Shown here in pieces: positions 1 to 64,000 of a stretch of DNA of 64,000 bases. Positions within the stretch are counted from its first letter, which is position 1, and each line of letters begins with the position of its first letter. Both the position numbers and the translations under genes were made by a program. This DNA comes from Candidatus Poseidoniaceae archaeon. GTDB taxonomy: Archaea > Thermoplasmatota > Poseidoniia > Poseidoniales > Poseidoniaceae. The notes under the pieces are model-generated. The model ran no database searches, was not told where the DNA came from, and saw only the letters and a list, made by a program, of their open reading frames with translations. The stretch lies in contig CALSTM010000003.1 of assembly GCA_943789275.1 (NCBI GenBank), forward strand, positions 160,489 to 224,488. The letters run 5' to 3'.

Positions 1-905
1 GTTAAAGCAGCCAACCGTTCATCTTCAGATGAGAATCGCGTTTCACCCGGGTCGGTCTCAAGCCCGCCTACAGCAACTGCAGACAAATGGCACCCTTCAA
101 GTCCTAAACGCGGTTGAATGGCCCTGTAATCCAATATTGCGAACCGGTTATCAACATCCACTACCGCTTGGCGACCTGCCAGTGATTTTGAATCAAGACC
201 CACTTCGATGAAACTGGCCGTTGTTCTTTGCAACGGTGAGAAGACTTTCTTCGCCCTCTCTTCATCGACACTCCGAATCAATTTGCGGGCTGCAGCAGGC
301 CCACAAGCAAGAACAACGACATCGGTTTCGATTTCTCTGCCGTCAGCAAGGTGAACTTTACCTGTTTCAATTTTCTTCACGTGAAGTCCACATTCGATGA
401 ATACGCCCACTTCATCAAGCGCAGCAGCCATTCTTCCAACCATGCCCGACCACCCTTCGTTGGAGACAAGGAGTTTGCTTTTCTGCAGGGCAGCATATCG
501 TTCTGATGCATGATTTGGATTCCAGGAACTAAGAAATTGACATCCGCGAACGACCCGTTCGTCAGGTGCTGCGTCTTTGAGTATTTTTTTGGCGATAATG
601 GAGGCCTTCACATCATCAATCGGCCTGACGATGCCGTGCCCGAGAACTTCAACCCGATGAAGTTGAATGGGCGATGAAGCCAGTCTCACTCTGCTTAGTT
701 TGCGAACAAGGTCATGAAACGGTCCCTTTTTCAAAAACAGATGAGGGCCAAACCCGAGGGGGAATTCATCAAAGTTTTGCGTTGTGCCTCGGCCACCAAT
801 TCTTTCAGAACGCTCCATGATGACAACATGGTGACCTGCAGTCGTTGCTTCCAAGGCGCATGCCAAGCCGGCAAGACCTGCGCCTACAACCACAACTCGC
901 GCCAT
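1..905 (-). CDS. FAD/NAD(P)-binding oxidoreductase (amine oxidase / phytoene desaturase-like), 3' end beyond window
   Basis: Minus-strand translation from ATG at 905 gives MARVVVVGAGLAGLACALEATTAGHHVVIMERSERIGGRG, a classic GxGxxG dinucleotide-binding fold. The frame is open to window position 1. It is absent from the ORF track because no stop lies inside the window. Confidence 0.55.
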   Translation of the reverse strand, partial: MARVVVVGAGLAGLACALEATTAGHHVVIMERSERIGGRGTTQNFDEFPLGFGPHLFLKKGPFHDLVRKLSRVRLASSPIQLHRVEVLGHGIVRPIDDVKASIIAKKILKDAAPDERVVRGCQFLSSWNPNHASERYAALQKSKLLVSNEGWSGMVGRMAAALDEVGVFIECGLHVKKIETGKVHLADGREIETDVVVLACGPAAARKLIRSVDEERAKKVFSPLQRTTASFIEVGLDSKSLAGRQAVVDVDNRFAILDYRAIQPRLGLEGCHLSAVAVGGLETDPGETRFSSEDERLAAL

Positions 906-1007
906 ATGCAACGCTAAATGTTCTGCAACATCAAATCATTCTCTGAATCATTTGGGGCGGCATGTTCATGGTTGTTCGACCATACACGCAGAACTACAGG
1001 TGAGCAC

Positions 1008-1595
1008 ATGGATGGTAAACCACTCGTAATCGATGTCGTTGACAATGGCGGGCAATGGACCCACAGAGAGTGGAGAATGCTTCGCTATCTCAAAGTAGAT
1101 ACGCAGATTATCGATAACACAACTCCGGTCGAAGACCTTCGCGAACTTGATGGAATCATTCTTTCAGGGGGCGCAGCACGTGTTGGCCTCACAGGGGAGT
1201 TAGGGAATTGTGGGGCTTATCTTGAGTTGGACATTCCAATTCTCGGTATTTGCGCAGGCCACCAATTCATGGCGCGGCATTACGGAGGGGATGCCCGTGA
1301 ATCGCCAATTCCAGAATTTGGTGCAATGCAAATAGAACTCCAAAACGAGGGCGGAGAGATATTTGCCAATACCGCTGCAACACAAACCGTTTGGGAATCT
1401 CACAACGATGAAGTGCATGTCGTCCCTGAAGGCTTCTTTGTCACAGCAAAAAGCCCGTCATGCCAAGTTCAAGGCATGGAGAACGAGAAAGGAGACCGTT
1501 TTGGCCTTCAATTTCATCCAGAAGTTAACGATTCTGAATTCGGTAAAGAAATGTTCGAAAATTTCGTAGAAGTGTGCCGTAAGAATCGAAAATAA
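1008..1595 (+). CDS. guaAa: GMP synthase (glutamine-hydrolysing) subunit A, class I glutamine amidotransferase
   Basis: MDGKPLVIDVVDNGGQWTHREWRMLRY start, GICAGHQ catalytic Cys motif and QFHPE His/Glu. A GGTGA Shine-Dalgarno sits about 8 nt upstream of ATG 1008. The ORF-track start at 918 is probably an upstream in-frame ATG. A split GuaA is typical of archaea. Confidence 0.75.
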   Translation: MDGKPLVIDVVDNGGQWTHREWRMLRYLKVDTQIIDNTTPVEDLRELDGIILSGGAARVGLTGELGNCGAYLELDIPILGICAGHQFMARHYGGDARESPIPEFGAMQIELQNEGGEIFANTAATQTVWESHNDEVHVVPEGFFVTAKSPSCQVQGMENEKGDRFGLQFHPEVNDSEFGKEMFENFVEVCRKNRK

Positions 1596-1667
1596 GCGCA
1601 AAATCATGGATTTTCCTTCTTTGAAGCAGGCAATACTTTCATATTCTCGTACAATTCGGGAAGAGGC

Positions 1668-4600
1668 ATGAACATTGCCCGCACACTGCCAAGCCTCCTC
1701 ATGACAACACTTCTCTTAGCAGCACTTTTGCCGCTTGGAAGCGTTAGTGCAACTCCAACAGAGGAATCCGAGTTTTACTACGGTGTTGAATACGATTGGA
1801 GCAGTGTTGACACTGACCTTGAGAACTTCACAGGTGTTGATGTCCCAGAAATTCTAAGCGAAATTATGGGCGCTGCGGACGATGCAGGATTCAACCTCGT
1901 CATCGGTCAATTGCAAACCGGTGCTTCCAACGTTTATGTCCACCATACCGAAGACATCACCCCTCAAACTATTCAAGACAACAACGGGAACGATGTTTCG
2001 GTTTGGAGCAGAACCGATGACGTAACACTCCGCCACGGCATTCTTGCCGATACAATACTTCAAACCGATTGGACTGAAACGACCTTTGGTTCCGATACGA
2101 CCAGTTTTGACATTGATGTTGTTCAAACCTTGGAACAGTTTTTGACCGTCGATATGACCTATACAGAATACCTTGACGATTCGTACAACCTCATTGGAGC
2201 AGACATGGAATTCAGCATGGATGTCTCAGCCCTCGTCGGCCTCAACATTGATGTGTTGTTGGAAGGCGGCGGAGAGGAATTCCCTGTTGACTTTAACACA
2301 GAATTAGATTTGGGATACTCAATTACAGATTCCACCTCTGAATGGCGCCTCGGCTCACCGAATGCGATTTATGTCGATTTGTCTGCGGCTGATGACAATT
2401 ATTACTGGGAATGCGGCGAATCCGAGTGTGGCGACTTAACTGGCGATTATACCGGTGCAGTTGACTACTCTTTCTCAATAGATGGTATTCCAACTGAAGA
2501 CTTCGGCCTCGATGCGGGGGAGTTCGACCTTGAAATATCTGATTCTCTAACGGAATCGGGTAATTTTGACATGGAGATGTACGGGGAATTCGATTTTTCT
2601 AAGGGAGAAACACTCACCGTTGACCTAGGTGATGGTGAAGGCCTAACCACTCAAGTCCAGAGTTGCGACACCTGCCCACCAGGAAACCCATTGATGTTCC
2701 TCATGATGGGCAACGTCCTTGCAGGGTCTGGAGAGGCGTTTGCTGAACAAGTTGCTGAAGACATCGGTGAAGACATTACTGACAGCCTCGAATCGATTTT
2801 CGGCTCAGCAGAGCCTGAAGGCGACCTCATGCTCTATTCGTTCAGCGCCGAAGAAGCTGTAAACTATGAAGGTGATGAAGACAAATTAGCCTATGTTACA
2901 ATGAACCAAGGCAACGACATCAATTGGGCCACAGTGATGGTCCAAGTATCTGTTGATGGTAACGCACCCGTTACGTGCTCAAACCCTGGAATGCCTGCGG
3001 ATGGCGATTGCAGCCTTGTGGAATTCGGCAGCGTTGGCGACCAATACTGGTCTGTTGGCGATGGCGTCACTATCATGGATGATGCCGATATGTGCCCAGA
3101 AAATAATTACTGTTCAGTCGACATCACCGTCACTGATACTATGGAAGGTCAGATATTGTCATCGACCTGGACATCTGTAGAGGGTTTTACTCCCGCAAAC
3201 GCTCCAGCAAAACTCACCGGAGATCTTCATTTCTGGGGAGATAACATTACAGTTCAGACCGCTCTTTCAGGTAACACTTCAGTTTTACAAAGCGACGATT
3301 CTGCAATGTTTACTTGCGACGATGGCTCTGAAATCGGTTTCACGTCAGTGAACGATGGGGAATCCTCTTGCAGTGACGGATCAGACGAAGCACCTACTGA
3401 TGGTTCGACAAAGATGTTTACTTGCAACGATGGAAGCGAAGTAGAATGGACAACTCTCAACGACGGCTATGGCGATTGTCCAACATTGGAAGACGAAGGC
3501 GTTCTCAACCACTATACTCTCCAGATGAATGTATTTGATGATGCAGGAACACCACTCTCATCGATTGAATCCACAATCTGTGACTCTTGGATGTGCGATT
3601 CAAACCTAGAGTGGGCCACTTCTTGGTCCGAAGACAGTGGCGTAGCCGTCCCCTCAACGTACGGAGAATCAACCATGTGCATGACCGCTTCAATCAGCGA
3701 AACAGGAGCCTCATCTCCACTTGTAGAATTTTCTGAAATGTGCCATTCACAATGGATTGGTCCTGAATTAGGATATGCCGATGTGTGGGAAGACGAAGCA
3801 ATGAGCCTTCGCTACGATATGTCCGTATACGACTGGTCGAGTGACGGAGGGGCGACATTAACCTACTCACTTATGGATCCGAATCAAAACCAACTTGATT
3901 CAGGAACGATGGTTATTGACGGGTCAGACAACTCATACTCGATGGAAGGCAACATTGACGTCCTTGAAGTGGGCGAATATTGCCTCATGACTGAACTTAC
4001 CCAAGACGGGGCTTCAACCCCGTACCTTTCGGAAATGCATTGCACGATGGTTGAAGAATCAGACGATGAAGTCAGCGACCGTGTTGCGGCTGTTATCGAA
4101 GCCCTTGCAGATTCTGGACTTGAGGATGTACTCGAGCAATTCGGTATGAACCTTGAAGATCGTCTTGAAGACGTTGAACCGTTCGAAGAATTCCCTTACG
4201 ACGATGGCATGTGGGCTCCAATGTGGAGCAATGAACATGCTGCTATGGTCGGCGTTGGCGTTTACGTCATGAACGATGATGGCGCATACACCCTTGCTGG
4301 ACCAGAAACTCAAGGCTACATGGACGATGCTCCAGCACAACTCAGCATCCACTACCTAACCGGAGCTGATGCGAACGCCGCAACCAACGGTATGGAAGAA
4401 GCGACTTCCATTGACGACATTGTCAATGTCGATGACCACGACCTCGGAGCAATCGAAGAAGATTTAATTGAAGCTGGAGTTGATGTCAGCAACCTTACTC
4501 TACCTGAAACAGACACTCCGGCTGGAACAGATGGCGGCGATAACCCTACGCCACCAACTGCAGAAGAACTCGCAGAAGATTCCGGCTTGGATTTGCCTTT

Positions 4601-4694
4601 CTTATCCCCAATCTCAATGATTGCGGTCATTGTTCTTGCAGGTGTCGTATCCGGTGGCCGCCGAGACAGCAACACCGACGAGAATGAAGAGTGA
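1668..4694 (+). CDS. large acidic secreted cell-surface protein with C-terminal membrane anchor and two LDL-receptor class A-like Cys repeats
   Basis: Signal peptide MNIARTLPSLLMTTLLLAALLPLGSVSA. The composition is extremely rich in D, E, T and S. Tandem FTC[DN]DGSE...NDG...C.DGSDE repeats lie around nt 3306-3500. The C-terminal hydrophobic helix IAVIVLAGVVSGGRR is followed by an acidic tail. A GGAAGAGG Shine-Dalgarno lies upstream. Confidence 0.6.
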   Translation: MNIARTLPSLLMTTLLLAALLPLGSVSATPTEESEFYYGVEYDWSSVDTDLENFTGVDVPEILSEIMGAADDAGFNLVIGQLQTGASNVYVHHTEDITPQTIQDNNGNDVSVWSRTDDVTLRHGILADTILQTDWTETTFGSDTTSFDIDVVQTLEQFLTVDMTYTEYLDDSYNLIGADMEFSMDVSALVGLNIDVLLEGGGEEFPVDFNTELDLGYSITDSTSEWRLGSPNAIYVDLSAADDNYYWECGESECGDLTGDYTGAVDYSFSIDGIPTEDFGLDAGEFDLEISDSLTESGNFDMEMYGEFDFSKGETLTVDLGDGEGLTTQVQSCDTCPPGNPLMFLMMGNVLAGSGEAFAEQVAEDIGEDITDSLESIFGSAEPEGDLMLYSFSAEEAVNYEGDEDKLAYVTMNQGNDINWATVMVQVSVDGNAPVTCSNPGMPADGDCSLVEFGSVGDQYWSVGDGVTIMDDADMCPENNYCSVDITVTDTMEGQILSSTWTSVEGFTPANAPAKLTGDLHFWGDNITVQTALSGNTSVLQSDDSAMFTCDDGSEIGFTSVNDGESSCSDGSDEAPTDGSTKMFTCNDGSEVEWTTLNDGYGDCPTLEDEGVLNHYTLQMNVFDDAGTPLSSIESTICDSWMCDSNLEWATSWSEDSGVAVPSTYGESTMCMTASISETGASSPLVEFSEMCHSQWIGPELGYADVWEDEAMSLRYDMSVYDWSSDGGATLTYSLMDPNQNQLDSGTMVIDGSDNSYSMEGNIDVLEVGEYCLMTELTQDGASTPYLSEMHCTMVEESDDEVSDRVAAVIEALADSGLEDVLEQFGMNLEDRLEDVEPFEEFPYDDGMWAPMWSNEHAAMVGVGVYVMNDDGAYTLAGPETQGYMDDAPAQLSIHYLTGADANAATNGMEEATSIDDIVNVDDHDLGAIEEDLIEAGVDVSNLTLPETDTPAGTDGGDNPTPPTAEELAEDSGLDLPFLSPISMIAVIVLAGVVSGGRRDSNTDENEE

Positions 4695-4730
4695 TTGAAG
4701 CCTCAAGTACGAGTAGCGCGTGGGTAAAAC

Positions 4731-5645
4731 ATGGCCCTACGCCCTCCTCACAGCCGCTTCGGCGATGGCGTGCGGATTTTGGGGACGATCCTCATCGCTC
4801 TCCATTTGTTCTTATCCGCTTGGTTGGTGGTTCAGTTTGAAGGACAATACACCGAGGGACAACCGGCTCCTACCAAAATCAAAGCGTTAGTTGCTATCGA
4901 TAAAGAGCAAACGCTCATCGATGTAGAGATGGAGAATTCGACATCTTTTTTGTTGTATATGCTGTTTAGAGATTACGATGAACCTGTGAACGCTTCTCAA
5001 CAAAATACAACTCAAGACAATTCAAGTGACGATTCGCCGATATCCGAGTCGAATGATGAAGGTGAAACCATTGAATGGCTCAAATACGGACGTAATGCGA
5101 CTCTGTTTTCATTGGTGTTCCTCTGCGTAATCGAATGCCTGATTGTAGCTGGAATTCGATTTAAAGCAGCGTTACGTACGATTGCACTTGCTTTTGCCGT
5201 TTCCTGTTTTCTCGTAATCATGCCGGCATCGTACGTTCTTGATTTAACGGGGTTCGATGGCGATGACCAAGAAGTTGATGAGGCGGAGGAAAACGGTGAA
5301 GACACTCTTGCAGATGAGACATTTGTTGTTCAAACCGAACAAGGCGCTTTGGCTCACCGTCAAAGCAATGTAGAACCGTCTCTCTTACCTACCGGAATTC
5401 GATTTGATTTGATGTTCAGTGGCTATGACTTGGGATTGGTAGAGCCTGAAAATTATTCCTCAGTACGCAGTGAGCCGCCACAGGAGAACGAATCGGATGC
5501 CGACTCCTTTGTTGAATTCCAATCAACATTAGATCTGACATACGGTAAAAACATCCCTTACCTGTCTTTGATACCCTTGATGTGGATTTTATTACCATCC
5601 AAGCCGAGAGATTCTGCGGTTACCTCTGGAGAAGAGGAAGAGTAA
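4731..5645 (+). CDS. hypothetical membrane protein with acidic loops
   Basis: Long ORF with at least three hydrophobic helices (ILGTILIALHLFLSAWLVV, LFSLVFLCVIECLIVAGI, LAFAVSCFLVIMPASYVL) and acidic stretches. No antisense alternative. Confidence 0.45.
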   Translation: MALRPPHSRFGDGVRILGTILIALHLFLSAWLVVQFEGQYTEGQPAPTKIKALVAIDKEQTLIDVEMENSTSFLLYMLFRDYDEPVNASQQNTTQDNSSDDSPISESNDEGETIEWLKYGRNATLFSLVFLCVIECLIVAGIRFKAALRTIALAFAVSCFLVIMPASYVLDLTGFDGDDQEVDEAEENGEDTLADETFVVQTEQGALAHRQSNVEPSLLPTGIRFDLMFSGYDLGLVEPENYSSVRSEPPQENESDADSFVEFQSTLDLTYGKNIPYLSLIPLMWILLPSKPRDSAVTSGEEEE

Positions 5646-5716
5646 TTTTGAAAAAAACAAAGATTTCGATATTTTCCATTCGATTTACTTAAGAGGGCTT
5701 ATCGATAGGGCCGGAT

Positions 5717-7474
5717 ATGTCTCTTGCACCAACGGATTACGACTTCGGCATCGCCGCCAACTACGCCTTTGCTACAACAATTACCTGCGCCAATGAAGAT
5801 GCACGAAAAATGTTCGTTGAAGCCTATGGCCACATGATAAATTACAACCACGAACAAGCCATTGCATGCTTCAGCAAAGTCACAGAACTCGACCCAACAT
5901 GCGCTATGGCTTGGTGGGGAATCGCTTACTGTGTTTCATCGAATTACAATTGGAGCCCAGGACTTGGCTCGGGCCACGACTCAATCCAAACAGCAGTCTC
6001 CCTCAAAGAAGGGTGCACGGAACTTGAGTGCGACCTCATTGACGCCTTGGCACAACGCCACTCTGCTGAAGCACGTGACGCAGCAGACCCAACCGTTCTC
6101 AACATGGGTAACAGCCCTGAATTGAATGTAGCGTTCGCTGAAGCAATGGAACCACTGTATCGAAAGTACGCTGGAAACTTGGATGTTACTGCCATTTACG
6201 TCGAGGCTCTCATGAATTTGAAGGCTTGGCAACTGTGGGACAAGAACACTGCATCCGGAGAAATCACACCGGCTGATGACAACACCTTACTTTTGGTGAA
6301 GGTTATGGAAGATGCGTTCGATAACATCGAAGATGCAAAGCAACATGTGGCATTGTGCCACTTGTATTGTCACGCTCTCGAATTGTCACCTTTCCCAGAG
6401 CGTGCGCTACCGGCCGCAGATGTTCTTCGCACCGTCATGCCAGGTATGGGGCACCTTGTCCACATGCCATCGCACATTGACGCGTGGGTCGGACAGTGGA
6501 AAGAAGCGATTGAATGCAACATCGCTGCGGTTGAAGCCGACGACAAGTACGTTGAACTGACCGGCAACGAATCACAATTCTACAAGTTTTACCGTATGCA
6601 CAACCACCACTTCGTCGTCTGGTGTGCAATGTTTGAAGGACAATATGAAACTGCTCTCAAGTACGCTCGAAAAGCAGTCGATACCCTCCCTGCCGGTGAT
6701 GAGAACTCTGGCGTTCAATTCATGCTTGCTGGAATCATTCCAATGGGCGCTATTTTCCTTGAATCCTACGTTACCATGCCATGGCACGTCATGATTCGAT
6801 TCGGAAAGTGGGATGAAATCATCGCTGAACCAATGTATTCTGACAAGGATGTCTTCCCTGCAACCATCGCAACACAACACTACGCTCGTGGTGTCGCTTT
6901 TGCATCAAAGGGAATGGTCGCTGAGGCTGAGGCAGAACAAGTTCTGTTCGAAGAAGCACTCACAAACCCAGCACTTGCAGGCCGTGTTTTGCACAACAAT
7001 TTGATGTATCAAGACCCAAGTGAAGGACCTTGTATCTTGTTGGTTAATGCTGCTGTTCTTGCAGGAGAAATCGAATACCGAAAGCAATTCCAAGCAAAGG
7101 CTCGTGGAGAAGCATCTGACTTCACCGCTGCTTTCGATCACCTACGACGTGGTGTTGACCTCTCTCTCAACCTTGCTTACAACGAACCATGGGGCCAAAT
7201 GCAACCGGTTCGCCACATCCTTGGAGCATTGCTCCATGAGCAAGGAGAATTCGAAGAGGCAGAAGCGGTTTACCGTGCTGACATCAAACTCTGGAAAGAC
7301 AACATGTGGGGTCTCTTAGGTCTCAAACTCTGTCTTGAAGCTCGAGGAGATGCTCCTGAAGAACTCGCAGAAGTGACTGCTTTGTTCAACGAACGCAGTT
7401 CCCGGGCAGACATCATTCCAGCCAAGACATGCTTCTGTGCTCAAGACAGCGTCGAGAAGAGCTGCTGCGATTGA
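5717..7474 (+). CDS. hypothetical TPR-like helical repeat protein
   Basis: 585-aa ORF rich in A, L, W and Y with helical-repeat character (AMAWWGIAYC, ALKYARKAVDTL). The Cys-rich C-terminus reads CFCAQDSVEKSCCD. Family not recognised with confidence. Confidence 0.45.
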   Translation: MSLAPTDYDFGIAANYAFATTITCANEDARKMFVEAYGHMINYNHEQAIACFSKVTELDPTCAMAWWGIAYCVSSNYNWSPGLGSGHDSIQTAVSLKEGCTELECDLIDALAQRHSAEARDAADPTVLNMGNSPELNVAFAEAMEPLYRKYAGNLDVTAIYVEALMNLKAWQLWDKNTASGEITPADDNTLLLVKVMEDAFDNIEDAKQHVALCHLYCHALELSPFPERALPAADVLRTVMPGMGHLVHMPSHIDAWVGQWKEAIECNIAAVEADDKYVELTGNESQFYKFYRMHNHHFVVWCAMFEGQYETALKYARKAVDTLPAGDENSGVQFMLAGIIPMGAIFLESYVTMPWHVMIRFGKWDEIIAEPMYSDKDVFPATIATQHYARGVAFASKGMVAEAEAEQVLFEEALTNPALAGRVLHNNLMYQDPSEGPCILLVNAAVLAGEIEYRKQFQAKARGEASDFTAAFDHLRRGVDLSLNLAYNEPWGQMQPVRHILGALLHEQGEFEEAEAVYRADIKLWKDNMWGLLGLKLCLEARGDAPEELAEVTALFNERSSRADIIPAKTCFCAQDSVEKSCCD

Positions 7475-7484
7475 ATGCGTTGGC

Positions 7485-8276
7485 TCATTCCATCGGAGCG
7501 GTCATGCTCCATGAGGTGCTTGGCTTGTGCCAGTCTCTGATTTGGTCGGTTTCAAGCCGTAATTGAAGGCCTTCACCAGCATCAATCTCAACGTCCATCA
7601 TTTCGAAGGTAACGCTGTGCTCATTGGTTCGGAATGTATCGTCGAAGAGGATTTCTTGTTCGATAACTGAACCATCGAGAGTTCGCTCAAGCAATACACG
7701 GACATGACACTCTTGCAGAGGATTGCGCAGTGCACATGACTCGCTGCTCCCATCGTGTTCGACGGTGACAACACCTTCGTACGATGCTGTGCCTTCAGAG
7801 GGCACCAAGTCAATGATTGTGGATTTTGCTGTTGGAGCGCAGACACACTCCATGTTGTCGGATTCAACCATCGATGTTTTTTCAACGGTCACTTGGACGG
7901 TACTGATCTGGATTGAATCGACGGAGGTGGAGGTCGCAGTAACGGTATAGAGGCCCGGTGAGGCAAAAGAGTGTGTGACGCTTTCACCTGTTGCAGCGTT
8001 CCCGTCGCCGAAGTCCCAAGAGACAACATCTCCAGCGGATACGGCGTTGAACATAAATTCGAAGAGTCGCTCTGTGATGACATCTTCCTCATCGTTATCG
8101 CCCTCGTCAATTTCAACAAGTGTGTATTCATTGATACCATAGACAACAGGTGCATCAATCGAAAAATCCCCGGAACTGGAGGAATTGGAACTTGTAAGGG
8201 CAATCAATGCGGCACCGGATGCGGCACTGAGCAACAATAACAAGACAATTGTAGCAATGGATAGAGTATACTTCAT
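7485..8276 (-). CDS. secreted PKD-domain protein
   Basis: ATG at 8276 gives MKYTLSIATIVLLLLLSAASGAALIALTSS, a signal or anchor. The canonical PKD motif WDFGDGNAATGESVTHSFASPGLYTVTATST is present. The 8318 start in the ORF track is TTG. Confidence 0.6.
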   Translation of the reverse strand: MKYTLSIATIVLLLLLSAASGAALIALTSSNSSSSGDFSIDAPVVYGINEYTLVEIDEGDNDEEDVITERLFEFMFNAVSAGDVVSWDFGDGNAATGESVTHSFASPGLYTVTATSTSVDSIQISTVQVTVEKTSMVESDNMECVCAPTAKSTIIDLVPSEGTASYEGVVTVEHDGSSESCALRNPLQECHVRVLLERTLDGSVIEQEILFDDTFRTNEHSVTFEMMDVEIDAGEGLQLRLETDQIRDWHKPSTSWSMTAPME

Positions 8277-8500
8277 AGACAGAGAACCGAGGTTCACCTT
8301 TTGAACATCTGTTTCCAAAAAACGCGTGTTACAGTGGTTTCAACATCATTTATTTGCGTCAACCCATGTGAAGAGCATCTTCAACACGCCACCAAGCGAT
8401 TTCCCTTTTTCAGACATTGAATACTCAACCCGTGCAGGAACCTCTGCGCTGAAACTTTTCCGACTTAATAGCAATGCCTCATGCGATGGGTCAAGGAGGA

Positions 8501-8629
8501 ATGAATGACATGAGTAAATGCGGATGTGGACGATCACCAACAGGTATGTGCAAAGGATGGCACGGACTGACAGCTGAAGAATTTGAAGCGAAATTGAAAA
8601 AGTTCAAGGAAGAAAACCCTGAGGAATAA
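8501..8629 (+). CDS. small Cys-rich protein (42 aa), below the ORF-track length cutoff
   Basis: AAGGAGGA Shine-Dalgarno directly upstream of ATG 8501. Translation MNDMSKCGCGRSPTGMCKGWHGLTAEEFEAKLKKFKEENPEE. The stop lies 2 nt before the next ORF's ATG at 8632. Confidence 0.35.
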   Translation: MNDMSKCGCGRSPTGMCKGWHGLTAEEFEAKLKKFKEENPEE

Positions 8630-8631
8630 GT

Positions 8632-8886
8632 ATGGCCAGAAACTGGAATACAATTCTTCGCTGGGTTCACCTTCTTTTTGGATTATGTTTCTCCGTCTAT
8701 TTCGGAGCAATCACCTTCACTGACAACATCAACTTCTGGGACAGTCGTCCATGGGTCACTATGGCCATGGGGACTGCTGTCATGGGAATTGTGTTTTGGA
8801 CTGGTATCATCAAGTGGCAACTCCCTCGGATCAAAAAATGGAACCGAAAGCGGAAGAAAGCCGCCGAGGCTCGAACGAAAGCTTGA
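8632..8886 (+). CDS. small membrane protein (two TM helices, basic C-tail)
   Basis: WVHLLFGLCFSVYFGAITF and MAMGTAVMGIVFWTGII helices followed by KKWNRKRKKAAEARTKA. Tightly coupled to the upstream small ORF. Confidence 0.4.
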   Translation: MARNWNTILRWVHLLFGLCFSVYFGAITFTDNINFWDSRPWVTMAMGTAVMGIVFWTGIIKWQLPRIKKWNRKRKKAAEARTKA

Positions 8887-8954
8887 ATCAGTCGTCGAAT
8901 GAGTTTCGAAGTCGACGGTTATTGTGCCATGCAACCGGTTCTTCACCTTCTCAA

Positions 8955-9605
8955 TCATTCAGATTCAGAGGTATCGGAATTTTCTGGTCTTCGTAGAACT
9001 AACAGCCCTAAGAGCAAGACAGCTGCACCGCCAGTGCCCATTGCAACGTACAGCAACATATCTTCGGGCGTCATTGCTTCATCGTTCTCAGTGTTATCAG
9101 GCGAAGCATCCTCATTGACTCCGAAACTGCTGCCGATTGAAGGTGCAGTTGAAGCGTTGTGACTGTCCATGTCTTTGAACAATCGAATTGTGGCATTAAC
9201 AACCGTTCCATCAGACCGAAGGTCTTGATACGCGTAATCACCTTCAGTCCAGTTGATATTGAATTCAACGACGTAACTGGTGTTGCATGAAGCATCGATT
9301 TTGGTGTTGTTCTCGTCTCTTTCACAATAGGCGTGAAGTTCCCCCGAATCCCAATCCAGGCTACCGTTGTACAGCCCGTCTCCATCGTGGTCGTGGACTA
9401 AACGGTGGGTGAGGTTCGATGCGTTATCGGTGTTGTACCAAATAATTGAATCGTTGTGGAATATTTCTGGTGCAGTTTGTGAGAAACCGTCTTCTTTGAC
9501 AAGTACGGTAAACGCGCTTGCAGTATGCGCATTTGCTTGCAATGGGGTGTATACGACAACCGTCAGAAGCAAAAACACGACCAGAGGGGCAAAGACTCGT
9601 CGCAT
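8955..9605 (-). CDS. secreted protein with signal peptide and C-terminal TM anchor
   Basis: MRRVFAPLVVFLLLTVVVYTPLQANA signal. An HDHDGDGLYNGSLDWD acidic or metal-like stretch. C-terminal AMGTGGAAVLLLGLLVLRRP anchor followed by an acidic tail. Confidence 0.5.
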   Translation of the reverse strand: MRRVFAPLVVFLLLTVVVYTPLQANAHTASAFTVLVKEDGFSQTAPEIFHNDSIIWYNTDNASNLTHRLVHDHDGDGLYNGSLDWDSGELHAYCERDENNTKIDASCNTSYVVEFNINWTEGDYAYQDLRSDGTVVNATIRLFKDMDSHNASTAPSIGSSFGVNEDASPDNTENDEAMTPEDMLLYVAMGTGGAAVLLLGLLVLRRPENSDTSESE

Positions 9606-9685
9606 GATTGAATGCCTCGGCCTCAGATAGATAAATCATTCACACGACGGAGGGCTTCAAATATGACCCCTAAGTGGTCGATGCA

Positions 9686-11692
9686 ATGAAATTTAGTCAT
9701 CTGTTCCGAAACAGCGATGCTGCTGACAGAATCATCACCTTTGCTTTTGTTGCTTTGGTCGTTATTAGTTTGCTTTCCGCAACGGCATACCTTGCTCTTG
9801 GAGGCGATGAAAATAATAAAACCGAATCCAATGAAACAGCGTGGGTTGACCCTGTGGTTGAAATTGAGGATGAACAACACAGCCACACCGATTTGCTGGC
9901 ACACCGTCTGCAGACCGACAACATGGTTTTGATTGACTATCACAACCTCAACTGTGATGGAAACGTCGCACCACCACCAGAACTCGACAACGTTGCGGGA
10001 CGGCCATGTTCTCCCGAGTTCAAGAACGTTGGACCGACTCCAGGAGACTCTTCTGAAATTTCCATTGAAGGCAATTTCATGGAAGACTGCGTGAAGAACC
10101 CAGACGGGACTGGCGGATGTTATGCATACGTCTCCTCGTACAATCAATTCGAAATCTTGGACATCTCGGAACCAAACAACATTGTCCTCCTCTCGACCTA
10201 CTACGCTGAAATTGGCCGAATGATTGACATCAAGGTGACGCCAGACAACAACTGGGTATTGGTTAATCACGAATTGACCAACAGTGACCTTGACCCGATT
10301 CCGACCGATGACGATGCCAACAGCGGTGCAAACCGACTCGATGTCATCTCTGTGGTCAACAAGAACGAACCAATCAAGGTCGCTGAGTGGAACAATCCTC
10401 CGGCAGGCTTCCACAATCAAGACATGCATGTCGATTGCGATTGGGAACCAGCAAACCCTCTGTGGTCCATTGAAGAGTGCCACCTGTTCCTCTACGGTGC
10501 AGACCCTTACCCGGAAATGGTCGAAGGGGATTCAGGAACATTCTACAAAGGAACTCAGATTTTCTATGTCCCTCTTGGCTTTGAATCTTGGAATCCAACT
10601 GCCACTGATGAACAACAAAACGACAGCCGACAAATTATCCGATGGGGCGGATATTCTCCAGAACCAGAAACAACCTGCGGTGGATCAATTTTCAACCACG
10701 ACAATGTGTTTCACATTCATCCAATCACAGGTCAAAAACTTCTTTACATTTCGTACTGGGATGCTGGACTAAGAATCGTTGATGTTACCAACCCTCCAGA
10801 AGTCCCAGACCCAGAAGGCATCACATGGCCACAAGACAATGAAGTCGGCCGATGGCTTGGTTGCCCGAGCGCTGACGATGGATGGTACGGCCCTGATGGC
10901 GGCGGACACGCGAACATGTCTTCCGAAGAATGGGGTGGCAGCAGCGGCGCGCTCAACGGCAACGGTTGGATACACTATGCAGTTCCTTACGACCATCTGC
11001 TTTGCAACGGAGCCAAAGACACCGACCCAATGGAAACATGGGATGCTGAATGCGGCACTGGACCAAATGATGCCGAATTTGGCATCAACTGGCGCCACTT
11101 GACCATGATTGCTCCAGAGTACGGGACCAACACAAACCACACAGGTTACATTTGGACCATTGACACTACAGACCCTGCTAAACCGTTCTTGGTGAGTAAG
11201 TGGAAGCTCCCTGGTTCAAGCATCCTGCCCGACGGCACTGAACATCCTCACCATTACATCCCAGGCGGTTACATCTACAGCCCTCACAACGGTGACACCG
11301 GAACCAACGGTAACGTCTACTGGACGCATTACCATGCTGGCAACTGGGTGACAGACCACAGTGATATTTGGCAAGACCTCGAGTGGGTTGACGGAACACC
11401 GGCTCCAGAAATTGGCTTCCCTGCTATCGCAAAGATGTCGGAAACCAAAACAATGGGCTACTTCCTACCCTCGGGTCCAACTTGGATGGATGACCCCAAG
11501 GAAACCCTTGGCTACGACATGGCTGATTGTTGGGCTTCCTGTATGATACCGTTTGATTGGGGATTACAATATGACCCACGTGGGTATTTGTTTATCTCTG
11601 AAATGGTCTCAGGCGTCTACGTGGTTCAAATGGATGAAGACAAGAATCCAAACTTTGTCTATCCTCCGTTGTATCCATCGACCGAAGATTGA
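9686..11692 (+). CDS. LVIVD-repeat beta-propeller surface protein, N-terminally membrane anchored
   Basis: ATG at 9686 (the track start at 9674 is GTG). N-terminal TM helix ITFAFVALVVISLLSATAYLAL. LVIVD-like repeats FEILDISEPNNIVLLSTYY and LRIVDVTNPPE. Acidic composition. Confidence 0.6.
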   Translation: MKFSHLFRNSDAADRIITFAFVALVVISLLSATAYLALGGDENNKTESNETAWVDPVVEIEDEQHSHTDLLAHRLQTDNMVLIDYHNLNCDGNVAPPPELDNVAGRPCSPEFKNVGPTPGDSSEISIEGNFMEDCVKNPDGTGGCYAYVSSYNQFEILDISEPNNIVLLSTYYAEIGRMIDIKVTPDNNWVLVNHELTNSDLDPIPTDDDANSGANRLDVISVVNKNEPIKVAEWNNPPAGFHNQDMHVDCDWEPANPLWSIEECHLFLYGADPYPEMVEGDSGTFYKGTQIFYVPLGFESWNPTATDEQQNDSRQIIRWGGYSPEPETTCGGSIFNHDNVFHIHPITGQKLLYISYWDAGLRIVDVTNPPEVPDPEGITWPQDNEVGRWLGCPSADDGWYGPDGGGHANMSSEEWGGSSGALNGNGWIHYAVPYDHLLCNGAKDTDPMETWDAECGTGPNDAEFGINWRHLTMIAPEYGTNTNHTGYIWTIDTTDPAKPFLVSKWKLPGSSILPDGTEHPHHYIPGGYIYSPHNGDTGTNGNVYWTHYHAGNWVTDHSDIWQDLEWVDGTPAPEIGFPAIAKMSETKTMGYFLPSGPTWMDDPKETLGYDMADCWASCMIPFDWGLQYDPRGYLFISEMVSGVYVVQMDEDKNPNFVYPPLYPSTED

Positions 11693-11701
11693 GTCATAAT
11701 T

Positions 11702-12121
11702 TCACTCGGCATTTGCCGGATTTGAAAAGTATGGAATGAACATACTCCCTAAGATGGCTGTAGTGTAATGCAACACCGTAGTCAAGACGTATGCATCACC
11801 GGTTGGAAGGTCTCGGTTGGCAATTGGAAGCGTCATAAGCGTCGCCATCGAGAGAGCAAGAAGTGTGAACATAATGCGGGATTTATCGCTCCATCGTTCC
11901 TCAATTTTGGTCCAAACCAATGTACCTATCCACCCCGGAACAATTCCTCCGCCGATGACGGTGCCCATTGCAAATATGGGAAGCGGAATCTCACCACCAA
12001 TCCGACTAACGGGGGTGGTGTCGTATCCAATAACCACCATGGCTCCCAAAATAAAGAGGTTGAGACCGCCCATGACACATGATGCTTTCAACCCAGCACG
12101 AGCGTGTTTCTTCCAGTTCAT
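11702..12121 (-). CDS. hypothetical membrane protein
   Basis: ATG start at 12121. Four hydrophobic segments (GLNLFILGAMVVIGY, PIFAMGTVIGGGIVPGWIGTLVW and others). Plus-strand ORFs in the same span have low-complexity, unlikely composition. Confidence 0.4.
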   Translation of the reverse strand: MNWKKHARAGLKASCVMGGLNLFILGAMVVIGYDTTPVSRIGGEIPLPIFAMGTVIGGGIVPGWIGTLVWTKIEERWSDKSRIMFTLLALSMATLMTLPIANRDLPTGDAYVLTTVLHYTTAILGSMFIPYFSNPANAE

Positions 12122-12176
12122 GCACGATGCAAAACAGTACCGATGATAAAAAAGGTAGTTACAGTCAAAGCATCAA

Positions 12177-12443
12177 TCAAAGTTTACCGCTGTACACGAG
12201 AAACCCAATTCCCAAAGCGATGACGGTTGTAAACAGCAGCGATGCCCCAATGATTCCACCTACAAAACCAAACACGGTCTTGAGAATGGTGATAACTTTT
12301 TCACCCAATGCCACGTCAAGATTTGGCAGATGAATATTTGTCGATTGATCGACATGTGTATTTTGGGTTGTATTGTGTACATCTCCAACATGCACATCGC
12401 CAGCAACTGCAGAATCTTGGATCATTGGTGTTGATTCAGACAT
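12177..12443 (-). CDS. small protein with C-terminal TM helix
   Basis: ATG at 12443. C-terminal FGFVGGIIGASLLFTTVIALGIGFLVY helix. Confidence 0.35.
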   Translation of the reverse strand: MSESTPMIQDSAVAGDVHVGDVHNTTQNTHVDQSTNIHLPNLDVALGEKVITILKTVFGFVGGIIGASLLFTTVIALGIGFLVYSGKL

Positions 12444-12517
12444 AGTACGGCCTTGCGTTCAACAGTTATAGATTCGAGTTTGTTTGAAACGGGGATTTCA
12501 ATGGGATGCCGAGAGTT

Positions 12518-14119
12518 TCATGCCATTGAACGAGGGGCTGCACCGTTCACTTCTGGCGAAACGCCAGCTTCGTATCGAGCGAAATTTTTGTTAAACATTG
12601 CAGCGAGTTTGTCCGCAGTAGCATCGTATTGAGCAGCATCGGTCCAAGTGTTACGAGGTTGTAGAACGTCCTCAGGAACATTCGGACACTCAACAGGAAC
12701 TTCGAAACCAAACCGTGGGTCGACCACGAATTCCACATTGTCTAAATCTCCGTCCATTGCTGCATTCAGCATTGCACGTGTGTATCGAATCTTCATTCGG
12801 TTTCCAACACCGTACGCTCCACCGGACCAGCCGGTGTTGATGAGCCATGCCTTTGCGCCGTGTTCAGCCATCTTGCCGGAAAGCAGATCTGCATACACAC
12901 CTGGGTGCATAGGCATGAACGGTTCGCCAAAGCAAGCCGAGAACGTGGCTTGAGGTTCTTTGACACCGATTTCAGTTCCTGCGACTTTAGCAGTGTATCC
13001 GGATATGAAGTGGTAGGCTGCTTGAGCAGGCGTAAGTCGAGAGATTGGCGGGAGGACGCCGAAAGCGTCACAGGTCAAGAAAATGACATTTTGCGGGTGC
13101 CCACCTTTCGAATCAAGGGTTCTGTTTTCGATGAATTCAATTGGGTAAGAGCCGCGGGTGTTCTGCGTCTTACTGACATCAGCGAAGTCAGGCACTCCGC
13201 TTTCATCCATGACGATGTTTTCAAGGACGGTTCCGAATTTTCGAGTTGTTCCAAAAATCTCTGGTTCATCTTCTTCGGATAAGTCGATGAGTTTAGCGTA
13301 GCATCCGCCTTCGAAGTTGAAGACGCCGTTTGCGCCCCAGCCGTGCTCATCATCACCGATGAGGGCTCGATTTGGATCGGCTGAAAGCGTGGTCTTTCCG
13401 GTTCCAGAAAGCCCGAAAAAGATAGCCGTATTCTCGCCGGTGGTGTTTGCTGAGCAATGCATTGGAAGAATGCCTTTCTTCGGAAGGATGAGGTTCATGA
13501 CGGAGAAAATCGATTTTTTGATTTCTCCAGCATAGCGAGTTCCGCCAATGATGACTTCTTTCGCTTGATAGTTGACAATCACAAAGCAATGGGAGTTGAG
13601 CCCATCTCGTTCAGCATCTGCTTCGAAGTGTGGTGCGTGCATTACGGTGAATTCCGGAGAATGGGATGCAAGGCGTTCTGCGTCTGGACGAATGAACATG
13701 TTTCGCGCAAATGCATTGTGCCAAGCGTTTTGGTTGATGACACGGATGGGTAGGGCTTCACTGAAGTCAGCGCCGCAATACAAGTCTTGGACAAACAGTG
13801 TGTCTTGTGCAGAAAGGTATTCGACAACTTTTGCACGCATTTTTGTAAAGGTTTCGAGGTCCGTCGAAACATTGACGTCACCCCAATTGATGTCCTCTGA
13901 TGTCGTTTCCTCGTCAACGATGTACTTGTCGTTTGGTGAACGCCCAGTTCGCTCTCCAGTCTCGGTGACAAGAGCTTTATGGGCACTGAACATCCCTTCT
14001 TTTCGAGCCACGGCTAACTCGATGAGTGTTGCAGCATCTTGATTCCAGTAGACCTCTCCAGAGGGGGAAATTCCGTGCGCGTTTAGGTCTCCGGTCGGAG
14101 TCCCATGGGTGGCCGCCAT
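12518..14119 (-). CDS. pckA: phosphoenolpyruvate carboxykinase (ATP)
   Basis: ATG at 14119 gives MAATHGTPTGDLNAHGISPSGEVYWN. Diagnostic PckA-ATP motifs GLSGTGKTTLS (kinase-1a P-loop), IGDDEHGW and FNFEGGCYAK. Length 534 aa. The 667-aa ORF-track version extends through a non-coding leader. Confidence 0.85.
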   Translation of the reverse strand: MAATHGTPTGDLNAHGISPSGEVYWNQDAATLIELAVARKEGMFSAHKALVTETGERTGRSPNDKYIVDEETTSEDINWGDVNVSTDLETFTKMRAKVVEYLSAQDTLFVQDLYCGADFSEALPIRVINQNAWHNAFARNMFIRPDAERLASHSPEFTVMHAPHFEADAERDGLNSHCFVIVNYQAKEVIIGGTRYAGEIKKSIFSVMNLILPKKGILPMHCSANTTGENTAIFFGLSGTGKTTLSADPNRALIGDDEHGWGANGVFNFEGGCYAKLIDLSEEDEPEIFGTTRKFGTVLENIVMDESGVPDFADVSKTQNTRGSYPIEFIENRTLDSKGGHPQNVIFLTCDAFGVLPPISRLTPAQAAYHFISGYTAKVAGTEIGVKEPQATFSACFGEPFMPMHPGVYADLLSGKMAEHGAKAWLINTGWSGGAYGVGNRMKIRYTRAMLNAAMDGDLDNVEFVVDPRFGFEVPVECPNVPEDVLQPRNTWTDAAQYDATADKLAAMFNKNFARYEAGVSPEVNGAAPRSMA

Positions 14120-14312
14120 GCCACCTCCTTCCGCGGGACCTCTTTGTCCCTTTTGGCTGTCCAATTTCTCTTGAGGAGGGTTTGTGAAGTAAAAAACGAG
14201 GTATTGCGCCTCAACTCTGATTTCTACGGTGTTTTTACAACACCCCCACAAATCCTCGCCCGAAATTACAATCGGCGAAAGCATTGAAGAGGACTTCTTA
14301 GAAGAGCCAATC

Positions 14313-17300
14313 ATGACTGATGACACGAAGGGGCGCCGCTCAACGCCGGCTCCTTCGTCACCGCGCGACGAGGTGGCTCGAAAACGAGACTTCCGACGCG
14401 CCCAAGGCATTGACATCAAATCGTTCATGGTCGATGCGGAGCCGGACGAACCTCCGCAACCAGAAAAAGCGGAACCTGTCATCGAAGATATCGCCGTTGG
14501 CGAGATTTCACCGCTCTTCACCTCCGGTGACGAAGAGTCGACTGTGGCCGGAGCAGTTCAACGGGATGGCACCGTAGAAAAAGCACCGGAAATGGACAGT
14601 GTATCGGACATAGCTGTGCACGGTGAGAAACGCTTGAGTCTCGGACTTTTGGTGGCGATGGTCTTCATTTGGTCCGCAATTGGGGCGATGGTTGGAACCG
14701 TCTTACCCGAACTTCTCAGCGGTGCTGGCCTACTTTTCATGGGCGTCTTAGGATTGTACCTTGGAGAACGATGGATTCCGAATCCAAACATGAGACTTCT
14801 GGGCGTAACTTGGGTTATTATATCGATGAAATTATTCTATGGACTCGCTCTTGATGCATGGCACTGGGGCTGGTTTGACGCGTCTCCTCTAGGAGCAAGT
14901 GAAACGCTTGGCATCAGTCTTATCGGCGTCGTATCGATGAACGTGTATATCGCTCAGCGTCACAACGAGGATGCTATTGCTGCACAAGCAACGCTCATAC
15001 TTCTGCTGGTAGGTAGCGCTGCAGGCGCACTTTATGGCGAGATTGGAATCGCCAGCATGATTGCTTTGGGAACGCTTTTGATGCACGGTTTGGCCGTGTA
15101 CCGGGAGTCTGGAAATCTTGCAAGCCTTGGAATTGCATCTTCGTATCTTTGGGTTGGTGTCCATGCGCTTTCTAACAATTGGGAATTGTTCGGACTTGAA
15201 TTGGTTTCTTTTGATGACGAATTATTGCTCTTTTTGCTCATGGCTTTTGTGACGGCCACAAACGCAACGATAGCAGCGCGATTTGTTCGGGCTGAGAATT
15301 GGTTCTCAAAGGCGTTCGAAGGCATGGGTCTGGGCAACCCTTCACTGTGGGCAGTCTCTGTTGGCCTGGGCATGATTGGTGCGCTGTTAGCCATTGCCGC
15401 CTATCGCTTGGAGACCGGTTACGCGCTGGCACAACTGGCGTTGCTGATTGGGGCCTTTTCCGGTTCGTACCTTGTCGTTCGCGGCGTTCGATTCCAAGAC
15501 ATTGCGCCCTTTTTGGTCGTGCCTACGCCGTTTCTTTTGGTTGGGCTTGCCATTTACAGTTCTGGAATACTTCCAGCATCTCTTCCACTTGGGTTGGATG
15601 AATACAGCGTGTATGCTGCGCTCACTTCGTTGTTCACCGCACTGGCTTTACTTCGAAACCAAACGGCTGTATCGGACCACGTTATTTGGTTGGGTGGCGT
15701 AGCCATCGTAGGATTACTTACACTTCTTATTCCCGCTGGCGAGTTGGACAACGGCGCCAGGATTCTTTTGACAACCCAGGCTATTATTTGGCTTGGATTA
15801 TCTGGCCTTGCCGTTCTCCGCTCTTCACCTTCTATTGCTGGAACTGCAGTCATCGGGCCATGGATATGGCTTCTGTTCTTTGCCACGGATGTTGATTCAC
15901 GCCTCATTTCGGTCGACCTCCTACCAATTGTTATTGATGAGTATGATCTTTTCATCTGGATGGGCCTTCTTGTTGTTCAACAAATTTGGGTCAACATCCG
16001 CCACGGGGAAGTTGGATTGAACCTTGCATCGCGTCTTGTTGGCTTTTCAGAAATAGGAGCGCGACTGCGTGATTCGGGCTTCGCGAAGCTTTGGAATCTA
16101 AGTTTCCTCCTCACACTGATCGTTACTTGGGCAGTTACCCGCCCGGGTGCTTTGCCGATATACGGGCTTCTTGGCGTACTGGGGGGCCTTCTCATTGGCC
16201 ATTCACTGATGGTGTACCTCGATAGGCATAGGGGTAAACCTCAGTCGTTGATGGGAGTTTGGGGTGTTTTTGCAGTATTGTTTTCGTGGAATTTCGGGCA
16301 ATCAGCGGTATGGGCTCTTTCCTTGGTAGCCTCGTGTGCCGTGATGCTCAAGGCATCCGAACAAAGCCGTGAACGCGGAGCCTCTGAGTTTGAACTCGAA
16401 AAAATGGAAGCTTTGCCCGGAAAACTCCTCACCATGATGATGGGTTTCCTCACCGTGTTTTTCATCATGATTGCGTTGAATCCGTTGACCACAATACCGT
16501 TGACTGGTTCTGAGTACATGTTCGACCAGGAAACAAACCTGTTGGTCTTGATGATTGTTGGCTTGGTGTCTTTGGCGCTGTACTTGGTTCGAGCCGCTAC
16601 TTTAGAGAAACTGTTGCCGCCGGCCGTAACGGCAGTTGGCCTCATCCTTTCGATGGCCCTTGCCGGCAGGTCAATTGCCGTTGAATCCGTTGTTTTGGTC
16701 GCACTTGTTGCCTTTGTAATGTCTGGAGCATATTTGGCAATTCAAGGCGAGTTCCGTTCAGGTATACGGGCGCTGACCAAGAAAGAAAACAGGGTCCAAC
16801 GGCTAAAAGAGAAGCAAGACAGGATTCAAGCCTTCCTTGACTCCACTGGAATGGAGGGTACTGAAGTTGTTCAACTTGGCAACCAATTTGCAGACGGCGA
16901 AACGCCTGAAACGCCTCAAAGCAATTTACGCCTTATCGATTCTGAATTACTGAACTTGGCTGAAAAGCAAAGAAAACGCCAAAAACGGGCCGGCTCAACC
17001 GGGGAAATGGACCTCTATGTAGGCGACATACACCACCAGCCCACGATTGTTCTGCTCTTTTTGGGAACGACAATCCTCGCAACCACTTACCTTTCATTCA
17101 CCACCGGTGCCACTCTTCTTGCCCTTATGTTCAGCGTCCTGATTTCTGTTCTCTTTGTCGGCCTTTCCCGCCTTCGTGCCAATCAAATTGGTTTACGTTT
17201 GCCCGATATACTCGGTATCGAGGCGCCAATAGCCCTTGCTATGCTGGGCTTGGTCATGGTTCACATCGCAGGCCGAGCGTCCAATTCAGTTGTGGAACTT

Positions 17301-18221
17301 GAAGACTCCACCCATCTAGCAGTCTTCTTCGGAGGATTGGTATCGTTAGCAGGGCTTGGTCTTCTGGGACGAAACGACCTCGGTTATCGAATTCCGAATG
17401 CGCTGGAAGGCGTCGTTTACCTTGCAGCACTTGACCGGGCAATGTGTGTTGTTGTTGGAGGTGAGGTCCCGATTCCGTTCAATCTGGACCCGTTTATTTC
17501 CGATTATTCGATCGCAACTTGGACTGTACCGTTTTTGTTGATTGAAGTACTTTTGATTGGTGCTGTGTTTGCCTTTAACTGGGTTGAAGGTAAGCGTATT
17601 CAACACAGTATGGACGATCATCGAGGGGCAGCAGGGCGCTCCGCTTGGATTCTCTTTATCGCTGTGATTTCTTTTGGTCCAGCAGCTTTTGCTGCACTTA
17701 TCGTGGGTGCTCGACGCGGTGTTTGGTGGTCACAGCCAGCAGTCGTGCTCACTGCTTGGCTGCTCACGCCATTGGCTTATCTTGCCACCAGCGCTTGGCT
17801 TTCCGACTTTGCCGCTTTGCCTCAACTCTCTCTGGTCACCACAGCACAGGGCATTCTCACCATCGCCTTTGTAGCATGGACGGTGGAAAAGCGGCAAGGA
17901 CTGTGGCTGCCAGCGGGGTTGTGGGCCATGCATATCCTGTTGATTGGTTCGGGCTTTGGATATGGAAACTTACTCATCACCGTTCTCCTCATCTTGGCTT
18001 CTTCAACCACTTCTTGGGTGTCTGGAATCCTCACCTTGCGGAAATCTTGGCGTATCGTCGGGGCACTTGATTTGGTACTTGCGTGGATTGTAGCTTCAGT
18101 TGTCATCATTCAAGGTGCTGCAGTGGAGGTCTTACTGGCTATACTGGTCGCATCCGCCGTTCTCCTCGGACTTGTGACGTTCTTAACACAGACTTACGAA
18201 GGCGAAATGGCAAAGGAGTGA
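14313..18221 (+). CDS. giant polytopic membrane protein (about 1300 aa, at least 30 predicted TM helices) of unknown family
   Basis: ATG at 14313 (MTDDTKGRRSTPAPS...); the track start 14229 is GTG and abuts a T-rich TATA-like element. Acidic N-terminal roughly 100 aa. Dozens of hydrophobic helices follow. A central charged coiled-coil-like segment RALTKKENRVQRLKEKQDRIQAFLD...AEKQRKRQKRAG lies at about nt 16770-17010, then a second block of helices. Confidence 0.6.
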   Translation: MTDDTKGRRSTPAPSSPRDEVARKRDFRRAQGIDIKSFMVDAEPDEPPQPEKAEPVIEDIAVGEISPLFTSGDEESTVAGAVQRDGTVEKAPEMDSVSDIAVHGEKRLSLGLLVAMVFIWSAIGAMVGTVLPELLSGAGLLFMGVLGLYLGERWIPNPNMRLLGVTWVIISMKLFYGLALDAWHWGWFDASPLGASETLGISLIGVVSMNVYIAQRHNEDAIAAQATLILLLVGSAAGALYGEIGIASMIALGTLLMHGLAVYRESGNLASLGIASSYLWVGVHALSNNWELFGLELVSFDDELLLFLLMAFVTATNATIAARFVRAENWFSKAFEGMGLGNPSLWAVSVGLGMIGALLAIAAYRLETGYALAQLALLIGAFSGSYLVVRGVRFQDIAPFLVVPTPFLLVGLAIYSSGILPASLPLGLDEYSVYAALTSLFTALALLRNQTAVSDHVIWLGGVAIVGLLTLLIPAGELDNGARILLTTQAIIWLGLSGLAVLRSSPSIAGTAVIGPWIWLLFFATDVDSRLISVDLLPIVIDEYDLFIWMGLLVVQQIWVNIRHGEVGLNLASRLVGFSEIGARLRDSGFAKLWNLSFLLTLIVTWAVTRPGALPIYGLLGVLGGLLIGHSLMVYLDRHRGKPQSLMGVWGVFAVLFSWNFGQSAVWALSLVASCAVMLKASEQSRERGASEFELEKMEALPGKLLTMMMGFLTVFFIMIALNPLTTIPLTGSEYMFDQETNLLVLMIVGLVSLALYLVRAATLEKLLPPAVTAVGLILSMALAGRSIAVESVVLVALVAFVMSGAYLAIQGEFRSGIRALTKKENRVQRLKEKQDRIQAFLDSTGMEGTEVVQLGNQFADGETPETPQSNLRLIDSELLNLAEKQRKRQKRAGSTGEMDLYVGDIHHQPTIVLLFLGTTILATTYLSFTTGATLLALMFSVLISVLFVGLSRLRANQIGLRLPDILGIEAPIALAMLGLVMVHIAGRASNSVVELEDSTHLAVFFGGLVSLAGLGLLGRNDLGYRIPNALEGVVYLAALDRAMCVVVGGEVPIPFNLDPFISDYSIATWTVPFLLIEVLLIGAVFAFNWVEGKRIQHSMDDHRGAAGRSAWILFIAVISFGPAAFAALIVGARRGVWWSQPAVVLTAWLLTPLAYLATSAWLSDFAALPQLSLVTTAQGILTIAFVAWTVEKRQGLWLPAGLWAMHILLIGSGFGYGNLLITVLLILASSTTSWVSGILTLRKSWRIVGALDLVLAWIVASVVIIQGAAVEVLLAILVASAVLLGLVTFLTQTYEGEMAKE

Positions 18222-18281
18222 TGGTTCGGGGTTGTGAACCGCCGGCGAAACCAGTAAATACCCGCCGCCAAAGTAGGCACT

Positions 18282-18845
18282 ATGAGCCAACTGTTTCAAA
18301 TGGACAACTACGTCATCCGAACAAAACTTCTTCGAATCTTTGGCGGAGCATTTTATTTCGAAGATTTAGAAGGAAATGTTGTCGCATACTCGAAACAAAA
18401 GCGATTCAAATTAAAAGAAGACATCGTCTTGTATACCGACGAGAGTTGCACCGTCCCATTGGTACAAATTAAGGCCCGATCGGTGTTTGATCTTGCTACA
18501 ACCTACGATATCTTCAGCCCACAAGACGGAACAAATCTCGGCTCTGCAAAACGCCAAGCACTGAAGTCCATCCTCAAAGATTCGTGGACCATTAACGATC
18601 CTGCTGGAAACCCATACGCCACATTTGTCGAAGACAGCATCGCCATTCTGCGCCGGTTCATTCCTTATATTCCGGCTAAATACCATTTTGAAGTGCCAGG
18701 TCAACCCGAGATTCTCATGCAACAGAGGTTCAACCCACTGATCAAAAGAACGCAGATATCAATCCCTCCAGGTCATCCATTGGACCGCAGAGTTATCGCT
18801 GCTATCGCTTTGTTAAGTTCTGCAATTGAAGGCCGCCAAGGCTGA
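18282..18845 (+). CDS. LURP-one-related / tubby C-terminal-like fold protein (DUF567-like)
   Basis: MDNYVIRTKLLRIFGGAFYFEDLEGNVVAYSKQKRFKLKEDIVLY matches the LOR family pattern of recall. Confidence 0.45.
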   Translation: MSQLFQMDNYVIRTKLLRIFGGAFYFEDLEGNVVAYSKQKRFKLKEDIVLYTDESCTVPLVQIKARSVFDLATTYDIFSPQDGTNLGSAKRQALKSILKDSWTINDPAGNPYATFVEDSIAILRRFIPYIPAKYHFEVPGQPEILMQQRFNPLIKRTQISIPPGHPLDRRVIAAIALLSSAIEGRQG

Positions 18846-20474
18846 TTACTGCATTGCATCGGCAAGATACTGCGTTAGCATTGGAATGACTTCCGACACA
18901 CCTTCGGGTTTCATACCCGCCTCAAGCCGTAAAGAAACGCTAATTTTGGCTTGTGTCCCGCTGTTACGAACGCCAAGCGACAGTAATTCTCCGTCGATAC
19001 GCGCTTCGATAAGCATGAGGTTCGCCTCCCCTTCGAGCCTTTTTCTCTTCCATTGCGTGACTTGACCGCACGATTCAAAGTGAGTTTTCACACGATGTTC
19101 GACATCATTTGAAAGTTGATTCATGCCATCCCATAGCGAGCGGTCAACGTTTTTTACCGACTCTCGCTGTTTCCAACCACGCTTCATGAGCAATTCTTGA
19201 TCGGCTACACTGCGCGCCAAGAGGTACGACAACAGGGTGCCAGCGCCATCACCAACCAGGCTCCAAGCACCGTCGGAATGTGGATGAGGGGACGGCAAAA
19301 CGGCGTGACCTGAATCTTCGACTCCAATGATTGCAGGCATGTGATTTGACCCAAGAAGGTGTTCACGCAGCGCATGGGAAAGCCATCTGTCACCAACTGC
19401 GGTCTCCACCGTTTTCGTTGTGGGCGATAGGCGTTTCATCGAGGAAAGAAGCGCTAAATCAGATTCAATACTTGCCGCCACAATCCACGTTGAGGTTTGA
19501 CGATGACCGGCCACTGCAACGGTATCGGCCATAGCATCTCCGTCGATTATTTTGTACCCATCTTCAGTCGCCTCAACGATTAAACAACGGTCTCCATCTC
19601 CATCGAGCGCAGCACCCACAATTGTTCCTGGTGCAGCAGGTTTGAGCTGTTGCAGCAAAAGATGGTCCGACTGGGCTGCTTGTTCAAAGGTCCATGTTGC
19701 AGTTGGTGAGAACTCTCCGGCTCCACAGTGGCGGTTTAACTCTGTAGCGGCGCGGCTGATTTCTTTCGATTCGATTCCGTTTTTCGTGAGCCATTCAGCT
19801 AACCACGTACTTCCGGCCCCCTTTGAGCAATCGAGCAGCAACGGTTGACGAATAAAGGGGTAAGTGCCCTCTTCAACTCCAAACATCTTCTTGAGCAAGG
19901 TAAATCGAGTTGAAAGCCATTCAGGATGGTGTTTAACGGCCCATTTTTCCGTAGTTTTCTTATTTGGTTGAGAGAGTTCTAACATGTCTATTTGATCGAT
20001 TTCTCGTTCTTCTTCACTGAGGGCATAAGCGATTGATGATATCTCATCTTCGAGTGCTGGAGAGGTTTTGAAACCGTCTGAATCAAAGACCTTGATTCCA
20101 GAATCCGTAGCGGGGTTATGGCTCGCAGTCATCATGCAACCCATACGGGCTTGGTGCCATAAAACAGCATAATGCAATGCTGGAGTTGCACATACGCCGA
20201 TGTGCGTCACCGTACATCCTGCCAATCGCAATCCCAGCGTGATGCCCTCGACCAGTTCTTTGTTCCCGGGACGTTGGTCCCATCCAATGACCACATGTTC
20301 TCCTTCCCCTGGGAGTGTGTCAATGAGATGGCCCAATGCTTCGCCAACAAGTCGCATGAGCGTTGGACATACGCTTCTCTTTTCGTGCAGTGCGGCCAAT
20401 GCTGCTTTTTCGTTTGGAGCGGCAGGGGTAATTTTCCCGCGAATACCGTCGGTGCCGAACAAACGCTGAACCAT
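18846..20474 (-). CDS. phosphohexomutase (phosphoglucosamine/phosphomannomutase family)
   Basis: ATG at 20474 gives MVQRLFGTDGIRGKI. Active-site TASHNPATDSGIK phosphoserine loop, GDGDRC Mg-binding loop and a sugar-binding EDSGH-like loop. The ORF-track 585-aa version has an N-terminal over-extension. Confidence 0.75.
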   Translation of the reverse strand: MVQRLFGTDGIRGKITPAAPNEKAALAALHEKRSVCPTLMRLVGEALGHLIDTLPGEGEHVVIGWDQRPGNKELVEGITLGLRLAGCTVTHIGVCATPALHYAVLWHQARMGCMMTASHNPATDSGIKVFDSDGFKTSPALEDEISSIAYALSEEEREIDQIDMLELSQPNKKTTEKWAVKHHPEWLSTRFTLLKKMFGVEEGTYPFIRQPLLLDCSKGAGSTWLAEWLTKNGIESKEISRAATELNRHCGAGEFSPTATWTFEQAAQSDHLLLQQLKPAAPGTIVGAALDGDGDRCLIVEATEDGYKIIDGDAMADTVAVAGHRQTSTWIVAASIESDLALLSSMKRLSPTTKTVETAVGDRWLSHALREHLLGSNHMPAIIGVEDSGHAVLPSPHPHSDGAWSLVGDGAGTLLSYLLARSVADQELLMKRGWKQRESVKNVDRSLWDGMNQLSNDVEHRVKTHFESCGQVTQWKRKRLEGEANLMLIEARIDGELLSLGVRNSGTQAKISVSLRLEAGMKPEGVSEVIPMLTQYLADAMQ

Positions 20475-20478
20475 CGTC

Positions 20479-21186
20479 TCACCTGTGTTGAGAGTCGGCT
20501 GGAAAGACTCCAGTAACCGTGGTATTCGGATGAACTTGTGAATCGCAACCGAGTACAACTCCCGGATTCGTGACGCTGTTGCATCCAAGTTGACATCGTT
20601 CACCGAGCACCGCTCCGAATTTTCTCAATCCGCTTCCAATGCGTTGTCCGTCAATACGAAGATGTACTTCTCCACCATCGTTTCGTAGGTTACTGATTTT
20701 TGTCCCTGCTCCAAGGTTCACTCCTGAGCCAAGTATTGAATCTCCAACATAATTGAAATGCGGAGCTTTAGCACCGGGAAGCAGAACAGAATGTTTGGTC
20801 TCTGAAGCATGGCCAACCACTGCATTGGCGCAAACCCAAGAAAATTGTCGAACGTACGCCGCGTGCCGTATTTCTGCATTTGGTCCAATGTAACACGGGC
20901 CAATAAAGTGTGAACCCGGCTCAATTCGTGCGTTTTGTTCCACGATGACTGGACCAGCGGATTCATCGGTCGTTGCTCCTGAGAGTGTTGGGTCTTGAGG
21001 AGAAGAGTCGTATGTACTGACAAGTTCAGTTAATTGCGCCTTCAACCCGTTTGGATGGTCGGGCTGCAAGAAGGAGAAGACGGGTTCTGATGTTGGAAGA
21101 ATTGGGAAGGCGCCTTCAGGGGGAGAATCATGAAACATCGACGGAAAGAGTTCCAGTGCTGAGGTGAGAGCATCCGGCCATTTCAT
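20479..21186 (-). CDS. left-handed beta-helix (hexapeptide repeat) transferase, GlmU C-terminal-like
   Basis: ATG at 21186 (the 21204 start is GTG). Hexapeptide repeats IGPCYIGPNAEIRHAAYV...GDSILGSGVNLGAGTKISN. Lies 4 nt upstream of the phosphohexomutase start on the same strand, consistent with an amino-sugar nucleotide operon. Confidence 0.6.
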   Translation of the reverse strand: MKWPDALTSALELFPSMFHDSPPEGAFPILPTSEPVFSFLQPDHPNGLKAQLTELVSTYDSSPQDPTLSGATTDESAGPVIVEQNARIEPGSHFIGPCYIGPNAEIRHAAYVRQFSWVCANAVVGHASETKHSVLLPGAKAPHFNYVGDSILGSGVNLGAGTKISNLRNDGGEVHLRIDGQRIGSGLRKFGAVLGERCQLGCNSVTNPGVVLGCDSQVHPNTTVTGVFPADSQHR

Positions 21187-21228
21187 GGTTGATGCAGACA
21201 CCACTCTTGCATGAACTTAGCGTTGATA

Positions 21229-21549
21229 TTAAGCAGCAAGATGGTAAAGTCGCTTGCCAGTGGAATTATCGAGCGTAAATCCAATCATTTCAGAAAGATA
21301 CCTTGGGATGAAGAAACCAACCTTACGCGTCGTAAGGCCATGGTTTCTCATCTTCCGCTCGTTTGAAAGATGATCAACGATGTCTGCAGCTGAACACTGC
21401 GGTTGCGACGAGACATATTCAATAATCTCATTTTTCAATCGGTTTAATCGAGCTTGTTTTTGTACGCCGTTTCCTTTCATGATTCTCATGTATTCTTTGT
21501 CTTCCACGATATAACAATACGGCGTGGGTGTGCCGTGGGACCCCATTCC
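21229..21549 (-). CDS. small putative winged-helix DNA-binding protein (short form chosen to avoid a 125-bp overlap)
   Basis: From the internal ATG: MGSHGTPTPYCYIVEDKEYMRIMKGNGVQKQARLNRLKNEIIEYVSSQPQCSAADIVDHLS...GLTTRKVGFFIPRYL, which is wHTH-like. The longer 152-aa form (ATG 21687) adds a hydrophobic N-terminus but overlaps the upstream gene. Confidence 0.3.
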   Translation of the reverse strand, partial: GMGSHGTPTPYCYIVEDKEYMRIMKGNGVQKQARLNRLKNEIIEYVSSQPQCSAADIVDHLSNERKMRNHGLTTRKVGFFIPRYLSEMIGFTLDNSTGKRLYHLAA

Positions 21550-21562
21550 CAGCAGCTGTTGT

Positions 21563-22372
21563 TCAACAGATATCGAGAATATCTTTCCACTTTTTGGAAG
21601 AGCCTCGGCGGAACATATTGTCATGAAAATCACGTTGGCTGATATGAGCGCAACGAGCGAAACGCCCCCGATTATCGTAGCACCCATAGTTCGTGTGAAT
21701 GGCTACCATGACGGTTTTCAAATCAATTTGGGCACCCGTTGTTTCAGGTGAAGAGGCACTCACAATTTCCTTGTGGCCGTCCCACTGAATGTCATCTGGG
21801 GTTGGAGGGTCGAGCGGTTCAGTTTCGAAATACAGTTCACCTTCTGCCGGCCGAACAGGTTTCCATGTCCCTTTTCGGCCTTGGTCAAGCCAAGCCACCA
21901 TGTGCTTCATTTGTTCAACTGTAGCCATACCGATGTGGGTTTTTTCCCACCATCCTTCGGTTCGTGCAAGCGTGATGTGGTGAACACCCGGTACGACTTC
22001 CCTGTTGTCGAGGGCATCAGCATAAGTGCGGCAGAGGCCGGTCATTCGAACGGTGAAGATTGGCATTGGACCGACACCGATGTCTTGTAAGCGATATGGA
22101 TTGGCAAGTTCACCAAGCAGTAAAAACGGTCGCCGTTGAGACATTGGTGCCCCTTCCTGGTTTGAGAGGAGATCATCGACCGTTCCTTTTTCGGATGTGA
22201 ACGCAGAACAATATTCCTGTAGAGTTTGTCCAGAAAGCATGCCTTGAGGCGCCTCATCCGGGAACATCAGAGGAAGCAATTCACTGGAATTGAAGAAGAG
22301 CGCCTCCTTTGGTAAAGCAACAGGGGAATTGGACGGCGTGTAGGTCCAGAGCCGCGGCGAAGTGTTCTCCAT
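21563..22372 (-). CDS. conserved hypothetical protein
   Basis: ATG start, 269 aa, with non-repetitive globular composition (LLLGELANPYRLQDIGVGPMPIFTVRMTGLCRTYADALD). Family not recognised. Confidence 0.5.
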   Translation of the reverse strand: MENTSPRLWTYTPSNSPVALPKEALFFNSSELLPLMFPDEAPQGMLSGQTLQEYCSAFTSEKGTVDDLLSNQEGAPMSQRRPFLLLGELANPYRLQDIGVGPMPIFTVRMTGLCRTYADALDNREVVPGVHHITLARTEGWWEKTHIGMATVEQMKHMVAWLDQGRKGTWKPVRPAEGELYFETEPLDPPTPDDIQWDGHKEIVSASSPETTGAQIDLKTVMVAIHTNYGCYDNRGRFARCAHISQRDFHDNMFRRGSSKKWKDILDIC

Positions 22373-22397
22373 GTCCAGGCCTCCATGCTCTTCTTCA

Positions 22398-22832
22398 TCA
22401 ATTCAGCGATGAAGCACCGAAGACGGTTTCTTGGAGACATTGCGGGCAGATGACTTTGATTGGGCGAACATCGGGTATTCCGAGTGCAGCGCCACATCCG
22501 GGGCAAGCGATGGCTTGAGCAATAGAAGCGCGTCTTTGTGCTGCTTCTTGCGACGGGTCGTATTCAAACCGAAGTTTCGATTTATCCAAGACAGCAACCG
22601 GTGGAGGAAGTGGCGCTGCTTCTTTGACTCCGGGTACAAACGGTGCCGTAGGGTTATACGGTTGATTTTGGGCGGGCTGAGGCGCATTTCCGACACCGTT
22701 CGGTTGTATGGCTGCTAACAATTCCGCTTCACTGATTCCGTATTGCCCCATGATTCGGTCCATTTCCAACATTTGTTCGTAGCCTGAGAGGGCGCGTAAT
22801 GCGGAAAGAACTTGTTCTGGGACGCCTGCCAT
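22398..22832 (-). CDS. zinc-ribbon protein
   Basis: ATG at 22832 (the 22868 start is GTG). C-terminal CPGCGAALG...VICPQC Cys4 ribbon. A Pro/Gln-rich linker. N-terminal small helical domain. Confidence 0.45.
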   Translation of the reverse strand: MAGVPEQVLSALRALSGYEQMLEMDRIMGQYGISEAELLAAIQPNGVGNAPQPAQNQPYNPTAPFVPGVKEAAPLPPPVAVLDKSKLRFEYDPSQEAAQRRASIAQAIACPGCGAALGIPDVRPIKVICPQCLQETVFGASSLN

Positions 22833-22895
22833 GTTCACCACATGAACACCTGCGTTTTGATTGTTCACTTATATTGAGTCGACGGGTTTCGCCGG

Positions 22896-23474
22896 ATGCC
22901 GGAAAGTAAAGACTTGGATGTGGAAACCAACATGTGGTCGAAAGCCTTGAAAGAGAAGCGCGTGCGCCGGCGCAATAAGGGAGTCGTTAAGATGCCACAA
23001 TCCAAGCCGCGAAAGTTTACCCGTGCCACCCTATCTCGAATGACTCCGAGTGAGCGTTCAGCTACAGCCCGTTCGATTACGTGCGGCGAAACAATGACCC
23101 AACCGCATTGGATTTGGGACGACAGTTCGATGGTTGAAGTCATTGACAGCCTCACTGAAAACAATTGGGACCATATCTTTGTCATCAATTCAGAAGGTGC
23201 GCCTCAAGGGCGAATTCATGCGGTCGATGTTTTGAAAATCATTGCTCGGAAAACAGTCAACAGAGACATTGCTTGGATGCATGGGATTCCCGCACAGCAG
23301 TTGGTCAACCAACCGCCTATTACCGTCAATGAAGCAACACCGCTCCTCAAGGCGGGGGCGCTCATGCTTGCCCATGACTTGAATCAAATTGGTGTGGTCG
23401 ATGCGAAGGGCGCACTCATTGGTGTTGTAGGCCACATTACAATGGCCCGTAAAATGCCGAAATTCATTCTGTGA
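22896..23474 (+). CDS. CBS-domain pair protein with basic N-terminal extension
   Basis: Two CBS-like units (VIDSLTENNWDHIFVINSEGAPQGRIHAVDVLK and NEATPLLKAGALMLAHDLNQIGVVDAKGALIGVVG). The start is uncertain; alternatives are ATG 22896, 22992 and 23094. Confidence 0.5.
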   Translation: MPESKDLDVETNMWSKALKEKRVRRRNKGVVKMPQSKPRKFTRATLSRMTPSERSATARSITCGETMTQPHWIWDDSSMVEVIDSLTENNWDHIFVINSEGAPQGRIHAVDVLKIIARKTVNRDIAWMHGIPAQQLVNQPPITVNEATPLLKAGALMLAHDLNQIGVVDAKGALIGVVGHITMARKMPKFIL

Positions 23475-23475
23475 A

Positions 23476-24600
23476 TCAAATTCCCCAATAGCGCTCAGTT
23501 TGCGCTTGACGGGTTCTTAAGGACCGAACAATGGTCATTGCCATCCACAGCACGACAATCCAAATCATTGGGTATTGTAAATCGTCAATGATGACCGGGA
23601 CGCTGAATTCGTAGGATTCTCCAAGCAAAACCCGGATGGCGATGTCCAGCGCCGTATCGACAAACGAGTAGACGACCATACCAAAGATACCGAGTACCAA
23701 AAGCCGACCAGAAAAAGAACCGCGCTTCAACCGCAACAACATAAACCCAGCCGTGGAAGTCAAGAAAGCGATAACAATCCATGCAAGCGCAGAATGCACA
23801 ACCTCGAGCCAAACGACGGACGAACTTGCTGAGAGGACTTGAGCGCTGTATTCTCGATATCCTTCTGCTACAGCGAAAATAGCACTGAACAATGTTGCCG
23901 TCCACAGGAGTGAAGAGAACATGGCAGCATCGGCGTTATCACGCATCTCTTGAATCACTTTGTTGACGGTGGTTTCAATTCCAGCACCCTTACTCAACAA
24001 GTACAAGCCCGTTACAAGCGGCAATCCCCCAATGACGATGCCTCCGATTTCGTTAGGTAGCATAATTCCAAGTCCAAATAAAGCCATGACAAGCCCAACT
24101 GGAATCATAATTTTTGCACGCCACTTTGGATCTTCTAATGCTTTTACAATGTAGTAATACGTTCCTTCAATACCCTTTGATTGTTTGACAATGATTTTCT
24201 CGACATGGTCGATACGAACTTGAGACTGAATGATTGGAAGCACCGATTCGTCCTCGGCTCCGTCCGTCACCAGAATGGCTTTGTCGGGTTGGAATGCTGC
24301 AACGACTTCTTCCAGTTGGGCAGCAACTGCTCGGTCGGAGCGAATTCCGACTTTTTCGTCACCCGTGAGGATAGCAATTTCGACTTCTTCCTCTTCTGCA
24401 TTGTTCTCTGCAAGGTTGTCGTGCTGCGACAAGGCTCCAAGAATTGCGTTTGTATCGCTTTCCTCTGGGTCTGCGATTCCAAGTTTTAGAGCCGCAGCCA
24501 TCACTTGGCGGCGGCCAACAACCGGTCCGCGAATTCCGGTTTTAACGCCGAGGTCATTATCTCGGTCGACGGTTAAAACAAGTGTTCGAGTCATTGGCAT
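23476..24600 (-). CDS. DUF373-like archaeal membrane protein
   Basis: N-terminal soluble domain (LVLTVDRDNDLG, ILVTDGAEDE) followed by roughly seven TM helices. Architecture and length match the archaeal DUF373 family of recall. Confidence 0.45.
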   Translation of the reverse strand: MPMTRTLVLTVDRDNDLGVKTGIRGPVVGRRQVMAAALKLGIADPEESDTNAILGALSQHDNLAENNAEEEEVEIAILTGDEKVGIRSDRAVAAQLEEVVAAFQPDKAILVTDGAEDESVLPIIQSQVRIDHVEKIIVKQSKGIEGTYYYIVKALEDPKWRAKIMIPVGLVMALFGLGIMLPNEIGGIVIGGLPLVTGLYLLSKGAGIETTVNKVIQEMRDNADAAMFSSLLWTATLFSAIFAVAEGYREYSAQVLSASSSVVWLEVVHSALAWIVIAFLTSTAGFMLLRLKRGSFSGRLLVLGIFGMVVYSFVDTALDIAIRVLLGESYEFSVPVIIDDLQYPMIWIVVLWMAMTIVRSLRTRQAQTERYWGI

Positions 24601-24661
24601 TCACCGGTGTATGGTGGATGCTAACCACTCACCTGTTTCAAAGTCTTCGCGCGAATGCCCG

Positions 24662-25918
24662 TTAATCCGATGAATCTTCGGCATTTTCTTTCGGCTCATT
24701 TTGACTCGATACAAGTGCGATGGCTTGAGCCTCTGCTTGCTTGTTTTTGGCTTTCCACCGTTGGGTTGCTCGAATATATTTCAGCGGATGGTCAAGCCAA
24801 GGCTGGTCGCATAATCGGTCGTCTCCTGGGAGTACTGGGCAATTGTGGTTCACCTTCAATTTCCCACAACCTGAAGGCGTGTATGCGTGTTGATAGACGT
24901 GGTCAACTTGGTACGATGTGGTACTTTCACTAAAATCAGGAGCACCTCTAAAAAATGCTACACACGATTCTTTGGGAAGCGCGAGCGTCGCAGCCATCGA
25001 TGCTAAGAAGAGTCGCCCGAAGTGGTTCAAGTTGACTCCGTTTGCCAACTCGGCAACAGCCTTTCTCATGCATGGAGGCCAATCGTTTTCATCAGCGCCT
25101 ACCAAAGCAATGGCCTCAGTTGCCTTGTTGGCCATCAAATTGCGAACCATGCCAACCGGTTCTGCCAATCGCACTGCCAAATCCATGGTGATTTCGCCCA
25201 TTTTTTCCAGCGCTTCCTGCTCTACGCCGTTCTTAATTCGCTCACGCAACAACCGAGATAGTTTCGCCGACGAGCCGTATTGCGGTTCTTCGAAGAGAGT
25301 CACCCAACCATCACGAACGTCGCAGTTCGGAAGCCGCCAGCGTGAACCGGTAATTTTGGGACAGATTTCGATAAAATCACTCAATCCAATCTTCCACAGC
25401 GGCCCGGATGAAGAACGGCGCTGTTGTTGAAGGGCTCCGCCATAATTTTGAGTTGGATCAGCGCTTGCCGCTAAGTTTTGGCCTTCAGCACGCTGAATAT
25501 TGGCAATATAGGTCCGTGCGATAACATCGAGGTTTTTGTGATCTCTGATGAGAACTTGTTCCGCCCGTGCAGCCTCAGCCTGCGCCCATCGGGCGATCAA
25601 ACGCTCGTCTTCAGAAGCACAAACGACCAAGCGGGCGTAGTAGAATGAAAAGGCCTCGATAATCCGTCCTTCTTCGGTAAATAAATCCCCACCTACGACT
25701 TCAACACCTTCCTTTGATTGAATGGAATCGATGAGGCGAATACGAGCGCGGGACCGAGCTTTTTCCATCCAAGCACCGTCCAACAATTCATCCAAATCGA
25801 TGCCGTGTTGAACGGCCATACCTCGAATCCAATCGCCTGCTTGAGGCAGAAATGGGTATCGAGCAAACGTCACCTCGTCCACAAGCGCAGGGAGCGTTCT
25901 TGGGACGGGCATGACCAT
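24662..25918 (-). CDS. priL: DNA primase large (regulatory) subunit PriL
   Basis: Helical N-terminal domain. C-terminal Fe-S domain with a DWPPCMRKAV (PPCM-type) motif and further Cys residues (GCGKLKVNHNCP, LCDQPW). ATG start at 25918. Confidence 0.6.
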   Translation of the reverse strand: MVMPVPRTLPALVDEVTFARYPFLPQAGDWIRGMAVQHGIDLDELLDGAWMEKARSRARIRLIDSIQSKEGVEVVGGDLFTEEGRIIEAFSFYYARLVVCASEDERLIARWAQAEAARAEQVLIRDHKNLDVIARTYIANIQRAEGQNLAASADPTQNYGGALQQQRRSSSGPLWKIGLSDFIEICPKITGSRWRLPNCDVRDGWVTLFEEPQYGSSAKLSRLLRERIKNGVEQEALEKMGEITMDLAVRLAEPVGMVRNLMANKATEAIALVGADENDWPPCMRKAVAELANGVNLNHFGRLFLASMAATLALPKESCVAFFRGAPDFSESTTSYQVDHVYQHAYTPSGCGKLKVNHNCPVLPGDDRLCDQPWLDHPLKYIRATQRWKAKNKQAEAQAIALVSSQNEPKENAEDSSD

Positions 25919-25961
25919 CCCAAGCGCTTCAACTGCATAAGAACTTCAACAAACTGAACGG

Positions 25962-26711
25962 ATGTTTCATGTGGGCGAAGCCATTGCACAGAACATGCAC
26001 ATGGCGCCCATACCGAGTGTATTTTCAGTTCAGTCTGAAGTACGGGAAGCATTTGGTTGGTCGGAGCATGACGATACCGACAGTGCCGAATTGTTGTTAC
26101 GAACCTTGGAGGGACATGCTCTTTGGTCTCCTGAAAAAAGGGAAGCAACGCTGGAACACCTTCAGCAAAGACTTGTCAATGCTGAGCGGGTCGTGCTTTT
26201 GGGCGCAGCCGTTGAGCCTTCGGAATTGCATAGATTCAATGACACTCGGGCTGTTTTTGTCGCTGCAGATGGAGCAGTAGGGGCGCTTCAATCCTACGAG
26301 CACCTCGCTTGTGTTGTATCTGATTTTGATGGTGCAGAACATCTCGATAAGGCGGCAGAAGCAGGTCAAACCATCATCGCGCATGCCCACGGTGACAACT
26401 CTTCTCAATGGAAACGAATACTTACGAAATGGCAGGAACATTCACAACCTCCTTCACTTGTTCTTTCCCACCAAGTCACCAAAGAACTCTCTGGGATGTA
26501 CAATTTCGGAGGATTCACTGATGGAGACCGTGCGTTGTGCTTTGTGTTGTCGATGGGAGTTGCGCCTGAAAAGGTCGAATTGGTAGGCTTCTCAACAATG
26601 AAAATAGGCGCCTGGTCGGCGACAACGACCCCTTCACTCAAGATGCAGAAACTTGAATGGATGAAACGTATTGTGTCCGAATTAGGATTTGGAGATTCAA
26701 TACGCAGTTGA
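25962..26711 (+). CDS. MptE-like 6-hydroxymethylpterin diphosphokinase family protein (DUF115)
   Basis: VVSDFDGAEHLD...TIIAHAHGDN matches the DxD and HAHGDN signature of the MptE-like family by recall. Confidence 0.5.
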   Translation: MFHVGEAIAQNMHMAPIPSVFSVQSEVREAFGWSEHDDTDSAELLLRTLEGHALWSPEKREATLEHLQQRLVNAERVVLLGAAVEPSELHRFNDTRAVFVAADGAVGALQSYEHLACVVSDFDGAEHLDKAAEAGQTIIAHAHGDNSSQWKRILTKWQEHSQPPSLVLSHQVTKELSGMYNFGGFTDGDRALCFVLSMGVAPEKVELVGFSTMKIGAWSATTTPSLKMQKLEWMKRIVSELGFGDSIRS

Positions 26712-26749
26712 AAACATACTGCTAAAACCTATCAGTGGGAAGTGCAGAC

Positions 26750-27373
26750 ATGGACAGGGGGCGTCTAAACATGATTTTGTGGCCCGTTGCCCTGCTTCTT
26801 GTGAATTCTCTTTGGAGCGGTATTTCAGACAATGCCGCACCGTATGAAATCAACGACTATGACCACGCCATCGAAGAGAGAACCGTTTCTCTTGGCGGAG
26901 TGTTCGGGCAGGAGAGGTCTATGCCATCTACGTTCGAGTTCGAATTCGAAGCACTCACTTCAGACGGAGGCTCCATTGGATGGGAAATCATCGATAAGCA
27001 AGGACAAATTGTTGCGCAGTGGTCTGGGGAACTCGGTGATGAGACGCCGAATTGGAACGGCGAGCTCATGCCGGGAACCTACGTAGTAAAGACGAATACC
27101 GACCCAGGCATCATCACCGAACAGACGCTTTACATTCAACCGTTTGCATCCTATTCTATCGAAGGACACGTACTCCTCTCTTCGATGCTGATCTTGTTTG
27201 CTTTCGGAGAAACCATCGTTCGAAAGAAAGGTGGAGAGTACTTTGCCAAGAAAAAAGAGAATGCCCCCAAATCGCCCGTTCAAGCCCCTTTCTCCAAAAC
27301 AAGAGCTGGAATGCCTGAAGATGATTTGGCCTTGCTCGAAGATTCACCATGGCGCGCCCCCAAAGGCCTCTAA
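26750..27373 (+). CDS. secreted/anchored hypothetical protein
   Basis: ATG at 26750 (the 26735 start is GTG). Signal-like ILWPVALLLVNSLWSG. C-terminal helix HVLLSSMLILFAFG followed by a basic tail. Confidence 0.45.
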   Translation: MDRGRLNMILWPVALLLVNSLWSGISDNAAPYEINDYDHAIEERTVSLGGVFGQERSMPSTFEFEFEALTSDGGSIGWEIIDKQGQIVAQWSGELGDETPNWNGELMPGTYVVKTNTDPGIITEQTLYIQPFASYSIEGHVLLSSMLILFAFGETIVRKKGGEYFAKKKENAPKSPVQAPFSKTRAGMPEDDLALLEDSPWRAPKGL

Positions 27374-27484
27374 AAGAGGCAATGCGTCAAGAATTACACG
27401 CCCGATTTACGCCCTTCTCCCCGATACAAATGCCGAATTCTCTGAAAACAGAAGTATAAATGCGCTCTTCATAAATTGGAACAC

Positions 27485-28216
27485 ATGGGCCAGTCCTTCC
27501 TCATCATCGGTGCAAGCAGCGATATCGCTCTCGAACTTGGTCAGTCTCTCTTGGATAAAGGCCATACACTAACCCTCCTCGCACGGGATGTAGACCGAGT
27601 ACAACCTCTCGTGGATCAAGGTGCTCATCTGATTCATGGTGATGCATTGGACGCTGAATCAGTCCAGTCAGCAGTCGATAAGGCCAAAGAAGCCGGAGAA
27701 GGCGCAATTGCAGGGGTTGCACATCTTGTTGGGTCGCTGGTTATACGTCCCCCTCACGCACTCGCCCTTGATGCATTCAATGAGGTCGTTCACACTAACC
27801 TTTCAAGCGCCTTTCTAACACTCTCAGTCGCTTGTAAGACCATGCTTCGCAGCGGCGGTGGCCGGCTTGTTTTTACTTCCAGTGTGGCGGCAACTCTCGG
27901 GTTAATGAATCACGAGGCGATAGCCGCTGCGAAGGGTGGAGTCGAAGCGATGGTACGTTCTGCAGCCGCAACATACAGCCAACGCAGCATACGTTTGAAC
28001 GTGGTCGCACCAGGTCTTACGGAGACAAGGTTGGCAGCAACTTTGCTTCGTTCAGACGCAATGAAGGAAGCGGCGGTAAGCAAAATCCCCCTCAAGAGAA
28101 TCAATCAAAAACAAGAGATAGCAGCAACCATGCAATGGTTGCTGTGCGATGCGCCGGACAACATCACCGGCCAAGTGTTCCATCTTGACGGTGGAATGAG
28201 TCAAATCAGTGGGTGA
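27485..28216 (+). CDS. short-chain dehydrogenase/reductase-like protein, atypical (catalytic Tyr position occupied by Ile)
   Basis: ATG at 27485. Rossmann motif IIGASSDIALELG. SDR core FTSSVAATLG...EAIAAAKGGVEAMVRS, where the YxxxK Tyr position reads I. Confidence 0.65.
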   Translation: MGQSFLIIGASSDIALELGQSLLDKGHTLTLLARDVDRVQPLVDQGAHLIHGDALDAESVQSAVDKAKEAGEGAIAGVAHLVGSLVIRPPHALALDAFNEVVHTNLSSAFLTLSVACKTMLRSGGGRLVFTSSVAATLGLMNHEAIAAAKGGVEAMVRSAAATYSQRSIRLNVVAPGLTETRLAATLLRSDAMKEAAVSKIPLKRINQKQEIAATMQWLLCDAPDNITGQVFHLDGGMSQISG

Positions 28217-28220
28217 TACA

Positions 28221-28577
28221 ATGGAATGGAAAAATGCAGTGAAAACAAAGCGCTTGAAACCCGGCAAAACCAAGATGGTGACCTTTGGCGTCAAAACGGT
28301 CATGGTCGGACAAATTGGTGATGATTACTTCGCTACCGAAGGATTGTGCCGCCACATGCGCTGGCCACTGGCTTGGGGTGCTAAAATTGAAGACGGATGC
28401 ATTCGATGCCCATTGCACCAGACGACCTATCAAATCGATGACGGAGAGGTAACCGAATGGTCCCCGTTCCCGCTTTTCCCTCCGTACGGTAAGCTGCTTG
28501 GTAAATTATCCAAACAAAAAGATTTGAAAATCTACGAGACTCGAGTCGAAGGCGACTTTGTTCAAATCGAGATTTGA
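28221..28577 (+). CDS. Rieske [2Fe-2S] domain protein
   Basis: CRHMRWPL and CPLHQTTY make the two CxH / CxxH Rieske boxes. ATG at 28221 (the 28209 start is GTG). Confidence 0.65.
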   Translation: MEWKNAVKTKRLKPGKTKMVTFGVKTVMVGQIGDDYFATEGLCRHMRWPLAWGAKIEDGCIRCPLHQTTYQIDDGEVTEWSPFPLFPPYGKLLGKLSKQKDLKIYETRVEGDFVQIEI

Positions 28578-28579
28578 AC

Positions 28580-29503
28580 TCAGACTTTCAGATTTGCTTG
28601 GCGAGCGAGTAATACGATTCTCATGCTGTGCTCAAGCATGGCCGCATTTGACCACGCTTGGTCGAGATTGGCTCCAACCGCATAGGCTCCCATTCCCCGA
28701 ACAACAACACAGCGCATGCCACCTTGATACAATGCTTCAGTAATTTGCTTCAGGAAGTCTGCAGGGTCTCCATCATCAGGGTCAACGATGATTACGTTAC
28801 CAATTTGCTCTTTTCCAAGAACATCGATTGGCTGAACTAAGACGAGATCTTTCTCACAACTTGCTGCGGTGGTGTATGGGCCGTGCGAGTGGATTACCGC
28901 TGCAGGGCCGCCAGTTACAGCGCTGCTTGCCAGTGCTAGAATGACTTCCAATGTCCTCCAATCTGCTGGTGCACCTCGGGGCGCCGCTTTTCCAAGGAAC
29001 CCCGCACACAAACCTCGCTCATCAAGCCGCGGTAACATTACCCTGTTTCGAGTCGACACCATGATGCCCAGATTATCTGGATGCAACATGGCGATAGTGC
29101 CCATGGTGGCTCGAATGAGTTGTTCTCTGTCGAGTTGTCGAGCGAGACGGGCAAAGTCACTTACTATGTGAGCGCCGATGACAATGTCTTCGATGACCGC
29201 AGGCGGCATTGGGGGCGTCTCGAGTTCTTCGATAACATCAACCGCTCCAGCCATTGACATTCGTAGCCGTTCGACTTCAGCATTGAGGCGCGCGATCTCC
29301 TGTTCCGCTAGCGCCTGTTGCTCGTCGGTTGGATGAACGTTCATGTCCTGAACAGGTCGTTTTTCAGCAGATTTGACCTCGTCATTGACTGGTGAAACCT
29401 CGTGTTCAGGAATACTTTCGTCTTTCTCCTCCACAACTTCAGCAGGAGGGTTTCCTTCAGGCTCTACTGGGGAGTCGGTAGGTGCTTCATCCGGAGTTGG
29501 CAT
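28580..29503 (-). CDS. class II aldolase/adducin-domain protein (C-terminal portion of a probably longer, frameshifted gene)
   Basis: AVIHSHGPYTTAAS and VVRGMGAYAVGANLDQAW match the class II aldolase metal-binding core. The N-terminal part is an acidic coiled region. The reading frame stays open upstream of ATG 29503 through PSGP repeats until a stop at 29696-29698. Confidence 0.6.
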   Translation of the reverse strand: MPTPDEAPTDSPVEPEGNPPAEVVEEKDESIPEHEVSPVNDEVKSAEKRPVQDMNVHPTDEQQALAEQEIARLNAEVERLRMSMAGAVDVIEELETPPMPPAVIEDIVIGAHIVSDFARLARQLDREQLIRATMGTIAMLHPDNLGIMVSTRNRVMLPRLDERGLCAGFLGKAAPRGAPADWRTLEVILALASSAVTGGPAAVIHSHGPYTTAASCEKDLVLVQPIDVLGKEQIGNVIIVDPDDGDPADFLKQITEALYQGGMRCVVVRGMGAYAVGANLDQAWSNAAMLEHSMRIVLLARQANLKV

Positions 29504-30123
29504 CTCTTCAACGCTCTCCTCAGTCGCTGGTTCAGTGCTTTCCCCGTCTGCTGCAGGCGGCTCAGATGGTGGGCCGGATGGTGGGCCGGATGGTGGACCG
29601 GATGGCGGACCCGATGATGGGCGGGAAGGAGGATCAGAAGGAGGACCGGAAGGCGGACCCGATGGTCGGGACCCGATGGTGGGCCGGAAGGAGGATCAGA
29701 AGGAGGACCGGATGGCGGACCCGATGGTGGAGTGGACGAGGGGGTTGAACTTTCGACCTCTTCATCGACTTGTTCAGATTTTTCATCAGCAGCCTCTTCA
29801 ACGCTTTCCTCAGTCGCTGGTTCAGTGCCTTCTCCGTCAGCTGCAGGCGGCTCAGATGATGGACCGGATGGTGGGCCAGATGGTGGGCCGGATGGTGGAC
29901 CGGATGGTGGCTGTGATGAAGGCCCAGGAGGAGGGCCACTTGGACTCGAAGGGGGTGATTCGAGGGGTGATTCTCCCTCACTTTCTTCTGTTGGGGTGGG
30001 AGCATCTTCTTCGGTTTTCTGCAACCCGCCAAGGTCGCCAAACGCAGCATCGAGTAGATTTCCGACGTGAGCATCTTTTTGTTCTTCTTTTGATTGTTCA
30101 GCAGATGTTTTTTTTCCCGCCAT
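29464..30123 (-). pseudogene. acidic PSGPPSGP-repeat N-terminal segment, apparently the 5' part of the aldolase-domain gene, separated by a frameshift within the repeat
   Basis: ATG 30123 gives MAGKKTSAEQSKEEQKDAHVG..., then (PSGP)n, an acidic spacer and a second (PSGP)n block. The frame is lost near 29665-29695, where the downstream frame (that of the 28580..29503 CDS) becomes open. Confidence 0.4.
29560..29950. repeat. two blocks of imperfect 12-nt tandem repeats (GATGGTGGGCCG and relatives) encoding PSGP on the minus strand
   Basis: Direct inspection shows ggtgggccggatggtgggccggatggtggaccggatggcggacccgatg... repeated at 29565-29720 and again at 29855-29950. Confidence 0.7.
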
Positions 30124-30191
30124 CGATAACGCCCCATACTGGCCACATGGCGCGGCTTAAATAGCGGTTGCGTAACGGAAGTCTTGCATAG

Positions 30192-30263
30192 GCCCGCTTG
30201 GTGTAGAGGTTATCATGCAGGATTGTCATTCCTGCGACCCGGGTTCAATTCCCGGAGTGGGCG
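30192..30263 (+). tRNA. tRNA-Asp (anticodon GTC)
   Basis: Cloverleaf folded by hand. Acceptor GCCCGCT/AGTGGGC. Anticodon stem CAGGA/TCCTG with loop TTGTCAT. T-arm CCGGGTTCAATTCCCGG. CCA not fully encoded. Confidence 0.7.
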
Positions 30264-30325
30264 CCTATCTCTCCCTAACATGTTGTTAAACAGTGTTTGA
30301 TATACTCACTTGAGAACATCGTGAC

Positions 30326-31285
30326 ATGGTCACCAAACCTAAACTTGCAGTCTCGTCGTGTTTACTCGGCCAGAAAGTTCGCTACAATGGAGATGCTGCG
30401 GAGTTCAGAGCACTCACTCGCAAGTGGAACGGACATTTCGAACTTGTTGGCGTCTGCCCTGAAGTCGGAATTGGAATGGGCGTTCCTCGCCCAACGATTC
30501 GCTTGGTAAACGATGGAAATTCCATTCGCCTCGTCAATCCCAAAAACAACGACGACTTCACAGACCGTATGCTGGAATATGCGCAACTTCAAGCCGATGT
30601 TTTGGTCGAATCAGGAATTTGCGGGTTTGTGTTCAAGAAGGATTCACCAAGCTGTGGCCTTGAACGGGTGAAAGTCTACCGAGAAGGCCACGTTCACGCT
30701 ACACGCGACGGCAGAGGCATGTTTGCCAAAGTATTCACAACACTCTACCCGCACATCCCAGTTATCGAAGAAGGCCGCCTTACCGATGCACGGCAGGCTG
30801 AACATTACTTAGCACGCGTTCATTTCTTTTCACTGTGGCGAGAAGAAGGCTTGAACGGGTGGACTGCTCAAGCACTGATGCAGTTTCACAACACGAACAA
30901 ACTCTTCCTCCTCAGCCGTTCCCCTGATGCAAAACGGCGTCTTGGCCGCCTTATTGCTGAAGGATTTGACAACGGAGACCGTGCAGAAACTGTTGCTTTG
31001 GCCTACATGACAGAGGCGCAACAATCCCTGAATGTACTCACGAAAAGTGGCCCAATTGCCCATGCGATGGAGCGCGTGCTGGGTAAGATTTCTCACAATC
31101 TTACCAAAGGCGAAAGGCAAGAAATGCTTGATGTGATCCATGATTTCCGACAGGGATTACTTCCACGCTCAGCCCCGTTAACCCTACTGCAGCACCACGT
31201 ACGCAGGTGCAACCTCGACACCCCAACGCATCGCCGATTTATGTCACCGATCCCACTTTCGCTCGGTCTGATGGCGAGAGTTTGA
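30326..31285 (+). CDS. DUF523 + DUF1722 two-domain protein (YbgA/TudS-like)
   Basis: N-terminal VSSCLLGQKVRYNG...GVCPEVGIGMGVPRP resembles the DUF523 Cys-ligand core. The C-terminal helical half matches DUF1722-type architecture. Confidence 0.55.
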   Translation: MVTKPKLAVSSCLLGQKVRYNGDAAEFRALTRKWNGHFELVGVCPEVGIGMGVPRPTIRLVNDGNSIRLVNPKNNDDFTDRMLEYAQLQADVLVESGICGFVFKKDSPSCGLERVKVYREGHVHATRDGRGMFAKVFTTLYPHIPVIEEGRLTDARQAEHYLARVHFFSLWREEGLNGWTAQALMQFHNTNKLFLLSRSPDAKRRLGRLIAEGFDNGDRAETVALAYMTEAQQSLNVLTKSGPIAHAMERVLGKISHNLTKGERQEMLDVIHDFRQGLLPRSAPLTLLQHHVRRCNLDTPTHRRFMSPIPLSLGLMARV

Positions 31286-31289
31286 CGGC

Positions 31290-32711
31290 TCATTGATTTT
31301 TACGCTGTGAACGATACTCTTCGAGTGCCTTTGCACGCATTCCTTCAAGGATTCCAACACTGTCCGTGATATCCGAAACAGTGATGTTGATGACCCAAAG
31401 TCCATAGTTGTGTAATCCGCTGTTGATTTCATGGATTAATCCTTGATAAAACCACTCTTGCGAGCGGTTGATGTCCTTAATGGTCATTGAGCGTATAGCC
31501 TTGGGGAATCTCTCTTCAATGATGGCACGAGTTCTTGCTTCAATCTCAGCCTCCGACAGACCGTTTAATTCTCGAGCGGCCGTATCCGATAGCGGGGGCT
31601 CTTCTCCCACGCCGACAACCAACCTCACGGGAATCGTCAACGGAACACTTTCCTTTTCCGGGATATCTTGAAAGTTGAAGTTGAGCGTCATTGGCTCGAT
31701 GACACTCGGTGGGTTGGAATTACGCGTTAGTTCAAGAATTTTAATTTGGCAGGCGACAGCTCTTGCACCAACCTCTTTCAACTCCATACTCGCACCTGCT
31801 GCGAAGGCTTGAAAATTACGCCAGACAGGACGATCGAAACCTTCCCGCTCCGGGTCTTTGATATGTTCATAAACAAGCCATGTGAGAGTTTGCTCAATAC
31901 CTTTTTTCAAGTATATTTTCATCAAGTTGGCATATTCGTCATCCGATAAAGTCCGAAGATAGCGATAACGAGGGCTGGACCACTCCTCAAACGAACCGAT
32001 GACATCTGGATCGGATTCTATACCGAATCGAGCCTCGTATTTTATCTGTGTGTGGTCTTTTTTCAACGTCCCCTCGCCGGCGACTGATATTTTGATGAGA
32101 CAATCCATGTGACGCTCCATAGGCGCAGCCACCTGTGAACTCGTTTCTTGAACGGCATGGTTCTCTTCGATTGTTGGAGAAAGGTTGAGGATTTGGAATC
32201 TGAGCAATTTCAACCCATTCTCCTGCAATTCATGGCGGCAGCAGTTGTTGAGATGGTCCATAAAAAGGCCAGGCCTATGCTGATATGTGCCAGCATATCT
32301 TGGAGATTGTATGGTTTGTTGAACGCCCCGCATGAGGGTCCCACGGACATCCTCTTCCAATCGACGCTGACGAAGTTCAACCAATTTAAACAACATGTCC
32401 GGTGTGAAGTTTTGGTCATCTGAAAAGTGAATTCCGATGGAGAGGTTTGAGTCGACGAGTTCTCCTGAGTGGGCTTTTGTTCTTGAGCGAAGATTGAACT
32501 CCATCGGCTCAAGTGAAAAAACAGCGTGGCGATGGTACATGGGCAGGAGAAACTTTCGACCGTTTCTGTAGACGATTGGCGTTTGTTCTTCACTGGTCGC
32601 TACGATGAGTATCTGTTGAGGCCCGACTTTCACTGTGAACGAAATCGCCAGCAACCCGATGCCTAACAGCAGCAGAACGCTGAATACGATGGCGACAATC
32701 AACAAGTCCAT
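31290..32711 (-). CDS. SPFH/band-7 (flotillin-like) membrane protein
   Basis: ATG at 32711 (the 32741 start is GTG). N-terminal TM LLIVAIVFSVLLLLGIGLLAI followed by PQQILIVATSEEQTPIVYRNGRKFLLP, an SPFH core. Long coiled-coil, flotillin-like C-terminal half. Confidence 0.6.
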   Translation of the reverse strand: MDLLIVAIVFSVLLLLGIGLLAISFTVKVGPQQILIVATSEEQTPIVYRNGRKFLLPMYHRHAVFSLEPMEFNLRSRTKAHSGELVDSNLSIGIHFSDDQNFTPDMLFKLVELRQRRLEEDVRGTLMRGVQQTIQSPRYAGTYQHRPGLFMDHLNNCCRHELQENGLKLLRFQILNLSPTIEENHAVQETSSQVAAPMERHMDCLIKISVAGEGTLKKDHTQIKYEARFGIESDPDVIGSFEEWSSPRYRYLRTLSDDEYANLMKIYLKKGIEQTLTWLVYEHIKDPEREGFDRPVWRNFQAFAAGASMELKEVGARAVACQIKILELTRNSNPPSVIEPMTLNFNFQDIPEKESVPLTIPVRLVVGVGEEPPLSDTAARELNGLSEAEIEARTRAIIEERFPKAIRSMTIKDINRSQEWFYQGLIHEINSGLHNYGLWVINITVSDITDSVGILEGMRAKALEEYRSQRKNQ

Positions 32712-32817
32712 GCTCTTCTCACACCGGAGTTTCCTTTTCACTTTATCGCGAATACCTCAACTGATTCTGCTTTCTTTATATCCAGTTGAAGATTTACCTT
32801 TACGAGGAGAGATACCC

Positions 32818-33243
32818 ATGAGTGAAAAAACATACACCGTAGAAATTGCAGATGCCACTGGACACAGCGTTGTCGAGATGACCAAGACTGAACTGATAAG
32901 ACAAGCTTCCAACACCAAAGGAAGTTGGGTTTTTGTTGACAACAAGATGGTTGCCGCCGATGAATTGGCGAACACGAATTTTGACGACGCCCAGCACATC
33001 AGAATGGTTCCGGCCCTACAAGCTGGAAAAGACGAGAAAACATACACTGTAGAGATTGCAGATGCCACTGGACACAGCGTTGTCGAGATGACCAAGACGG
33101 ATCTCATCAACCAAGCAACCAGTGCCAAAGGCAGTTGGGTGTTCGTCGACAACAAAATGGTCGCTGCGAATGAACTTGCAGATACAGATTTCGACTCTGC
33201 TCAGCACATCAGAATGGTTCCTGCATTGCAAGCAGGCCAGTGA
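32818..33243 (+). CDS. tandem two-domain protein, each domain about 70 aa with beta-grasp (ThiS/MoaD-like) character, C-termini QAGK / QAGQ
   Basis: ATG 32818 preceded by AGGAGA. Two domains MSEKTYTVEIADATGHSVVEMTKTELI...HIRMVPALQAGK and DEKTYTVEIADATGHSVVEMTKTDLI...HIRMVPALQAGQ. The ORF-track 202-aa version starts far upstream in low-complexity sequence. Confidence 0.5.
   Translation: MSEKTYTVEIADATGHSVVEMTKTELIRQASNTKGSWVFVDNKMVAADELANTNFDDAQHIRMVPALQAGKDEKTYTVEIADATGHSVVEMTKTDLINQATSAKGSWVFVDNKMVAANELADTDFDSAQHIRMVPALQAGQ
32823..33240. repeat. recent tandem duplication, two copies of about 210 bp at roughly 80% nucleotide identity
   Basis: 32823-33030 and 33033-33240 align colinearly (gaaaaaacatacaccgtagaaattgcagatgccactggacacagcgttgtcgagatgaccaag... 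twice). Confidence 0.8.
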
Positions 33244-33327
33244 GCCGTTTCGGCCCTAAAATCGAACGTTCTTGGAGGGACACCTTCAAGAAAGGGTGGC
33301 CGGTCGCGTAGTTTGGAGACGAATAGA

Positions 33328-33477
33328 ATGGTTGAACTTGTTGATTACAAATGTGCAGTCTGCGGAAACCTCGAATCCTTCCACCGCGAACGTAACGGAA
33401 TCAGCTGCAAATCTTGCGGCTCTCGCATCTTCATGAAGTTGCGTCGAACCGGTACGAAGCGACTCAAGGCAGAGTGA
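33328..33477 (+). CDS. rpoP: DNA-directed RNA polymerase subunit P (Rpo12/RpoP)
   Basis: 49 aa: MVELVDYKCAVCGNLESFHRERNGISCKSCGSRIFMKLRRTGTKRLKAE. CxxC...CxxCGxRI[FL] zinc ribbon typical of RpoP. GGAG lies 8 nt upstream. Below the ORF-track cutoff. Confidence 0.6.
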   Translation: MVELVDYKCAVCGNLESFHRERNGISCKSCGSRIFMKLRRTGTKRLKAE

Positions 33478-33533
33478 GGATTCAGTCCTTTCTCGCGCAG
33501 GGTTGAAAGACCGCTGACGGTAAGAGTGAATCC

Positions 33534-34679
33534 ATGTCATCTTGGCTTACTGACAAAGCACCGCTTCTTTTTGAAGAGTTGTTGCTACCAGAGGCCGTCC
33601 GTACCAGCATTACTCGCACATCGCTTCAAGCAAATCCCCCTCATCTCCTTTTTTCAGGTCCATCAGGGGTCGGCAAGACCGCCACTTGGCGCTTGATGGC
33701 GCGTCAAGTTCTTGGCCCAACTTGGGAGGCACGAACTCATATTCTTCAAGCTCGCGACTTGGCGAGAACTTCAGGCGCAATGGGAAAATTCGAAGAATTT
33801 CTACGGCCCGAGGGCAGCGGCTCAGACGATACACTTGCAGGTCGAACCAGCCTTGACGCCTTTGATCACACGTTTTCCGCAACAGCGGCCAACACGCCCC
33901 CTCCTGCCGGAGCCGAATGCGAACACTCTGCCGGACAAAGAGCAGCAGTATCTCGCCTCATCATCATCGAAGATGCGGATTATCTGGGGACAATACGCCA
34001 ATCGTATCTGCGCCGAATGATGGAGGTGAGCAGTGGCAGCGCCCGGTTTATTTTCACCGCCCACACGCCTTCACGCATCATTGAAGCATTGCGCAGCAGA
34101 ACCCAACACATTCGCCTTCCAAAAATCAACCGATCTCTCATTGAATCACGCCTGATGCAAATTGTTCAAGAAGAGAATCTCACTCCCGTTCGCGGCATTA
34201 TTGGAGACATTTCACACGTGTCCTCAGGCAATGTTCGTAAGGCTATTTTCATCATGGAACTCCTTACGCACCGAGACCTTCTTGGTGACAGGAAAAACCT
34301 GCAAAACCTGCTTGCAGCAACATCTCTGCGAGAAGTGCAACACATCTTGGAAGAAGCCTTGCGTAATCGAGTCCACGACTGGCGTTGGGAAAAAGAAGGT
34401 AACAAGAACAAACGCGTCCTCAAGGGTGCAATGGGCGTTTTGGACCAAGTGATGTCAGAGAATAATCTCGAGTCCGAAGATATCGTCGAACAATTTCATT
34501 TGTTGTTGACCGAAGGACGTCTCCATCTTGATGAGAACATTCTTTCTGAGATACTCGTGGCCCTTTCGGCGTGTGATGTCGCGCTCCATCGAAGTATGCA
34601 AGGGCGAATTGAACTGGAACGATTTTTGTTTCAAGTTGCCGACATTGGTCAACGGATGAATGCTGCGAAAGCGTCTTGA
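33534..34679 (+). CDS. AAA+ clamp-loader ATPase, replication factor C small-subunit-like
   Basis: Walker A LLFSGPSGVGKT. Walker B LIIIEDADYL. RFC-box ARFIFTAHTPSRIIEALRSRTQHIRL carries the SRC-type sensor-1 region. A roughly 60-aa insertion sits between Walker A and B. Confidence 0.55.
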   Translation: MSSWLTDKAPLLFEELLLPEAVRTSITRTSLQANPPHLLFSGPSGVGKTATWRLMARQVLGPTWEARTHILQARDLARTSGAMGKFEEFLRPEGSGSDDTLAGRTSLDAFDHTFSATAANTPPPAGAECEHSAGQRAAVSRLIIIEDADYLGTIRQSYLRRMMEVSSGSARFIFTAHTPSRIIEALRSRTQHIRLPKINRSLIESRLMQIVQEENLTPVRGIIGDISHVSSGNVRKAIFIMELLTHRDLLGDRKNLQNLLAATSLREVQHILEEALRNRVHDWRWEKEGNKNKRVLKGAMGVLDQVMSENNLESEDIVEQFHLLLTEGRLHLDENILSEILVALSACDVALHRSMQGRIELERFLFQVADIGQRMNAAKAS

Positions 34680-34701
34680 CAACCTGTACGCTGGAACGGT
34701 T

Positions 34702-34778
34702 GGGCGTGTAGCACAGCTGGATAATGCGTTGGCCTCCTAAGCCGAAGATCCCGGGTTCAAATCCTGGCACGTCCGCCA
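34702..34778 (+). tRNA. tRNA-Arg (anticodon CCT), CCA encoded
   Basis: Acceptor GGGCGTG/CACGTCC with one G-T pair. Anticodon stem TTGGC/GCCGA with loop CTCCTAA. T-arm CCGGGTTCAAATCCTGG. The 3' end reads GCCA. Confidence 0.6.
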
Positions 34779-34794
34779 AACTGAACTTTGAACA

Positions 34795-36174
34795 TCAATA
34801 GGTGATATGAACCAGTTTGTTGACTCGGTCAGACCCACTCATGATGGCATAGAAATCGTTACCACCGTTTGTTGAAGAGGAGGTGACGTATTGCACACCA
34901 TCGATGATTCCGATTTGCACAACGCTCTGGGACGCTACATCATACGAAACAAACACTTCGACACCCGCCTGCGAATCGTATGCATATCCATAGATGAGGC
35001 CATCGACGAGGTTTATCTCAAATCCACCTGCATTGGATAGGTCTTCATTTGTCGATTGCAACACTGTGGATGTTGTCATTGAATAATCGAGCGTATTGAT
35101 TTTGACCATCGAATAACCACCTCCGCTGTTTCGTACATCGAGATAGTAATGTGCGCCGTCGTATGCAGAAGTACCGGAACCCACCCCTTCGATATCTTCG
35201 ATCTGGGTATGCTTGGTTACCACTGCATCAATTGGGTTGATTGAAACAACATAGATATCAGGGTATGTGATTGTATTTTGTTGCCCTTGTCCTTGCCCTT
35301 GACTTCCGCTGTTTGTATCGTCAGAAGCATAAGCATAGATGATTTCATCCTCATGATTGTATTCCATGCCCCCGACATTATCCAATTCTGGGTGAGCGGA
35401 GAAATCAAACTGCGTCATTGTGTATTGACTCGGGTCTGATACCGTGACATGCACCAGGTAGTCGTTGTTGTTCCCGCGCATGTTGGCAAAATATTCCCCA
35501 TCGGAATAGGTCGTCACAGAGGCGACCGTCTCTATCCCTGCCAATTCAATTAATGAGGTCACTAAGCCATTGGAAGGGTCAATGGAGATGAAGTGTTCCA
35601 CATTTGTAACGCTGTCCCACGCATAGCCGTAGAGAAGATTTGTCGAACAATCGATTTCAATACCCCCGATGTTTGTGAAATCTGGGTTTGCACTGATGTC
35701 AAAAGCAATCATTGTTGAACTGTACGTTCCATCACCCGTTCCGCATTCTGTGGTTCCAGTTCCACTCCCGTCTCCTGGGTCTGTGTCGCCGTTGTCACCT
35801 GGTTCTGTGCCGCCGTTGTCTCCAGAGCCTGAACCACCGTTGTCTTCGGGGGCTGTGCCGCCGTTGTCTTCAGGGTCGGTCACATTTCCTCCGTTTCCAG
35901 AGTTGCCGTCATCTGTGTCTGAGCCATCATCGGTGTTATCGTTACCGTTGCCGGTCCCGTTCACTGGCTCTCCGTTGCTGCCATCATCCGTATTTCCATT
36001 GCCCGTTCCTGTATCGGTTCCTGAACCGCCGTTTGAGCCGTTGATGACTTCATCCGTATCGTCAATTGCCGGGTCCTCTTCGGGAACGGGTTCAACGACG
36101 ATTGGGTCTTCAATACACCCTGCTAAAGATGCTGAAAGCATGAGGAAAACAAGTAGGGCGGTGGGACGAATCAT
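34795..36174 (-). CDS. lipoprotein with long Gly/Asp/Thr/Asn low-complexity linker and repeated beta-propeller-like modules
   Basis: MIRPTALLVFLMLSASLAGC lipobox-like signal. A roughly 130-aa G/N/D/T linker. Repeated ...NIGGIEID...LLYGYAWD / NVGGMEYN...IIYAYASD / NAGGFEIN...LIYGYAYD modules. Confidence 0.55.
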   Translation of the reverse strand: MIRPTALLVFLMLSASLAGCIEDPIVVEPVPEEDPAIDDTDEVINGSNGGSGTDTGTGNGNTDDGSNGEPVNGTGNGNDNTDDGSDTDDGNSGNGGNVTDPEDNGGTAPEDNGGSGSGDNGGTEPGDNGDTDPGDGSGTGTTECGTGDGTYSSTMIAFDISANPDFTNIGGIEIDCSTNLLYGYAWDSVTNVEHFISIDPSNGLVTSLIELAGIETVASVTTYSDGEYFANMRGNNNDYLVHVTVSDPSQYTMTQFDFSAHPELDNVGGMEYNHEDEIIYAYASDDTNSGSQGQGQGQQNTITYPDIYVVSINPIDAVVTKHTQIEDIEGVGSGTSAYDGAHYYLDVRNSGGGYSMVKINTLDYSMTTSTVLQSTNEDLSNAGGFEINLVDGLIYGYAYDSQAGVEVFVSYDVASQSVVQIGIIDGVQYVTSSSTNGGNDFYAIMSGSDRVNKLVHITY

Positions 36175-36333
36175 ATTCTTCGGACGGACTACTACACTAA
36201 TACTCTTCTAAAAATAAAACCCTATGCGGTAGAATTTACTTCGTTTATCAACTGTACACCACCACCTTCTCGCTCGAGCAAAAGAGCGTAAAGGCCCCAA
36301 AAACTGATATATCCAAGGTTTTGATTGCTCTTT

Positions 36334-36819
36334 ATGCAGCAACTAAGCGAAGACGGTAAGTGGAAGTGGGACGGATCAGAATGGGTGCCGAATGAAGGTG
36401 CTGATGAAACACCATCATCTGCAGTAGCGGATATTCCAGTAGCGGCGGCTCCAATAGCCTCGCAAGAGCCCGTACAGGCAACGACTCCAATGGCCCAAAG
36501 TTCAACCCATAACGGGGGAGTCTGGGCAATACAAACTGCAGAATACGGGCTGTTTTTCACGAAACTCATCGGCTTCATTCTGACAGGAATCACCCTTGGC
36601 TTTGGCCTCCCTTGGGCAAAATGCATGGTCATCAACAAGTGGTCGAAAAAAGTCCGAATTGATGGGCGAAGCATCCGCTTTACCGGTACTCCAATGGGAT
36701 TATTTGGAATATGGGTGAAGGTTTGTGTGCTGAGTATCATAACGCTAACGCTGTATTATTGGTTCGCTGGTTACAAGCAGGTAGCAAAGTACGTTGACAG
36801 CCACATCACTTGGGCTTGA
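36334..36819 (+). CDS. DUF898-like small membrane protein
   Basis: ATG 36334 (the 36325 start is TTG). N-terminal soluble part MQQLSEDGKWKWDGSEWVP. Two TM helices flank a GFGLPWAKCMVINKWS motif reminiscent of the YjgN/DUF898 family. Confidence 0.4.
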   Translation: MQQLSEDGKWKWDGSEWVPNEGADETPSSAVADIPVAAAPIASQEPVQATTPMAQSSTHNGGVWAIQTAEYGLFFTKLIGFILTGITLGFGLPWAKCMVINKWSKKVRIDGRSIRFTGTPMGLFGIWVKVCVLSIITLTLYYWFAGYKQVAKYVDSHITWA

Positions 36820-36929
36820 AACCAAATCTATCTTTCCTTGCCATTCCAGGAGCTGGAAGTTTTGTTAAAACCACAGTGATTTTGTTGTGGCAAAGGCAAG
36901 AGACATATTCGACGGCCGCGCGTCGCAGC

Positions 36930-38468
36930 ATGAGCGCTATGGCTGCAAAGGGAAGTAAGTCAACCGAATCGGATGCTTTTATTCCGCTCCCGGACCCTTA
37001 CGGTGAGGGTTTTGAGTACTCTGAAGACCCGATTGAAAACACTCGTAATCAATGGAGTGTTCTGGAGAACCGCCGGCTTAAAGCTGGCCGAGTTGCACGT
37101 CATCCGATTTTGATGCTTTGGAGAACCATGAGCGGTTTTTCTTTGGCGGTTTTTGCGTTTGCCAGCCTACTTTATGCTCCAGTCATCGAGTCCCTTAACG
37201 GTTTGATTTTCATTCTTATCCCGCTGATGTTGATGGCTGTAGCACCGACTGTAGTTGCCGGTGAATCGGCGTGGCAAGCAATGCAAGCAAGAATTTCCCT
37301 GCGTGAACAAGGTGGCGTTCGTAAGGGCAAAAAGCACGCTTTACGGGCTCAACCTGGTATGGACCGTATTCTGGAAAGTCTCAACGACCAACGCCGAAAT
37401 AACTTGGTACTGGCCCTTCTTTCGTCGTTAACCGTCGTCCTGTTGATGCTTGCATCGGCTGTGACTTCGAATTCTCTGGCATGGAACTTGGCTCTTCTCA
37501 TAGCAATGACGCTTGGCATCGCCCAAACGTTTCACGGTTTCTTTTCATACGGTTTCATCCGCCAACTCGGAGACCCTTTTCCATCCATTGTTTTTCACGC
37601 ACCTACACACCATCCAACCCAATTAGGCAGTGTGTTGGGGGATTTATTGGTGGCTCATTTAGACCCAGACCTGTATTTGGAATGGGAGGAATGGCAGAAA
37701 ATGTTCCGCAAGGCAATGATTCCCGGTCATATCACAAAGCAAGCCTTGGAGCGATTGCTCTACATTTTGCACCTTCATATGGAAGAGGAATTAACCACTC
37801 AGGTGGCTTATGAAGAACTCAAGTCTTTTCTTTCGGAAGACCGATTTGAAAAGCTCTTACTCGATGAAGCAGCCAGATTTAATTGGCGGACAATCCAGCG
37901 GCTTATCGCCCATTCCAGGGGTTGGCAGCCTGAAGCCTTCTTGTTGCTCGATCGTCTTCAAAACGATTTGCTCTCAGGGGCGCCTCCACTCCTTCGTGCT
38001 GAATGGCGTATGGATGTGGCTTTGGACGACAATTGCTATGAAGGGTCAGGAAATTTATTCATCGCTTTGAACAACCAAACGTTCGAATCCCGGGCGGTTC
38101 GCGTTGAGGTTTTGACTCCGAACGGGGAGCCTGAAACCAGAGACCATAGATTCGAGTTAAGTGCCTGCCCGCCTCCAAAAAGTTCAGTTTTGCTCTCACA
38201 TCCGGTTGAGGACGACGCTCTGGATTGGATACCCCGCTACTTGGAGCGAGGCGTTGTTCTGTGGATTGGTGTTGCTTGGCCTCGAAGTTTCCAAGGACCG
38301 GTAGACGTACAGGTCATTCTTCGTGATGACGAGGGGATTGTTCTGGAATCGCAAGTCATTCGAACGATTGTTCGCCGGTCCGCTGGGCGCCAAATCAACA
38401 AGAGAATGCACAAACTTGAAGACGCTCGGAAACAAGGCGACCTTCCACTCCCAAAGGTTGTACTTTGA
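36930..38468 (+). CDS. hypothetical membrane protein with large C-terminal soluble domain
   Basis: ATG 36930 (the 36810 start is TTG and overlaps the upstream gene). Four TM helices within the first roughly 220 aa, then a roughly 300-aa soluble domain. Confidence 0.45.
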   Translation: MSAMAAKGSKSTESDAFIPLPDPYGEGFEYSEDPIENTRNQWSVLENRRLKAGRVARHPILMLWRTMSGFSLAVFAFASLLYAPVIESLNGLIFILIPLMLMAVAPTVVAGESAWQAMQARISLREQGGVRKGKKHALRAQPGMDRILESLNDQRRNNLVLALLSSLTVVLLMLASAVTSNSLAWNLALLIAMTLGIAQTFHGFFSYGFIRQLGDPFPSIVFHAPTHHPTQLGSVLGDLLVAHLDPDLYLEWEEWQKMFRKAMIPGHITKQALERLLYILHLHMEEELTTQVAYEELKSFLSEDRFEKLLLDEAARFNWRTIQRLIAHSRGWQPEAFLLLDRLQNDLLSGAPPLLRAEWRMDVALDDNCYEGSGNLFIALNNQTFESRAVRVEVLTPNGEPETRDHRFELSACPPPKSSVLLSHPVEDDALDWIPRYLERGVVLWIGVAWPRSFQGPVDVQVILRDDEGIVLESQVIRTIVRRSAGRQINKRMHKLEDARKQGDLPLPKVVL

Positions 38469-38545
38469 ACAATGAACGTCACTTTCATGTTCAGTTCTTA
38501 CCTTAGCTTGGCATTGAGATTGCAGGTCGGGGAAGCGCGGTGCTT

Positions 38546-40210
38546 ATGGATGGGGGGCACTTGGGTTTGTTTACCGGATGTGGAACCTTGGAAGCATGGG
38601 ATGTCATCGTATTAGGCGACGGGCCTGCAGCCCTCCGTTCTGCAGCAGAATCGGCAAAGACAGGAGCCTCAACATTGTTGCTCTGTGACAATGCTCTGGG
38701 CAGTTCTTCACATTTTGCTCAAGATGGTCTTGCTGCGCCTCTTCTAGAATCGAATAATCGCGACCATCGTGAAGACACAATTCGCTCGGGGGCATTCCTC
38801 AACGACCAAGATATCGTTTCCCTGCGTACCGCTGCTGCTACACGGCAAGTGGATTTGCTCGAACGCTGGGGTCTCACTTTCCGTCGTGATGCTCAAGGCC
38901 TCCCAATGGCTCGAAAGGCGCTCGGTCACGGAAAGGCACGCAATGCTGATGCAGGCGATGCTACGGGTCGTGAAATCCAACAAATTCTGGAAGAGCAATG
39001 CATGAGACACGGCGTCACTCGCCGCGGCGATCACCTCCCTCTTTCCTTGATTCATACCAATGAATCCGTGAGTGGCCTCACCGTACTTGATACGGTGAAT
39101 GGACGCATTTCGGCATTGCAAGCCAAAGCAATCATCATTGCAGATGGAGGATTCGAAGGAGCGTTCACCCACGGCCAAGTCGGTTTGGGGTTGGACCTTG
39201 CTCTGCGCGCCGGTGTACCGTTGCGGGATATGGAGTTCATTGCTCATTCACCGCTTGGAATCAAAGATACCAACCTCATGCTGCCGCTCGGTCTCTTGCA
39301 TGACGGCGCAACGCTCCATGAAGCCAGTGGCGCGGACATCGAGTTTGGAGACTCATCGCTTGATGAAGTGTGCCAAATGATTTCAAATGCAAAACAACCG
39401 GTTCTTGACGCTCGAAACCTAGGAGACTCATCGGGATGGTGGAATGCCGTTTTCCGTAGCGTTAAGCAACGAACAGGAGTCGACATGTCCCGTCAAACGG
39501 TCGCTATTGAATCCCGTCCATATGCTACCATTGGCGGCATAACCGTCGACGACCACGGCCGAGCCATTCTTTCGACTTGGTCACGGTGGTTCACTGGGTT
39601 ATACGCAGCAGGTGACGCATCTTGCTCTGGATTCCATGGAGCAGACATTTTGCCAGGAAATCGTATGCTGGATGCGGTCATTGGTGGAGCTGCTGCCGGC
39701 GCCCACGCAGGACAGTGGGTCAAGAACCGACAATTTGCGAATGCTCAGGCTGCACACGATGCAGAACAAGCCGCTCAAGCAGATTATTCGGCGATTTCAG
39801 AACCTTCCGACGAAGGCGTTGTGCGTGTTGGACATGCGGTGACAAAAGTTCGAGATGCTGTGCAGTCCTCACTGGGCATGAATCGAGATGCTGACGGCCT
39901 CACCTCTCTCATTGAAACATTGGAAGCGGCCTCGCTCCTCGCAGAATCAATCCACGTCGACCAGTCTTCGTTGATTGCGAACATGAATCTCGTCGAGATT
40001 GCTCGGGTTCAGGCTTCTGCTCGACTTTCACTTGCTGCTGCTCAATCTGCACTTGCTCGAAAAGAATCTCGTGGCAGCCACCACCGTTCTGATTTCTCCG
40101 AATCCAGCGAAGACCATCTTCACCACTATACTGTGAACCAAAAGGGAGAAGTGAACACACTCGCTCTCCGTAAGAGTAAATCCGGTAACTGGATTCTTCC
40201 TCCGCAATGA
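38546..40210 (+). CDS. FAD-dependent flavoprotein of the succinate dehydrogenase/fumarate reductase/L-aspartate oxidase family
   Basis: DVIVLGDGPAALRSAAESAKTG FAD fold. RESRGSHHRSDF matches the SdhA/NadB RESRGAHxR motif. ATG 38546 (the 38540 start is GTG). Confidence 0.65.
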   Translation: MDGGHLGLFTGCGTLEAWDVIVLGDGPAALRSAAESAKTGASTLLLCDNALGSSSHFAQDGLAAPLLESNNRDHREDTIRSGAFLNDQDIVSLRTAAATRQVDLLERWGLTFRRDAQGLPMARKALGHGKARNADAGDATGREIQQILEEQCMRHGVTRRGDHLPLSLIHTNESVSGLTVLDTVNGRISALQAKAIIIADGGFEGAFTHGQVGLGLDLALRAGVPLRDMEFIAHSPLGIKDTNLMLPLGLLHDGATLHEASGADIEFGDSSLDEVCQMISNAKQPVLDARNLGDSSGWWNAVFRSVKQRTGVDMSRQTVAIESRPYATIGGITVDDHGRAILSTWSRWFTGLYAAGDASCSGFHGADILPGNRMLDAVIGGAAAGAHAGQWVKNRQFANAQAAHDAEQAAQADYSAISEPSDEGVVRVGHAVTKVRDAVQSSLGMNRDADGLTSLIETLEAASLLAESIHVDQSSLIANMNLVEIARVQASARLSLAAAQSALARKESRGSHHRSDFSESSEDHLHHYTVNQKGEVNTLALRKSKSGNWILPPQ

Positions 40211-40268
40211 GCCATAATCTCGGCTCGACCGGTGAATCACTGAAAAGGTAAAACCTCGCGGCAAGGTC

Positions 40269-40709
40269 ATGGGCGTGCCGACTTTGTTCGACCGAATCAT
40301 CAGCGGCGAGGTGCCTTCACATCGAGTTGCTGAAGGTGAGCATTGGTATGCGTTCCTCGATATTTTCCCTCGATGCCAAGGCCACACGCTTGTGGTTCCA
40401 AAGCAGAGCGTCCAACATATCTCATCGCTTTCACAGGCATCAAGAAGCGCTATGTTTGAAGGGGTCGTCGAGGTACAGCGTCGCCTAAGCCTCTATTTTT
40501 CAACCTCCGATTTCACCGTCTGCGTTCACGATGGACCTCTCGCAGGTCAAGAGGTGCCTCATGTCCACGTCCATGTTTTACCACGGCAACCGGGTGATGG
40601 CGGCTTAACCCTCCATTCAATGTGGCCACATTCGCCTCCAATCGGTGGCGAAATCGACCACAGTTCACTTGCCCTTCTCTCGGAGCAACTGCGCGAGGTG
40701 GACCAATGA
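40269..40709 (+). CDS. HIT-family (histidine triad) hydrolase
   Basis: HVHVHVLPR histidine triad motif. N-terminal FDRIISGEVPSHRV is typical of HIT proteins. Confidence 0.7.
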   Translation: MGVPTLFDRIISGEVPSHRVAEGEHWYAFLDIFPRCQGHTLVVPKQSVQHISSLSQASRSAMFEGVVEVQRRLSLYFSTSDFTVCVHDGPLAGQEVPHVHVHVLPRQPGDGGLTLHSMWPHSPPIGGEIDHSSLALLSEQLREVDQ

Positions 40710-42328
40710 GTCAACCAATCAATGATGGAGCGACCGACCACCGAGGCGATAAATTGCCCGAATTGTCCAAATCGGCGAAAAATATGCGGATGGATAAGTT
40801 ACTGTCTGCTCCAATGCCAAAGTTCGACGGAAATACCCCCGGTTCACCCTTCTGGTCTGGCGTTGCGTATTGGATTGCTCGCCGTATATTAGCCGCCCAA
40901 TTTAGGACAAGTGAGGTTTCAGGAAAAGAGACACTTCCTTTGGACCGAGGGAATCTCTGCTGTGCTTGGCACACAAATGGACTCATGGATCCGTTGCAAA
41001 TCGTACTCAAGCACCCCAAGAATTTCGTCATGGGTGGGCGGCATGACCTGGTTACGCGTCCTTTGTTGAGTTGGTGGACTCGTAAATTGGCGGTGCAACC
41101 GGTCGTAAGAAAGGCCGAATTACTGCGAGGTGGATGCAGTGAAGAAGAGGCGACTCAGATAAATGGGCGTTCTTTGATGATGCTTTCCAAAGGAATTTCC
41201 TCAGGCTTTGGTTGCGTTTTATTTCCAGAAGGAACCAGCCATGACGAGTCTTCTATGTTGCGATTCCGAACAGGTCCTTTCCGTACCGTTTTTGCAGCCG
41301 CTGCACTGGCAAAAGCAAGCAATAAAACCCTTCCTGCCGTCATCCCCATCGGTTTGCATTTTAGAGAGCGGGAAAAGTTCCGCACGGATGTCTGGGTTGA
41401 ATACGGTTTGCCACACAACCTGTCTGAAGGGGAAATACCACTCGATTTAGTTCAGGCAGTATCGCAAGGGAAGTGGGTCGAACCTCCAGCAGAAAATGTC
41501 TTTGCGTTGCGCGATAAACTCCGTACGCGTTTGGTTCCGCTTACTCCGAATACCGCTTCTTGGGAAGAATACGACGCTCTCCATTTGATGGGCCATGTCG
41601 AATCTCGGCGCACCAACCAACCGCTTATTTCATGGCGAGAAGAAGTACAATCAGCACGCGCCTTACGCACTCTTTTGCAGCATCAACTCACCGAACAAGA
41701 AGTCATCGATAATACACCGGTGCCGGAGATTGTTCACCCTGCGCTCGGCCCTGCCAAAGCGGTGGCAAGTATTCTCAAAGAAAGCCAATTGGATGGGCGT
41801 GACATCAACTCCACGGGGACAGACTTGCGCCGAGTGGAGCTGTTTTCACTGGTGAAAAAATTCGTTCGACTCCCCTTATTGCTTACGCTCTTACCTCTTT
41901 TCATCTATTCCTTTACACCACAAATAGCAATGGGCAGAATACTTGGTGATTCAACCGATGAGGGGCTTGATGCTCGAACTTCGTACCATTTCTTGGCGGC
42001 CATGTTTGGTTCGTTGATGTTCTGGCCGTTCATGGCTTTGGGTCTGTTGGGCCTTGAACATTTGAATCATGAAGCAATTGTGTCGCTGCTTGGATTTGAC
42101 TGGTTAACATTCATTGGCACGACCACGCTTCATCAGAACTTAGCTCGAGCAGCGTTTACATTGACCCTCTTTCCCCTTTTCTGGCTTTGCGGCCGAACAT
42201 CGACTCTGTTGTGGGATGATTGGTGCGATTTGAAGCGGGCTTTGCGCCGCTTCCGCTTCAACAGTACGAAACGACAAAATCTTCGTGGGGCACTCAAAAT
42301 CCTCCATTCTGAGATGGATAAACTGTGA
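40706..42328 (+). CDS. PlsC-type (lysophospholipid/glycerol-3-phosphate) acyltransferase with C-terminal multi-TM domain
   Basis: ATG 40706 overlaps the HIT stop (ATGA). Acyltransferase block I region CCAWHTNGLMDP (H...D) and block III LFPEGTSHDES. Roughly 150 C-terminal residues form four or more TM helices. Confidence 0.55.
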   Translation: MSQPINDGATDHRGDKLPELSKSAKNMRMDKLLSAPMPKFDGNTPGSPFWSGVAYWIARRILAAQFRTSEVSGKETLPLDRGNLCCAWHTNGLMDPLQIVLKHPKNFVMGGRHDLVTRPLLSWWTRKLAVQPVVRKAELLRGGCSEEEATQINGRSLMMLSKGISSGFGCVLFPEGTSHDESSMLRFRTGPFRTVFAAAALAKASNKTLPAVIPIGLHFREREKFRTDVWVEYGLPHNLSEGEIPLDLVQAVSQGKWVEPPAENVFALRDKLRTRLVPLTPNTASWEEYDALHLMGHVESRRTNQPLISWREEVQSARALRTLLQHQLTEQEVIDNTPVPEIVHPALGPAKAVASILKESQLDGRDINSTGTDLRRVELFSLVKKFVRLPLLLTLLPLFIYSFTPQIAMGRILGDSTDEGLDARTSYHFLAAMFGSLMFWPFMALGLLGLEHLNHEAIVSLLGFDWLTFIGTTTLHQNLARAAFTLTLFPLFWLCGRTSTLLWDDWCDLKRALRRFRFNSTKRQNLRGALKILHSEMDKL

Positions 42329-42370
42329 TTCTTTGCAAGGGTTCGGTTCAAACGAGAGGAGTGTCTCGGA

Positions 42371-43024
42371 TTGAGCATGGGGAGTGGGGATGCGCAACTC
42401 AATATACGCCAATGGCTCAAGCAAGAACGTCTTGTTGCCAAAGAACAAAAAGACCCGAGAGCAGAGATGCATTTGTTGATTCGGTATCCACAAGGCCCAC
42501 AAGGACACATGTTCGCAGTCGTCATTCCGAAGGGCCGAGACTTGGTCGCGGTTTCAAGCATGACTCGTGTGGATGAAGGCCAGCAAAAAGAGATGGCATC
42601 TCACATGAAAGAAGACAAAGAAACGTGGCTTGAATGGATTCATGATGTCCGTCTTCAATTGATTCGAACCAGTGTTGATTGGGGGATCCACATGGGCCAT
42701 GAAGGTGATCAGAAAACAGGACCACTCCAAGCGTTTAATGTCAGCCTACCCGTCTGGTTTGATGGTCTAACCAAAAATGAATTTATGCACACACTCCGTC
42801 GCCTTTGGCTTGCCAAACTTGGCGTTATCCACGAAATTAAGTTCACACACGGACCAGGCGTAGGAAAACCTGGCCCTGTTGATGATTGGGTGAAAGCAAA
42901 GCAAGAAGGCAAGGCATCACCTGTAACTTCAGACGAAGTTTCTGAGCAGTCTTCACACCATGAAATTGAGTTCGATGAAAAGATGTCCTTTGGCTCCGGT
43001 TTCGACCCCTCTGAATGGGCTTAA
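42371..43024 (+). CDS. hypothetical protein
   Basis: 217-aa ORF with a non-ATG (TTG) start at the track coordinate or ATG a few codons in. MHLLIRYPQGPQGHMFAVVIPKGRDLVAVSSM core. Family uncertain (possibly DUF2299-like). Confidence 0.4.
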   Translation: MSMGSGDAQLNIRQWLKQERLVAKEQKDPRAEMHLLIRYPQGPQGHMFAVVIPKGRDLVAVSSMTRVDEGQQKEMASHMKEDKETWLEWIHDVRLQLIRTSVDWGIHMGHEGDQKTGPLQAFNVSLPVWFDGLTKNEFMHTLRRLWLAKLGVIHEIKFTHGPGVGKPGPVDDWVKAKQEGKASPVTSDEVSEQSSHHEIEFDEKMSFGSGFDPSEWA

Positions 43025-43134
43025 GCGAGCATAATTTGTCTTCGTCCTGCGACGGTAAAATATGACATGTAACAGTCGCGGTTAAGTACCATAAGATTGT
43101 GCTTTTTCTTAGTCTAACCTAAGGATGTGTATTT

Positions 43135-46100
43135 ATGGGTCAAAAAATAAAGTCAGTCAGTCTTGTATCAATCATGTTGCTTTCCGTCATGTCGACGCTC
43201 TTCTTGGCGTCTCTTACCGCAACAGCGAACACCGTCGTCATCACCGAAGCAATTCAAATCGTTGACGGAGGAACTTCATCCGATACTCAAACTTCAGTCG
43301 GCTCTGACAGTGAAGGAAACGTTCACGTCGTTTGGACTCGGAACAACCTTCACCTCTACTACTCGATGATTTCTCCTCGTGGTGACACCTTGATTGACAC
43401 CACGCAGATTTCAAACCCAGGTCTTCACAAAATCTGGCACCCAGACATGGTTGTTGACGAAAACGACAAGATTCACGTTGTTTGGGCTGATAAGTCAGGC
43501 CAACACAAAATCATGTACACCGTCCTCAACCCTTGGGCATCATCCATGGACGGCATGGCCTCAGACGATGGAACACTTTCTGCAATTGACGACTACGTTG
43601 TCTCAAGCCGTGCGCAAAACCGCGACTGGCCAGCAATCGACATTGACAGCCAAGGCGGCGTTCATATTGTCTGGGAAGATTCCTACGACTCAGAAGGCAA
43701 GTTCTTCAGCCAACCACAGATCTACTACACCATGTTGTCACCAGATATCAGCAGTGGCGCAGTCATTGTCAATTTTGACGATACCCTTCTGACTCCAATC
43801 ATTGGTCACAAAGGCCACCCTGACGTCGTCGTTGACGCAAACGATTACGTCCAAATCGCTTGGGACGACACCCGAGGTGGAAAGGTCGAGCTCAGTTTCA
43901 TCGTTGACACCTCCGGTTCCATGTACTCGGAATGGGCGGACATCTGTACCGTTGTTTACGGTGGGAACTTTGCTTCCGGCGGTTACTTCCAAGGTATCAA
44001 GCCAATGCTTGAAACCGCAAACATGACTGTTTACGAAACCATCTACGGTCTTGGAAATACACTCCCTGGTGCTGCAAGTTCAGGTAACTGCGCTGGTAAG
44101 AACCAAAATTCTGGCCCTCGCACAACGCCTTTGGGTCAAACACCAGGTGACGACTCTGGCGGTATTCGAAAGCTACCGGGGACCGTCTACAACGGCAACA
44201 CTTACTCCGGATATTCCGGTGAAGATTGGGGCCCAGGAACCAACTGGGGTTGCCTTTCATGGAAAGACGCTCAAGGAAACGTCCCAGGAAACCCGCCAAC
44301 TCAAGACGACCACCGATGGAATCCAAACGCAACAAAGATCATCATTCCAGTTTCAGACGAAGGTCCGAAAGACGGTGACCCATCTCAACAAGCAGATGAC
44401 CTGACCTCTATTGAAGAGGCGCACGACAACTGTATCAACGCAGGAGTCATTCCAGTCGGTCTTTACGGACAAGGATACGGTGGAGCCGGTAACATCCAAT
44501 CCCACTTCATGGATTTAGTCCAATGTCCAAACAACGTCGTTTCGACCCAAACTCGAAACTGCCCAGGTAACACGCTACGAAGTTCAGACGCTGGTGGACA
44601 AGCCTATGAGTTCCCATCCGGAACCGGTGGAAACAACGCAATGGCTTTGCTTGTTGAAGCAATGGTTTACATCTCTACAAACAACTCTCGTGAAATCTAC
44701 ATGACTGTTCTGGACCCATACGGTAAGATGAACAACGACCCGTCTTGGACTCCAGGCGCAACAGGACACTCAGTTGTCAACGGCGAATACGTCGAAGATA
44801 CCGGTGCTGGTGCAGACGGCCACCTCGTGGTTGTCAACGACACCCGTGTCACCATTGACGATGCTTACTCGTTCCACCCATCGATTGGTGTTGACATGCA
44901 AGGCAACACCCACATTGCATGGATGGACGGCCGAAACTATGGATTTGAGAAGGCTGTGAACTACGAAGTGTTCTACACCAAACTCCGACTTCAAGGTGCA
45001 GGTGCGTGGGACGGTGCTGACCAAGGACTTTCCACCTACGCTATCAAGAAGATTCAGGATACTCCAATCTCGAATGTTGAAGGAAACGGTGGACTCCCTG
45101 GTAACCGGCCGTTTGGTGGAAACTCCGTATTCCCTGCTCTGCTTACTGATGACCAAAACAACGTTCACATTGCGTGGGTCGATTCAGGAAACGCAACTGC
45201 TGATGAAGAAATCATTTACACTCGCCTGAACTCTACTGACTTGACTGGGCCGGGCCTTACTGCTCTTGACCCTTGGGAAAACGTGCCCGTCACCTCATGG
45301 GCAAGCAACAAACTTGGGCCAAACTCTGGCAGTCAGCCGAGCATAGGCATGCCTCCAGCGTTTTCGAACGATTTGGGAAGTGGCGCGCATATCGCTTGGT
45401 CGGACACGAATAAATGCGGTGAAGACGCCAACAATAACCGCTTCACGATCTGTTATTCCCACGTTCTCACCGGTCAGGTTGACGTTGAATTCCAAGATGG
45501 AGAAACGTACTACCACGTTATCGAACCTGGTCAGCAAACCATCTACAACATGTCAATGAACAACTCGACCCCAGGTCCAAAAGACCTTGTCGCTGATACG
45601 TTCGGACTCAACATCTCTGGTGTTCCCCAAAACTGGACTGCTACACTGTTCTTTGCTGATAACCATACGACAATAATGCCAGACACGCCTATCTTCCTCG
45701 AAGGTGGAGAAGACATTCGCTTCTACATGCGAATTCGTGCTCCGTCGGTGTACCAAGCTGAAGCGGACCAGATTGCCGATATATCGGTGATTGCTAAATC
45801 GTACAAGGACCCTGCTATTCAGTCCGACCTCGTCACTCGTACGCTGATGGACGTTGTTCACGGCATAAACCTGGACACCTCCCACAGCATGGCAGACGTC
45901 GAACAAGGCCAAACTGCGATTTTCTCGATTACGATTACCAACACAGGCAACGTCAACGACCAATTCGTATTCTGGGACCCGTATACACTTGAAGGCCGCC
46001 AAGAGTGGCTGCTTCAATTCGGTTGGACTGTAAACTTCCCAACCAGTGTAGAATTAGACCCTGGACAATCCGTTACCAAGAACCTCGAAGTCTTCGTCCC

Positions 46101-48225
46101 AACATCCGAAGACCCCGGTTCTTTCGTTATTTATCTCAAGGGATGGTCTGCTGGCGAACCGATTAAGTCGATTGAAAAAGGAACATACGACGTCCTTGAA
46201 CTCGGTGTTTTCGTTTCGATTCGTTCAACTGGAAACATCGTCATGGAATTGTTCGATACCAGTGAATATGTTGACCCCGGAGAATGTGCAACCTATCCTA
46301 TTGATGTCACCAAGAATTTCGATTCTGGTAAACTTGTCTTCGTGACCCCCGGTGCACCTGAACAAAAGCCCGACACCATCTCGATGGATGCTTGGAGAGA
46401 AGATAACTGGGTATTAAACCTCGATTTCTCCAATGCTCCGGGAGGCAACTCTGTTGACCTCAGCGAGCCACGAGATTGGAACATACCTCCAGGTGCAGAA
46501 TTTGTTACCTACGAAGTCAGCGTCGAAGTGTGCGCTCCGACCAAAGCTTCTGCCGGTCTTGGTCCTGCGGTTATCGTCAAAGCCTATCTTGACGGCTATC
46601 CAAGAATTTCATCGTCAAAGATTCTCTCAACCAATGTCAACCACGTGTATCAATTAAGCGCAAGTGCAGACATTGCTGATGAAGATAAGATCACTTTGGA
46701 CGGCCAAGAAGTTCTCCCGGTGAACCCTGGACAGCAGGTGGTTATGCCAACTACCGTTACGAATCTTGGAAACGGCCCAGATCGATTCGACTACCGACTT
46801 GCTCGTGTTACTGACCCTGCTGGCGTTGACGTCATCTGGGACATTGAAATCCCTCGTGACAGTCTCGACGAACTTTCCCGTGACACCAACCAAATCTTTG
46901 ACATCACAATGAATGTTCCAGACCAAGTTGAAGCTGGTGTTTACACCGTTGTATTCCAGACCTTCTCGGAAGAATCCTATCCAGATGCAAGCGGTCGTTT
47001 GACACGACTGCGATTCACTCAGACCATTCCTGTCTATGTTCAAGAGTTCTATGACATGCAAATCAGCATGGACTCAACTGTGGACAATGCAGTGAAGACA
47101 TCCGCACCTGGGCGAATTGTGCGGTTTGAATTGAACATCACAAACAATGGTAACGTTCCTGATTGGCCAACGCTCAACAACCACACGGCTAAGATTGATG
47201 GTGACACTCAAATCATGAGTGAGTTGCCTGGAATGGGTACATTGTCCGAATGGTCTGTCGAATGGCAACTTATCAAGCAAATCGGAACCGACCTCACCAC
47301 AGAGGAACCCTGTGAAACAGTTGCTTCGCTCGAAAGCACAACTGGAGACGAAGATGCAGCAATGAATCCAGAAGTGGCATTTGCTGACTTGGCTGACCGT
47401 TGTATTTACCTTGAATCTGAAGACCGCTATTTCATGCCAATGATGGATGCTTACACGACAATTCCAGTCGTTGCTATTGTCAAGATTGACCCGTCTGCTG
47501 TTCTCAGCACGCGCCCGGTCGGCTTGAAGGTCGTCTCGAAGATGGGCAACATGTTGGACGGTGGCGACCATGACGATTCTCCGTCTTGGGCAGCAGAAAA
47601 CCTCGATACAAACGAATTCGTCGTTACGCTACGATTGCGAGCTCCGAACTTGATCATCTCAGAAGTTTCCGTCTCGGACGATACTGGAGATGTAGACACT
47701 ACGATTCCTATCCGTGTCGTGTTGCAAAACGATGGAAACACGCATGCAACAGATATTGAAATCGTATTGTGTGAATACAAAGATGCTGCTGATGCGGACA
47801 TTATCAAGGACATTCGAAAGAACGGCTGTGACGATGAAAACATCGTTATGAGGCAAGTCATTGGTGCACTCCTTGCTCCAGATGACACGGAAGATTACAA
47901 GGAAATCGAACTTGTTCTGCTCTACCCTGTTTCAGCTGGTAGCCACGGTGTTTACGTCGTTGTGGACCCATCAAATGAGATTGTTGAATCATCCGAGAAC
48001 GACAACGTCAAGTCAGTCGAACAAGAACTCAAGTCGTCTGGAGGCATTCTTGACGTCGCTGGTGAAGTGGTTGGAAAGACTGCTCTACCGTTCGCAGTTA
48101 TTCTACTGACCATTGCTTTGTTCGGTGTCGTGTTCCTTGTTGGACGAGGACGCCGACAGGACGTTTTGGACCGAAAGGCTGAGCAATCATCCCTCGTGTC
48201 GGTTTTGGCCGGCGCAGAAGACTGA
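43135..48225 (+). CDS. giant (1696 aa) cell-surface adhesin-like protein with vWA and multiple NTGN-type (CARDB/DUF11-like) domains and C-terminal TM anchor
   Basis: Signal MGQKIKSVSLVSIMLLSVMSTLFLASLTATA. Seven W-x-D...Y repeats (VHVVWTRNNLHLYYSM, IHVVWADKSG..IMYTVL, VHIVWEDSYD..IYYTML and others). MIDAS motif VDTSGSM. Several ITNTGNV / VTNLGNGPD / ITNNGNVPD Ig-like modules. C-terminal KTALPFAVILLTIALFGVVFLVGRGRRQ. Confidence 0.7.
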   Translation: MGQKIKSVSLVSIMLLSVMSTLFLASLTATANTVVITEAIQIVDGGTSSDTQTSVGSDSEGNVHVVWTRNNLHLYYSMISPRGDTLIDTTQISNPGLHKIWHPDMVVDENDKIHVVWADKSGQHKIMYTVLNPWASSMDGMASDDGTLSAIDDYVVSSRAQNRDWPAIDIDSQGGVHIVWEDSYDSEGKFFSQPQIYYTMLSPDISSGAVIVNFDDTLLTPIIGHKGHPDVVVDANDYVQIAWDDTRGGKVELSFIVDTSGSMYSEWADICTVVYGGNFASGGYFQGIKPMLETANMTVYETIYGLGNTLPGAASSGNCAGKNQNSGPRTTPLGQTPGDDSGGIRKLPGTVYNGNTYSGYSGEDWGPGTNWGCLSWKDAQGNVPGNPPTQDDHRWNPNATKIIIPVSDEGPKDGDPSQQADDLTSIEEAHDNCINAGVIPVGLYGQGYGGAGNIQSHFMDLVQCPNNVVSTQTRNCPGNTLRSSDAGGQAYEFPSGTGGNNAMALLVEAMVYISTNNSREIYMTVLDPYGKMNNDPSWTPGATGHSVVNGEYVEDTGAGADGHLVVVNDTRVTIDDAYSFHPSIGVDMQGNTHIAWMDGRNYGFEKAVNYEVFYTKLRLQGAGAWDGADQGLSTYAIKKIQDTPISNVEGNGGLPGNRPFGGNSVFPALLTDDQNNVHIAWVDSGNATADEEIIYTRLNSTDLTGPGLTALDPWENVPVTSWASNKLGPNSGSQPSIGMPPAFSNDLGSGAHIAWSDTNKCGEDANNNRFTICYSHVLTGQVDVEFQDGETYYHVIEPGQQTIYNMSMNNSTPGPKDLVADTFGLNISGVPQNWTATLFFADNHTTIMPDTPIFLEGGEDIRFYMRIRAPSVYQAEADQIADISVIAKSYKDPAIQSDLVTRTLMDVVHGINLDTSHSMADVEQGQTAIFSITITNTGNVNDQFVFWDPYTLEGRQEWLLQFGWTVNFPTSVELDPGQSVTKNLEVFVPTSEDPGSFVIYLKGWSAGEPIKSIEKGTYDVLELGVFVSIRSTGNIVMELFDTSEYVDPGECATYPIDVTKNFDSGKLVFVTPGAPEQKPDTISMDAWREDNWVLNLDFSNAPGGNSVDLSEPRDWNIPPGAEFVTYEVSVEVCAPTKASAGLGPAVIVKAYLDGYPRISSSKILSTNVNHVYQLSASADIADEDKITLDGQEVLPVNPGQQVVMPTTVTNLGNGPDRFDYRLARVTDPAGVDVIWDIEIPRDSLDELSRDTNQIFDITMNVPDQVEAGVYTVVFQTFSEESYPDASGRLTRLRFTQTIPVYVQEFYDMQISMDSTVDNAVKTSAPGRIVRFELNITNNGNVPDWPTLNNHTAKIDGDTQIMSELPGMGTLSEWSVEWQLIKQIGTDLTTEEPCETVASLESTTGDEDAAMNPEVAFADLADRCIYLESEDRYFMPMMDAYTTIPVVAIVKIDPSAVLSTRPVGLKVVSKMGNMLDGGDHDDSPSWAAENLDTNEFVVTLRLRAPNLIISEVSVSDDTGDVDTTIPIRVVLQNDGNTHATDIEIVLCEYKDAADADIIKDIRKNGCDDENIVMRQVIGALLAPDDTEDYKEIELVLLYPVSAGSHGVYVVVDPSNEIVESSENDNVKSVEQELKSSGGILDVAGEVVGKTALPFAVILLTIALFGVVFLVGRGRRQDVLDRKAEQSSLVSVLAGAED

Positions 48226-48250
48226 AAGCAGAAATGGCTGAAAGGATGAA

Positions 48251-49015
48251 TCATTCCTTCTTACGAGGGAGTGAACCAAGCCAGAACCGCAGGTTCGAAT
48301 TGTTTGGCACTGCCACAATTTGACCGGCTCTATCGGCGAGTTGCCGCTCAAGCCTGTTGCGGACTTCATCCAGTAAGGTGGCCATTTCTGCCTGCCCAAG
48401 TTGCAGTTCACGGCGCAGGTCTGCAAGATCCAACTTTCGCTCAGGCGTCTCAATAAGGCTGTGCACCATTGTTCGTTGCTCATAGTGTTCGAAATCAGAA
48501 TCAACCCCTGCAGAAATCCGGTTGCGAATGTGTTGGTGCAATGCAATAACGGCGTCTCGTTGCGCGTCGATCCCCTCGAGGATGCCGTTGAGGTGTTGGA
48601 TGTGAGCCATCCCTTCTCCGACAGAAATTTTCTTACGCCCACTTACCGATTGCACAACCTGTTCTGTCGAACTGGGTAGCCTGTTCGAAAGGCGCATTGG
48701 TCCGCCGGCAGGTAAGCGCCGCTGTTCGCACTGAAACAGGTCTGGGCCAAGGTCAATACGGAGAGATATCGATTGTTGAACGCTGTAAATGGTTCGAGGC
48801 GGACCGCCCTTTTCACTTGCCACGGTCATTTTTGTGACAAAGTTTCCACGCTCTAATTCACGCAAATGTTTGCCAATAGCTTGCTGGCTTACACCGAGTA
48901 ATTCTGCCAATTGCATTGGGTAGTGGGGCTCACGAACCAACCGTTCGAGAATCTGTCTTCGCAGTTTGTTTTGAAGTAAGGTAAGGGCTGTATCGATATC
49001 CTCCAAACTGCTCAA
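48251..49015 (-). CDS. ArsR-family winged-HTH transcriptional regulator with C-terminal extension
   Basis: LQNKLRRQILERLVREPHYPMQLAELLGVSQQAIGKHLRELERGNFV is a canonical ArsR HTH. Only a TTG start is available at 49015, because an in-frame stop lies 7 codons upstream. Confidence 0.55.
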   Translation of the reverse strand: MSSLEDIDTALTLLQNKLRRQILERLVREPHYPMQLAELLGVSQQAIGKHLRELERGNFVTKMTVASEKGGPPRTIYSVQQSISLRIDLGPDLFQCEQRRLPAGGPMRLSNRLPSSTEQVVQSVSGRKKISVGEGMAHIQHLNGILEGIDAQRDAVIALHQHIRNRISAGVDSDFEHYEQRTMVHSLIETPERKLDLADLRRELQLGQAEMATLLDEVRNRLERQLADRAGQIVAVPNNSNLRFWLGSLPRKKE

Positions 49016-49117
49016 CTCAAAGTTACCTAGACGCTACCACTCTTTGAAGCCGTCGCCTCATGCGAGTCACAGAACTGGGGTTTGGAATGCGTCAACGTAA
49101 GGCATTGTTCGTATTCT

Positions 49118-49717
49118 CTATGCCTTTGGGAGTATTTTTTTCGAGAGATTCTTTATCCCGTTTATGCCGATGGCAGCATACGCTCCAAACAGTACAGCCA
49201 ATACAATGTAGGCTGTTGCAGAAACAGCCAGTGTCGCCTCGTATTTCCATTCGACATCAAACTGCTGCAACGTTTGCGTATCGTCTCCACCTGCAACAAA
49301 ACGGTACTCTCCACTTGTTGCTTGCCATTCAACGCTGTTCCCTGAAGCTTGGTTGCCAGCGATAAGGGTAATACTTTCTTTATCGCATTCGTAATAACTC
49401 TCTTTCAGTGTACACTTTTCGGCCTCGGATGCCTCAGCAATACCGATCCAAACGCCCGTTTGGGCCCAAGATACGGATACATCGACGTTCAAGGCATCAA
49501 TTGCCTTAGGGAGGGATAGAATTTCTTCAGACATGCCCCAATAGCAGGTTACTTGCTCTTCCTGAATGAAGGGAATGCCTTCTTCAACATCACATGGAGG
49601 TAACATGGCTTGCTCGGTTCCACCGTCTTCTACCGTTGGTGGCGGTAACAAGGTCGGTAAGGCCAGCAACATGATGCTTAGAATGCCAGCAATCCACCGA
49701 AACACAGTATCTCTCAT
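49118..49717 (-). CDS. single-pass surface protein (signal peptide, Cys-containing ectodomain, C-terminal TM)
   Basis: MRDTVFRWIAGILSIMLLALPTLL signal. C-terminal TLAVSATAYIVLAVLFGAYAAIGI helix followed by a basic tail. Confidence 0.45.
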   Translation of the reverse strand: MRDTVFRWIAGILSIMLLALPTLLPPPTVEDGGTEQAMLPPCDVEEGIPFIQEEQVTCYWGMSEEILSLPKAIDALNVDVSVSWAQTGVWIGIAEASEAEKCTLKESYYECDKESITLIAGNQASGNSVEWQATSGEYRFVAGGDDTQTLQQFDVEWKYEATLAVSATAYIVLAVLFGAYAAIGINGIKNLSKKILPKA

Positions 49718-49726
49718 TCTGAACCC

Positions 49727-50773
49727 TCACATATCGTCCCATTCAGCCCATTCCTTTGAATTGGCTTTCTTTTCTATTGGAACTGTCTTTCGACGGGTTG
49801 TCACCGGTTCTTTACTGGGTGCCGCACCGTCTCCACCAGCGTCCCAAACAGAAATCTGTTCGGTATTTGCCTTCTTTGGCTCGTTCCGCGTTTCTTGAGG
49901 ACTTGGGGCTGAATCCGCAAATGGGTCTTCAACAGGGCGAGACATCTCTTCGATGTCTCCCCGCATGAAAGCATAGACTTGTTCTGTGGTCAAGAGTTGT
50001 CCTTGCATTACGGCTTTTGAACCGTCAACGAAGGAGTCATCTTCCTGCTCTTGTTCATCGTGTGATTCGGCCATTTGCTGTCTTTCCAAATCTTCCTTGA
50101 GTCTTTGAAGCATCGGATGCTGAGCAACCATGGACTGATCTTGCTCCTGCAGTGTTCGGAGGAATTCTTGGTCTCTTCCAATAACGTTGAGTGTTCCACG
50201 AACTGCACGGCTACGATTTGAATACGCCACTACAGCAGCGACGGGCAGCACGATTAATCCCATGCAGCACAAACTAAAACCGAGCGTGAGGCCGGAGGAT
50301 TCGAATATTTCCATTTGCCAGTTATCGATGTTAACAATCCAGACAACTTCATTCTCGCAATCGTTACCTTCGCAGGACACGCTCACCATCAATTCACCTG
50401 ATTCTTCAGTTACCCATTCTTCAACCACAACAAAACTGGCGCCGTCAGACGCCATTGGCGTCCAATCTGTAAAACATTTTTCAGTTTCCATGGCTTCATT
50501 GACAGCAGCCACGCCAACCATTTTCTTGATTTCGACTTCACTTTCTGATGCATTTGAAAACGCAACCGCCATGTAGCACTCGTCGTTTCCGACTTCCAGA
50601 ATAGCGGATTGGCCAACACTGATTTCAACGGTCGCCCGTTCTCTTGGATCGTATATCGAATCAATGGCGCTGGTTTGGGAAGAGAGTGCGATACCGCCGC
50701 CGAGCAGCAGTAAAGCGCCTAGAATTCCGAGCCGTAGCCCCCAAGGCGAACGCTTGGAGGAATTCCCTGCCAT
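49727..50773 (-). CDS. bitopic membrane protein, possible paralogue of the downstream gene, with long acidic cytoplasmic tail
   Basis: N-terminal anchor GLRLGILGALLLLGGGIAL. Cys-containing ectodomain. Second TM GFSLCCMGLIVLPVAAVVAY. Roughly 170-aa acidic tail ending WAEWDDM. Confidence 0.5.
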   Translation of the reverse strand: MAGNSSKRSPWGLRLGILGALLLLGGGIALSSQTSAIDSIYDPRERATVEISVGQSAILEVGNDECYMAVAFSNASESEVEIKKMVGVAAVNEAMETEKCFTDWTPMASDGASFVVVEEWVTEESGELMVSVSCEGNDCENEVVWIVNIDNWQMEIFESSGLTLGFSLCCMGLIVLPVAAVVAYSNRSRAVRGTLNVIGRDQEFLRTLQEQDQSMVAQHPMLQRLKEDLERQQMAESHDEQEQEDDSFVDGSKAVMQGQLLTTEQVYAFMRGDIEEMSRPVEDPFADSAPSPQETRNEPKKANTEQISVWDAGGDGAAPSKEPVTTRRKTVPIEKKANSKEWAEWDDM

Positions 50774-50815
50774 GGTAAAGCCTCAGTCTTCATCCTCAAT
50801 GAATCCTTGCGCGAC

Positions 50816-51913
50816 TCAAGCCAAGCCAAGTTCAGCCAACTTTTCTGGCAGATAGGTCTCGGTAACGAAATCAAGGCCGTACTTTGCCAACGATTGTTGT
50901 TCAGCCTTCTTATCCAATTCCAACATCATATTGATTTGGTCTTGCCACCAACTGTCGGCAAATCGCGGGTCTGAAAGTTCCGCATTAAGTGCTTCAATAT
51001 CTTTCTTTGAAAGGTCGTCGCTTGGCAAATCATAGGCAACAATGTCATCAGCAGTTATGCCAAGATAAGTTGCTGATGGTGTTGCGAGGTACTCTGAAAT
51101 GTGTGCTGTTTTAATCGCTCCGTAAGCAATCGAAGCGAAGATTCGGAAGGACCATGGGTCACCGTCAAGGAAGACGACGACAGGCAAATCCCACTCTTCA
51201 CTCATTCTCTTCATGATCCGACGCGTAGAGCGAGCTGGTTGGCCCTTGAGATGCAAGAGCCCACAGCGGTAATCTTCGTCAAATCCATTTTCGATCAACC
51301 GGTCAAACATACCACCGGTTTCGATGGCCATGATGAAATCAATATCGTGTTCAAGAAGTTCAATCTTCTCAAGTTCAACGTTGTATGGCACGCCATAGCC
51401 CGAATCACCGACGTCGTCTCGAGCATTGATTCTCATCCATTCGCCTCTACGGTTTCTCTCCCGCAATGTGAGGTTTCCAATCATTCGTGCACCGTCTTCT
51501 TCAGGTCGCAACTTGAAGTCTTCACGTAAACATTTGGTGACGATTTCCAAGTCCTCAGCCAAGTTATTTGAATCGTTTTGACTTCCGAATTTGCCCATTC
51601 CCCAGCCTTCAGAAATATAGTACATTTCTCTGAGAGTGGAAGACTTTCCAGCGTCCAGCATTTCTTCAATGAATTCGACCACGTGAAGGGCTCGAAGCAA
51701 TTGTTTGGCTGAGCCCAAACTTGTAGCATCGCGAATGGATTGTTTCTTTCCATACTTGTAGACGCCGAGTTTTTTGTCGAAGCCGATGTTGTTCTTTGTC
51801 CGAACCGGTAGCGTCATGGTTGGCGGTTCACCTTTGACAATTCGGTCATACATTTCAGCAACGACTTCGTGCATGGCTGCTTTTGTTTCTTCTGGCGTGT
51901 GCATTCGGGACAT
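50816..51913 (-). CDS. top6A: DNA topoisomerase VI subunit A (Spo11-like)
   Basis: Winged-helix 5Y-CAP region with catalytic Tyr in LREMYYISEG. Toprim region FIMAIETGGMFDRL...VVVFLDGDPWSFRI. ATG overlaps the top6B stop. Confidence 0.9.
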   Translation of the reverse strand: MSRMHTPEETKAAMHEVVAEMYDRIVKGEPPTMTLPVRTKNNIGFDKKLGVYKYGKKQSIRDATSLGSAKQLLRALHVVEFIEEMLDAGKSSTLREMYYISEGWGMGKFGSQNDSNNLAEDLEIVTKCLREDFKLRPEEDGARMIGNLTLRERNRRGEWMRINARDDVGDSGYGVPYNVELEKIELLEHDIDFIMAIETGGMFDRLIENGFDEDYRCGLLHLKGQPARSTRRIMKRMSEEWDLPVVVFLDGDPWSFRIFASIAYGAIKTAHISEYLATPSATYLGITADDIVAYDLPSDDLSKKDIEALNAELSDPRFADSWWQDQINMMLELDKKAEQQSLAKYGLDFVTETYLPEKLAELGLA

Positions 51914-54003
51914 TAGACATCACCTCCAAATAAGGTACGTTGGCCTTCTGGAGGCGCAACAGCGGGTTCAGCAACTTCTTCAACAACAGGTGGTGTTGAT
52001 GCAACAGGTGCTTCTTCGAGTGTTTGTTCAGACGGAGTGCTTTCATCTTCACTTTCCTTGAACAGTTGTTCTTGACGACGAATTTCTTGAAGGAATTTTT
52101 CATCCATTTTGGTGGCGCCAATAACATCTTGCGAACCACGGAACAGAACTTCAGTCTCTGTCCAATCACCGCGTTCAAGACCGCTCAAACTGAAGGTGAT
52201 GTTCTTTCGTTCTCCTGGCTGCAATGCATCGAGCTTCCAAGCCCACACGCCGAGCGCTTCCTTGCGACCACCAGTGCTGTTGTTTTCCATGGTAGCGCCC
52301 GTTTTTTCGGGCCATGTTGCAAGAATGGTGTAAGCTCGTGCGCGGCTGGTATAGTTGAACAAAACAATATCTACATCGGTTTGCTTTGTTTCTTTGTTCC
52401 ATACAGTTGTTGACTCACTGATGACGGCCGACATGATTTTTGTGATGGAGCCAGATAACTCTGGAACCGGTCGATTGAGTAATTGAGCGGACTTTTCAGC
52501 GATTGCAGGCAAGATGTCGTTGATGAGTTCGAACTTTTCTTTGGTTTTCGCCATCTTCTTTTTCTTTTCAAGATGCTTTCTCAAACCTCTTCCCATTTCC
52601 AGCATGGCTTTGCGCGCTTCTTCCATCACTTCGCCGTTGTCGGCAAGCGCTTCTTTTGCTTCAGAAGTGAATTGGACGTTCGTACTTGCAAGGTGAACTA
52701 ATATTGCAGCAGGACCCTTTGGTACGCCTTTTCCACCGGCTTGGTCCAGGCCATATTGGCGCCAATCAACGCTTTCAATCGCCTTGGTGAGAAGGCATCC
52801 ACCTTGTTGATACATAAGCGGAACTCGGTTCGCAAACCGCAAGATCTCTACGGGCTTATCGCCGGCCATCGAACCGCCAAAAATCAACCCGACTTCAACT
52901 TGGAACGGATTGCCTTGAGTCACGCACGGCACTCGTGTGAGCGTGGTAACGAAACGAGAGTCAATGGTTTTTGAGAGTCCCTTTTTAATGAGGATTTCCT
53001 CGATGGGCGACAGACAATTTGTTGGTGGTTTGAGCAGTTTAGCAGGTTGACCATTGACCAACCGTTCGCCTTGGAATGCCTCCAAAAGGTTGCGAATATC
53101 ATCACCTTTGATGGCTCTCATTTTCCTTGTACCTTCAAGTTCCGCTGCTTGGCACAATTCCTTTCGGGCTCGGTTTGTAACTCCGGAGAAATTGTTCAAG
53201 AGGAAATGGTTCAAGTTCAAATCGTTCGACTCAGATACCATTCTCTGCAGTTGACCTAACTCAATACCGTGAGGGTGCGGCTTGATGCTCTCTACTTTGG
53301 TGGGCAAACGCTCTGTTACACGGGTCCAGTGGTGCTTCTCGCCTTCAGGGTCAACAAAGATAATTTCTGCGTGTGGATTGACGATGCTTGTCATCCGTAG
53401 ATACTGCCAAACGCTTTGACGGCCTTTCTGGTATTTGGCTTTCATTTGTGCGGTAACTTCAGTGCCGTGCTCTTTGGAACTTCCGTCTTCATTGTACCAA
53501 ATCTCCCGCCCAGCATTGGCCTTCGTGGCTTTGTTTTTCCTGGTGTCAAGGCCAATGTCAACAACAGCAGCAGTTGGTTCAGTGGCAATTTTTGAGCGTA
53601 CATGAGTCGTTCGCCCCGTCGTAAGTTGACAATACATGACCACACCGGTAATCCCGATTCCTTGTTGCCCTCGAGATTGACGAATGGCGTGGAAACGAGA
53701 GCCGAACAGCAATTGTCCAAACACTTTCTCAATGCTTTTCTGAGGTATGCCTGGGCCGTTGTCTTCAACAATGAGTTGGATAATGTCTTTCTTTGGATCT
53801 ATTTTGGTAATTTCGATACGTATGCTGGGTAGAATCCGGGCTTCTTCACATGCGTCAAGGGCGTTATCCACAGCTTCTTTGACCGCAGTAATAAGAGAAC
53901 GTGCAAGAGAATCAAAACCGAGAAAGTGCTTATTTTTCTCAAAAAACTCAGAAATGGCGACTTGCTTTTGGTTTGACGCGAGTTTTTGTGCTATGCCGGA
54001 CAT
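51913..54003 (-). CDS. top6B: DNA topoisomerase VI subunit B (GHKL ATPase) with extended C-terminal tail
   Basis: Bergerat fold motifs AVDNALDA, VEDNGPGIP and GQQGIGITG. Transducer domain follows. A roughly 150-aa extra C-terminal region ends in an acidic, Pro-rich tail. Confidence 0.9.
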   Translation of the reverse strand: MSGIAQKLASNQKQVAISEFFEKNKHFLGFDSLARSLITAVKEAVDNALDACEEARILPSIRIEITKIDPKKDIIQLIVEDNGPGIPQKSIEKVFGQLLFGSRFHAIRQSRGQQGIGITGVVMYCQLTTGRTTHVRSKIATEPTAAVVDIGLDTRKNKATKANAGREIWYNEDGSSKEHGTEVTAQMKAKYQKGRQSVWQYLRMTSIVNPHAEIIFVDPEGEKHHWTRVTERLPTKVESIKPHPHGIELGQLQRMVSESNDLNLNHFLLNNFSGVTNRARKELCQAAELEGTRKMRAIKGDDIRNLLEAFQGERLVNGQPAKLLKPPTNCLSPIEEILIKKGLSKTIDSRFVTTLTRVPCVTQGNPFQVEVGLIFGGSMAGDKPVEILRFANRVPLMYQQGGCLLTKAIESVDWRQYGLDQAGGKGVPKGPAAILVHLASTNVQFTSEAKEALADNGEVMEEARKAMLEMGRGLRKHLEKKKKMAKTKEKFELINDILPAIAEKSAQLLNRPVPELSGSITKIMSAVISESTTVWNKETKQTDVDIVLFNYTSRARAYTILATWPEKTGATMENNSTGGRKEALGVWAWKLDALQPGERKNITFSLSGLERGDWTETEVLFRGSQDVIGATKMDEKFLQEIRRQEQLFKESEDESTPSEQTLEEAPVASTPPVVEEVAEPAVAPPEGQRTLFGGDV

Positions 54004-54319
54004 GGGTCTTCCTCCAACCAGGTCCTCCTTCGTCCGAATGACGTCGGGCCTATGTGGTAAGCAACCTTTCTTACCGACGGTTCTTAATGTCTAAGACTCT
54101 ACTTCATCAAGCATTAGGGTTTGTCACCATACGCATGGGTTCTGAGACGACCTACTGCTGAAGAGCAGGTTTGGTTTCGCTGGAATAAGTGTCTGATGAC
54201 GGGTAAGCCTCGACCGGAGGTGCAGTGACTCTGGTATGGCTAAATCGGCATATAGGCCATAATTTTCAAACACTCCTTTAAGAGTGAATTGGGATTTAAG
54301 TCGGATTAGTGATTAAGTC

Positions 54320-54508
54320 ATGAGCGGAAATATAGCAAAAATCGGATTAGTAGCAAGCATGTTGTCAGTAGTATTGTCATTGTACATTTACTTCGTTGGA
54401 GATAACCCAGATGAAATGTTGGGTATCTTCGTGGGCCTATGGGCCCCCACACTCATCCTCGCAACCAAAGAGTTCGAGGCATTGTTGGAAGATTCTTCCA
54501 GCGAGTGA
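54320..54508 (+). CDS. small two-TM membrane protein
   Basis: IGLVASMLSVVLSLYIYFV and LGIFVGLWAPTLILA helices with an acidic C-terminus. ATG start. Confidence 0.35.
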   Translation: MSGNIAKIGLVASMLSVVLSLYIYFVGDNPDEMLGIFVGLWAPTLILATKEFEALLEDSSSE

Positions 54509-54663
54509 ACCAACCTCCTTGTTTAGCGTTGAACTCCAAATGCGAGTTCACCTCGCCATCGGTAGGTTCATGTTTTGAACAAGCCCTAGGCTCTGAAACA
54601 ACATCGTTGATTTTAGAAACATTATCAGCCGAATCATCCGTGAACAATCTTGAAGGTTAACCG

Positions 54664-56790
54664 ATGGACCCTCAAACCATGCGACCGGTTTACTTTGTGT
54701 TGATGCTGGTCCTGCTCACGTCCCTTTCGGGATGTTTGGGCGACGGGGACTCCTCCGATCAGGTGCCCGGCACTTATGTTGTTGAATCTCAGCTAACTCT
54801 CATCGAGATAGAGGCAAAATCCGATTACTATCAAGACGACGAGACGATGTTGTGGTCGGTTGAATCTGGCCCTTTTATCGACGCCATCGAAGATGCTGGC
54901 GGAAACGTAGTCGGGGTGTTGTTCTCATTGAGTTATGGTGAGGACGAATCTTCAGGCGGTCCAGTGTGCACCGGGGGTGAGGCCAACCAACCCGACACGA
55001 TCACCGGCTCCGTAACCAAGGGCGAATGGGTTCTTTCGGACCCCGGTGAAAACCCCGGTTCCCATGACGTGAACCTCACGTGGTACAACCAGTCACTGCT
55101 CTCGGGTGTGATTGAAGGCGTGACCAAGAGCGAAATTGAGGCACAATTGGCCTTCGGTGAAGAAGCCCTTGGAAGATATGAGTTGAGCCTCACCGTCGAT
55201 GCGGAGGCCTTCAACGGCGTGTTGTGTTCGAACAACGACGACGGGGAAGAAGTCGCTACCGTGGTCAGTTTGCTGGTGCTGGATTTCACCGTTCTCAACG
55301 AGGACGGAGAGGGGGAATCGGTGTTGGCGGTCGGCGATGATTCGTTACCTCTGTTCATGTTCGCAGCCTGGATTTTCCCGGTGGTGTTTCTCGTCGGGTA
55401 CGTTTCGACCCAACAACGAGAACGCTTCCACCTTGACCTAGATTTTGGAGAACCGGAAACCGAAGTCGTTGAGGGCGAGTCCACTTCAGACGGCGAGACG
55501 CTGGTCGACAGTTATCGAGCCCGTGTCATCACCCTCTCTGCGCTCTACGTCGCACAAGGCGTACCGTGGGGCTTCATCACCGTCACGATGGTGACCTTCC
55601 TCGCTGCTGAAGGGGCGGACGCCGGCGATCTTGCGTACTTGCTAACACTCGGCACCCTACCGTGGTCGTTCAAGTTCCTCTGGGGGCCTATCATTGACCG
55701 CTTCCAGATGCCCGATCTTGGACGGCGTCGGCCCTGGATCCTCATTGCTCAGACCGGCATGGTGGCGCTGCTGGTCACCATGCTCTTAGTGCCCAATTTG
55801 ACCGACAACATATCCCTGCTTGGTGCGCTGTTCTTCGTGTACAATGTGTTCACTGCGCTTCAAGATGTGTCGACCGATGCCTTGGCAGTTGACGTGCTGC
55901 AATCCCATGAATTTGAGCGGGTCAACAGCTACATGTTCACCGCCAAGTCGTTGGGTGGTATCATCGGTGGAGCAGGTCTTGGGACCATCATCGGCATCGT
56001 GGGCATCAGAGGGGCCTTCCTCATCCAAATCCCCATTCTCATTGTGATCATGATGGTGCCCTTGTTCATGCGTGAGCGTCCGGGCGAAAAGCGCTTCCCT
56101 TGGGACAAAAACGACGCCGTTGAGATGGCTGACAAGTCCGATGAATGGGATGAGGGCGTGCGGGGCTTCGCCGTCATTCTCGGGAACATCAAGACCGCCT
56201 TTTCTGTTCGTTCAGCCCAACTCGGCATTGCGGTCAGCCTCATGATTTCCCTTGCGTTCATTCTCATCCCTATTCTCCCACTGCTGTTCCTTCAAGAGTT
56301 GGGTTGGAGCCAAGAAGAATTCAACGCCACGAAGGGCGGAATCATTCTGGTAGTCACCATGCTTGGGGCCATGGCAGGTGGCGAACTTGGTCGCAGATTT
56401 GGTGGAAAATCCATGCTGATGTACGCTGCGCTTAGCGCTTCGTTAACCACATTGGCGTGGGGTACGTTTGACAATATGTGGAGCGAAGGTTGGTTCATGA
56501 TGCTGGTGTGGCTGGTCCACACTTTCCTCTGGTCAATCGTATCCATCTGCGCCTATTCGCTCATGATGAGAGTGACATGGGCGGAAGTTGGTGGAACTCA
56601 ATTTACCGGTTACATGGCGATGATGAACCTCTCTGCCATCATAGGCTACCAATTAGCGCCCATCTTCGCAGAACGCTACAACTACCAGACCATCTTCTAC
56701 ATCGCTGCAGTGCTTGAGACGTTCGTGGTGCTTGCTGCGCTTTTCATTGACCCTGAAGAGACGGATCGAACCCTCAAAACTGCAGTGTGA
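54664..56790 (+). CDS. MFS transporter (AmpG/LplT-like) fused to an N-terminal roughly 270-aa lipoprotein-like extracellular domain
   Basis: Signal with Cys VLMLVLLTSLSGC. Acidic N-terminal domain. Twelve TM helices follow, with the MFS loop motif GPIIDRFQMPDLGRRRPW. Confidence 0.6.
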   Translation: MDPQTMRPVYFVLMLVLLTSLSGCLGDGDSSDQVPGTYVVESQLTLIEIEAKSDYYQDDETMLWSVESGPFIDAIEDAGGNVVGVLFSLSYGEDESSGGPVCTGGEANQPDTITGSVTKGEWVLSDPGENPGSHDVNLTWYNQSLLSGVIEGVTKSEIEAQLAFGEEALGRYELSLTVDAEAFNGVLCSNNDDGEEVATVVSLLVLDFTVLNEDGEGESVLAVGDDSLPLFMFAAWIFPVVFLVGYVSTQQRERFHLDLDFGEPETEVVEGESTSDGETLVDSYRARVITLSALYVAQGVPWGFITVTMVTFLAAEGADAGDLAYLLTLGTLPWSFKFLWGPIIDRFQMPDLGRRRPWILIAQTGMVALLVTMLLVPNLTDNISLLGALFFVYNVFTALQDVSTDALAVDVLQSHEFERVNSYMFTAKSLGGIIGGAGLGTIIGIVGIRGAFLIQIPILIVIMMVPLFMRERPGEKRFPWDKNDAVEMADKSDEWDEGVRGFAVILGNIKTAFSVRSAQLGIAVSLMISLAFILIPILPLLFLQELGWSQEEFNATKGGIILVVTMLGAMAGGELGRRFGGKSMLMYAALSASLTTLAWGTFDNMWSEGWFMMLVWLVHTFLWSIVSICAYSLMMRVTWAEVGGTQFTGYMAMMNLSAIIGYQLAPIFAERYNYQTIFYIAAVLETFVVLAALFIDPEETDRTLKTAV

Positions 56791-56980
56791 GTGCTTGACT
56801 GTGAGGATTTATTCCGATACCATGTCGTCCGGAAAAACTCGTTGCAACCCTTTGTACACCCATTAGTAAGCTTTTCACGCGTGGGTACCCATTCGTGAGA
56901 TGCATGTGGGATGGGTGTTGGGTGGGTATACAGTTTGCTTCAAGTAGGGTTTATCTACAGTTGCCAATGGTAAGGGTTTG

Positions 56981-58225
56981 ATGCAGATGAACGACTCCTT
57001 TGAATTTAGATTAGGAGATTGTTTTTCAATTGGAAAAGAATTGGAAGACGAGAGCATTGATTGCATCATTACATCTCCTCCATATTGGAAACAAAGAGAA
57101 TATGATGTAGATGAAACAAAGATTGAGTTCTTGATTGGAATGGAAGAAAAACCTGAAGAGTATGTAGACCATTTAGTTAGAGTTTTGTCAATCTTGAAAA
57201 AGAAATTGAAAAGAGGAGGGTCATTGTGGCTAAATCTTGGTGACAAATATGTGAAAAAGAACCTCATGGGTATGCCGTGGAGAGTGGCAATAGCGTTGAT
57301 GGATGATGGCTGGATCTTGAGGAACGATGTAATATGGCATCGAATGAAAGGAACACAGAGTGCAAAGGATAAACTTCGAGATAACCATGAATACATCTTT
57401 CATTTTGTCAAAAACAAGAAATATTTCTATGACTTAGATTCCATAAGAATAGAGAGAGATCAAAAACCAAAGATGAAAAATGGTAGAATCGTATCATCCA
57501 CCGGTGTTTCTGGACAATCTTATTTCCGTAAGATTAAGAATTCAACAATATTAACCGACGAAGAAAAAGAGAATGCGACAAATGCCCTTAATCAAATGTT
57601 GGGACGCATGAAAGAAGGTAATATTGATGATTTCCGAATGTACATCAAGGGAGAACACCGAATCCTGCATAGTGATAAAGAACGAATCAGCGGAAGGGCA
57701 CGTCAATTAAATAGGGAAGGATTCTACTTCATGAGTAGTACTTCAAAGGGTAAAGTTCCATCGGACATTTGGTCTCATTCAGACAATGACATTTTCGAAA
57801 ACGATGCTATTTGTGCATTTGCTGTTTTAAGATCAGGGGACCTTATTCCAGGTACTCTATGGAATATTACTCCTGAAGATGAATGGAGAAAAGATGCTCA
57901 TTATGCAGTGTTCCCTACAGAATTACTACGCATCCCCATTTTGGCAACATGCCCTATAGATGGTGTTGTTTTGGATCCATTTATGGGTACTGGTAGTACT
58001 ATTCTGGCAGCAGTAGAATTTGGTAGGAAAGGAATTGGTTTCGATATTAGCCAGAAATATCTAGATATCGCGCAATCTAGACTGATAAAGGTCAACGGGG
58101 CTGCCAAGGAAGAATATCTAGATTTGCCTTCAAAGACAATAGTACAACTGAAAGAACTACTCAAAAAAGCAGGTAAACCAGTTTCCGGTAAGAAGTCTGA
58201 ACTAATTAAAAGACTCAATCAGTGA
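56981..58225 (+). CDS. DNA methyltransferase, beta-class N4-cytosine/N6-adenine (PF01555-like), with C-terminal SAP motif
   Basis: Motif IV DCIITSPPYW near the N-terminus and motif I LDPFMGTGSTILAA near the C-terminus, a beta-class order. The C-terminal LPSKTIVQLKELLKKAGKPVSGKKSELIKRL is SAP-like. ATG 56981 (the 56978 start is TTG). Lies in low-GC DNA. Confidence 0.75.
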   Translation: MQMNDSFEFRLGDCFSIGKELEDESIDCIITSPPYWKQREYDVDETKIEFLIGMEEKPEEYVDHLVRVLSILKKKLKRGGSLWLNLGDKYVKKNLMGMPWRVAIALMDDGWILRNDVIWHRMKGTQSAKDKLRDNHEYIFHFVKNKKYFYDLDSIRIERDQKPKMKNGRIVSSTGVSGQSYFRKIKNSTILTDEEKENATNALNQMLGRMKEGNIDDFRMYIKGEHRILHSDKERISGRARQLNREGFYFMSSTSKGKVPSDIWSHSDNDIFENDAICAFAVLRSGDLIPGTLWNITPEDEWRKDAHYAVFPTELLRIPILATCPIDGVVLDPFMGTGSTILAAVEFGRKGIGFDISQKYLDIAQSRLIKVNGAAKEEYLDLPSKTIVQLKELLKKAGKPVSGKKSELIKRLNQ

Positions 58226-58275
58226 ATTGTATAAATTGGCTAATACATAATTAACAACCCAGTCTTAGCGTTGAC

Positions 58276-59046
58276 ATGGTCAAGGTTCCAATTGAGTGGT
58301 TTGGTTGGAAAATCCCGGCCTTTAGTTCAACGGAATCAACTATTGGTCAAGGAAATCAAACCTGCAGATTTACAAACAACTTGTGCTCAAAGCCTCGAAA
58401 ATCAACTCCTGAAATTAGGACTGGAATTTGCTCAGTAAACATGACTGCAGGATTTTTTGAAGGAACTAGAAGAGTAATCATCTGTCCTAAGCGCTTTGAA
58501 TTAGATAATTTCTTTTCAATGCTTTCACAAAGATACTTTGACGCCGATCACTCTGTAACATGGACTCCAGAAGTCAAGATTGGCAATTTTGGGAATATCG
58601 ATTTCGTGGCATCACACTCATTACCAAGGGATGAAGAAGCGGATGAATCTGATGAAATGGAAGATGAAGATGATGTGGATGATGAACCACAAATCGTTTT
58701 GTTCGAATTACAAGCCGGAGGTACCACGGGAAGCCCTTATCCAGCAATTGAAGATTTTATTGAGAATCAGAGTTTTTCACAGACCAGCTACAGTTTTTCC
58801 ATTAATTGGGCGAATGAATTTATCAAAACTATGGGGCAACAGATCATCAAAAAGGGTCACGCAATTAATGGCTGGGGGGTTCCGATTGTATTTGTTATTC
58901 AAGACGTGGCCATGGAATATATCGTGGACAAAATGAATACTGAAAATCTAACAGAGCGCCCCGTAGATGCAGAGTGGCCTGACGAGGAGTATATCACTTT
59001 AGAACTATCACGATGGGAGATGGTGATGATTCAATGTTTTCTTTAG
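58276..59046 (+). CDS. candidate restriction endonuclease partner of the methyltransferase (Cys4 N-terminal module, acidic insert)
   Basis: Immediately downstream of the MTase on the same strand in the low-GC island. N-terminal C-x6-C...C-x?-C cluster (CRFTNNLC...GICSVN...ICPKRF). Possible PD-(D/E) core NIDFVASH...VLFELQ. No recognisable family beyond that. Confidence 0.35.
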   Translation: MVKVPIEWFGWKIPAFSSTESTIGQGNQTCRFTNNLCSKPRKSTPEIRTGICSVNMTAGFFEGTRRVIICPKRFELDNFFSMLSQRYFDADHSVTWTPEVKIGNFGNIDFVASHSLPRDEEADESDEMEDEDDVDDEPQIVLFELQAGGTTGSPYPAIEDFIENQSFSQTSYSFSINWANEFIKTMGQQIIKKGHAINGWGVPIVFVIQDVAMEYIVDKMNTENLTERPVDAEWPDEEYITLELSRWEMVMIQCFL

Positions 59047-59190
59047 AAGAGGGGTCTTTCTACACAGCAACCTTGGAGACAGCTGAGGCAATGCTGACTG
59101 TAGAAGGGTCCATCCATTTAAATCAATTTTTATTAGACTTGGAAGGCCGAATGGAAAGGGCTGAAACCTTCACAGTTGACACATGAAAAG

Positions 59191-59910
59191 TTATTTTCTT
59201 CGATGCCAGGGCTTGCCTCCCCACCAAGGGGGGTGCTGAAACTTCAATCTCTTCATATGGAAATCATTACTGATTGTTCTAGTTATGGAATTACCTTGCC
59301 ACTTCCCCCCTCGCTTACCCTTGATACCTCGCTTGTTGAGTGACCTAGCCAAAGCGGCAGTAGCCATGCCATTTTCATTAATTTGCCATGCCATGTAGTC
59401 GATGCAGTCTTGCTCAGTCCAATTGGGAACAAACATGCCATTCTCATCAACATCCCACCCAAAGATTGACTTCGTGAATTGTTTGTTTGTTGCTCGAAGT
59501 TGATTCATGGCTTCTACTGTTCGTTCTGAAATCAATCCTCTTTCCATTTCAGCGAGGGCGCCCATCAGTGTTAGAAAAAATCGACCCATCGTGGTTGAAG
59601 TATCTACAGCCTCACCGTTCAAATCCACAATGTGTAGATTGATATTTGCATCATTAAGTTCATCGATTGTTATCAAAACGTCTGTCGTCAATCTGAACAT
59701 CCTATCTAATTTCATCGTAATGAGGTCGCTGTATTGGCCTGTGCTCAATCTTCGTTTGAGTATTCGACCTTTCGGCCTATCCCACAGTGGAATACCTCCA
59801 CTCACACCTTCTTCGATAATGATGTCATCTGGACTGAGGTTCAATTTCTTGTATCTTACATATTCGAGAATTCTTCTCTTCTGAGCTTGTATGCTCACAC
59901 CTTCATCCAC
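59191..59910 (-). CDS. serine recombinase (resolvase/invertase family) with C-terminal HTH; atypical short N-terminus
   Basis: GVSIQAQKRRILEY resembles the RVSTxxQ nucleophile region. FFLTLMGALAEMERGLISERT is the resolvase E-helix signature. The C-terminal ATAALARSLNKRGIKGKRGGKW is HTH-like. Only a GTG start is available at 59910, with a stop 11 codons upstream. Confidence 0.6.
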   Translation of the reverse strand: MDEGVSIQAQKRRILEYVRYKKLNLSPDDIIIEEGVSGGIPLWDRPKGRILKRRLSTGQYSDLITMKLDRMFRLTTDVLITIDELNDANINLHIVDLNGEAVDTSTTMGRFFLTLMGALAEMERGLISERTVEAMNQLRATNKQFTKSIFGWDVDENGMFVPNWTEQDCIDYMAWQINENGMATAALARSLNKRGIKGKRGGKWQGNSITRTISNDFHMKRLKFQHPPWWGGKPWHRRK

Positions 59911-60041
59911 CTGCCTCTGTGATTGAAACTCGAATGTAGGCTACGCTTTTTGCTCGTTGGTTAGGTTGATTATTATGCAACATTTCTGAAGATTGTGATA
60001 CTTTCTATTTAATACATCACAACGTCGGAAATTTCACGCAG

Positions 60042-60162
60042 TTGGAACAATCAACCAATCGTTAATCATAATTGCACATGGGTTCAAGCAAATAACCCTT
60101 GAAACATGTTGATTGATTTTCAACGGTATGTTTGAACCCCTGTTTGAACAATCAACCAATCG
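60042..60162. repeat. pair of 19-20-bp direct repeats (tt[g/t]gaacaatcaaccaatcg) 101 bp apart inside an ~800-bp AT-rich non-coding stretch
   Basis: The copies sit at 60042-60061 and 60143-60162. Partially complementary ttgattg elements lie between them. Positioned between the recombinase and the large unknown gene. Confidence 0.6.
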
Positions 60163-60719
60163 ATTAGGATAGGTTGCAAGGGGTTATCCGAAACCCCATT
60201 CAACTTCCAAATCCGGTTTGAAGGGGATGCAGTCGGTCTGTTGGGTTCGCTACCGTTCCAACCATATACAGTCGCAAGGGCCCGCTTCCAACTTTTTTAA
60301 ATGTATTATATTCACGCTATCCATCCAATTACTCTTGAGTGAATGGGGGCGTTGCGATTGGCATGACAAAAGTGCCTTTATATTGAAAAAATGATATTTC
60401 TACTCAATAACCTAATACAAATAGATGAAGAATCATTCTGAGGGTGGCAATCAGGAAGACCATGCAAAAGATACGGCAGAAATAACATGTTCAAGACCAA
60501 CTTTATGGGCATTAACGTTCTAGGTTCGCGGGCTGTAGCAACCCTCTATGAGGTTCAGTAATATCTTTTGATGTCAAAAGAGTTTGTTTGTTCATTAAGT
60601 ATTAAGCCACAACCGGTATATAAAGAGGTGTACCCTGCTGGCCTGGTGACTTTTGAGCGTTCAATAGAAATAGATTTATTTCAGAAACACCAATTAAAAT
60701 TTTAATTGAATAAATACGA

Positions 60720-63614
60720 TCATTCATTTTCTTCACTATCCGAAAGGTAACCATCCTTTAATTGACCCCACAGAAGGGACATTGCTGGTTTATCTTGATG
60801 TGTATTGATGTCCCTAAAAGTCGTGCTTGAAACGATCGTTCGGCCATCAAACACCACAGGGAATAAAACCAATCGACTCCATAAAATCCATTCTCGATCT
60901 GTGGTTTTACGTATACGTTGGAAGGCACGTTCGATTGTTTCTTGTGTATTTGGTAATGTATTCGCACTCCCCGAAGGTGCATCCTCGTCGAAAACATCCA
61001 AAACATCCATCAGTTCCTCGTATTCTTCCGGGGTAAGTTCGTATGGGCCTTCGAATTTATTTGATAGCGGAGTCTGGATGAACGAAGTCCAATCTTCATA
61101 ATGAATACCTTCAAAATTAAGTCGGGTTCGAGACTTCTCTAGTATTGAGACCATTGAACACTCAGGGCCTCTTCTCGGCAATCCGTTTGAGAGAAGATAT
61201 TCGAGATCTAAATCTCCACGGATCAGTTCTTTATCGTGGCGGTCATCAAACTTCAATGGATTGAAATGGATACCAAGATGTCCCTTCTGTTTTATGAGTA
61301 TTTTTAATCTTGATAATATGTCATCATTAATCTCACATTGATGAAGTTCAGGATTATTTTCAAAATAAGTTGCCTCGCTCTTCAGCCATTCACTGTGCAT
61401 GAACTTCAAGAGAACGCGAACCTGATCGATAACCAGGACACTGCTGTCCTGATAAGGTTGGCGAAGTGGCTGTTCAAGCAACAAACGTGCGATCTGTTCA
61501 ACACGGGCCGTGAGCACATACAAACGTGCAAACGAGACCCTCAACATCTGGTCGACAAGTTGAGCCTTGTCGTACAATTTTGAATCACCATCGTGCTGCA
61601 ACACCCTCATCGGTGCCTGAGCAGCTTCTTGGGCCGCATGAATGATATCGTGAATGTGAATCGATTTCAAAGAAGACGGAAATCCACTGGTATCCACTGA
61701 AGATTGCCTTGCAGCACGATCAAGTCGGTCCTCAATATTGAATGGTGCTTGGTCAGCGATGAGATGTTCGATCAAATTCATCGAAGTCGCAGCAAACATG
61801 AGCGGGTCCATTCTATTGACGCGGTTGACATTTTTTCGGGAAAGAATGTTCTTTTTCAATTGAGCCTTAGTGTCGGCTGGCTCAGGAAGACGATGGCTCA
61901 CAAAGGGCTTGTTGTTGGGGTTGCCTTTCAAATGACCAATGGAAAATTGTGGACGGTTTTTGACTGCGCCGCTGACTTTCCATGTGCTGTTTTTTCCCTC
62001 GTGATTGAACATTTTTTCTAAATTTCCAAAGTAGTTGTTTTCATCTGGTTCTTTCAAAATCAATTGCATGTACGCCATCAAAATTGATATCTGCGATTGG
62101 TTGATAGAAGATTGAGGGAAATATTGCAAATGTTTGGATTTGTGATTCTCTTCCACGCCCCAAATCCAACGAGGCAGAAGTCCCACTTTGGAGGTGAACG
62201 GATTTAATTCTCTTGGATCACCAATCAAACGGATTAATCTCCCGAGGCCGGATGGGTTGCCTTGCGAGGCAGATCTATCAAACATGTCATTCATGGATGC
62301 TTTTCTGAAGAGTCCTCTGATTCTTGCTGGACAATCCCTTTCATCGTCCCATCCCATCTCGATGTACTCCTCTATCAGTTTCGATTTTTGTTGAAAGTCT
62401 TCAGCATCGTCTTGTGAGATTTCCCCCTCTTTTACTTCCTTCTCGAAGTAATTCGGTTTAGACATCTCTAGGAGAATCGCCGGAACAATATTTGAGAGAA
62501 GGATACCCCTATCTTGTTTAAGCTTGGAAAGAACCATTTCCTTCATCCAAGCATCGGTTGTTGTGACGGAATCAACAGCTTCTGTTAACTTTTCATACAA
62601 ATCAATTATCTCAGTCGAAAATTCCAATCGAAGGGTGAGTTGGTTGATCGGGGGGTTATCATCATCGCCATTCGTAGCCGTCTGATCTTTTTTATCAGTC
62701 TTGACAAAAGGCCTTGTTTCGTTGACAAGATTGTGGCACATCACGCGCAAGGTGCTTTCGATGTGAAGCACAGACGAGATGTGCAATTTTCCGGCAGAAT
62801 CCCGAATAAAACTCCTGATTGCATTGAAAATGTTCTTGAGTTTGTCCTTGTCCGAGTTCTGTTCAAACTCTTTTAATGTTTGAGACGCTGCATTCTTTGA
62901 ATTGAGGGTGATTCTTTTGGAAATTTCAAACAGGGCGCGTATCCATAATTCTGCTTCAGTGGCATCTGCTTCTGTACTTGGTTGAATTTCGCTAAACAAC
63001 AACGGACTGAACGAAATTAAACCCTTGACATCCTCTGGCATGAATGCCTTTTCGTGGATTTTCAATTTCGAACCTTGCTTCGCCAGCATCAACGCTGGAG
63101 CGATCAAACCTCTTGCCCTCAACACCAATGTAGATTCATAGATGACCGCAATTTCCCACCAATTGACTGCAGATTCGGATTTGTTTTCTCGAATGATGGC
63201 ATACCCCTTGTTGACGACAAAATTCGTTAATTCTTGATTGACTCGACAGTAGTCGCTAAGTTCATGCTGTGTGATTGTCGTTTTTTGGCCGGCGAGGGCT
63301 TCGGCACTGAGTTTACCGTTGAATGCGGTATTGATGCGGGCTATGATCCGGCGAAGGAGACAGATGTCATGCCATAGTTGAAAGGTTTTTTTTGAATGTT
63401 CAGCGTTATTCCATTCCGAAACTTTGCGAATCGTTTCTTTGCTTAACTCAAGAAGTTCTCTTGTAAGTCGTTCAATTCGTGCTTTGGGCCGGTTGTGCAC
63501 TGGTCCATTTGATGAAGGTAGAACGCCATGTATGCAATCAACGATTGCGCTTGTAAGTGCGTTTGCTTCAAACAATACTGTGTGCGATTCACGGCCCATC
63601 ATGTCCACTCTCAT
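60720..63614 (-). CDS. large (964 aa) hypothetical protein of unrecognised family in low-GC island
   Basis: Single uninterrupted ORF. ATG 63614 (MRVDMMGRESH...) lies about 23 nt downstream of a TTAAATATA box; the track start 63668 is GTG. Mostly helical composition. No Walker A, no nuclease or methylase motifs found by eye. Confidence 0.55.
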   Translation of the reverse strand: MRVDMMGRESHTVLFEANALTSAIVDCIHGVLPSSNGPVHNRPKARIERLTRELLELSKETIRKVSEWNNAEHSKKTFQLWHDICLLRRIIARINTAFNGKLSAEALAGQKTTITQHELSDYCRVNQELTNFVVNKGYAIIRENKSESAVNWWEIAVIYESTLVLRARGLIAPALMLAKQGSKLKIHEKAFMPEDVKGLISFSPLLFSEIQPSTEADATEAELWIRALFEISKRITLNSKNAASQTLKEFEQNSDKDKLKNIFNAIRSFIRDSAGKLHISSVLHIESTLRVMCHNLVNETRPFVKTDKKDQTATNGDDDNPPINQLTLRLEFSTEIIDLYEKLTEAVDSVTTTDAWMKEMVLSKLKQDRGILLSNIVPAILLEMSKPNYFEKEVKEGEISQDDAEDFQQKSKLIEEYIEMGWDDERDCPARIRGLFRKASMNDMFDRSASQGNPSGLGRLIRLIGDPRELNPFTSKVGLLPRWIWGVEENHKSKHLQYFPQSSINQSQISILMAYMQLILKEPDENNYFGNLEKMFNHEGKNSTWKVSGAVKNRPQFSIGHLKGNPNNKPFVSHRLPEPADTKAQLKKNILSRKNVNRVNRMDPLMFAATSMNLIEHLIADQAPFNIEDRLDRAARQSSVDTSGFPSSLKSIHIHDIIHAAQEAAQAPMRVLQHDGDSKLYDKAQLVDQMLRVSFARLYVLTARVEQIARLLLEQPLRQPYQDSSVLVIDQVRVLLKFMHSEWLKSEATYFENNPELHQCEINDDILSRLKILIKQKGHLGIHFNPLKFDDRHDKELIRGDLDLEYLLSNGLPRRGPECSMVSILEKSRTRLNFEGIHYEDWTSFIQTPLSNKFEGPYELTPEEYEELMDVLDVFDEDAPSGSANTLPNTQETIERAFQRIRKTTDREWILWSRLVLFPVVFDGRTIVSSTTFRDINTHQDKPAMSLLWGQLKDGYLSDSEENE

Positions 63615-63632
63615 GACGCCACATAACGTGAG

Positions 63633-63641
63633 TATATTTAA
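63633..63641 (-). promoter_or_regulatory. archaeal TATA box (TTAAATATA on minus strand) for the 964-aa gene, leaderless arrangement
   Basis: Plus strand reads tatatttaa at 63633-63641. The centre lies about 23 nt upstream of ATG 63614. Confidence 0.4.
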
Positions 63642-63819
63642 GCATGTTATGGTTGCATTCTCAAACACATTAAGGTTGCATCTGCGCTCAGATTTAGAAA
63701 GTCATAAACGAAAAAATCAATGCTAAGGATTGAAAATATGTTAGCACAGGTTTCATTAACTGGGACCAATTGGCAAACTCGTGCGAACACAGTCAGAGTT
63801 CAGAAAGCTTCGTCGAGAA

Positions 63820-64000
63820 ATGGCGCCTTACGTGGAAGTCATTGCAAAAATTGGTGCAACTACGGTCAAATCGATCTTCGATGATGTGTGGAACAAAGAG
63901 GAAAAGGATATCGGATTCGAAGAAGACGATGCTTGGATGTCTCGATTTCTTGCAAAAATGGTCATTGATGATCTCATCGAAGACCAAGAGCAGTCCCGAA
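63820..64000 (+). CDS. hypothetical protein, 5' fragment (continues beyond window end)
   Basis: ATG 63820 gives MAPYVEVIAKIGATTVKSIFDDVWNKEEKDIGFEEDDAWMSRFLAKMVIDDLIEDQEQSR with no stop before 64000. The competing antisense 64-aa ORF is less protein-like. Confidence 0.25.
   Translation, partial: MAPYVEVIAKIGATTVKSIFDDVWNKEEKDIGFEEDDAWMSRFLAKMVIDDLIEDQEQSR

What the first reader, a model, noticed from the sequence alone, without database searches (positions are those of the whole stretch)
14313..18221. Approx. 1300-aa membrane protein with dozens of TM helices and a central basic coiled-coil segment
This is one of the largest polytopic membrane proteins one would expect in an archaeal genome. 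It has an acidic N-terminal roughly 100 aa and two long blocks of hydrophobic helices separated by a charged segment (KKENRVQRLKEKQDRIQ...AEKQRKRQKRAG, nt about 16770-17010). No transporter, OST/AglB, or MmpL/RND signature is recognisable by eye. It is divergently arranged with pckA.
Basis: seen in the sequence. Interest (0 to 1): 0.6.

Follow-up and report, generated by a model that had tools for sequence, protein, structure and literature searches.

The report
Giant 38-helix orphan archaeal membrane protein
This is a real, strongly conserved gene for a 1302-residue membrane protein that crosses the membrane about 38 times, is found only in the abundant marine archaea Poseidoniales (Marine Group II), and matches no known protein family or solved fold, so its function is still open.

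Summary
Window 14313-18221 (+) encodes a 1302-aa protein with about 38 membrane passes (24 + 14). A 104-aa N-terminal region and a roughly 95-aa charged linker both lie in the cytoplasm.

- **Real gene:** dN/dS against orthologues is about 0.05. It is single-copy in the window, and its divergence tracks that of pckA (r = 0.91).
- **Distribution:** relatives occur in 254 species-level genomes. All named ones are Poseidoniales, covering both families.
- **Conserved neighbour:** pckA lies divergently beside it in 75 of 76 related loci.
- **No family match:** Pfam, NCBIfam, PHROGs, PADLOC and PDB sequence or profile searches return nothing. An exhaustive search of 1.84 billion representatives finds only the family itself.
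- **No internal duplication** is detectable.

Function is not established. My best guess, at low confidence, is a wall of stacked transmembrane hairpins. Its conserved N-terminal helices 3-10 would form a cytoplasm-facing working site that translocates or processes a membrane-associated substrate.

The parts
14313..18221 (+). Gene for the 1302-aa, roughly 38-pass membrane protein (stop codon included). An upstream in-frame GTG at 14229 is a less likely start.
   Evidence: ORF list. The start aligns with the first Met of most orthologues. dN/dS is 0.04-0.05.
14313..14624 (+). Cytoplasmic N-terminal region, residues 1-104. It holds a conserved basic motif (RDEVxRKRxFxRAxGxDxxxFMV), a variable acidic spacer, and a conserved GAVQxDGTV...DSVxDxAVxGEKRL segment leading into TM1.
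   Evidence: Alignments A1 and A3. Charge counts. The motif is retained in the most distant homologue P0218. This region was not included in the structure models.
14625..16748 (+). Transmembrane block 1, residues 105-812, about 24 helices.
   Evidence: Hydropathy. AlphaFold helices. Positive-inside bookkeeping.
14793..15479 (+). Most conserved core, TM3-TM10 (residues 161-389). It includes buried K173, N210, Q225, H258, N268, H284 and N317, and the cytoplasm-side motifs QRHDEDA, RxSGNLAS, ENWFS and GLGKPGLW.
   Evidence: Mean column conservation is 0.58-0.83 per helix, against 0.37-0.60 for TM16-TM38. Invariant residues come from the 60-sequence alignment.
16749..17042 (+). Cytoplasmic linker, residues 813-910. 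It has a basic amphipathic helix continuous with TM24, a variable acidic disordered spacer, a basic helix (EKQRKRxKR), and the conserved GDIHH(R/Q)P motif before TM25.
   Evidence: AlphaFold shows a long helix at protein residues 791-844, pLDDT below 50 at 847-872, and a helix at 877-892. Charge and hydrophobic moment. Length and sequence vary across the family.
17043..18194 (+). Transmembrane block 2, residues 911-1294, about 14 helices. It is a compact, confidently modelled domain with buried E1078, R1042 and D1253, and a helix broken at G1121-P1122.
   Evidence: AlphaFold model of residues 900-1302: pLDDT 93.5, pTM 0.88. Conserved residues. Topology.
14123..14312 (.). The 190-nt intergenic region shared with divergent pckA. 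It presumably holds the promoters of both genes.
   Evidence: Sequence. The adjacency is conserved in 75 of 76 loci, with a median gap of about 188 nt.
12518..14122 (-). pckA (ATP-dependent PEP carboxykinase), the divergent neighbour.
   Evidence: PF01293, E = 4e-215. Synteny.
18282..18845 (+). A 187-aa ORF directly downstream on the same strand. It is clade-specific and may be co-transcribed.
   Evidence: It is present 50-400 nt after the large gene, on the same strand, in 17 related loci, and absent from the others. The only family hit is a sub-threshold LOR (LURP-one-related) match, E = 0.11.

Best explanation
SHOWN. This is a genuine, single-copy, vertically inherited core gene of the order Poseidoniales. 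It encodes a 1302-aa integral membrane protein with about 38 passes (24 + 14), N-in/C-in topology, and only short acidic external loops. The two extramembrane parts, the N-terminal 104 residues and a roughly 95-residue linker, are both cytoplasmic. The family has no detectable sequence relative outside itself and no internal repeat. Its confident AlphaFold models match no solved fold. The best structural matches are designed helical-repeat and toroid proteins, soluble solenoids and EccD. That pattern points to an up-and-down array of antiparallel transmembrane hairpins.

INFERRED (my commitment, low confidence). The protein forms an extended intramembrane wall or arc. The highly conserved N-terminal module (TM3-TM10) carries invariant polar residues near the cytoplasmic leaflet: QRHDEDA, RxSGNLAS, H258, H284, N317 and ENWFS. 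Together with the few deeply buried charges (K173, E1078, D1253), this module is the working site. The remaining helices are scaffold. The most likely activity is translocation or processing of a membrane-associated (lipidic or lipid-linked) or amphipathic substrate delivered from the cytoplasm, rather than classical small-solute transport. The cytoplasmic N-terminal motif and the basic linker helices would then be docking or regulatory elements. The gene shares a bidirectional promoter region with pckA, so it is probably expressed together with gluconeogenic metabolism.
For: - Real and constrained: dN/dS 0.04-0.05. There are 601 and 514 family hits, nearly all about 1200-1400 aa. Relatives occur in 254 species genomes. 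Identity co-varies with pckA identity, r = 0.91.
- Topology: 50.8 K/R inside against 7.8 outside.
- Orphan status.
- No repeats.
- Fold: pLDDT 81.2 and pTM 0.59 for residues 104-1302. pLDDT 93.5 and pTM 0.88 for residues 900-1302.
- Working-site inference: conservation is concentrated in TM3-TM10. Only three charges lie 9 or more residues deep in a helix.
- Cytoplasmic motif: it is kept even in a relative that is 22% identical in the profile alignment.
- pckA adjacency: 75 of 76 loci, while both outer flanks vary.
- Context: the membrane lipids of MGII are unresolved. G1P dehydrogenase is missing and PlsC-like acyltransferases are present (PMC6962369). The window itself has a PF01553 acyltransferase.
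Against: - No direct functional evidence of any kind.
- Model coordinates could not be inspected. The wall or arc geometry, the position of the buried charges and any cavity are inferred only from the identity of the fold-search hits.
- The N-terminal 103 residues were not modelled.
- Divergent adjacency to pckA may be inherited synteny without co-regulation. The most distant homologue (L087) lacks it.
- Most polytopic proteins are ordinary transporters. Inverted structural repeats can be invisible at the sequence level.
- A link to lipids is circumstantial.
- AFDB could not be searched, so a match among predicted structures is not excluded.
Confidence: 0.3

Rival explanations
1. It is a classical ion-coupled secondary transporter or channel of unusual size. 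It could take up a gluconeogenic substrate such as C4-dicarboxylates, amino acids or peptides, and be co-regulated with pckA. The buried K173, E1078 and D1253 would serve as coupling-ion or substrate sites.
For: - Most polytopic proteins without soluble domains are transporters (general knowledge).
- There are a few invariant buried charges and a helix broken at a Gly-Pro pair in block 2.
- The bidirectional pairing with pckA is conserved in 75 of 76 loci.
- Mrp-type antiporters are reported missing from Poseidoniales (PMC9258230).
Against: - No profile match to any transporter family.
- No internal repeat.
- 38 helices is about three times the usual transporter size.
Confidence: 0.2
2. It is a structural membrane organiser or force sensor. 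A curved wall of transmembrane hairpins would shape, stiffen or sense tension in the membrane of these planktonic archaea. This would be analogous to Piezo blades, or to EccD dimers that enclose a lipid-filled cavity.
For: - The fold searches return only solenoid and toroid geometries plus EccD.
- An EccD dimer forms a lipid-filled 20 x 30 A cavity (PMC6986878).
- The count of about 38 helices equals that of Piezo (own knowledge).
- External loops are minimal.
- The gene is order-wide and single-copy.
Against: - Many invariant polar residues cluster in TM3-TM10 at the cytoplasmic interface, which looks more like a catalytic or binding site than packing.
- There is no pore module or external cap.
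Confidence: 0.2
3. It is the membrane platform of a larger multi-protein machine, for example a secretion or surface-assembly complex. The cytoplasmic N-terminal motif and the basic linker would dock soluble partners, as EccD docks EccC and EccE.
For: - The short cytoplasmic motif is conserved even in the most distant homologue.
- The linker has conserved basic helices.
- EccD is the best natural membrane-protein match.
- PGM/PMM-like and LbH nucleotidyl/acetyl-transferase-like genes stay in the neighbourhood in 66 of 69 loci, and lie on the other side of pckA in L085.
Against: - No partner gene is co-oriented or operonic across the family. The gene is flanked by a divergent and a convergent gene.
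- No ESX, secretion ATPase or glycosyltransferase gene is adjacent.
- There is no YukD-like domain by sequence.
Confidence: 0.1
4. It is an artefact: a chance ORF, a fusion of two genes created by a sequencing or assembly error, or a decaying pseudogene.
For: None beyond the two-block architecture.
Against: - The full-length architecture, with both blocks and the linker, recurs in hundreds of independent assemblies.
- There are no stops in the orthologues examined, and dN/dS is about 0.05.
- GC3 is like that of the neighbours.
Confidence: 0.01

Closest known systems
EccD (membrane component of mycobacterial ESX / type VII secretion; PDB 6lar_B, 7b9f_X)
   Different: - 9-10% identity; rmsd 6-16 A over 159-245 residues.
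- 11 helices against about 38.
- No YukD/ubiquitin-like domain is detectable by sequence.
- No ESX partner genes nearby.
- Archaeal rather than actinobacterial or firmicute.
- Designed soluble repeat proteins score as high or higher, so the resemblance is generic geometry, not evidence of homology.
Designed alpha/alpha toroids and helical-repeat proteins (7rdr circular tandem repeat protein, 6xr1 dTor_9x57R, 8g9k THR2, 6u1s TMHC8_R transmembrane nanopore)
   Different: They are artificial, mostly soluble, internally repetitive and 4-12% identical. The archaeal protein has no detectable sequence repeat and is membrane-embedded.
Piezo mechanosensitive channels (resemblance recalled from own knowledge; only partly tested here)
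   Same: Both have about 38 transmembrane helices per chain. The Piezo blade is also a long, solenoid-like array of transmembrane helices.
   Different: - No Pfam Piezo domain.
- No nine-fold 4-helix repeat at the sequence level.
- No large external cap or C-terminal pore module; the longest external loop is about 25-31 residues.
- Half the length, and archaeal rather than eukaryotic.
Antiporter-like subunits NuoL/MrpA (large multi-helix proteins with a long lateral helix)
   Same: Both have many helices, a few conserved buried Lys/Glu residues, a broken helix, and one very long helix (residues 791-844) leaving the membrane domain.
   Different: There is no Proton_antipo_M or other Pfam/NCBIfam match. 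No such structure appears among the listed fold matches. The long helix here runs into a cytoplasmic linker rather than along the membrane domain, though that detail could not be checked without coordinates.

Membership tests
Known transporter families (MFS, RND/MmpL, APC/LeuT, ABC permeases, NuoL/Mrp antiporter-like) | Significant match to the family's profile HMM | tested here: not met
   Pfam and NCBIfam gave 0 families at E <= 10 for the window protein. Sixteen distant members gave nothing significant.
Known transporter families (MFS, RND/MmpL, APC/LeuT, ABC permeases, NuoL/Mrp antiporter-like) | Characteristic fold recognisable by structure comparison | tested here: not met
   [not shown]
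Secondary transporters with internal (inverted) repeats | Two or more homologous helix bundles within one chain | tested here: inconclusive
   No repeat by blastp or hhalign; non-trivial probabilities are below 3%.
Oligosaccharyltransferase AglB/STT3 | STT3 profile match, WWDYG motif, large extracytoplasmic C-terminal domain | tested here: not met
   No Pfam hit. No WWD[YWF]G motif. The C-terminus is cytoplasmic and 8 residues long, and external loops are about 31 residues or shorter.
GT-C glycosyltransferases in general | Acidic DxD/ExD-type motif in a long first extracytoplasmic loop; GT-C fold | tested here: not met
   The first two external loops are about 2 and 10 residues. The only DxD is D526-V-D528, in external loop 15-16. 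No GT-C structure appears among the listed fold matches.
EccD (type VII secretion) | N-terminal ubiquitin-like (YukD) cytoplasmic domain | tested here: not met
   No Pfam match for the whole protein or for residues 1-106. The N-terminus was not modelled, so the fold itself is untested.
EccD (type VII secretion) | 11-helix membrane domain superposable on EccD | tested here: inconclusive
   [not shown]
EccD (type VII secretion) | Genomic association with EccB/C/E, MycP and WXG100 genes | tested here: not met
   The neighbours are pckA, PGM/PMM-like, LbH transferase-like, DNA polymerase D and ribosomal proteins.
Piezo | About 38 transmembrane helices organised as nine 4-helix repeats, plus a pore module and an external cap | tested here: not met
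   The helix count is similar. However, there is no repeat, no large external domain, no Pfam match, and no Piezo chain among the listed fold matches.
CDP-alcohol phosphotransferases | D(x)2DG(x)2AR...G(x)3D(x)3D signature on a 6-helix core | tested here: not met
   [not shown]
Poseidoniales giant-membrane-protein family (this family, unnamed) | About 1200-1400 aa; N-terminal RxF...GxDxxxF motif; VTWVIISMKL, RHDEDAIAAQATL and RxSGNLAS motifs; charged linker; GDIHH; 14-helix C-terminal domain | tested here: met
   The window protein is 56-95% identical to Poseidoniaceae members and 31-46% identical to the more divergent members (Thalassarchaeaceae and others) over its full length. It carries all the invariant columns.

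The most novel reading that the evidence does not exclude
The protein is a new class of membrane architecture: a single-chain, roughly 38-helix transmembrane solenoid or toroid. It would enclose or organise a patch of lipid, or a very large conduit, and would be an order-defining component of the still-unidentified, possibly mixed archaeal/bacterial-type membrane of Marine Group II archaea. Its conserved cytoplasm-facing polar module would then act on lipids or lipid-linked intermediates.
Probability: 0.2. Interest if true: 0.85.

Novelty: categorically new. Interest (0 to 1): 0.6.

Why it matters
Poseidoniales are among the most abundant archaea in the surface ocean. They remain uncultured, and their membrane composition is unresolved (PMC6962369).

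This gene stands out for several reasons:
- It is present in single copy across both families of the order and is under strong purifying selection.
- It encodes one of the largest polytopic proteins known in prokaryotes.
- It has no relative or fold match anywhere else.

That makes it a prime candidate for a lineage-defining membrane function. The confident AlphaFold model of the C-terminal domain, together with a defined set of invariant polar residues, gives concrete targets for heterologous expression, cryo-EM and mutagenesis. If the helical-hairpin wall is real, it would add a natural membrane counterpart to alpha-solenoid and toroid folds that are so far known mainly from soluble and designed proteins.

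Tried and rejected
**Family and sequence searches**
1. Pfam, NCBIfam, PHROGs and PADLOC scans of the protein, plus a Pfam scan of 16 distant members, gave no significant hit.
2. PDB sequence (phmmer) and profile (hmmsearch) searches found nothing. The only weak hit was GluD2, E = 0.17, which is noise.
3. Signature motifs for STT3, CDP-alcohol phosphotransferase, site-2 protease, presenilin, PAP2 and P-loop are all absent. A single GxSG and a single DxD are not conserved as family motifs.

**Internal duplication**
4. blastp of the two halves, hhalign self-comparison, and hhalign of six overlapping segments of a 60-sequence alignment gave only trivial overlaps.

**Structure comparison**
5. Foldseek against PDB returned only low TM-score soluble solenoids.
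7. Foldseek against AFDB50 was unavailable.

**Origin and reality of the gene**
8. Mobile or viral origin is rejected: GC3 is like the neighbours', divergence tracks pckA, and there are no phage or defence family hits.
9. An artefact or fusion is rejected by conservation of the full architecture.

**Distribution and literature**
10. Extension of the family beyond Poseidoniales: only one very distant relative was found in a different context (L087, beside a histidine kinase), and its organism could not be identified.
11. Literature searches for a described giant Poseidoniales membrane protein or a transmembrane solenoid class found nothing specific.

**Downstream ORF**
12. The 187-aa downstream ORF has no PDB hit, and its LOR match is sub-threshold.
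Full report
**The observation.**
The ORF list shows one uninterrupted frame at 14229..18221 on the + strand.

Hydropathy analysis of the sequence and of family alignments shows four parts:
- a soluble N-terminal region of about 104 residues
- a hydrophobic block at residues 105-812
- a charged segment at 813-905
- a second hydrophobic block at 911-1294

The N-terminal region is net acidic (13 K/R, 23 D/E), although its first 40 residues are basic. The central segment is net neutral (16 K/R, 16 D/E). It consists of two conserved basic amphipathic helices around a variable acidic spacer. 'Charged' is therefore right, 'basic' holds only for the flanks, and 'coiled-coil' is unproven.

The upstream neighbour on the opposite strand is ATP-dependent PEP carboxykinase (PF01293, E = 4e-215).

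**Is it a real gene?**
Yes.
- The database search returned 601 relatives for the window protein, and 514 for a profile of distant members. Nearly all of the listed ones are 1200-1400 aa and full-length.
- Against three orthologues of 88-95% identity, dN/dS is 0.04-0.05, with no stops.
- The gene is single-copy in the window, and its GC3 equals that of its neighbours.
- Across 75 related loci, its identity to the window protein correlates with that of pckA (r = 0.91). It evolves faster than pckA but about as fast as the neighbouring PGM-like enzyme. This fits vertical inheritance.

**Distribution.**
A scan of one genome per GTDB species found relatives in 254 species. Every informative record title among the best 80 is Poseidoniales, Poseidoniaceae (47-95% identity) or Thalassarchaeaceae (about 46%), or a generic 'Euryarchaeota/Methanobacteriota/Thermoplasmatota' MAG. 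One contig is labelled as a Rhodobiaceae bin and is probably mis-binned. The original MG-II genome CM001443.1 carries the gene.

An exhaustive HMMER search of 1.84 billion cluster representatives found only 181 hits. About 25 are full-length (1200-1490 aa, down to 27-32% identity) and the rest are fragments. No protein of another architecture was hit.

The most distant member (P0218) aligns over about 700 columns at 99.8% probability and keeps the N-terminal motif. It sits beside a HisKA_7TM/PAS kinase on a 57.7% GC contig of unknown origin.

**Topology.**
AlphaFold secondary structure gives about 44 helices, of which 36-38 are membrane-spanning. Two elements are each treated as a helix pair: the 45-residue helix at 220-264, and the helix at 1105-1138 that is broken at a Gly-Pro pair. 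This gives 38 passes with both termini inside.

Under that model, family-averaged K+R counts are 50.8 in 'in' loops (32.5 without the linker) and 7.8 in 'out' loops. Every long or basic loop falls inside, and every acidic loop falls outside. External loops are short, with median lengths of about 31 residues or less. There is no extracytoplasmic domain.

**Family and fold searches.**
- Pfam and NCBIfam gave no hits, even at E <= 10.
- Sixteen distant members gave no significant Pfam hit either.
- PHROGs and PADLOC gave none.
- PDB by sequence gave only noise, and PDB by profile gave zero hits.
- Internal duplication between or within the halves was not detected by blastp or by profile-profile comparison. 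All non-trivial hhalign probabilities were below 3%.

A 60-sequence alignment spanning 31-96% identity gave two AlphaFold models:
- residues 104-1302: mean pLDDT 81.2, pTM 0.59. Low confidence is confined to the variable linker spacer and two loops.
- residues 900-1302 alone: pLDDT 93.5, pTM 0.88. This is a well-defined 14-helix domain.

Foldseek against PDB found no hit at E <= 1e-3. TM-scores were 0.05-0.25, all on soluble alpha-solenoids.

- designed helical-repeat and toroid proteins, including a circular tandem-repeat protein aligned over 373 residues at 4.1 A
- a designed 16-helix transmembrane nanopore
- soluble solenoids

Two CDP-alcohol phosphotransferases matched over only 86-107 residues.

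For a confident 403-residue domain, these scores and coverages indicate shared helical-hairpin geometry rather than a shared fold. No transporter, GT-C, MBOAT or antiporter-like fold appears among the listed matches. AFDB50 could not be searched, and I could not inspect coordinates.

**Conserved features.**
Conservation is concentrated in TM3-TM10 (mean column conservation 0.58-0.83). Later helices are less conserved (0.37-0.60 for TM16-TM38).

Invariant or nearly invariant motifs in the 60-sequence alignment include GERWIPxPxMR, VTWVIISMKL, RHD(E)DAIAAQATL, HGLAxxRxSGNLASLG, HA, ENWFS, GLGKPGLW, SYLVVRG, NQxxVSDH, RxSPSIAG, ARLRDSG, GDIHH, RLPDxxGIE, DHRGAxGR and LRxxxRxxGAxDL. Under the inferred topology, most of these lie at the cytoplasmic ends of helices.

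Only three conserved charges lie 9 or more residues deep in a helix: K173 (TM3), E1078 (TM30) and D1253 (TM37).

The N-terminal motif (RxF...GxDxxxF) is retained even in P0218.

**Genomic context.**
In 75 of 76 related loci with enough upstream DNA, pckA lies divergently within 1 kb (median gap about 188 nt). The exception is the distant L087. Both outer flanks vary between lineages: DNA polymerase D, large unknown proteins, or PGM/LbH upstream of pckA; PGM/LbH, or two unknown genes plus a ribosomal-protein cluster, downstream of the large gene.

A PGM/PMM-like gene lies convergently downstream in 66 of 69 loci. In L085, that gene and the LbH gene lie on the other side of pckA.

The gene is thus monocistronic in most lineages. 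In 17 loci, including this window, a 187-aa ORF follows on the same strand.

**Mechanism (inference).**
Three features argue for a working site rather than mere packing: the size, the absence of soluble domains, the hairpin-array geometry, and the cluster of invariant polar residues on the cytoplasmic side of an N-terminal 8-10-helix module. The remaining helices would provide an extended intramembrane wall.

I commit, at about 0.3 confidence, to a translocase or processing role for a membrane-associated or amphipathic substrate supplied from the cytoplasm. The N-terminal motif and basic linker helices would be docking or regulatory elements, and expression would be coupled to pckA through the shared intergenic region.

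The rivals are:
- an unusually large ion-coupled transporter or channel (0.2)
- a structural, curvature or mechanosensing scaffold in the manner of Piezo or EccD (0.2)
- a platform of a multi-protein machine (0.1)
- an artefact (0.01)

MGII membrane lipids are unresolved: G1P dehydrogenase is absent and PlsC-like genes are present (PMC6962369). A PF01553 acyltransferase lies in this window. This makes a lipid-related role attractive but is only circumstantial.

**Comparison with known families.**
The protein works, at most, 'like' EccD or Piezo blades in being a long array of transmembrane helices. It is a member of neither. It has no YukD domain or ESX neighbours, and no Piezo repeats, cap, pore module or structural hit. 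It fails every tested criterion for transporters, STT3/GT-C and CDP-alcohol phosphotransferases.

**Verdict.**
The family is an order-restricted orphan with no detectable homologue and no fold match among solved structures. I therefore rate it categorically new as a protein family and fold, with function unknown. Interest is 0.6. It is a conspicuous, testable piece of 'dark matter' in a globally abundant archaeal lineage, but there is as yet no mechanistic surprise that can be demonstrated from sequence alone.

Noticed in passing
window 14141-14154 (+ strand), within the pckA / large-gene intergenic region: The element TCTTTGTCCCTTTT (AAAAGGGACAAAGA on the pckA strand) is present in 75 of 83 related intergenic regions, at a fixed offset of about 18 nt upstream of the aligned pckA Met. 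In frame it would read K-G-Q-R. However, third codon positions are invariant, one locus (L026) has an in-frame TGA, and others have an ATG just upstream. It is therefore either a variable PEPCK N-terminal extension or, more likely, a non-coding 5'-UTR or operator element.
   Followed up: partly
window 18282-18845 (+): A 187-aa ORF with no significant family. Its only hit is a sub-threshold LOR/LURP-one-related (tubby/scramblase-like) match, E = 0.11. It lies 50-400 nt downstream of the large gene on the same strand in 17 related loci (the closest clade plus L031 and L032) and is absent elsewhere. It is a possible clade-specific co-transcribed partner.
   Followed up: partly
window 56001-64000: GC content drops to 0.41-0.44 from about 0.48-0.53 in the rest of the window. 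The region contains a 982-aa ORF (60720-63668, -) with no Pfam match. This may be a genomic island.
   Followed up: no
window 40622-42328 (+): A 568-aa protein with a PlsC-type Acyltransferase domain (PF01553, E = 7.5e-10). This is the kind of bacterial-type lipid gene discussed for MGII in the 'lipid divide' literature (PMC6962369).
   Followed up: no
window 43135-48225 (+): A 1696-aa ORF with weak CARDB, DUF7507 and NPCBM-associated domain hits. It is probably a large surface protein.
   Followed up: no
window 1668-4694 (+) and 36810-38468 (+): Two further large ORFs (1008 aa and 552 aa) without any Pfam match at E <= 1e-3.
   Followed up: no
window 54664-56790 (+): A 708-aa MFS/BT1-type transporter whose Pfam match starts only at residue ~291. 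It therefore carries an unexplained N-terminal extension of about 290 residues.
   Followed up: no
L063 (CALDQY010000039.1): A contig labelled 'uncultured Rhodobiaceae bacterium' encodes a full-length orthologue (49% identity). It is most likely a Poseidoniales contig mis-binned into a bacterial MAG.
   Followed up: no
L087 2834-6457 (JGI 3300022665, 7.4 kb contig, GC 57.7%): This is the most distant family member (P0218, 1207 aa, 22% identity in the profile alignment). It lies downstream of a HisKA_7TM/PAS histidine kinase instead of next to pckA. Its organism is unknown, so the family may extend thinly beyond Poseidoniales.
   Followed up: partly

Follow-up and report, generated by a model that had tools for sequence, protein, structure and literature searches.

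A Poseidoniales-specific gene with an aldolase-II fold is split at a two-nucleotide seam in a coding 12-nt repeat, probably through a consensus artefact

The window analysed here is a stretch of 64,000 nucleotides. Between its positions 28580 and 30123, the minus strand carries two overlapping ORFs in different frames, exactly where the first-pass annotation had placed them: an upstream ORF of 219 aa (29464-30123) and a downstream ORF of 307 aa (28580-29503), each with an ATG start and together sharing 40 nt. The evidence below strongly supports reading this interval as a single, ordinary marine group II archaeal gene. The features of the locus are as follows.

28580-30123, minus strand: single gene for a Poseidoniales-specific protein, with intact orthologous ORFs elsewhere
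28613-29155, minus strand: class II aldolase/adducin-fold domain, from Pfam and structure-model matches
29246-29314, minus strand: conserved helix ALAEQEIARLNAEVERLRMSMAG, matching helix 170-199 of an orthologue model
29501-29503, minus strand: internal ATG, the start of the 'aldolase gene' according to the ORF listing and public gene callers
29504-29937, minus strand: higher-order duplication, with 144-nt copies at 29504-29647 and 29794-29937 that are 86% identical
29565-29731, minus strand: 12-nt tandem array 2, with 13.8 copies, 75% matches and 2% indels (Tandem Repeats Finder)
29607-29666 and 29669-29728, minus strand: two 60-nt blocks, 95% identical, each of five 12-nt units coding for PSGP/PSDP
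29667-29668: frame-breaking CG remnant at the seam of the two 60-nt blocks
29855-29910, minus strand: 12-nt tandem array 1, with 4.7 copies (Tandem Repeats Finder)
30019-30123, minus strand: conserved N-terminal peptide MAGKKTSAEQSKEEQKDAHVGNLLDAAFGDLGGLQ, predicted to be helical in an orthologue
30152-30165: TATA-like box GCTATTTAAGCCGC (minus-strand reading), invariant in 42 distinct loci
30192-30265, plus strand: tRNA-Asp(GTC), a divergent neighbour whose synteny is conserved across the family

The true start codon of the gene lies at 30121-30123 on the minus strand, 28 nt beyond the end of the TATA-like box, which is itself 26 nt from the 5' end of the tRNA-Asp. An antisense tRNA-Asp stands upstream in all 42 distinct loci. 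The box is probably an archaeal TATA element serving the tRNA, and it possibly serves both genes. Direct reading of the sequence 5' of the internal ATG at 29501-29503 revealed no TATA-like box; this ATG sits in G+C-rich coding repeat, and its methionine is not conserved as a start in orthologues.

The repeat region is built at more than one level. Array 2 has the plus-strand consensus GATGGTGGACCG, which codes for PSGP on the minus strand, and its copy number is strain-dependent; array 1 differs by -1, -2 and +2 units in other assemblies. The higher-order duplication is of about 290 nt, and its two 144-nt copies comprise a PSGP array and the sequence SEPPAADGE-TEPATEESVEE. Among near-identical strains, the copy number of the 12-nt unit varies at three positions of the tract, and in contigs that read through the tract in frame these changes always involve whole units. 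The tract is a real in-frame VNTR that modulates the length of a spacer in the protein.

The regularity fails at one point. The two 60-nt blocks start 62 nt apart, not 60, and repeat analysis marks the CG as the surplus. The minus-strand reading at this seam is ...ACCATCGGGTCC-CG-ACCATCGGGTCC..., and the window allele around it is ...GGGTCC-CG-ACCATCGGG.... The first-pass annotation had located the disruption at an irregular repeat unit, and the surplus CG does fall inside the unit that it quoted. Three-frame translation shows what the CG does to the coding sequence: the frame of the 219-aa ORF reads ...PPSGPPSGP as far as the seam and then DHRVRLPVLLLILLPAHHRV... until its stop, and the frame of the 307-aa ORF is nonsense 5' of the seam and reads PSGPPSGPPSDPPSRPSSGPPSGPP...EPPAADGESTEPATEESVEEMPTPDE... 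3' of it. Each frame is thus H/R/L-rich nonsense on its wrong side. An earlier statement that both frames encode PSGP across the tract does not hold, as one frame does so only upstream and the other only downstream. Deleting the CG in silico yields one ORF of 513 aa, and restoring a full unit yields one of 517 aa.

The upstream ORF taken by itself has no Pfam match, a homology search with it gave zero matches after bias filtering, and exact look-ups of this ORF, of a 170-aa GTG ORF and of a 263-aa antisense ORF matched no record.

Relatives carry this gene as a single ORF. In the JGI contig L003, a 505-aa ORF begins with MAGKKTSAEQSKEEQKDAHVGNLLDAAFGDLGGLQ, as does the upstream ORF of the window, and ends in an identical 307-aa C-terminus. 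Intact ORFs from the same MAGKK start are also found in L004 (513 aa) and L005 (533 aa), as well as in L007 and L008 (519 and 535 aa), where the C-terminus is 96% identical to the 307 aa of the window. Among the best 120 homologues, approximately two-thirds are 409-538 aa long, and these begin MA.KKTS[AV]E..., except for P0032, which is a frameshifted call.

A survey in which one genome per GTDB species was scanned gave 80 Poseidoniales loci. In 52 of these 80 species representatives the gene is an intact single ORF with the common N-terminus MAGKKTSAEQ...GNLLDAAFG; the intact ORFs span 381-641 aa (34 measured), and several have GTG starts. The contig ends inside the gene in another 26, including 15-16 that end directly in the PSGP tract, and the remaining two have an N gap in the repeat or (L067) a break in a different, acidic repeat. 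The orthologue comparison that the first-pass annotation had proposed as a check returned single ORFs whose copy number varies by whole units in near-identical strains, and its proposal of one protein of roughly 510 aa is strongly supported by the species representatives and by the 505-535-aa ORFs of near-identical strains. Residues M1, K5, T6, S7, E9, L24, A27, F28 and G29 are invariant across 36 aligned full-length members (56-86% identity), indicating that the N-terminal peptide is a selected part of one protein with the aldolase domain. A homology search with the 55-aa N-terminus alone returned only five short fragments.

These comparisons bear on the idea that the locus holds two independent genes, one encoding a low-complexity 219-aa protein and the other a 307-aa aldolase-like protein, or that a programmed ribosomal frameshift joins the two. 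Public callers do annotate a 290-330-aa 'aldolase' alone in many records, but the short calls are truncations of DNA that has one uninterrupted ORF from the MAGKK start. The 321-aa NCBI protein P0001 is such a truncated call, since the DNA of L007 and L008 holds the 519- and 535-aa ORFs, and a 474-aa ORF beginning at MAGKK is present on each of the six contigs (L009-L014) that carry the 328-aa JGI protein P0004. At the loci of both proteins, callers also put a spurious antisense ORF over the repeat. The nonsensical tail of the 219-aa ORF likewise argues against a gene of its own. Two separate genes were rejected on the single-ORF orthologues and because no TATA-like box could be read before the internal ATG. 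A programmed frameshift was also rejected: the orthologues are in frame and need none, the seam shows neither a recoding signal nor an Rfam element, and RNA structure there is not significant (fold z = 0.52). We regard either arrangement as scarcely credible.

What broke the frame in the window is best seen from the seam in other assemblies. Contigs were found through the 307-aa product, a 27-nt exact flank and close homologues, and were aligned across the tract; the seam segment was then extracted between the fixed flanks ...CCACCATCGGGTCC and ACCATCGGGTCCGCC.... The 307-aa product is present at 100% identity on at least eight public contigs, and one contig scan with the 27-nt exact flank gave zero matches. 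The seam alleles were as follows.

Window: 2 nt (CG), out of frame
L001 (ENA ERZ10646689 contig_10785, 354 kb): 7 nt (GACCGGC), out of frame
L003 (JGI Ga0115566): 12 nt (GCCATCCGGTCC), in frame
L096 (JGI Ga0206124): 12 nt (GCCATCCGGTCC), in frame
L004 (OCRI01001384): 24 nt, in frame
L005 (ERZ891134 NODE_4242): 36 nt, in frame

Partial units at the seam are confined to the window and L001. The other four are independent contigs of near-identical strains, two of which have SPAdes- or JGI-style names, and every seam allele from contigs named like short-read assemblies consists of whole units. The window and L001 come from essentially the same strain, with three SNPs and a single indel, at the seam, over 12,924 aligned bases. 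As one strain shows two different remnants, at least one of the two assemblies must be wrong at this site. Outside the repeat, the window agrees well with its relatives: against L002 (MEGAHIT-named, 99.3% identical) the CG is the sole indel in 4.4 kb, against L005 there are zero indels over approximately 6.9 kb outside the repeat, and against L004 there are only compensating 1-nt pairs near the end of the L004 contig. The window is therefore not generally indel-noisy, and the error would not be general read noise, being tied instead to one unit that is variable in the population.

The remnants themselves are informative. No single contiguous deletion in the 12-, 24- or 36-nt alleles yields either CG or GACCGGC, and yet both are ordered subsequences of the unit GCCATCCGGTCC, a property of only 1.3% of random 7-mers. 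This pattern fits a consensus that kept some columns of the unit, not a single mutation. We consider it probable that the split is a consensus artefact caused by heterogeneous copy number within an in-frame VNTR. The sampled population would have been mixed in copy number at one 12-nt unit, a pile-up consensus of reads with and without that unit would have retained scattered columns of it, and the assembler would thus have left the CG at 29667-29668 as a 2-nt remnant. Such a remnant could arise in consensus calling, for example during long-read assembly or polishing. At the seam, the true sequence would most likely contain whole units only (zero, one or more), and the encoded protein would be about 513-517 aa long. 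In line with this explanation, the window and its sister assembly disagree at the seam and agree elsewhere bar the three SNPs, and the other assemblies and the orthologues restore a single reading frame.

Contigs named in the style of L001 (ENA contig_N) point in the same direction. The only other one in our sample, L015 (ENA ERZ10646592 contig_28242), has two frameshifts inside its own PSGP tract. From their names and lengths, we infer that these contigs are long-read (Flye-style) assemblies; a literature search with the ENA analysis accessions found no match.

A real and recent frameshift in this strain, making the gene a young pseudogene or leaving an N-terminally truncated form expressed from the internal ATG at 29503, is an unlikely alternative on this evidence. 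The window as given is out of frame, as is L001 at the same seam, and an in-frame ATG does lie 5' of the domain. In the 97%-identical relative L096 the seam is intact, but the same disordered region is put out of frame by another lesion, a 67-nt deletion with an adjacent mismatch between two repeat blocks. As L096 is presumably a short-read JGI contig, frame breaks are not tied to one data type and could include real variants. We nonetheless read this deletion and similar breaks as further misassemblies of a region that is both duplicated and composed of 12-nt arrays; a scaffold gap falls in the repeat of L097. Several observations speak against a genuine lesion in the window: one strain shows two lesions, neither of which could be reached from an intact allele without several small, scattered deletions; the coding sequence flanking the window lesion is identical to that of intact alleles, with no decay; and the internal methionine is neither conserved in orthologues nor preceded, by reading, by a TATA-like box.

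The first-pass annotation had left the cause open between an assembly error, a pseudogene and a slippage-prone contingency tract. The seam alleles favour the first of these, and the 12-nt unit and whole-unit variants disfavour the last. Under the contingency reading, frequent out-of-frame changes at the seam would toggle the N-terminal module, and the variable copy number at three places of the tract among near-identical strains, together with two distinct out-of-frame states at one seam, could be taken in its favour. A unit within coding sequence whose length is a multiple of three, however, keeps the frame under slipped-strand mispairing, so slippage cannot switch it. The in-frame alleles differ by whole units (12, 24 and 36 nt), and slippage does not account for the 2- and 7-nt remnants; the contingency reading must also contend with 52 species representatives in frame and with whole units in all seam alleles from short-read-named contigs. 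We judge this reading very improbable. The same low standing applies to the proposal that the seam is genuinely hypermutable in natural populations of this lineage, with out-of-frame alleles uncoupling the N-terminal helix and spacer from the domain and leaving the domain to be translated by itself from the internal ATG. Were that so, this uncultured archaeon would possess an on/off or modular switch mediated by a repeat.

The consensus artefact that we favour has known counterparts. Tools such as proovframe (bioRxiv 10.1101/2021.08.23.457338) and Kastor (PMC12007338) deal with gene-fragmenting indel errors in (long-read) metagenome assemblies. As in those cases, a small indel here produces two overlapping ORFs, relatives restore one, and assemblies disagree at the site; unlike in those cases, no indels occur elsewhere in the compared sequence other than the compensating 1-nt pairs near the L004 contig end. 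The tract resembles in-frame VNTRs of disordered linkers and surface proteins, whose unit length is a multiple of three, in its 12-nt PSGP units and whole-unit differences between strains. It differs from them in that the protein here is predicted to be acidic and its sequence shows no evident signal peptide or transmembrane segment. Phase-variable contingency loci of Neisseria, Haemophilus and Campylobacter use simple-sequence repeats of 1-7 nt. They share with our locus a repeat tract of variable copy number within a coding region, but the unit here is a multiple of three and the out-of-frame states are irregular partial units.

The repaired protein consists, in order, of a conserved segment (aa 1-35), a spacer, a helix, an invariant PPMPP motif and the aldolase-II domain. 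Its predicted pI is 4.3. The spacer, of approximately 235 aa, is 27% Pro, 17% Ser, 16% Glu and 9% Gly, holds about 20 PSGP-type tetrapeptides and has a pI of 4.05. The helix at 29246-29314 is likely to be a coiled coil. An AlphaFold2 model of the orthologue P0007 has a low mean pLDDT of 52 (55-82 in domain blocks) and was used only for fold class and for the layout of order and disorder; it shows a helix at 7-27, an unstructured stretch at 28-169, a long helix at 170-199 and then an alpha/beta domain.

The domain was identified by both sequence and predicted structure. PF00596 (Aldolase_II) matches aa 117-297 of the 307-aa ORF (E = 2.6e-12; 47.5 bits against a cutoff of 22.2) and covers model positions 3-182 of 183. 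A Foldseek search with the P0007 model returned YgbL, FucA and AraD at E-values of 3e-9 to 1e-6 with TM(target) of 0.55-0.65, and also matched adducin in the spectrin-actin complex. With the 307-aa ORF as query, phmmer found no match in the PDB, and with a full-length profile low-complexity matches (huntingtin, Mediator) dominated; a domain-only profile aligned to Thermus FucA 2fk5 (E = 3e-4). The NCBIfam model NF006413 (PRK08660 'aldolase' equivalog) scored 65.5 bits, below its curated cutoff of 203.

In E. coli FucA the zinc ligands are H92, H94 and H155, and the catalytic acid/base is E73. The H-x-H motif is present in the window as HSH (aa 205-207; 28883-28891) and is matched in the alignment with 2fk5. 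The equivalent of the third zinc-ligand histidine, by contrast, is Met271 (28691-28693), with RGMG in place of RGHG in 2fk5, and the family reads RG[K/M/R/N]G at this position of the alignment. Among 136 unique family domains, the first histidine never varies, Y or F replaces the second in 21 (15%) and the third position is N, K, M, R or L but never His. The region equivalent to E73 aligns poorly to FucA; its counterpart may be a conserved P-x-[D/E]-W-R motif. The first-pass annotation had described an aldolase/adducin-like catalytic domain; the PF00596 domain is there, but the word 'catalytic' is not secured, given that the third zinc histidine is absent.

Sequence and fold therefore place the protein in the PF00596 superfamily, alongside FucA, AraD, YgbL and the adducin head, but it is not a canonical Zn-dependent aldolase. 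It differs from FucA-type Zn aldolases in lacking the third ligand, and from class II aldolases more generally in that the domain is fused to a long disordered N-terminal region and a conserved helix. A fold without the canonical three-histidine metal site makes binding or scaffolding more likely than classical Zn aldolase activity, and, by analogy with adducin heads, the domain may have such a role. The family is clade-restricted and Poseidoniales-specific. It is also isolated in sequence space: 23 of 1.84 billion representatives match at E <= 1e-30, after which matches drop to E of about 1e-8 and are ordinary aldolases of approximately 190 aa. Remoter members keep the disordered N-terminus and the helix, while their H-x-H motif becomes increasingly degenerate and some retain the third histidine.

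Since the frameshift is best treated as an assembly error in need of correction, it matters little in itself. The repeat, in contrast, is a systematic hazard: about one-third of species-representative contigs end inside the gene, and several assemblies are frame-broken. Gene callers, including NCBI MAG annotation, routinely report a product of only about 300 aa and place a spurious antisense ORF over the repeat. Through these truncations and spurious ORFs, databases misrepresent a family that is conserved across marine group II archaea. In this uncharacterised family, a conserved N-terminal helix and a VNTR spacer precede a coiled coil and an aldolase-II fold whose metal site is incomplete. 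As it is probably not a classical aldolase, labels such as 'fuculose-1-phosphate aldolase / ribulose-5-phosphate 4-epimerase' are unfit for metabolic reconstructions.

The 12-nt tandem repeat that encodes PSGP within the disordered spacer of gene 28580-30123 is a recurrent assembly breakpoint among metagenome-assembled genomes (MAGs) of Poseidoniales. Among 80 loci representing one genome per GTDB species (L016-L095), the contig ends within the gene in 26, with 15-16 of these ends falling exactly in the PSGP tract. Other frame-breaking lesions were found in the same disordered region of three further assemblies:

L096, ~1100-1250: frame-breaking 67-nt deletion
L015, 1500-1800: two frame shifts within the PSGP tract
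L067, ~2200-2300: frame break in an acidic repeat of the EETPEPVVEE type, in a FRAM18 MAG

Public gene calls shorten the family. On contigs of relatives (L003, L007, L008, L009-L014 and L096), an internal ATG or GTG is taken as the start codon, which leaves truncated proteins of about 300-330 aa; the NCBI annotation of the MAG GCA_028097065.1 is among the sources of such calls. The DNA of all of these contigs except L096, which carries its own 67-nt frame break, contains a single intact ORF of 474-535 aa. Public annotations of the same contigs also call an antisense ORF of 85-190 aa across the PSGP repeat; these calls are spurious.

Two further ORFs in the window bear repeats. ORF 32635-33243 (plus strand, 202 aa) contains a 210-nt tandem duplication (32827-33221; 1.9 copies, 82% identical) coding for two small-domain copies of ~70 aa (EKTYTVEIADATGHSVVEMTKT...HIRMVPALQAG), and no Pfam hit is on record for the product called at this position in L001, a second assembly of essentially the same strain. 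The 459-aa product of ORF 34795-36174 (minus strand) begins like a signal peptide or lipoprotein (MIRPTALLVFLMLSASLAGC) and has an acidic, G/N/D/T-rich N-terminal region encoded in part by a 24-nt repeat (35770-35877; 4.5 copies), across which an antisense ORF is open.

At the seam between two 60-nt repeat blocks of gene 28580-30123, the CG remnant creates a near-palindrome, TCGGGTCCCGA (29658-29673). This is probably meaningless, because the local RNA fold is no more stable than that of shuffled sequences (z = 0.52).

Upstream of the gene lies a putative promoter element:

30152-30165: TATA-like box GCTATTTAAGCCGC, in the stretch that separates the start of the gene from the divergent tRNA-Asp

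The box is invariant in the same interval in 42 of 42 distinct related loci. Its spacing is consistent with an archaeal promoter serving tRNA-Asp, and this promoter is possibly bidirectional.

The aldolase-fold domain of the protein lacks a canonical metal site:

28613-29155, minus strand: aldolase-II domain without the canonical His3 metal site

Across 136 family members, the position corresponding to the third His holds N, K, M, R or L and never His, and the second is replaced by Y or F in 15%. JGI labels for the family, which include 'ribulose-5-phosphate 4-epimerase/fuculose-1-phosphate aldolase', are probably functional over-annotations.

What the first reader, a model, noticed from the sequence alone, without database searches (positions are those of the whole stretch)
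32818..33243. Recently tandem-duplicated beta-grasp-like domain protein next to rpoP
The 141-aa protein is two near-identical roughly 70-aa domains. The duplication is also evident at about 80% DNA identity (32823-33030 vs 33033-33240), so it is recent. Each domain has the topology cue of ThiS/MoaD/SAMP-type beta-grasp proteins (...VDNKMVAADELANTNFDDAQHIRMVPALQAG) but ends in AG-K or AG-Q rather than GG. If ubiquitin-like, it would be a non-conjugatable or differently processed di-domain form. It lies between a flotillin gene and rpoP/RFC.
Basis: partly seen in the sequence, partly recalled or inferred. Interest (0 to 1): 0.55.

Follow-up and report, generated by a model that had tools for sequence, protein, structure and literature searches.

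The report
Tandem ubiquitin-like gene of marine archaea
This gene encodes two ubiquitin-fold units joined head to tail, each ending in a conserved glycine; it is kept (as 2-4 units) across the abundant ocean archaea Poseidoniales, whose genomes also carry a matching small activating enzyme and a trimming protease, so it looks like an undescribed archaeal counterpart of the polyubiquitin gene.

Summary
Window 32818-33243 (+) is a 141-aa ORF made of two 70-aa repeats, 210 nt apart and 79% identical in DNA. It lies between an SPFH/flotillin gene and rpoP plus an RFC-like gene.

"Recent duplication" is wrong. Synonymous sites between the repeats are saturated (dS about 1.8, dN/dS 0.05), apart from short gene-conversion tracts. 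The tandem layout is old and conserved across Poseidoniales (Marine Group II archaea), with 2, 3 or 4 repeats.

The family is in no Pfam or NCBIfam model. Every repeat ends in Gly: GG in most lineages, AG in the window's clade. A 0-3-residue cap usually follows the last repeat.

Relatives of the domain are fused to, or encoded next to, a distinct mini ThiF-type E1 followed by a JAMM peptidase. This E1-JAMM operon sits in Poseidoniales chromosomes, and one MAG carries both genes.

Best reading: an E1-activated, JAMM-processed poly-Ubl. Cleavage, conjugation, and the presence of the E1 in this particular genome are not shown.

The parts
32818..33243 (+). di-Ubl gene: 141 aa made of two ubiquitin-fold units and one cap residue (Q), then the stop codon
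   Evidence: ORF and translation. There are 46 close homologues, all from marine metagenomes or Poseidoniales. dN/dS between repeats is 0.05. The AF2 model has two beta-grasp domains.
32818..33027 (+). repeat 1 (residues 1-70), ending ...MVPALQAG. The junction to repeat 2 is AG|KDEK.
   Evidence: Alignment of the repeats. The single-domain AF2 model has pLDDT 83 with strands 5-12, 15-22, 37-40, 43-45 and 61-64, helices 23-32 and 47-50, and a free tail 65-70. G70 is invariant in orthologues.
33028..33237 (+). repeat 2 (residues 71-140), ending ...MVPALQAG. It is followed by the single cap codon Q (33238-33240).
   Evidence: G140 is invariant.
32845..32888 (+). 44-nt tract identical to 33055-33098 in repeat 2. 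It is the footprint of gene conversion in the 5' third of the repeats.
   Evidence: This is the longest identical run. dS is 0.36 in the first 66 nt and saturated elsewhere. In L009 both repeats share species-specific synonymous variants in this tract.
32775..32781 (+). TTTATAT, a TATA-box-like element 37 nt upstream of the ATG, with GAGGAG at 32804-32809. This is a possible archaeal promoter and ribosome-binding site.
   Evidence: Read directly from the sequence. It was not tested.
33328..33477 (+). rpoP (RNA polymerase subunit P/Rpb12-type zinc ribbon), the conserved downstream neighbour
   Evidence: PF03604, E 2.3e-6, 27.6 bits against a cut-off of 24. It is adjacent in at least 61 of 78 Poseidoniales loci.
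33534..34679 (+). RFC-small-subunit-like AAA+ clamp-loader gene, the conserved second downstream neighbour
   Evidence: AAA, RFC lid and Rep_fac_C hits. NCBIfam RFC small subunit 2 gives E 3e-38, below its cut-off. It lies downstream on the same strand in 74 of 78 loci.
31290..32741 (-). SPFH/Band 7 (flotillin-like) membrane protein, a divergently oriented upstream neighbour. It is not conserved next to the Ubl gene in most relatives.
   Evidence: PF01145, E 1.2e-14. It lies upstream in only 11 of the loci that extend far enough.

Best explanation
The gene encodes a poly-Ubl: two ubiquitin-fold units of a previously unannotated family that is conserved in Poseidoniales as 2-4 head-to-tail units.

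Proposed mechanism:
1. A JAMM/MPN+ metallopeptidase cuts after the terminal Gly of each unit (...PALQAG|K and ...PALQAG|Q here; ...LVGG|x in most relatives). This frees a C-terminal glycine.
2. A dedicated 210-220-aa ThiF-type E1 adenylates that glycine. It may also carry it on its conserved Cys.
3. The activated unit is passed on, most likely to lysines of target proteins without a separate E2, as in archaeal SAMPylation.

The E1 and the JAMM are encoded together at another chromosomal locus. The poly-Ubl gene itself is kept next to rpoP and an RFC-like gene.

Shown: the fold prediction, the invariant terminal Gly, the tandem architecture and its concerted evolution, the repeated physical linkage of this Ubl family with this E1 clade and JAMM, and the presence of both in Poseidoniales.

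Inferred: cleavage at the internal junction, adenylation, the nature of the acceptor, and the presence of the E1-JAMM pair in the window's own genome.
For: Fold:
- The two-domain model (pLDDT 74) and the single-domain model (pLDDT 83) both give the ubiquitin strand/helix order with a disordered tail.
- Foldseek top hits for the two-domain model are ISG15, linear di-Ub and the OASL di-Ubl, with probability 0.97-1.0.

Sequence:
- The family profile against 177,635 PDB sequences hits almost only ubiquitin and polyubiquitin entries (23 of 27 hits at E <= 10; the other four are short partial matches to unrelated proteins). The ubiquitin alignments end exactly at GG.

C-terminus:
- Over 192 family proteins the repeat ends are GG (126), AG (57) or YG/FG/SG (4).
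- The tail after the last repeat is 0-3 aa in 92 cases and exactly 0 in 14.
- Internal repeats keep P-x-L-x-[GA]-G even where the two repeats are only 35-47% identical.

Polyubiquitin-like behaviour:
- Species representatives carry 2, 3 or 4 repeats.
- Evolution is concerted.

Partner enzymes:
- Ubl-Ubl-E1 fusions P0053, P0084 and P0193 match ThiF at up to 3.6e-17.
- In L081 a diUbl-E1 gene overlaps the start of a protein with the motif E...HTHx7SxTD.
- L085-87 carry Ubl, E1 and JAMM as consecutive overlapping genes.
- Four viral contigs have a single Ubl and a same-clade E1 about 3 kb apart.
- The E1-JAMM-78-aa operon sits in 1-2-Mb Poseidoniales contigs. NCBI members are named Ca. Poseidoniales, Poseidonia and Poseidoniaceae.
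- At least 120 E1 clusters score 288 bits or more.
- One MAG (CBFIDD01) carries a tri-Ubl on contig 4 and the E1-JAMM operon on contig 3.
Against: - No E1 or JAMM lies in the 64-kb window, or within 10 kb of the Ubl gene in any of 78 Poseidoniales loci.
- Co-occurrence in the same genome was shown only for a GG-type species, not for the AG clade of the window.
- The window protein has AG, not GG. Nothing here shows that AG is accepted by the E1 or the JAMM.
- No E2 or E3 was found.
- Repeats are separated by 2-6-residue linkers, unlike polyubiquitin.
- The ubiquitin sequence match is weak for a single ubiquitin (E 0.35-1). It becomes significant only by summing over polyubiquitin repeats.
- The Ubl domains fused to the N-terminus of the E1 could be structural rather than substrates.
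Confidence: 0.6

Rival explanations
1. Uncleaved multi-domain modifier of the ISG15, FAT10 or bacterial Bil/Bub Ubl2-3 type. The two beta-grasp units stay in one polypeptide. Only the cap after the last Gly is removed, and only the last Gly is activated and conjugated.
For: - The best structural matches of the whole protein are ISG15, linear di-Ub and the OASL di-Ubl.
- Repeats are joined by 2-6-residue linkers rather than abutting directly.
Against: - The internal repeat keeps the full P-x-L-x-[GA]-G tail, with an invariant Gly, in every one of about 100 internal units. This holds even in lineages where the repeats are only 35-47% identical, so gene conversion cannot explain it.
- In the E1 fusions the GG abuts the Rossmann domain, so it can be activated only after cleavage.
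- Copy number varies from 2 to 4 without other change.
Confidence: 0.2
2. Sulfur-carrier protein of the ThiS, MoaD, CysO or QbsE type. The JAMM trims the cap, the E1 adenylates the Gly, and a thiocarboxylate is formed for a biosynthetic or tRNA-thiolation reaction.
For: - A Ubl + E1 + JAB triad with residues after GG removed by the JAB is the layout known for the CysO/Mec+ and QbsE/QbsD sulfur carriers (established knowledge; PMC1779556).
- No E2 or E3 was found.
- The E1 keeps two conserved Cys, in DLRC and SCQ.
Against: - Only 1 of 51 members gives a ThiS Pfam hit (E 0.029) and none gives a MoaD hit. The profile finds no ThiS, MoaD, SAMP or Urm1 entry among PDB sequences.
- The E1 has no rhodanese domain.
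- No sulfur-acceptor enzyme (ThiG, MoaE, CysM, TtuA/NcsA) or sulfurtransferase appears in any E1-JAMM or Ubl locus examined.
- Tandem multi-copy genes fit a consumed modifier better than a recycled carrier. This last point is inference.
Confidence: 0.13
3. Non-conjugated adaptor. In the window's AG clade the protein has lost activation. It acts as a di-UBL scaffold that binds partners, for example the products of its conserved neighbours rpoP and the RFC-like gene, or the proteasome.
For: - The tail changed from GG to AG and from PGLVGG to PALQAG in the whole clade.
- Synteny with rpoP and the RFC-like gene is conserved in about 74 of 78 loci.
- No E1 or JAMM was shown in a genome of this clade.
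Against: - The tail PALQAG is itself invariant in both repeats across 20 species representatives, and the terminal Gly is kept. Loss of function would let the disordered tail drift.
- Single-domain relatives end exactly at ...LQAG or ...VQAG.
- dN/dS is 0.05.
Confidence: 0.07

Closest known systems
Eukaryotic polyubiquitin genes (UBI4/UBB/UBC)
   Same: - Head-to-tail ubiquitin-fold units, each ending in a glycine motif.
- Extra cap residue(s) after the last unit.
- Variable copy number (2-4 here).
- Concerted evolution of the repeats.
- The family profile's only PDB sequence matches are ubiquitin and polyubiquitin.
   Different: - It is not a sequence member of the ubiquitin family, with no PF00240 hit.
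- 2-6-residue linkers separate the units.
- The window has AG instead of GG.
- The presumed processing enzyme is a JAMM metallopeptidase rather than a UCH/USP.
- No E2 or E3 was found.
- The units within one gene can be as different as 35% identity.
Archaeal SAMP / UbaA / HvJAMM1 system (Haloferax) and TtuB-type systems
   Same: - A small beta-grasp protein with a C-terminal Gly.
- A single ThiF-type E1 and a JAMM peptidase.
- No E2 or E3.
- The Ubl gene lies away from its E1 and next to information-processing genes, a trend noted for archaeal Ubls (PMC2948915).
   Different: - No ThiS/MoaD family match.
- The E1 is a much shorter, separate clade. The NCBIfam UbaA model scores 31-36 bits against a cut-off of 450, and the best partial match is PRTRC ThiF.
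- The architecture is tandem multi-unit.
- A conserved N-terminal ADxTGH hairpin is present.
Bacterial polyUbl / Bil and Bub Ubl1-3 proteins (Iyer et al. 2006, PMC1779556; Gong et al. 2024, PMC11601603)
   Same: [quoted passage not shown]
- They are associated with E1 and JAB genes.
- Bacterial Ubl structures (8tyz, 8tyx, 9d5b) appear among the structural hits.
   Different: - Those systems sit in compact operons with an E2 or inactive E2. The evidence for function points to phage defence or remains unknown (PMC11601603 abstract).
- Here no E2 was found.
- The Ubl gene is a lineage-wide core gene in a housekeeping neighbourhood.
- PADLOC has no match for the Ubl or the JAMM, and only weak E1 matches.
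ISG15 / FAT10 / OASL di-Ubl proteins
   Same: They have two ubiquitin folds in one chain, and they are the top Foldseek hits.
   Different: - In those proteins only the last domain carries the conjugation tail (established knowledge).
- Here every unit does.
- There is no sequence relationship (8-14% identity in the structural alignments).

Membership tests
Ubiquitin-like beta-grasp modifiers (conjugatable Ubl class) | beta-grasp fold with the order beta-beta-alpha-beta-beta-(3-10)-beta | tested here: met
Ubiquitin-like beta-grasp modifiers (conjugatable Ubl class) | flexible C-terminal tail ending in Gly (usually GG), exposed directly or after removal of a few residues | tested here: met
   The terminal Gly is invariant (G70 and G140). 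Across the family the ends are GG 126, AG 57 and YG/FG/SG 4, and tails of 0-3 aa predominate. The window itself has AG. Tail pLDDT is below 50.
Ubiquitin-like beta-grasp modifiers (conjugatable Ubl class) | a cognate ThiF/E1-type adenylating enzyme | tested here: inconclusive
   Met for the family: fusions, adjacent genes and the viral pairing, plus one Poseidonia MAG with both genes. Not shown for the window's genome: none in the window.
Ubiquitin-like beta-grasp modifiers (conjugatable Ubl class) | covalent attachment to targets through the C-terminal Gly | not testable with these tools
   This needs biochemistry or metaproteomics.
Ubiquitin family proper (Pfam PF00240) / polyubiquitin | significant sequence match to ubiquitin | tested here: not met
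   No PF00240 hit for the protein or for 51 family members at E <= 1. The profile against a single ubiquitin gives E 0.35-1.6. It reaches 5e-5 only by summing four repeats.
Ubiquitin family proper (Pfam PF00240) / polyubiquitin | head-to-tail units each ending in the glycine motif, a terminal cap residue, variable copy number and concerted evolution | tested here: met
   There are two differences: 2-6-aa linkers, and AG in this clade.
ThiS/MoaD/SAMP sulfur-carrier family | match to the ThiS/MoaD family models, or to solved ThiS, MoaD, SAMP or Urm1 sequences | tested here: not met
   PF02597 is hit by 1 of 51 members, at E 0.029. No such entry appears among the PDB sequence hits at E <= 10.
ThiS/MoaD/SAMP sulfur-carrier family | genomic association with sulfur-acceptor or sulfurtransferase genes, or an E1 with a rhodanese domain | tested here: not met
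   None was seen in any Ubl or E1-JAMM locus. The E1 consists of the adenylation domain only.
JAMM/MPN+ peptidase (the partner, encoded outside the window) | catalytic motif E ... H-x-H-x7-S-x2-D | tested here: met
   All motif residues are conserved in five aligned partners. The Pfam Prok-JAB match is only weak, E 0.065.
Bacterial Bil/Bub or '6E' polyUbl systems | operon with E1, E2 (or inactive E2) and JAB, and a match to the system's models | tested here: not met
   No PADLOC hit for the Ubl or the JAMM. The E1 hits E1-E2 models only over its Rossmann part, and BilD at E 2.7e-4. No E2-like gene was seen in the loci.

The most novel reading that the evidence does not exclude
Poseidoniales use a true polyubiquitin-style precursor. 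A JAMM peptidase cuts the 2-4-unit protein into 70-aa modifiers. A minimal 210-aa E1 then attaches them to proteins without an E2 or E3. The gene's fixed position beside rpoP and a clamp-loader gene would reflect a role in transcription or replication control. This would be an independent, or ancestral, archaeal invention of the poly-Ub gene layout in one of the most abundant archaeal groups of the surface ocean. The AG clade would show co-evolution of the tail with its enzymes.
Probability: 0.35. Interest if true: 0.8.

Novelty: new variant of a known kind. Interest (0 to 1): 0.62.

Why it matters
Ubl + E1 + JAMM triads are known in archaea and bacteria. A lineage-wide core gene that strings 2-4 processable ubiquitin-fold units head to tail, with cap residues, copy-number variation and concerted evolution, was so far a eukaryotic hallmark.

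The family, its mini-E1 and its JAMM are absent from Pfam, NCBIfam and PADLOC. I found no paper describing them in Marine Group II archaea.

Poseidoniales are uncultured but very abundant. That makes the prediction testable now in marine metaproteomes, through free ...LVGG or ...LQAG C-termini and GG/AG-remnant lysines, and with recombinant proteins.

The finding also bears on how polyubiquitin-type gene organisation and E2-independent conjugation evolved.

Tried and rejected
- **Recent duplication:** rejected, because dS is about 1.8 and distant orthologues already have two domains.
- **Shadow ORFs on the minus strand** (32757-33155 and others): these are frame shadows. The plus-strand ORF has conserved homologues and low dN/dS.
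- **Non-coding RNA:** Rfam finds only a tRNA at 34702-34775.
- **Pfam, NCBIfam and PADLOC on the protein:** nothing above cut-off. The best hit is sub-threshold Lambda_tail_I, itself a Ubl domain.
- **E1, JAMM and further Ubl copies in the window and in +-10 kb of 78 Poseidoniales loci:** none found.
- **afdb50 fold search:** unavailable.
- **Same-genome co-occurrence for the AG clade** through NCBI records of E1 clusters P0283 and P0319: no shared assembly prefix was found. GC content did not discriminate.
- **A fourth component:** the Zn-ribbon proteins of 423 aa (L085) and 545 aa (L081) upstream of Ubl/E1 are homologous to each other. Their link to the roughly 300-aa domains fused to Ubls in P0054/P0105 and P0110/P0112 is not significant (hhalign E 0.013 and 0.075; 3e-4 between the two fusion groups). 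None of these occurs in the Poseidoniales loci.

Full report
**1. What is in the sequence**

Window 32818-33243 (+) is an ATG-initiated ORF of 141 codons plus a stop. It consists of two in-frame copies of a 70-codon unit, exactly 210 nt apart.
- At that offset, DNA identity is 80% over 200 nt, against 17-30% at all neighbouring offsets.
- Over codons 2-70 versus 72-140 it is 163/207 = 79%.
- Tandem Repeats Finder reports period 210, 1.9 copies and 82% matches.
- The protein repeats are 87% identical.
- They end ...MVPALQAG-K and ...MVPALQAG-Q.

Neighbours:
- Upstream, divergently oriented: an SPFH/Band 7 membrane protein (31290-32741, PF01145 at 1e-14).
- Downstream on the same strand: an RpoP/Rpb12-type zinc ribbon (33328-33477, PF03604 above its cut-off).
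- Next downstream: an RFC-small-subunit-like AAA+ protein (33534-34679).
- Then a tRNA at 34702-34775.

**2. The duplication is not recent**

Between the two repeats, 25 codons differ synonymously and 10 non-synonymously. This gives dN = 0.09, dS = 1.77 and dN/dS = 0.05. Outside the first 66 nt, dS cannot be estimated because it is saturated.

Orthologues down to 46% identity already have two repeats. In the most divergent ones the two repeats are only 35-47% identical. There, first repeats group with first repeats and second repeats with second repeats.

In the window's clade, by contrast, both repeats group with the first repeats of the sister clade. So one repeat was overwritten at some point.

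Conversion is also patchy and ongoing.
- A 44-nt tract (32845-32888 = 33055-33098) is identical between the repeats.
- In the relative L009, the two repeats share species-specific synonymous variants in the same tract.
- L008 has a separate 39-nt identical tract at the 3' end.

This is an old tandem array. It is kept similar by strong purifying selection and by concerted evolution.

**3. Distribution and architecture**

- A word-indexed search found 46 close relatives. All came from marine metagenomes or Candidatus Poseidoniaceae.
- A scan of one genome per GTDB species found 111 relatives. The best 80 are all Poseidoniales, Poseidoniaceae or Poseidonia MAGs, or MAGs labelled only as Euryarchaeota, Methanobacteriota or Thermoplasmatota. 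They include the MG-II chromosome CM001443.
- Among these 80 loci, about 54 have two free repeats, 21 have three, and one has four. Two are fusions to an E1, and two are irregular, apparently frameshifted.
- Every repeat, internal or terminal, ends in L-[VIQL]-[GA]-G.
- The ending is GG in all lineages except the window's clade. That clade is 20 of the 80 species representatives and has LQAG or LLAG.
- After the last repeat come 1-3 cap residues, very often ending in Cys (RAC, LAC, NHC, LYC).
- rpoP and the RFC-like gene follow the Ubl gene in about 74 of 78 loci.
- The exact window protein is recorded in 189 blocks of the assembly collection, including one contig above 1 Mb. The organism is therefore common.

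**4. Fold**

- With a 23-sequence alignment, AlphaFold2 gave two domains (mean pLDDT 74).
- With a 51-sequence single-domain alignment, it gave pLDDT 83.
- The element order is strand 5-12, strand 15-22, helix 23-32, strand 37-40, strand 43-45, short helix 47-50, strand 61-64, then an unstructured tail. This is the ubiquitin beta-grasp order.
- Foldseek on the two-domain model returns ISG15, linear di-ubiquitin, di-ubiquitin-derived binders and the OASL tandem di-Ubl, with E 1e-5 to 1e-3 and probability 0.97-1.0.

**5. Family**

- A profile search of 1.84 billion representative proteins found at least 150 representatives.
- Together with the first hits, 131 are single-domain, 56 double and 5 triple.
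- Repeat ends are GG (126), AG (57) or YG/FG/SG (4).
- The tail after the last repeat has 0-3 residues in 92 proteins. Fourteen end exactly at the Gly.
- Three single-domain proteins end exactly at ...LQAG or ...VQAG. A QAG carboxy-terminus is therefore a natural mature end in this family.
- Only two columns are invariant family-wide: the Gly of a conserved A-D-x-T-G-H hairpin and the terminal Gly. A Trp in strand 3 is nearly invariant.
- No Pfam, NCBIfam or PADLOC model reaches its cut-off. The best hit is a sub-threshold match to Lambda_tail_I, itself a Ubl domain.
- Against all PDB sequences, the family profile hits almost only ubiquitin and polyubiquitin (23 of 27 hits at E <= 10; the other four are short partial matches to unrelated proteins), with the alignment ending at GG. 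The value is E 5e-5 for tetra-ubiquitin by summed repeats, but only 0.35-1.6 for one ubiquitin. No ThiS, MoaD, SAMP or Urm1 entry appears.

**6. Partner enzymes**

Several relatives of the domain are fused to a ThiF domain.
- P0053 and P0084 match ThiF at 1e-17.
- P0193 is a diUbl-E1 fusion whose NCBI copies are annotated Candidatus Poseidoniaceae.
- In these fusions, the second ...LVGG lies 4-10 residues before the GAGGIGS loop of the E1.

Using the E1 part as a query revealed a separate clade of very small E1s of 201-229 aa.
- At least 120 clusters at 90% identity score 288 bits or more.
- Conserved motifs are GAGGIGS, DxDxVxxxNLxHQ, DLRCxGDG and SCQxxGA.
- The best curated model is PRTRC ThiF, matched only in part and far below its cut-off.
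- Members are annotated Ca. Poseidoniales and Ca. Poseidonia.

Contexts in which the E1 occurs:
- **L081 and L080:** a diUbl-E1 gene overlaps the start of a 207-aa protein.
- **L085-L087:** a single Ubl (...LVGG plus 10 aa), the E1 and a 199-aa protein are consecutive, overlapping genes.
- **1-2-Mb Poseidoniales contigs and several NCBI MAGs:** the order is GT4 glycosyltransferase, E1, a 172-190-aa protein, then a 78-81-aa protein.
- **Four viral contigs:** a single-domain relative and a same-clade E1 lie about 3 kb apart.

The protein after the E1 carries the complete JAMM/MPN+ motif, a Glu followed by HTHx7SxTD, in all five sequences aligned. Its Pfam Prok-JAB match is only weak.

One MAG, CBFIDD01 (Poseidonia sp.), has the tri-Ubl gene on contig 4 (L073) and the E1-JAMM operon on contig 3 (L111).

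No E2- or E3-like gene was recognised. No sulfur-transfer or sulfur-acceptor gene occurs in any of these loci.

**7. Interpretation**

The most economical reading is a Ubl/E1/JAMM system of the archaeal E2-independent kind, in which the modifier is made as a poly-Ubl. Three observations favour cleavage at every unit rather than use of the whole chain.
- The internal tails keep the glycine motif even where gene conversion cannot be responsible.
- The fused forms place the GG directly in front of the E1. It could be activated only after proteolysis.
- Copy number varies freely between 2 and 4.

The window's AG tail is a clade-wide, invariant replacement (PGLVGG to PALQAG in both repeats). That looks like co-evolution with the enzymes rather than decay.

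The following are inferred, not shown: cleavage, adenylation, the acceptor (protein lysine versus sulfur), and the presence of the E1-JAMM operon in the window's own genome. The operon is not in the window. I could not establish same-genome co-occurrence for the AG clade.

**8. Comparison with what is known**

- **Iyer et al. 2006 (PMC1779556):** described bacterial polyUbl proteins with two to three repeats, in operons with JAB-E1 and an inactive E2. They also described Ubl domains fused to ThiF N-termini.
- **Gong et al. [quoted passage not shown]
- **Makarova and Koonin 2010 (PMC2948915):** catalogued archaeal ThiS/MoaD-type Ubls. They noted the association of these genes with information-processing genes and a Ubl-E1 fusion in Thaumarchaeota.
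- **Grau-Bové et al. 2015 (PMC4327156):** mention one MG-II single-cell genome, with a UCH, RING-type E3s and no Ub.
- Full-text searches for Marine Group II or Poseidoniales together with ubiquitin terms found nothing describing this gene.

I therefore rate it a new variant of a known kind. It is an unannotated Ubl family with its own mini-E1 and JAMM, organised like a polyubiquitin gene, and conserved in a globally abundant archaeal order.

**9. Verdict**

- Confidence is about 0.6 that this is an E1-activated, JAMM-processed poly-Ubl.
- The rivals are an uncleaved di-Ubl modifier (0.2), a sulfur carrier (0.13) and a non-conjugated adaptor (0.07).

Noticed in passing
L081 1441-4044; L085 3627-7496: T7-like single-subunit RNA polymerase genes (PF00940, E 2e-55 in L081) lie just upstream of the Ubl-E1-JAMM cassette. 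The contigs look archaeal, with a Taw1/wyosine radical-SAM gene next door in L081. A TFIIB-type zinc-ribbon protein and a homologous pair of Zn-ribbon proteins (423 and 545 aa) lie in between. This may be a mobile element or provirus.
   Followed up: partly
L089-L092, L093-L094, L101-L111, L114-L115 (E1 loci): In Poseidoniales chromosomes, a GT4 glycosyltransferase gene always directly precedes the E1-JAMM-78aa genes on the same strand. This holds across lineages with GC from 0.46 to 0.60. The small 78-81-aa protein is conserved (42% identity, E 3e-13 between two lineages) and has no family match.
   Followed up: partly
L031, L034, L035, L038, L051, L054-L059, L061-L063, L065-L069, L071-L073, L075, L077-L079 (3' end of the Ubl gene): In many orthologues the cap after the last GG is 2-3 residues ending in Cys (RAC, LAC, NHC, LYC, QC, MC, IC). 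The window's clade instead has a single Q or L. The role of this terminal Cys is unexplained.
   Followed up: no
P0054, P0105, P0059; P0110, P0112 (proteins): One or two Ubl units of this family are fused through ...LVGG to C-terminal domains of about 250-320 aa that have no Pfam match. The two groups of domains are at best distantly related (hhalign E 3e-4).
   Followed up: partly
window 32851-32868 and 33061-33078 (residues 12-17 of each repeat): A hairpin motif A-D-x-T-G-H at the strand 1-strand 2 turn is the most conserved part of the family besides the terminal Gly. Its Gly is invariant in 51 diverse domains. Nothing here explains it.
   Followed up: no
window 29373-30164, both strands: Long overlapping ORFs on both strands are rich in PPSG and GGPD repeats. 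This is a low-complexity Pro/Ser/Gly-rich coding region next to a class II aldolase-like gene (28580-29503).
   Followed up: no
window 30326-31285 (+): A 2-thiouracil desulfurase (DUF523) + DUF1722 gene lies upstream of the Ubl gene. It is found upstream in about 32 of the 53 related loci that extend far enough. No functional link to the Ubl was found.
   Followed up: partly
window 34702-34775 (+): A tRNA gene (Rfam 58.6 bits) sits immediately after the RFC-like gene.
   Followed up: no
window 34795-36174 (-): A 459-aa protein with a signal-like N-terminus and a long Gly/Asp/Asn/Thr-rich region. It has no Pfam match at E <= 1.
   Followed up: no
L095-L098 (IMG/VR contigs of 31-168 kb): Viral contigs carry a single-domain relative of this Ubl (33-36% identity) plus a same-clade mini-E1 about 3 kb downstream. 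No JAMM was detected with the profile used.
   Followed up: partly
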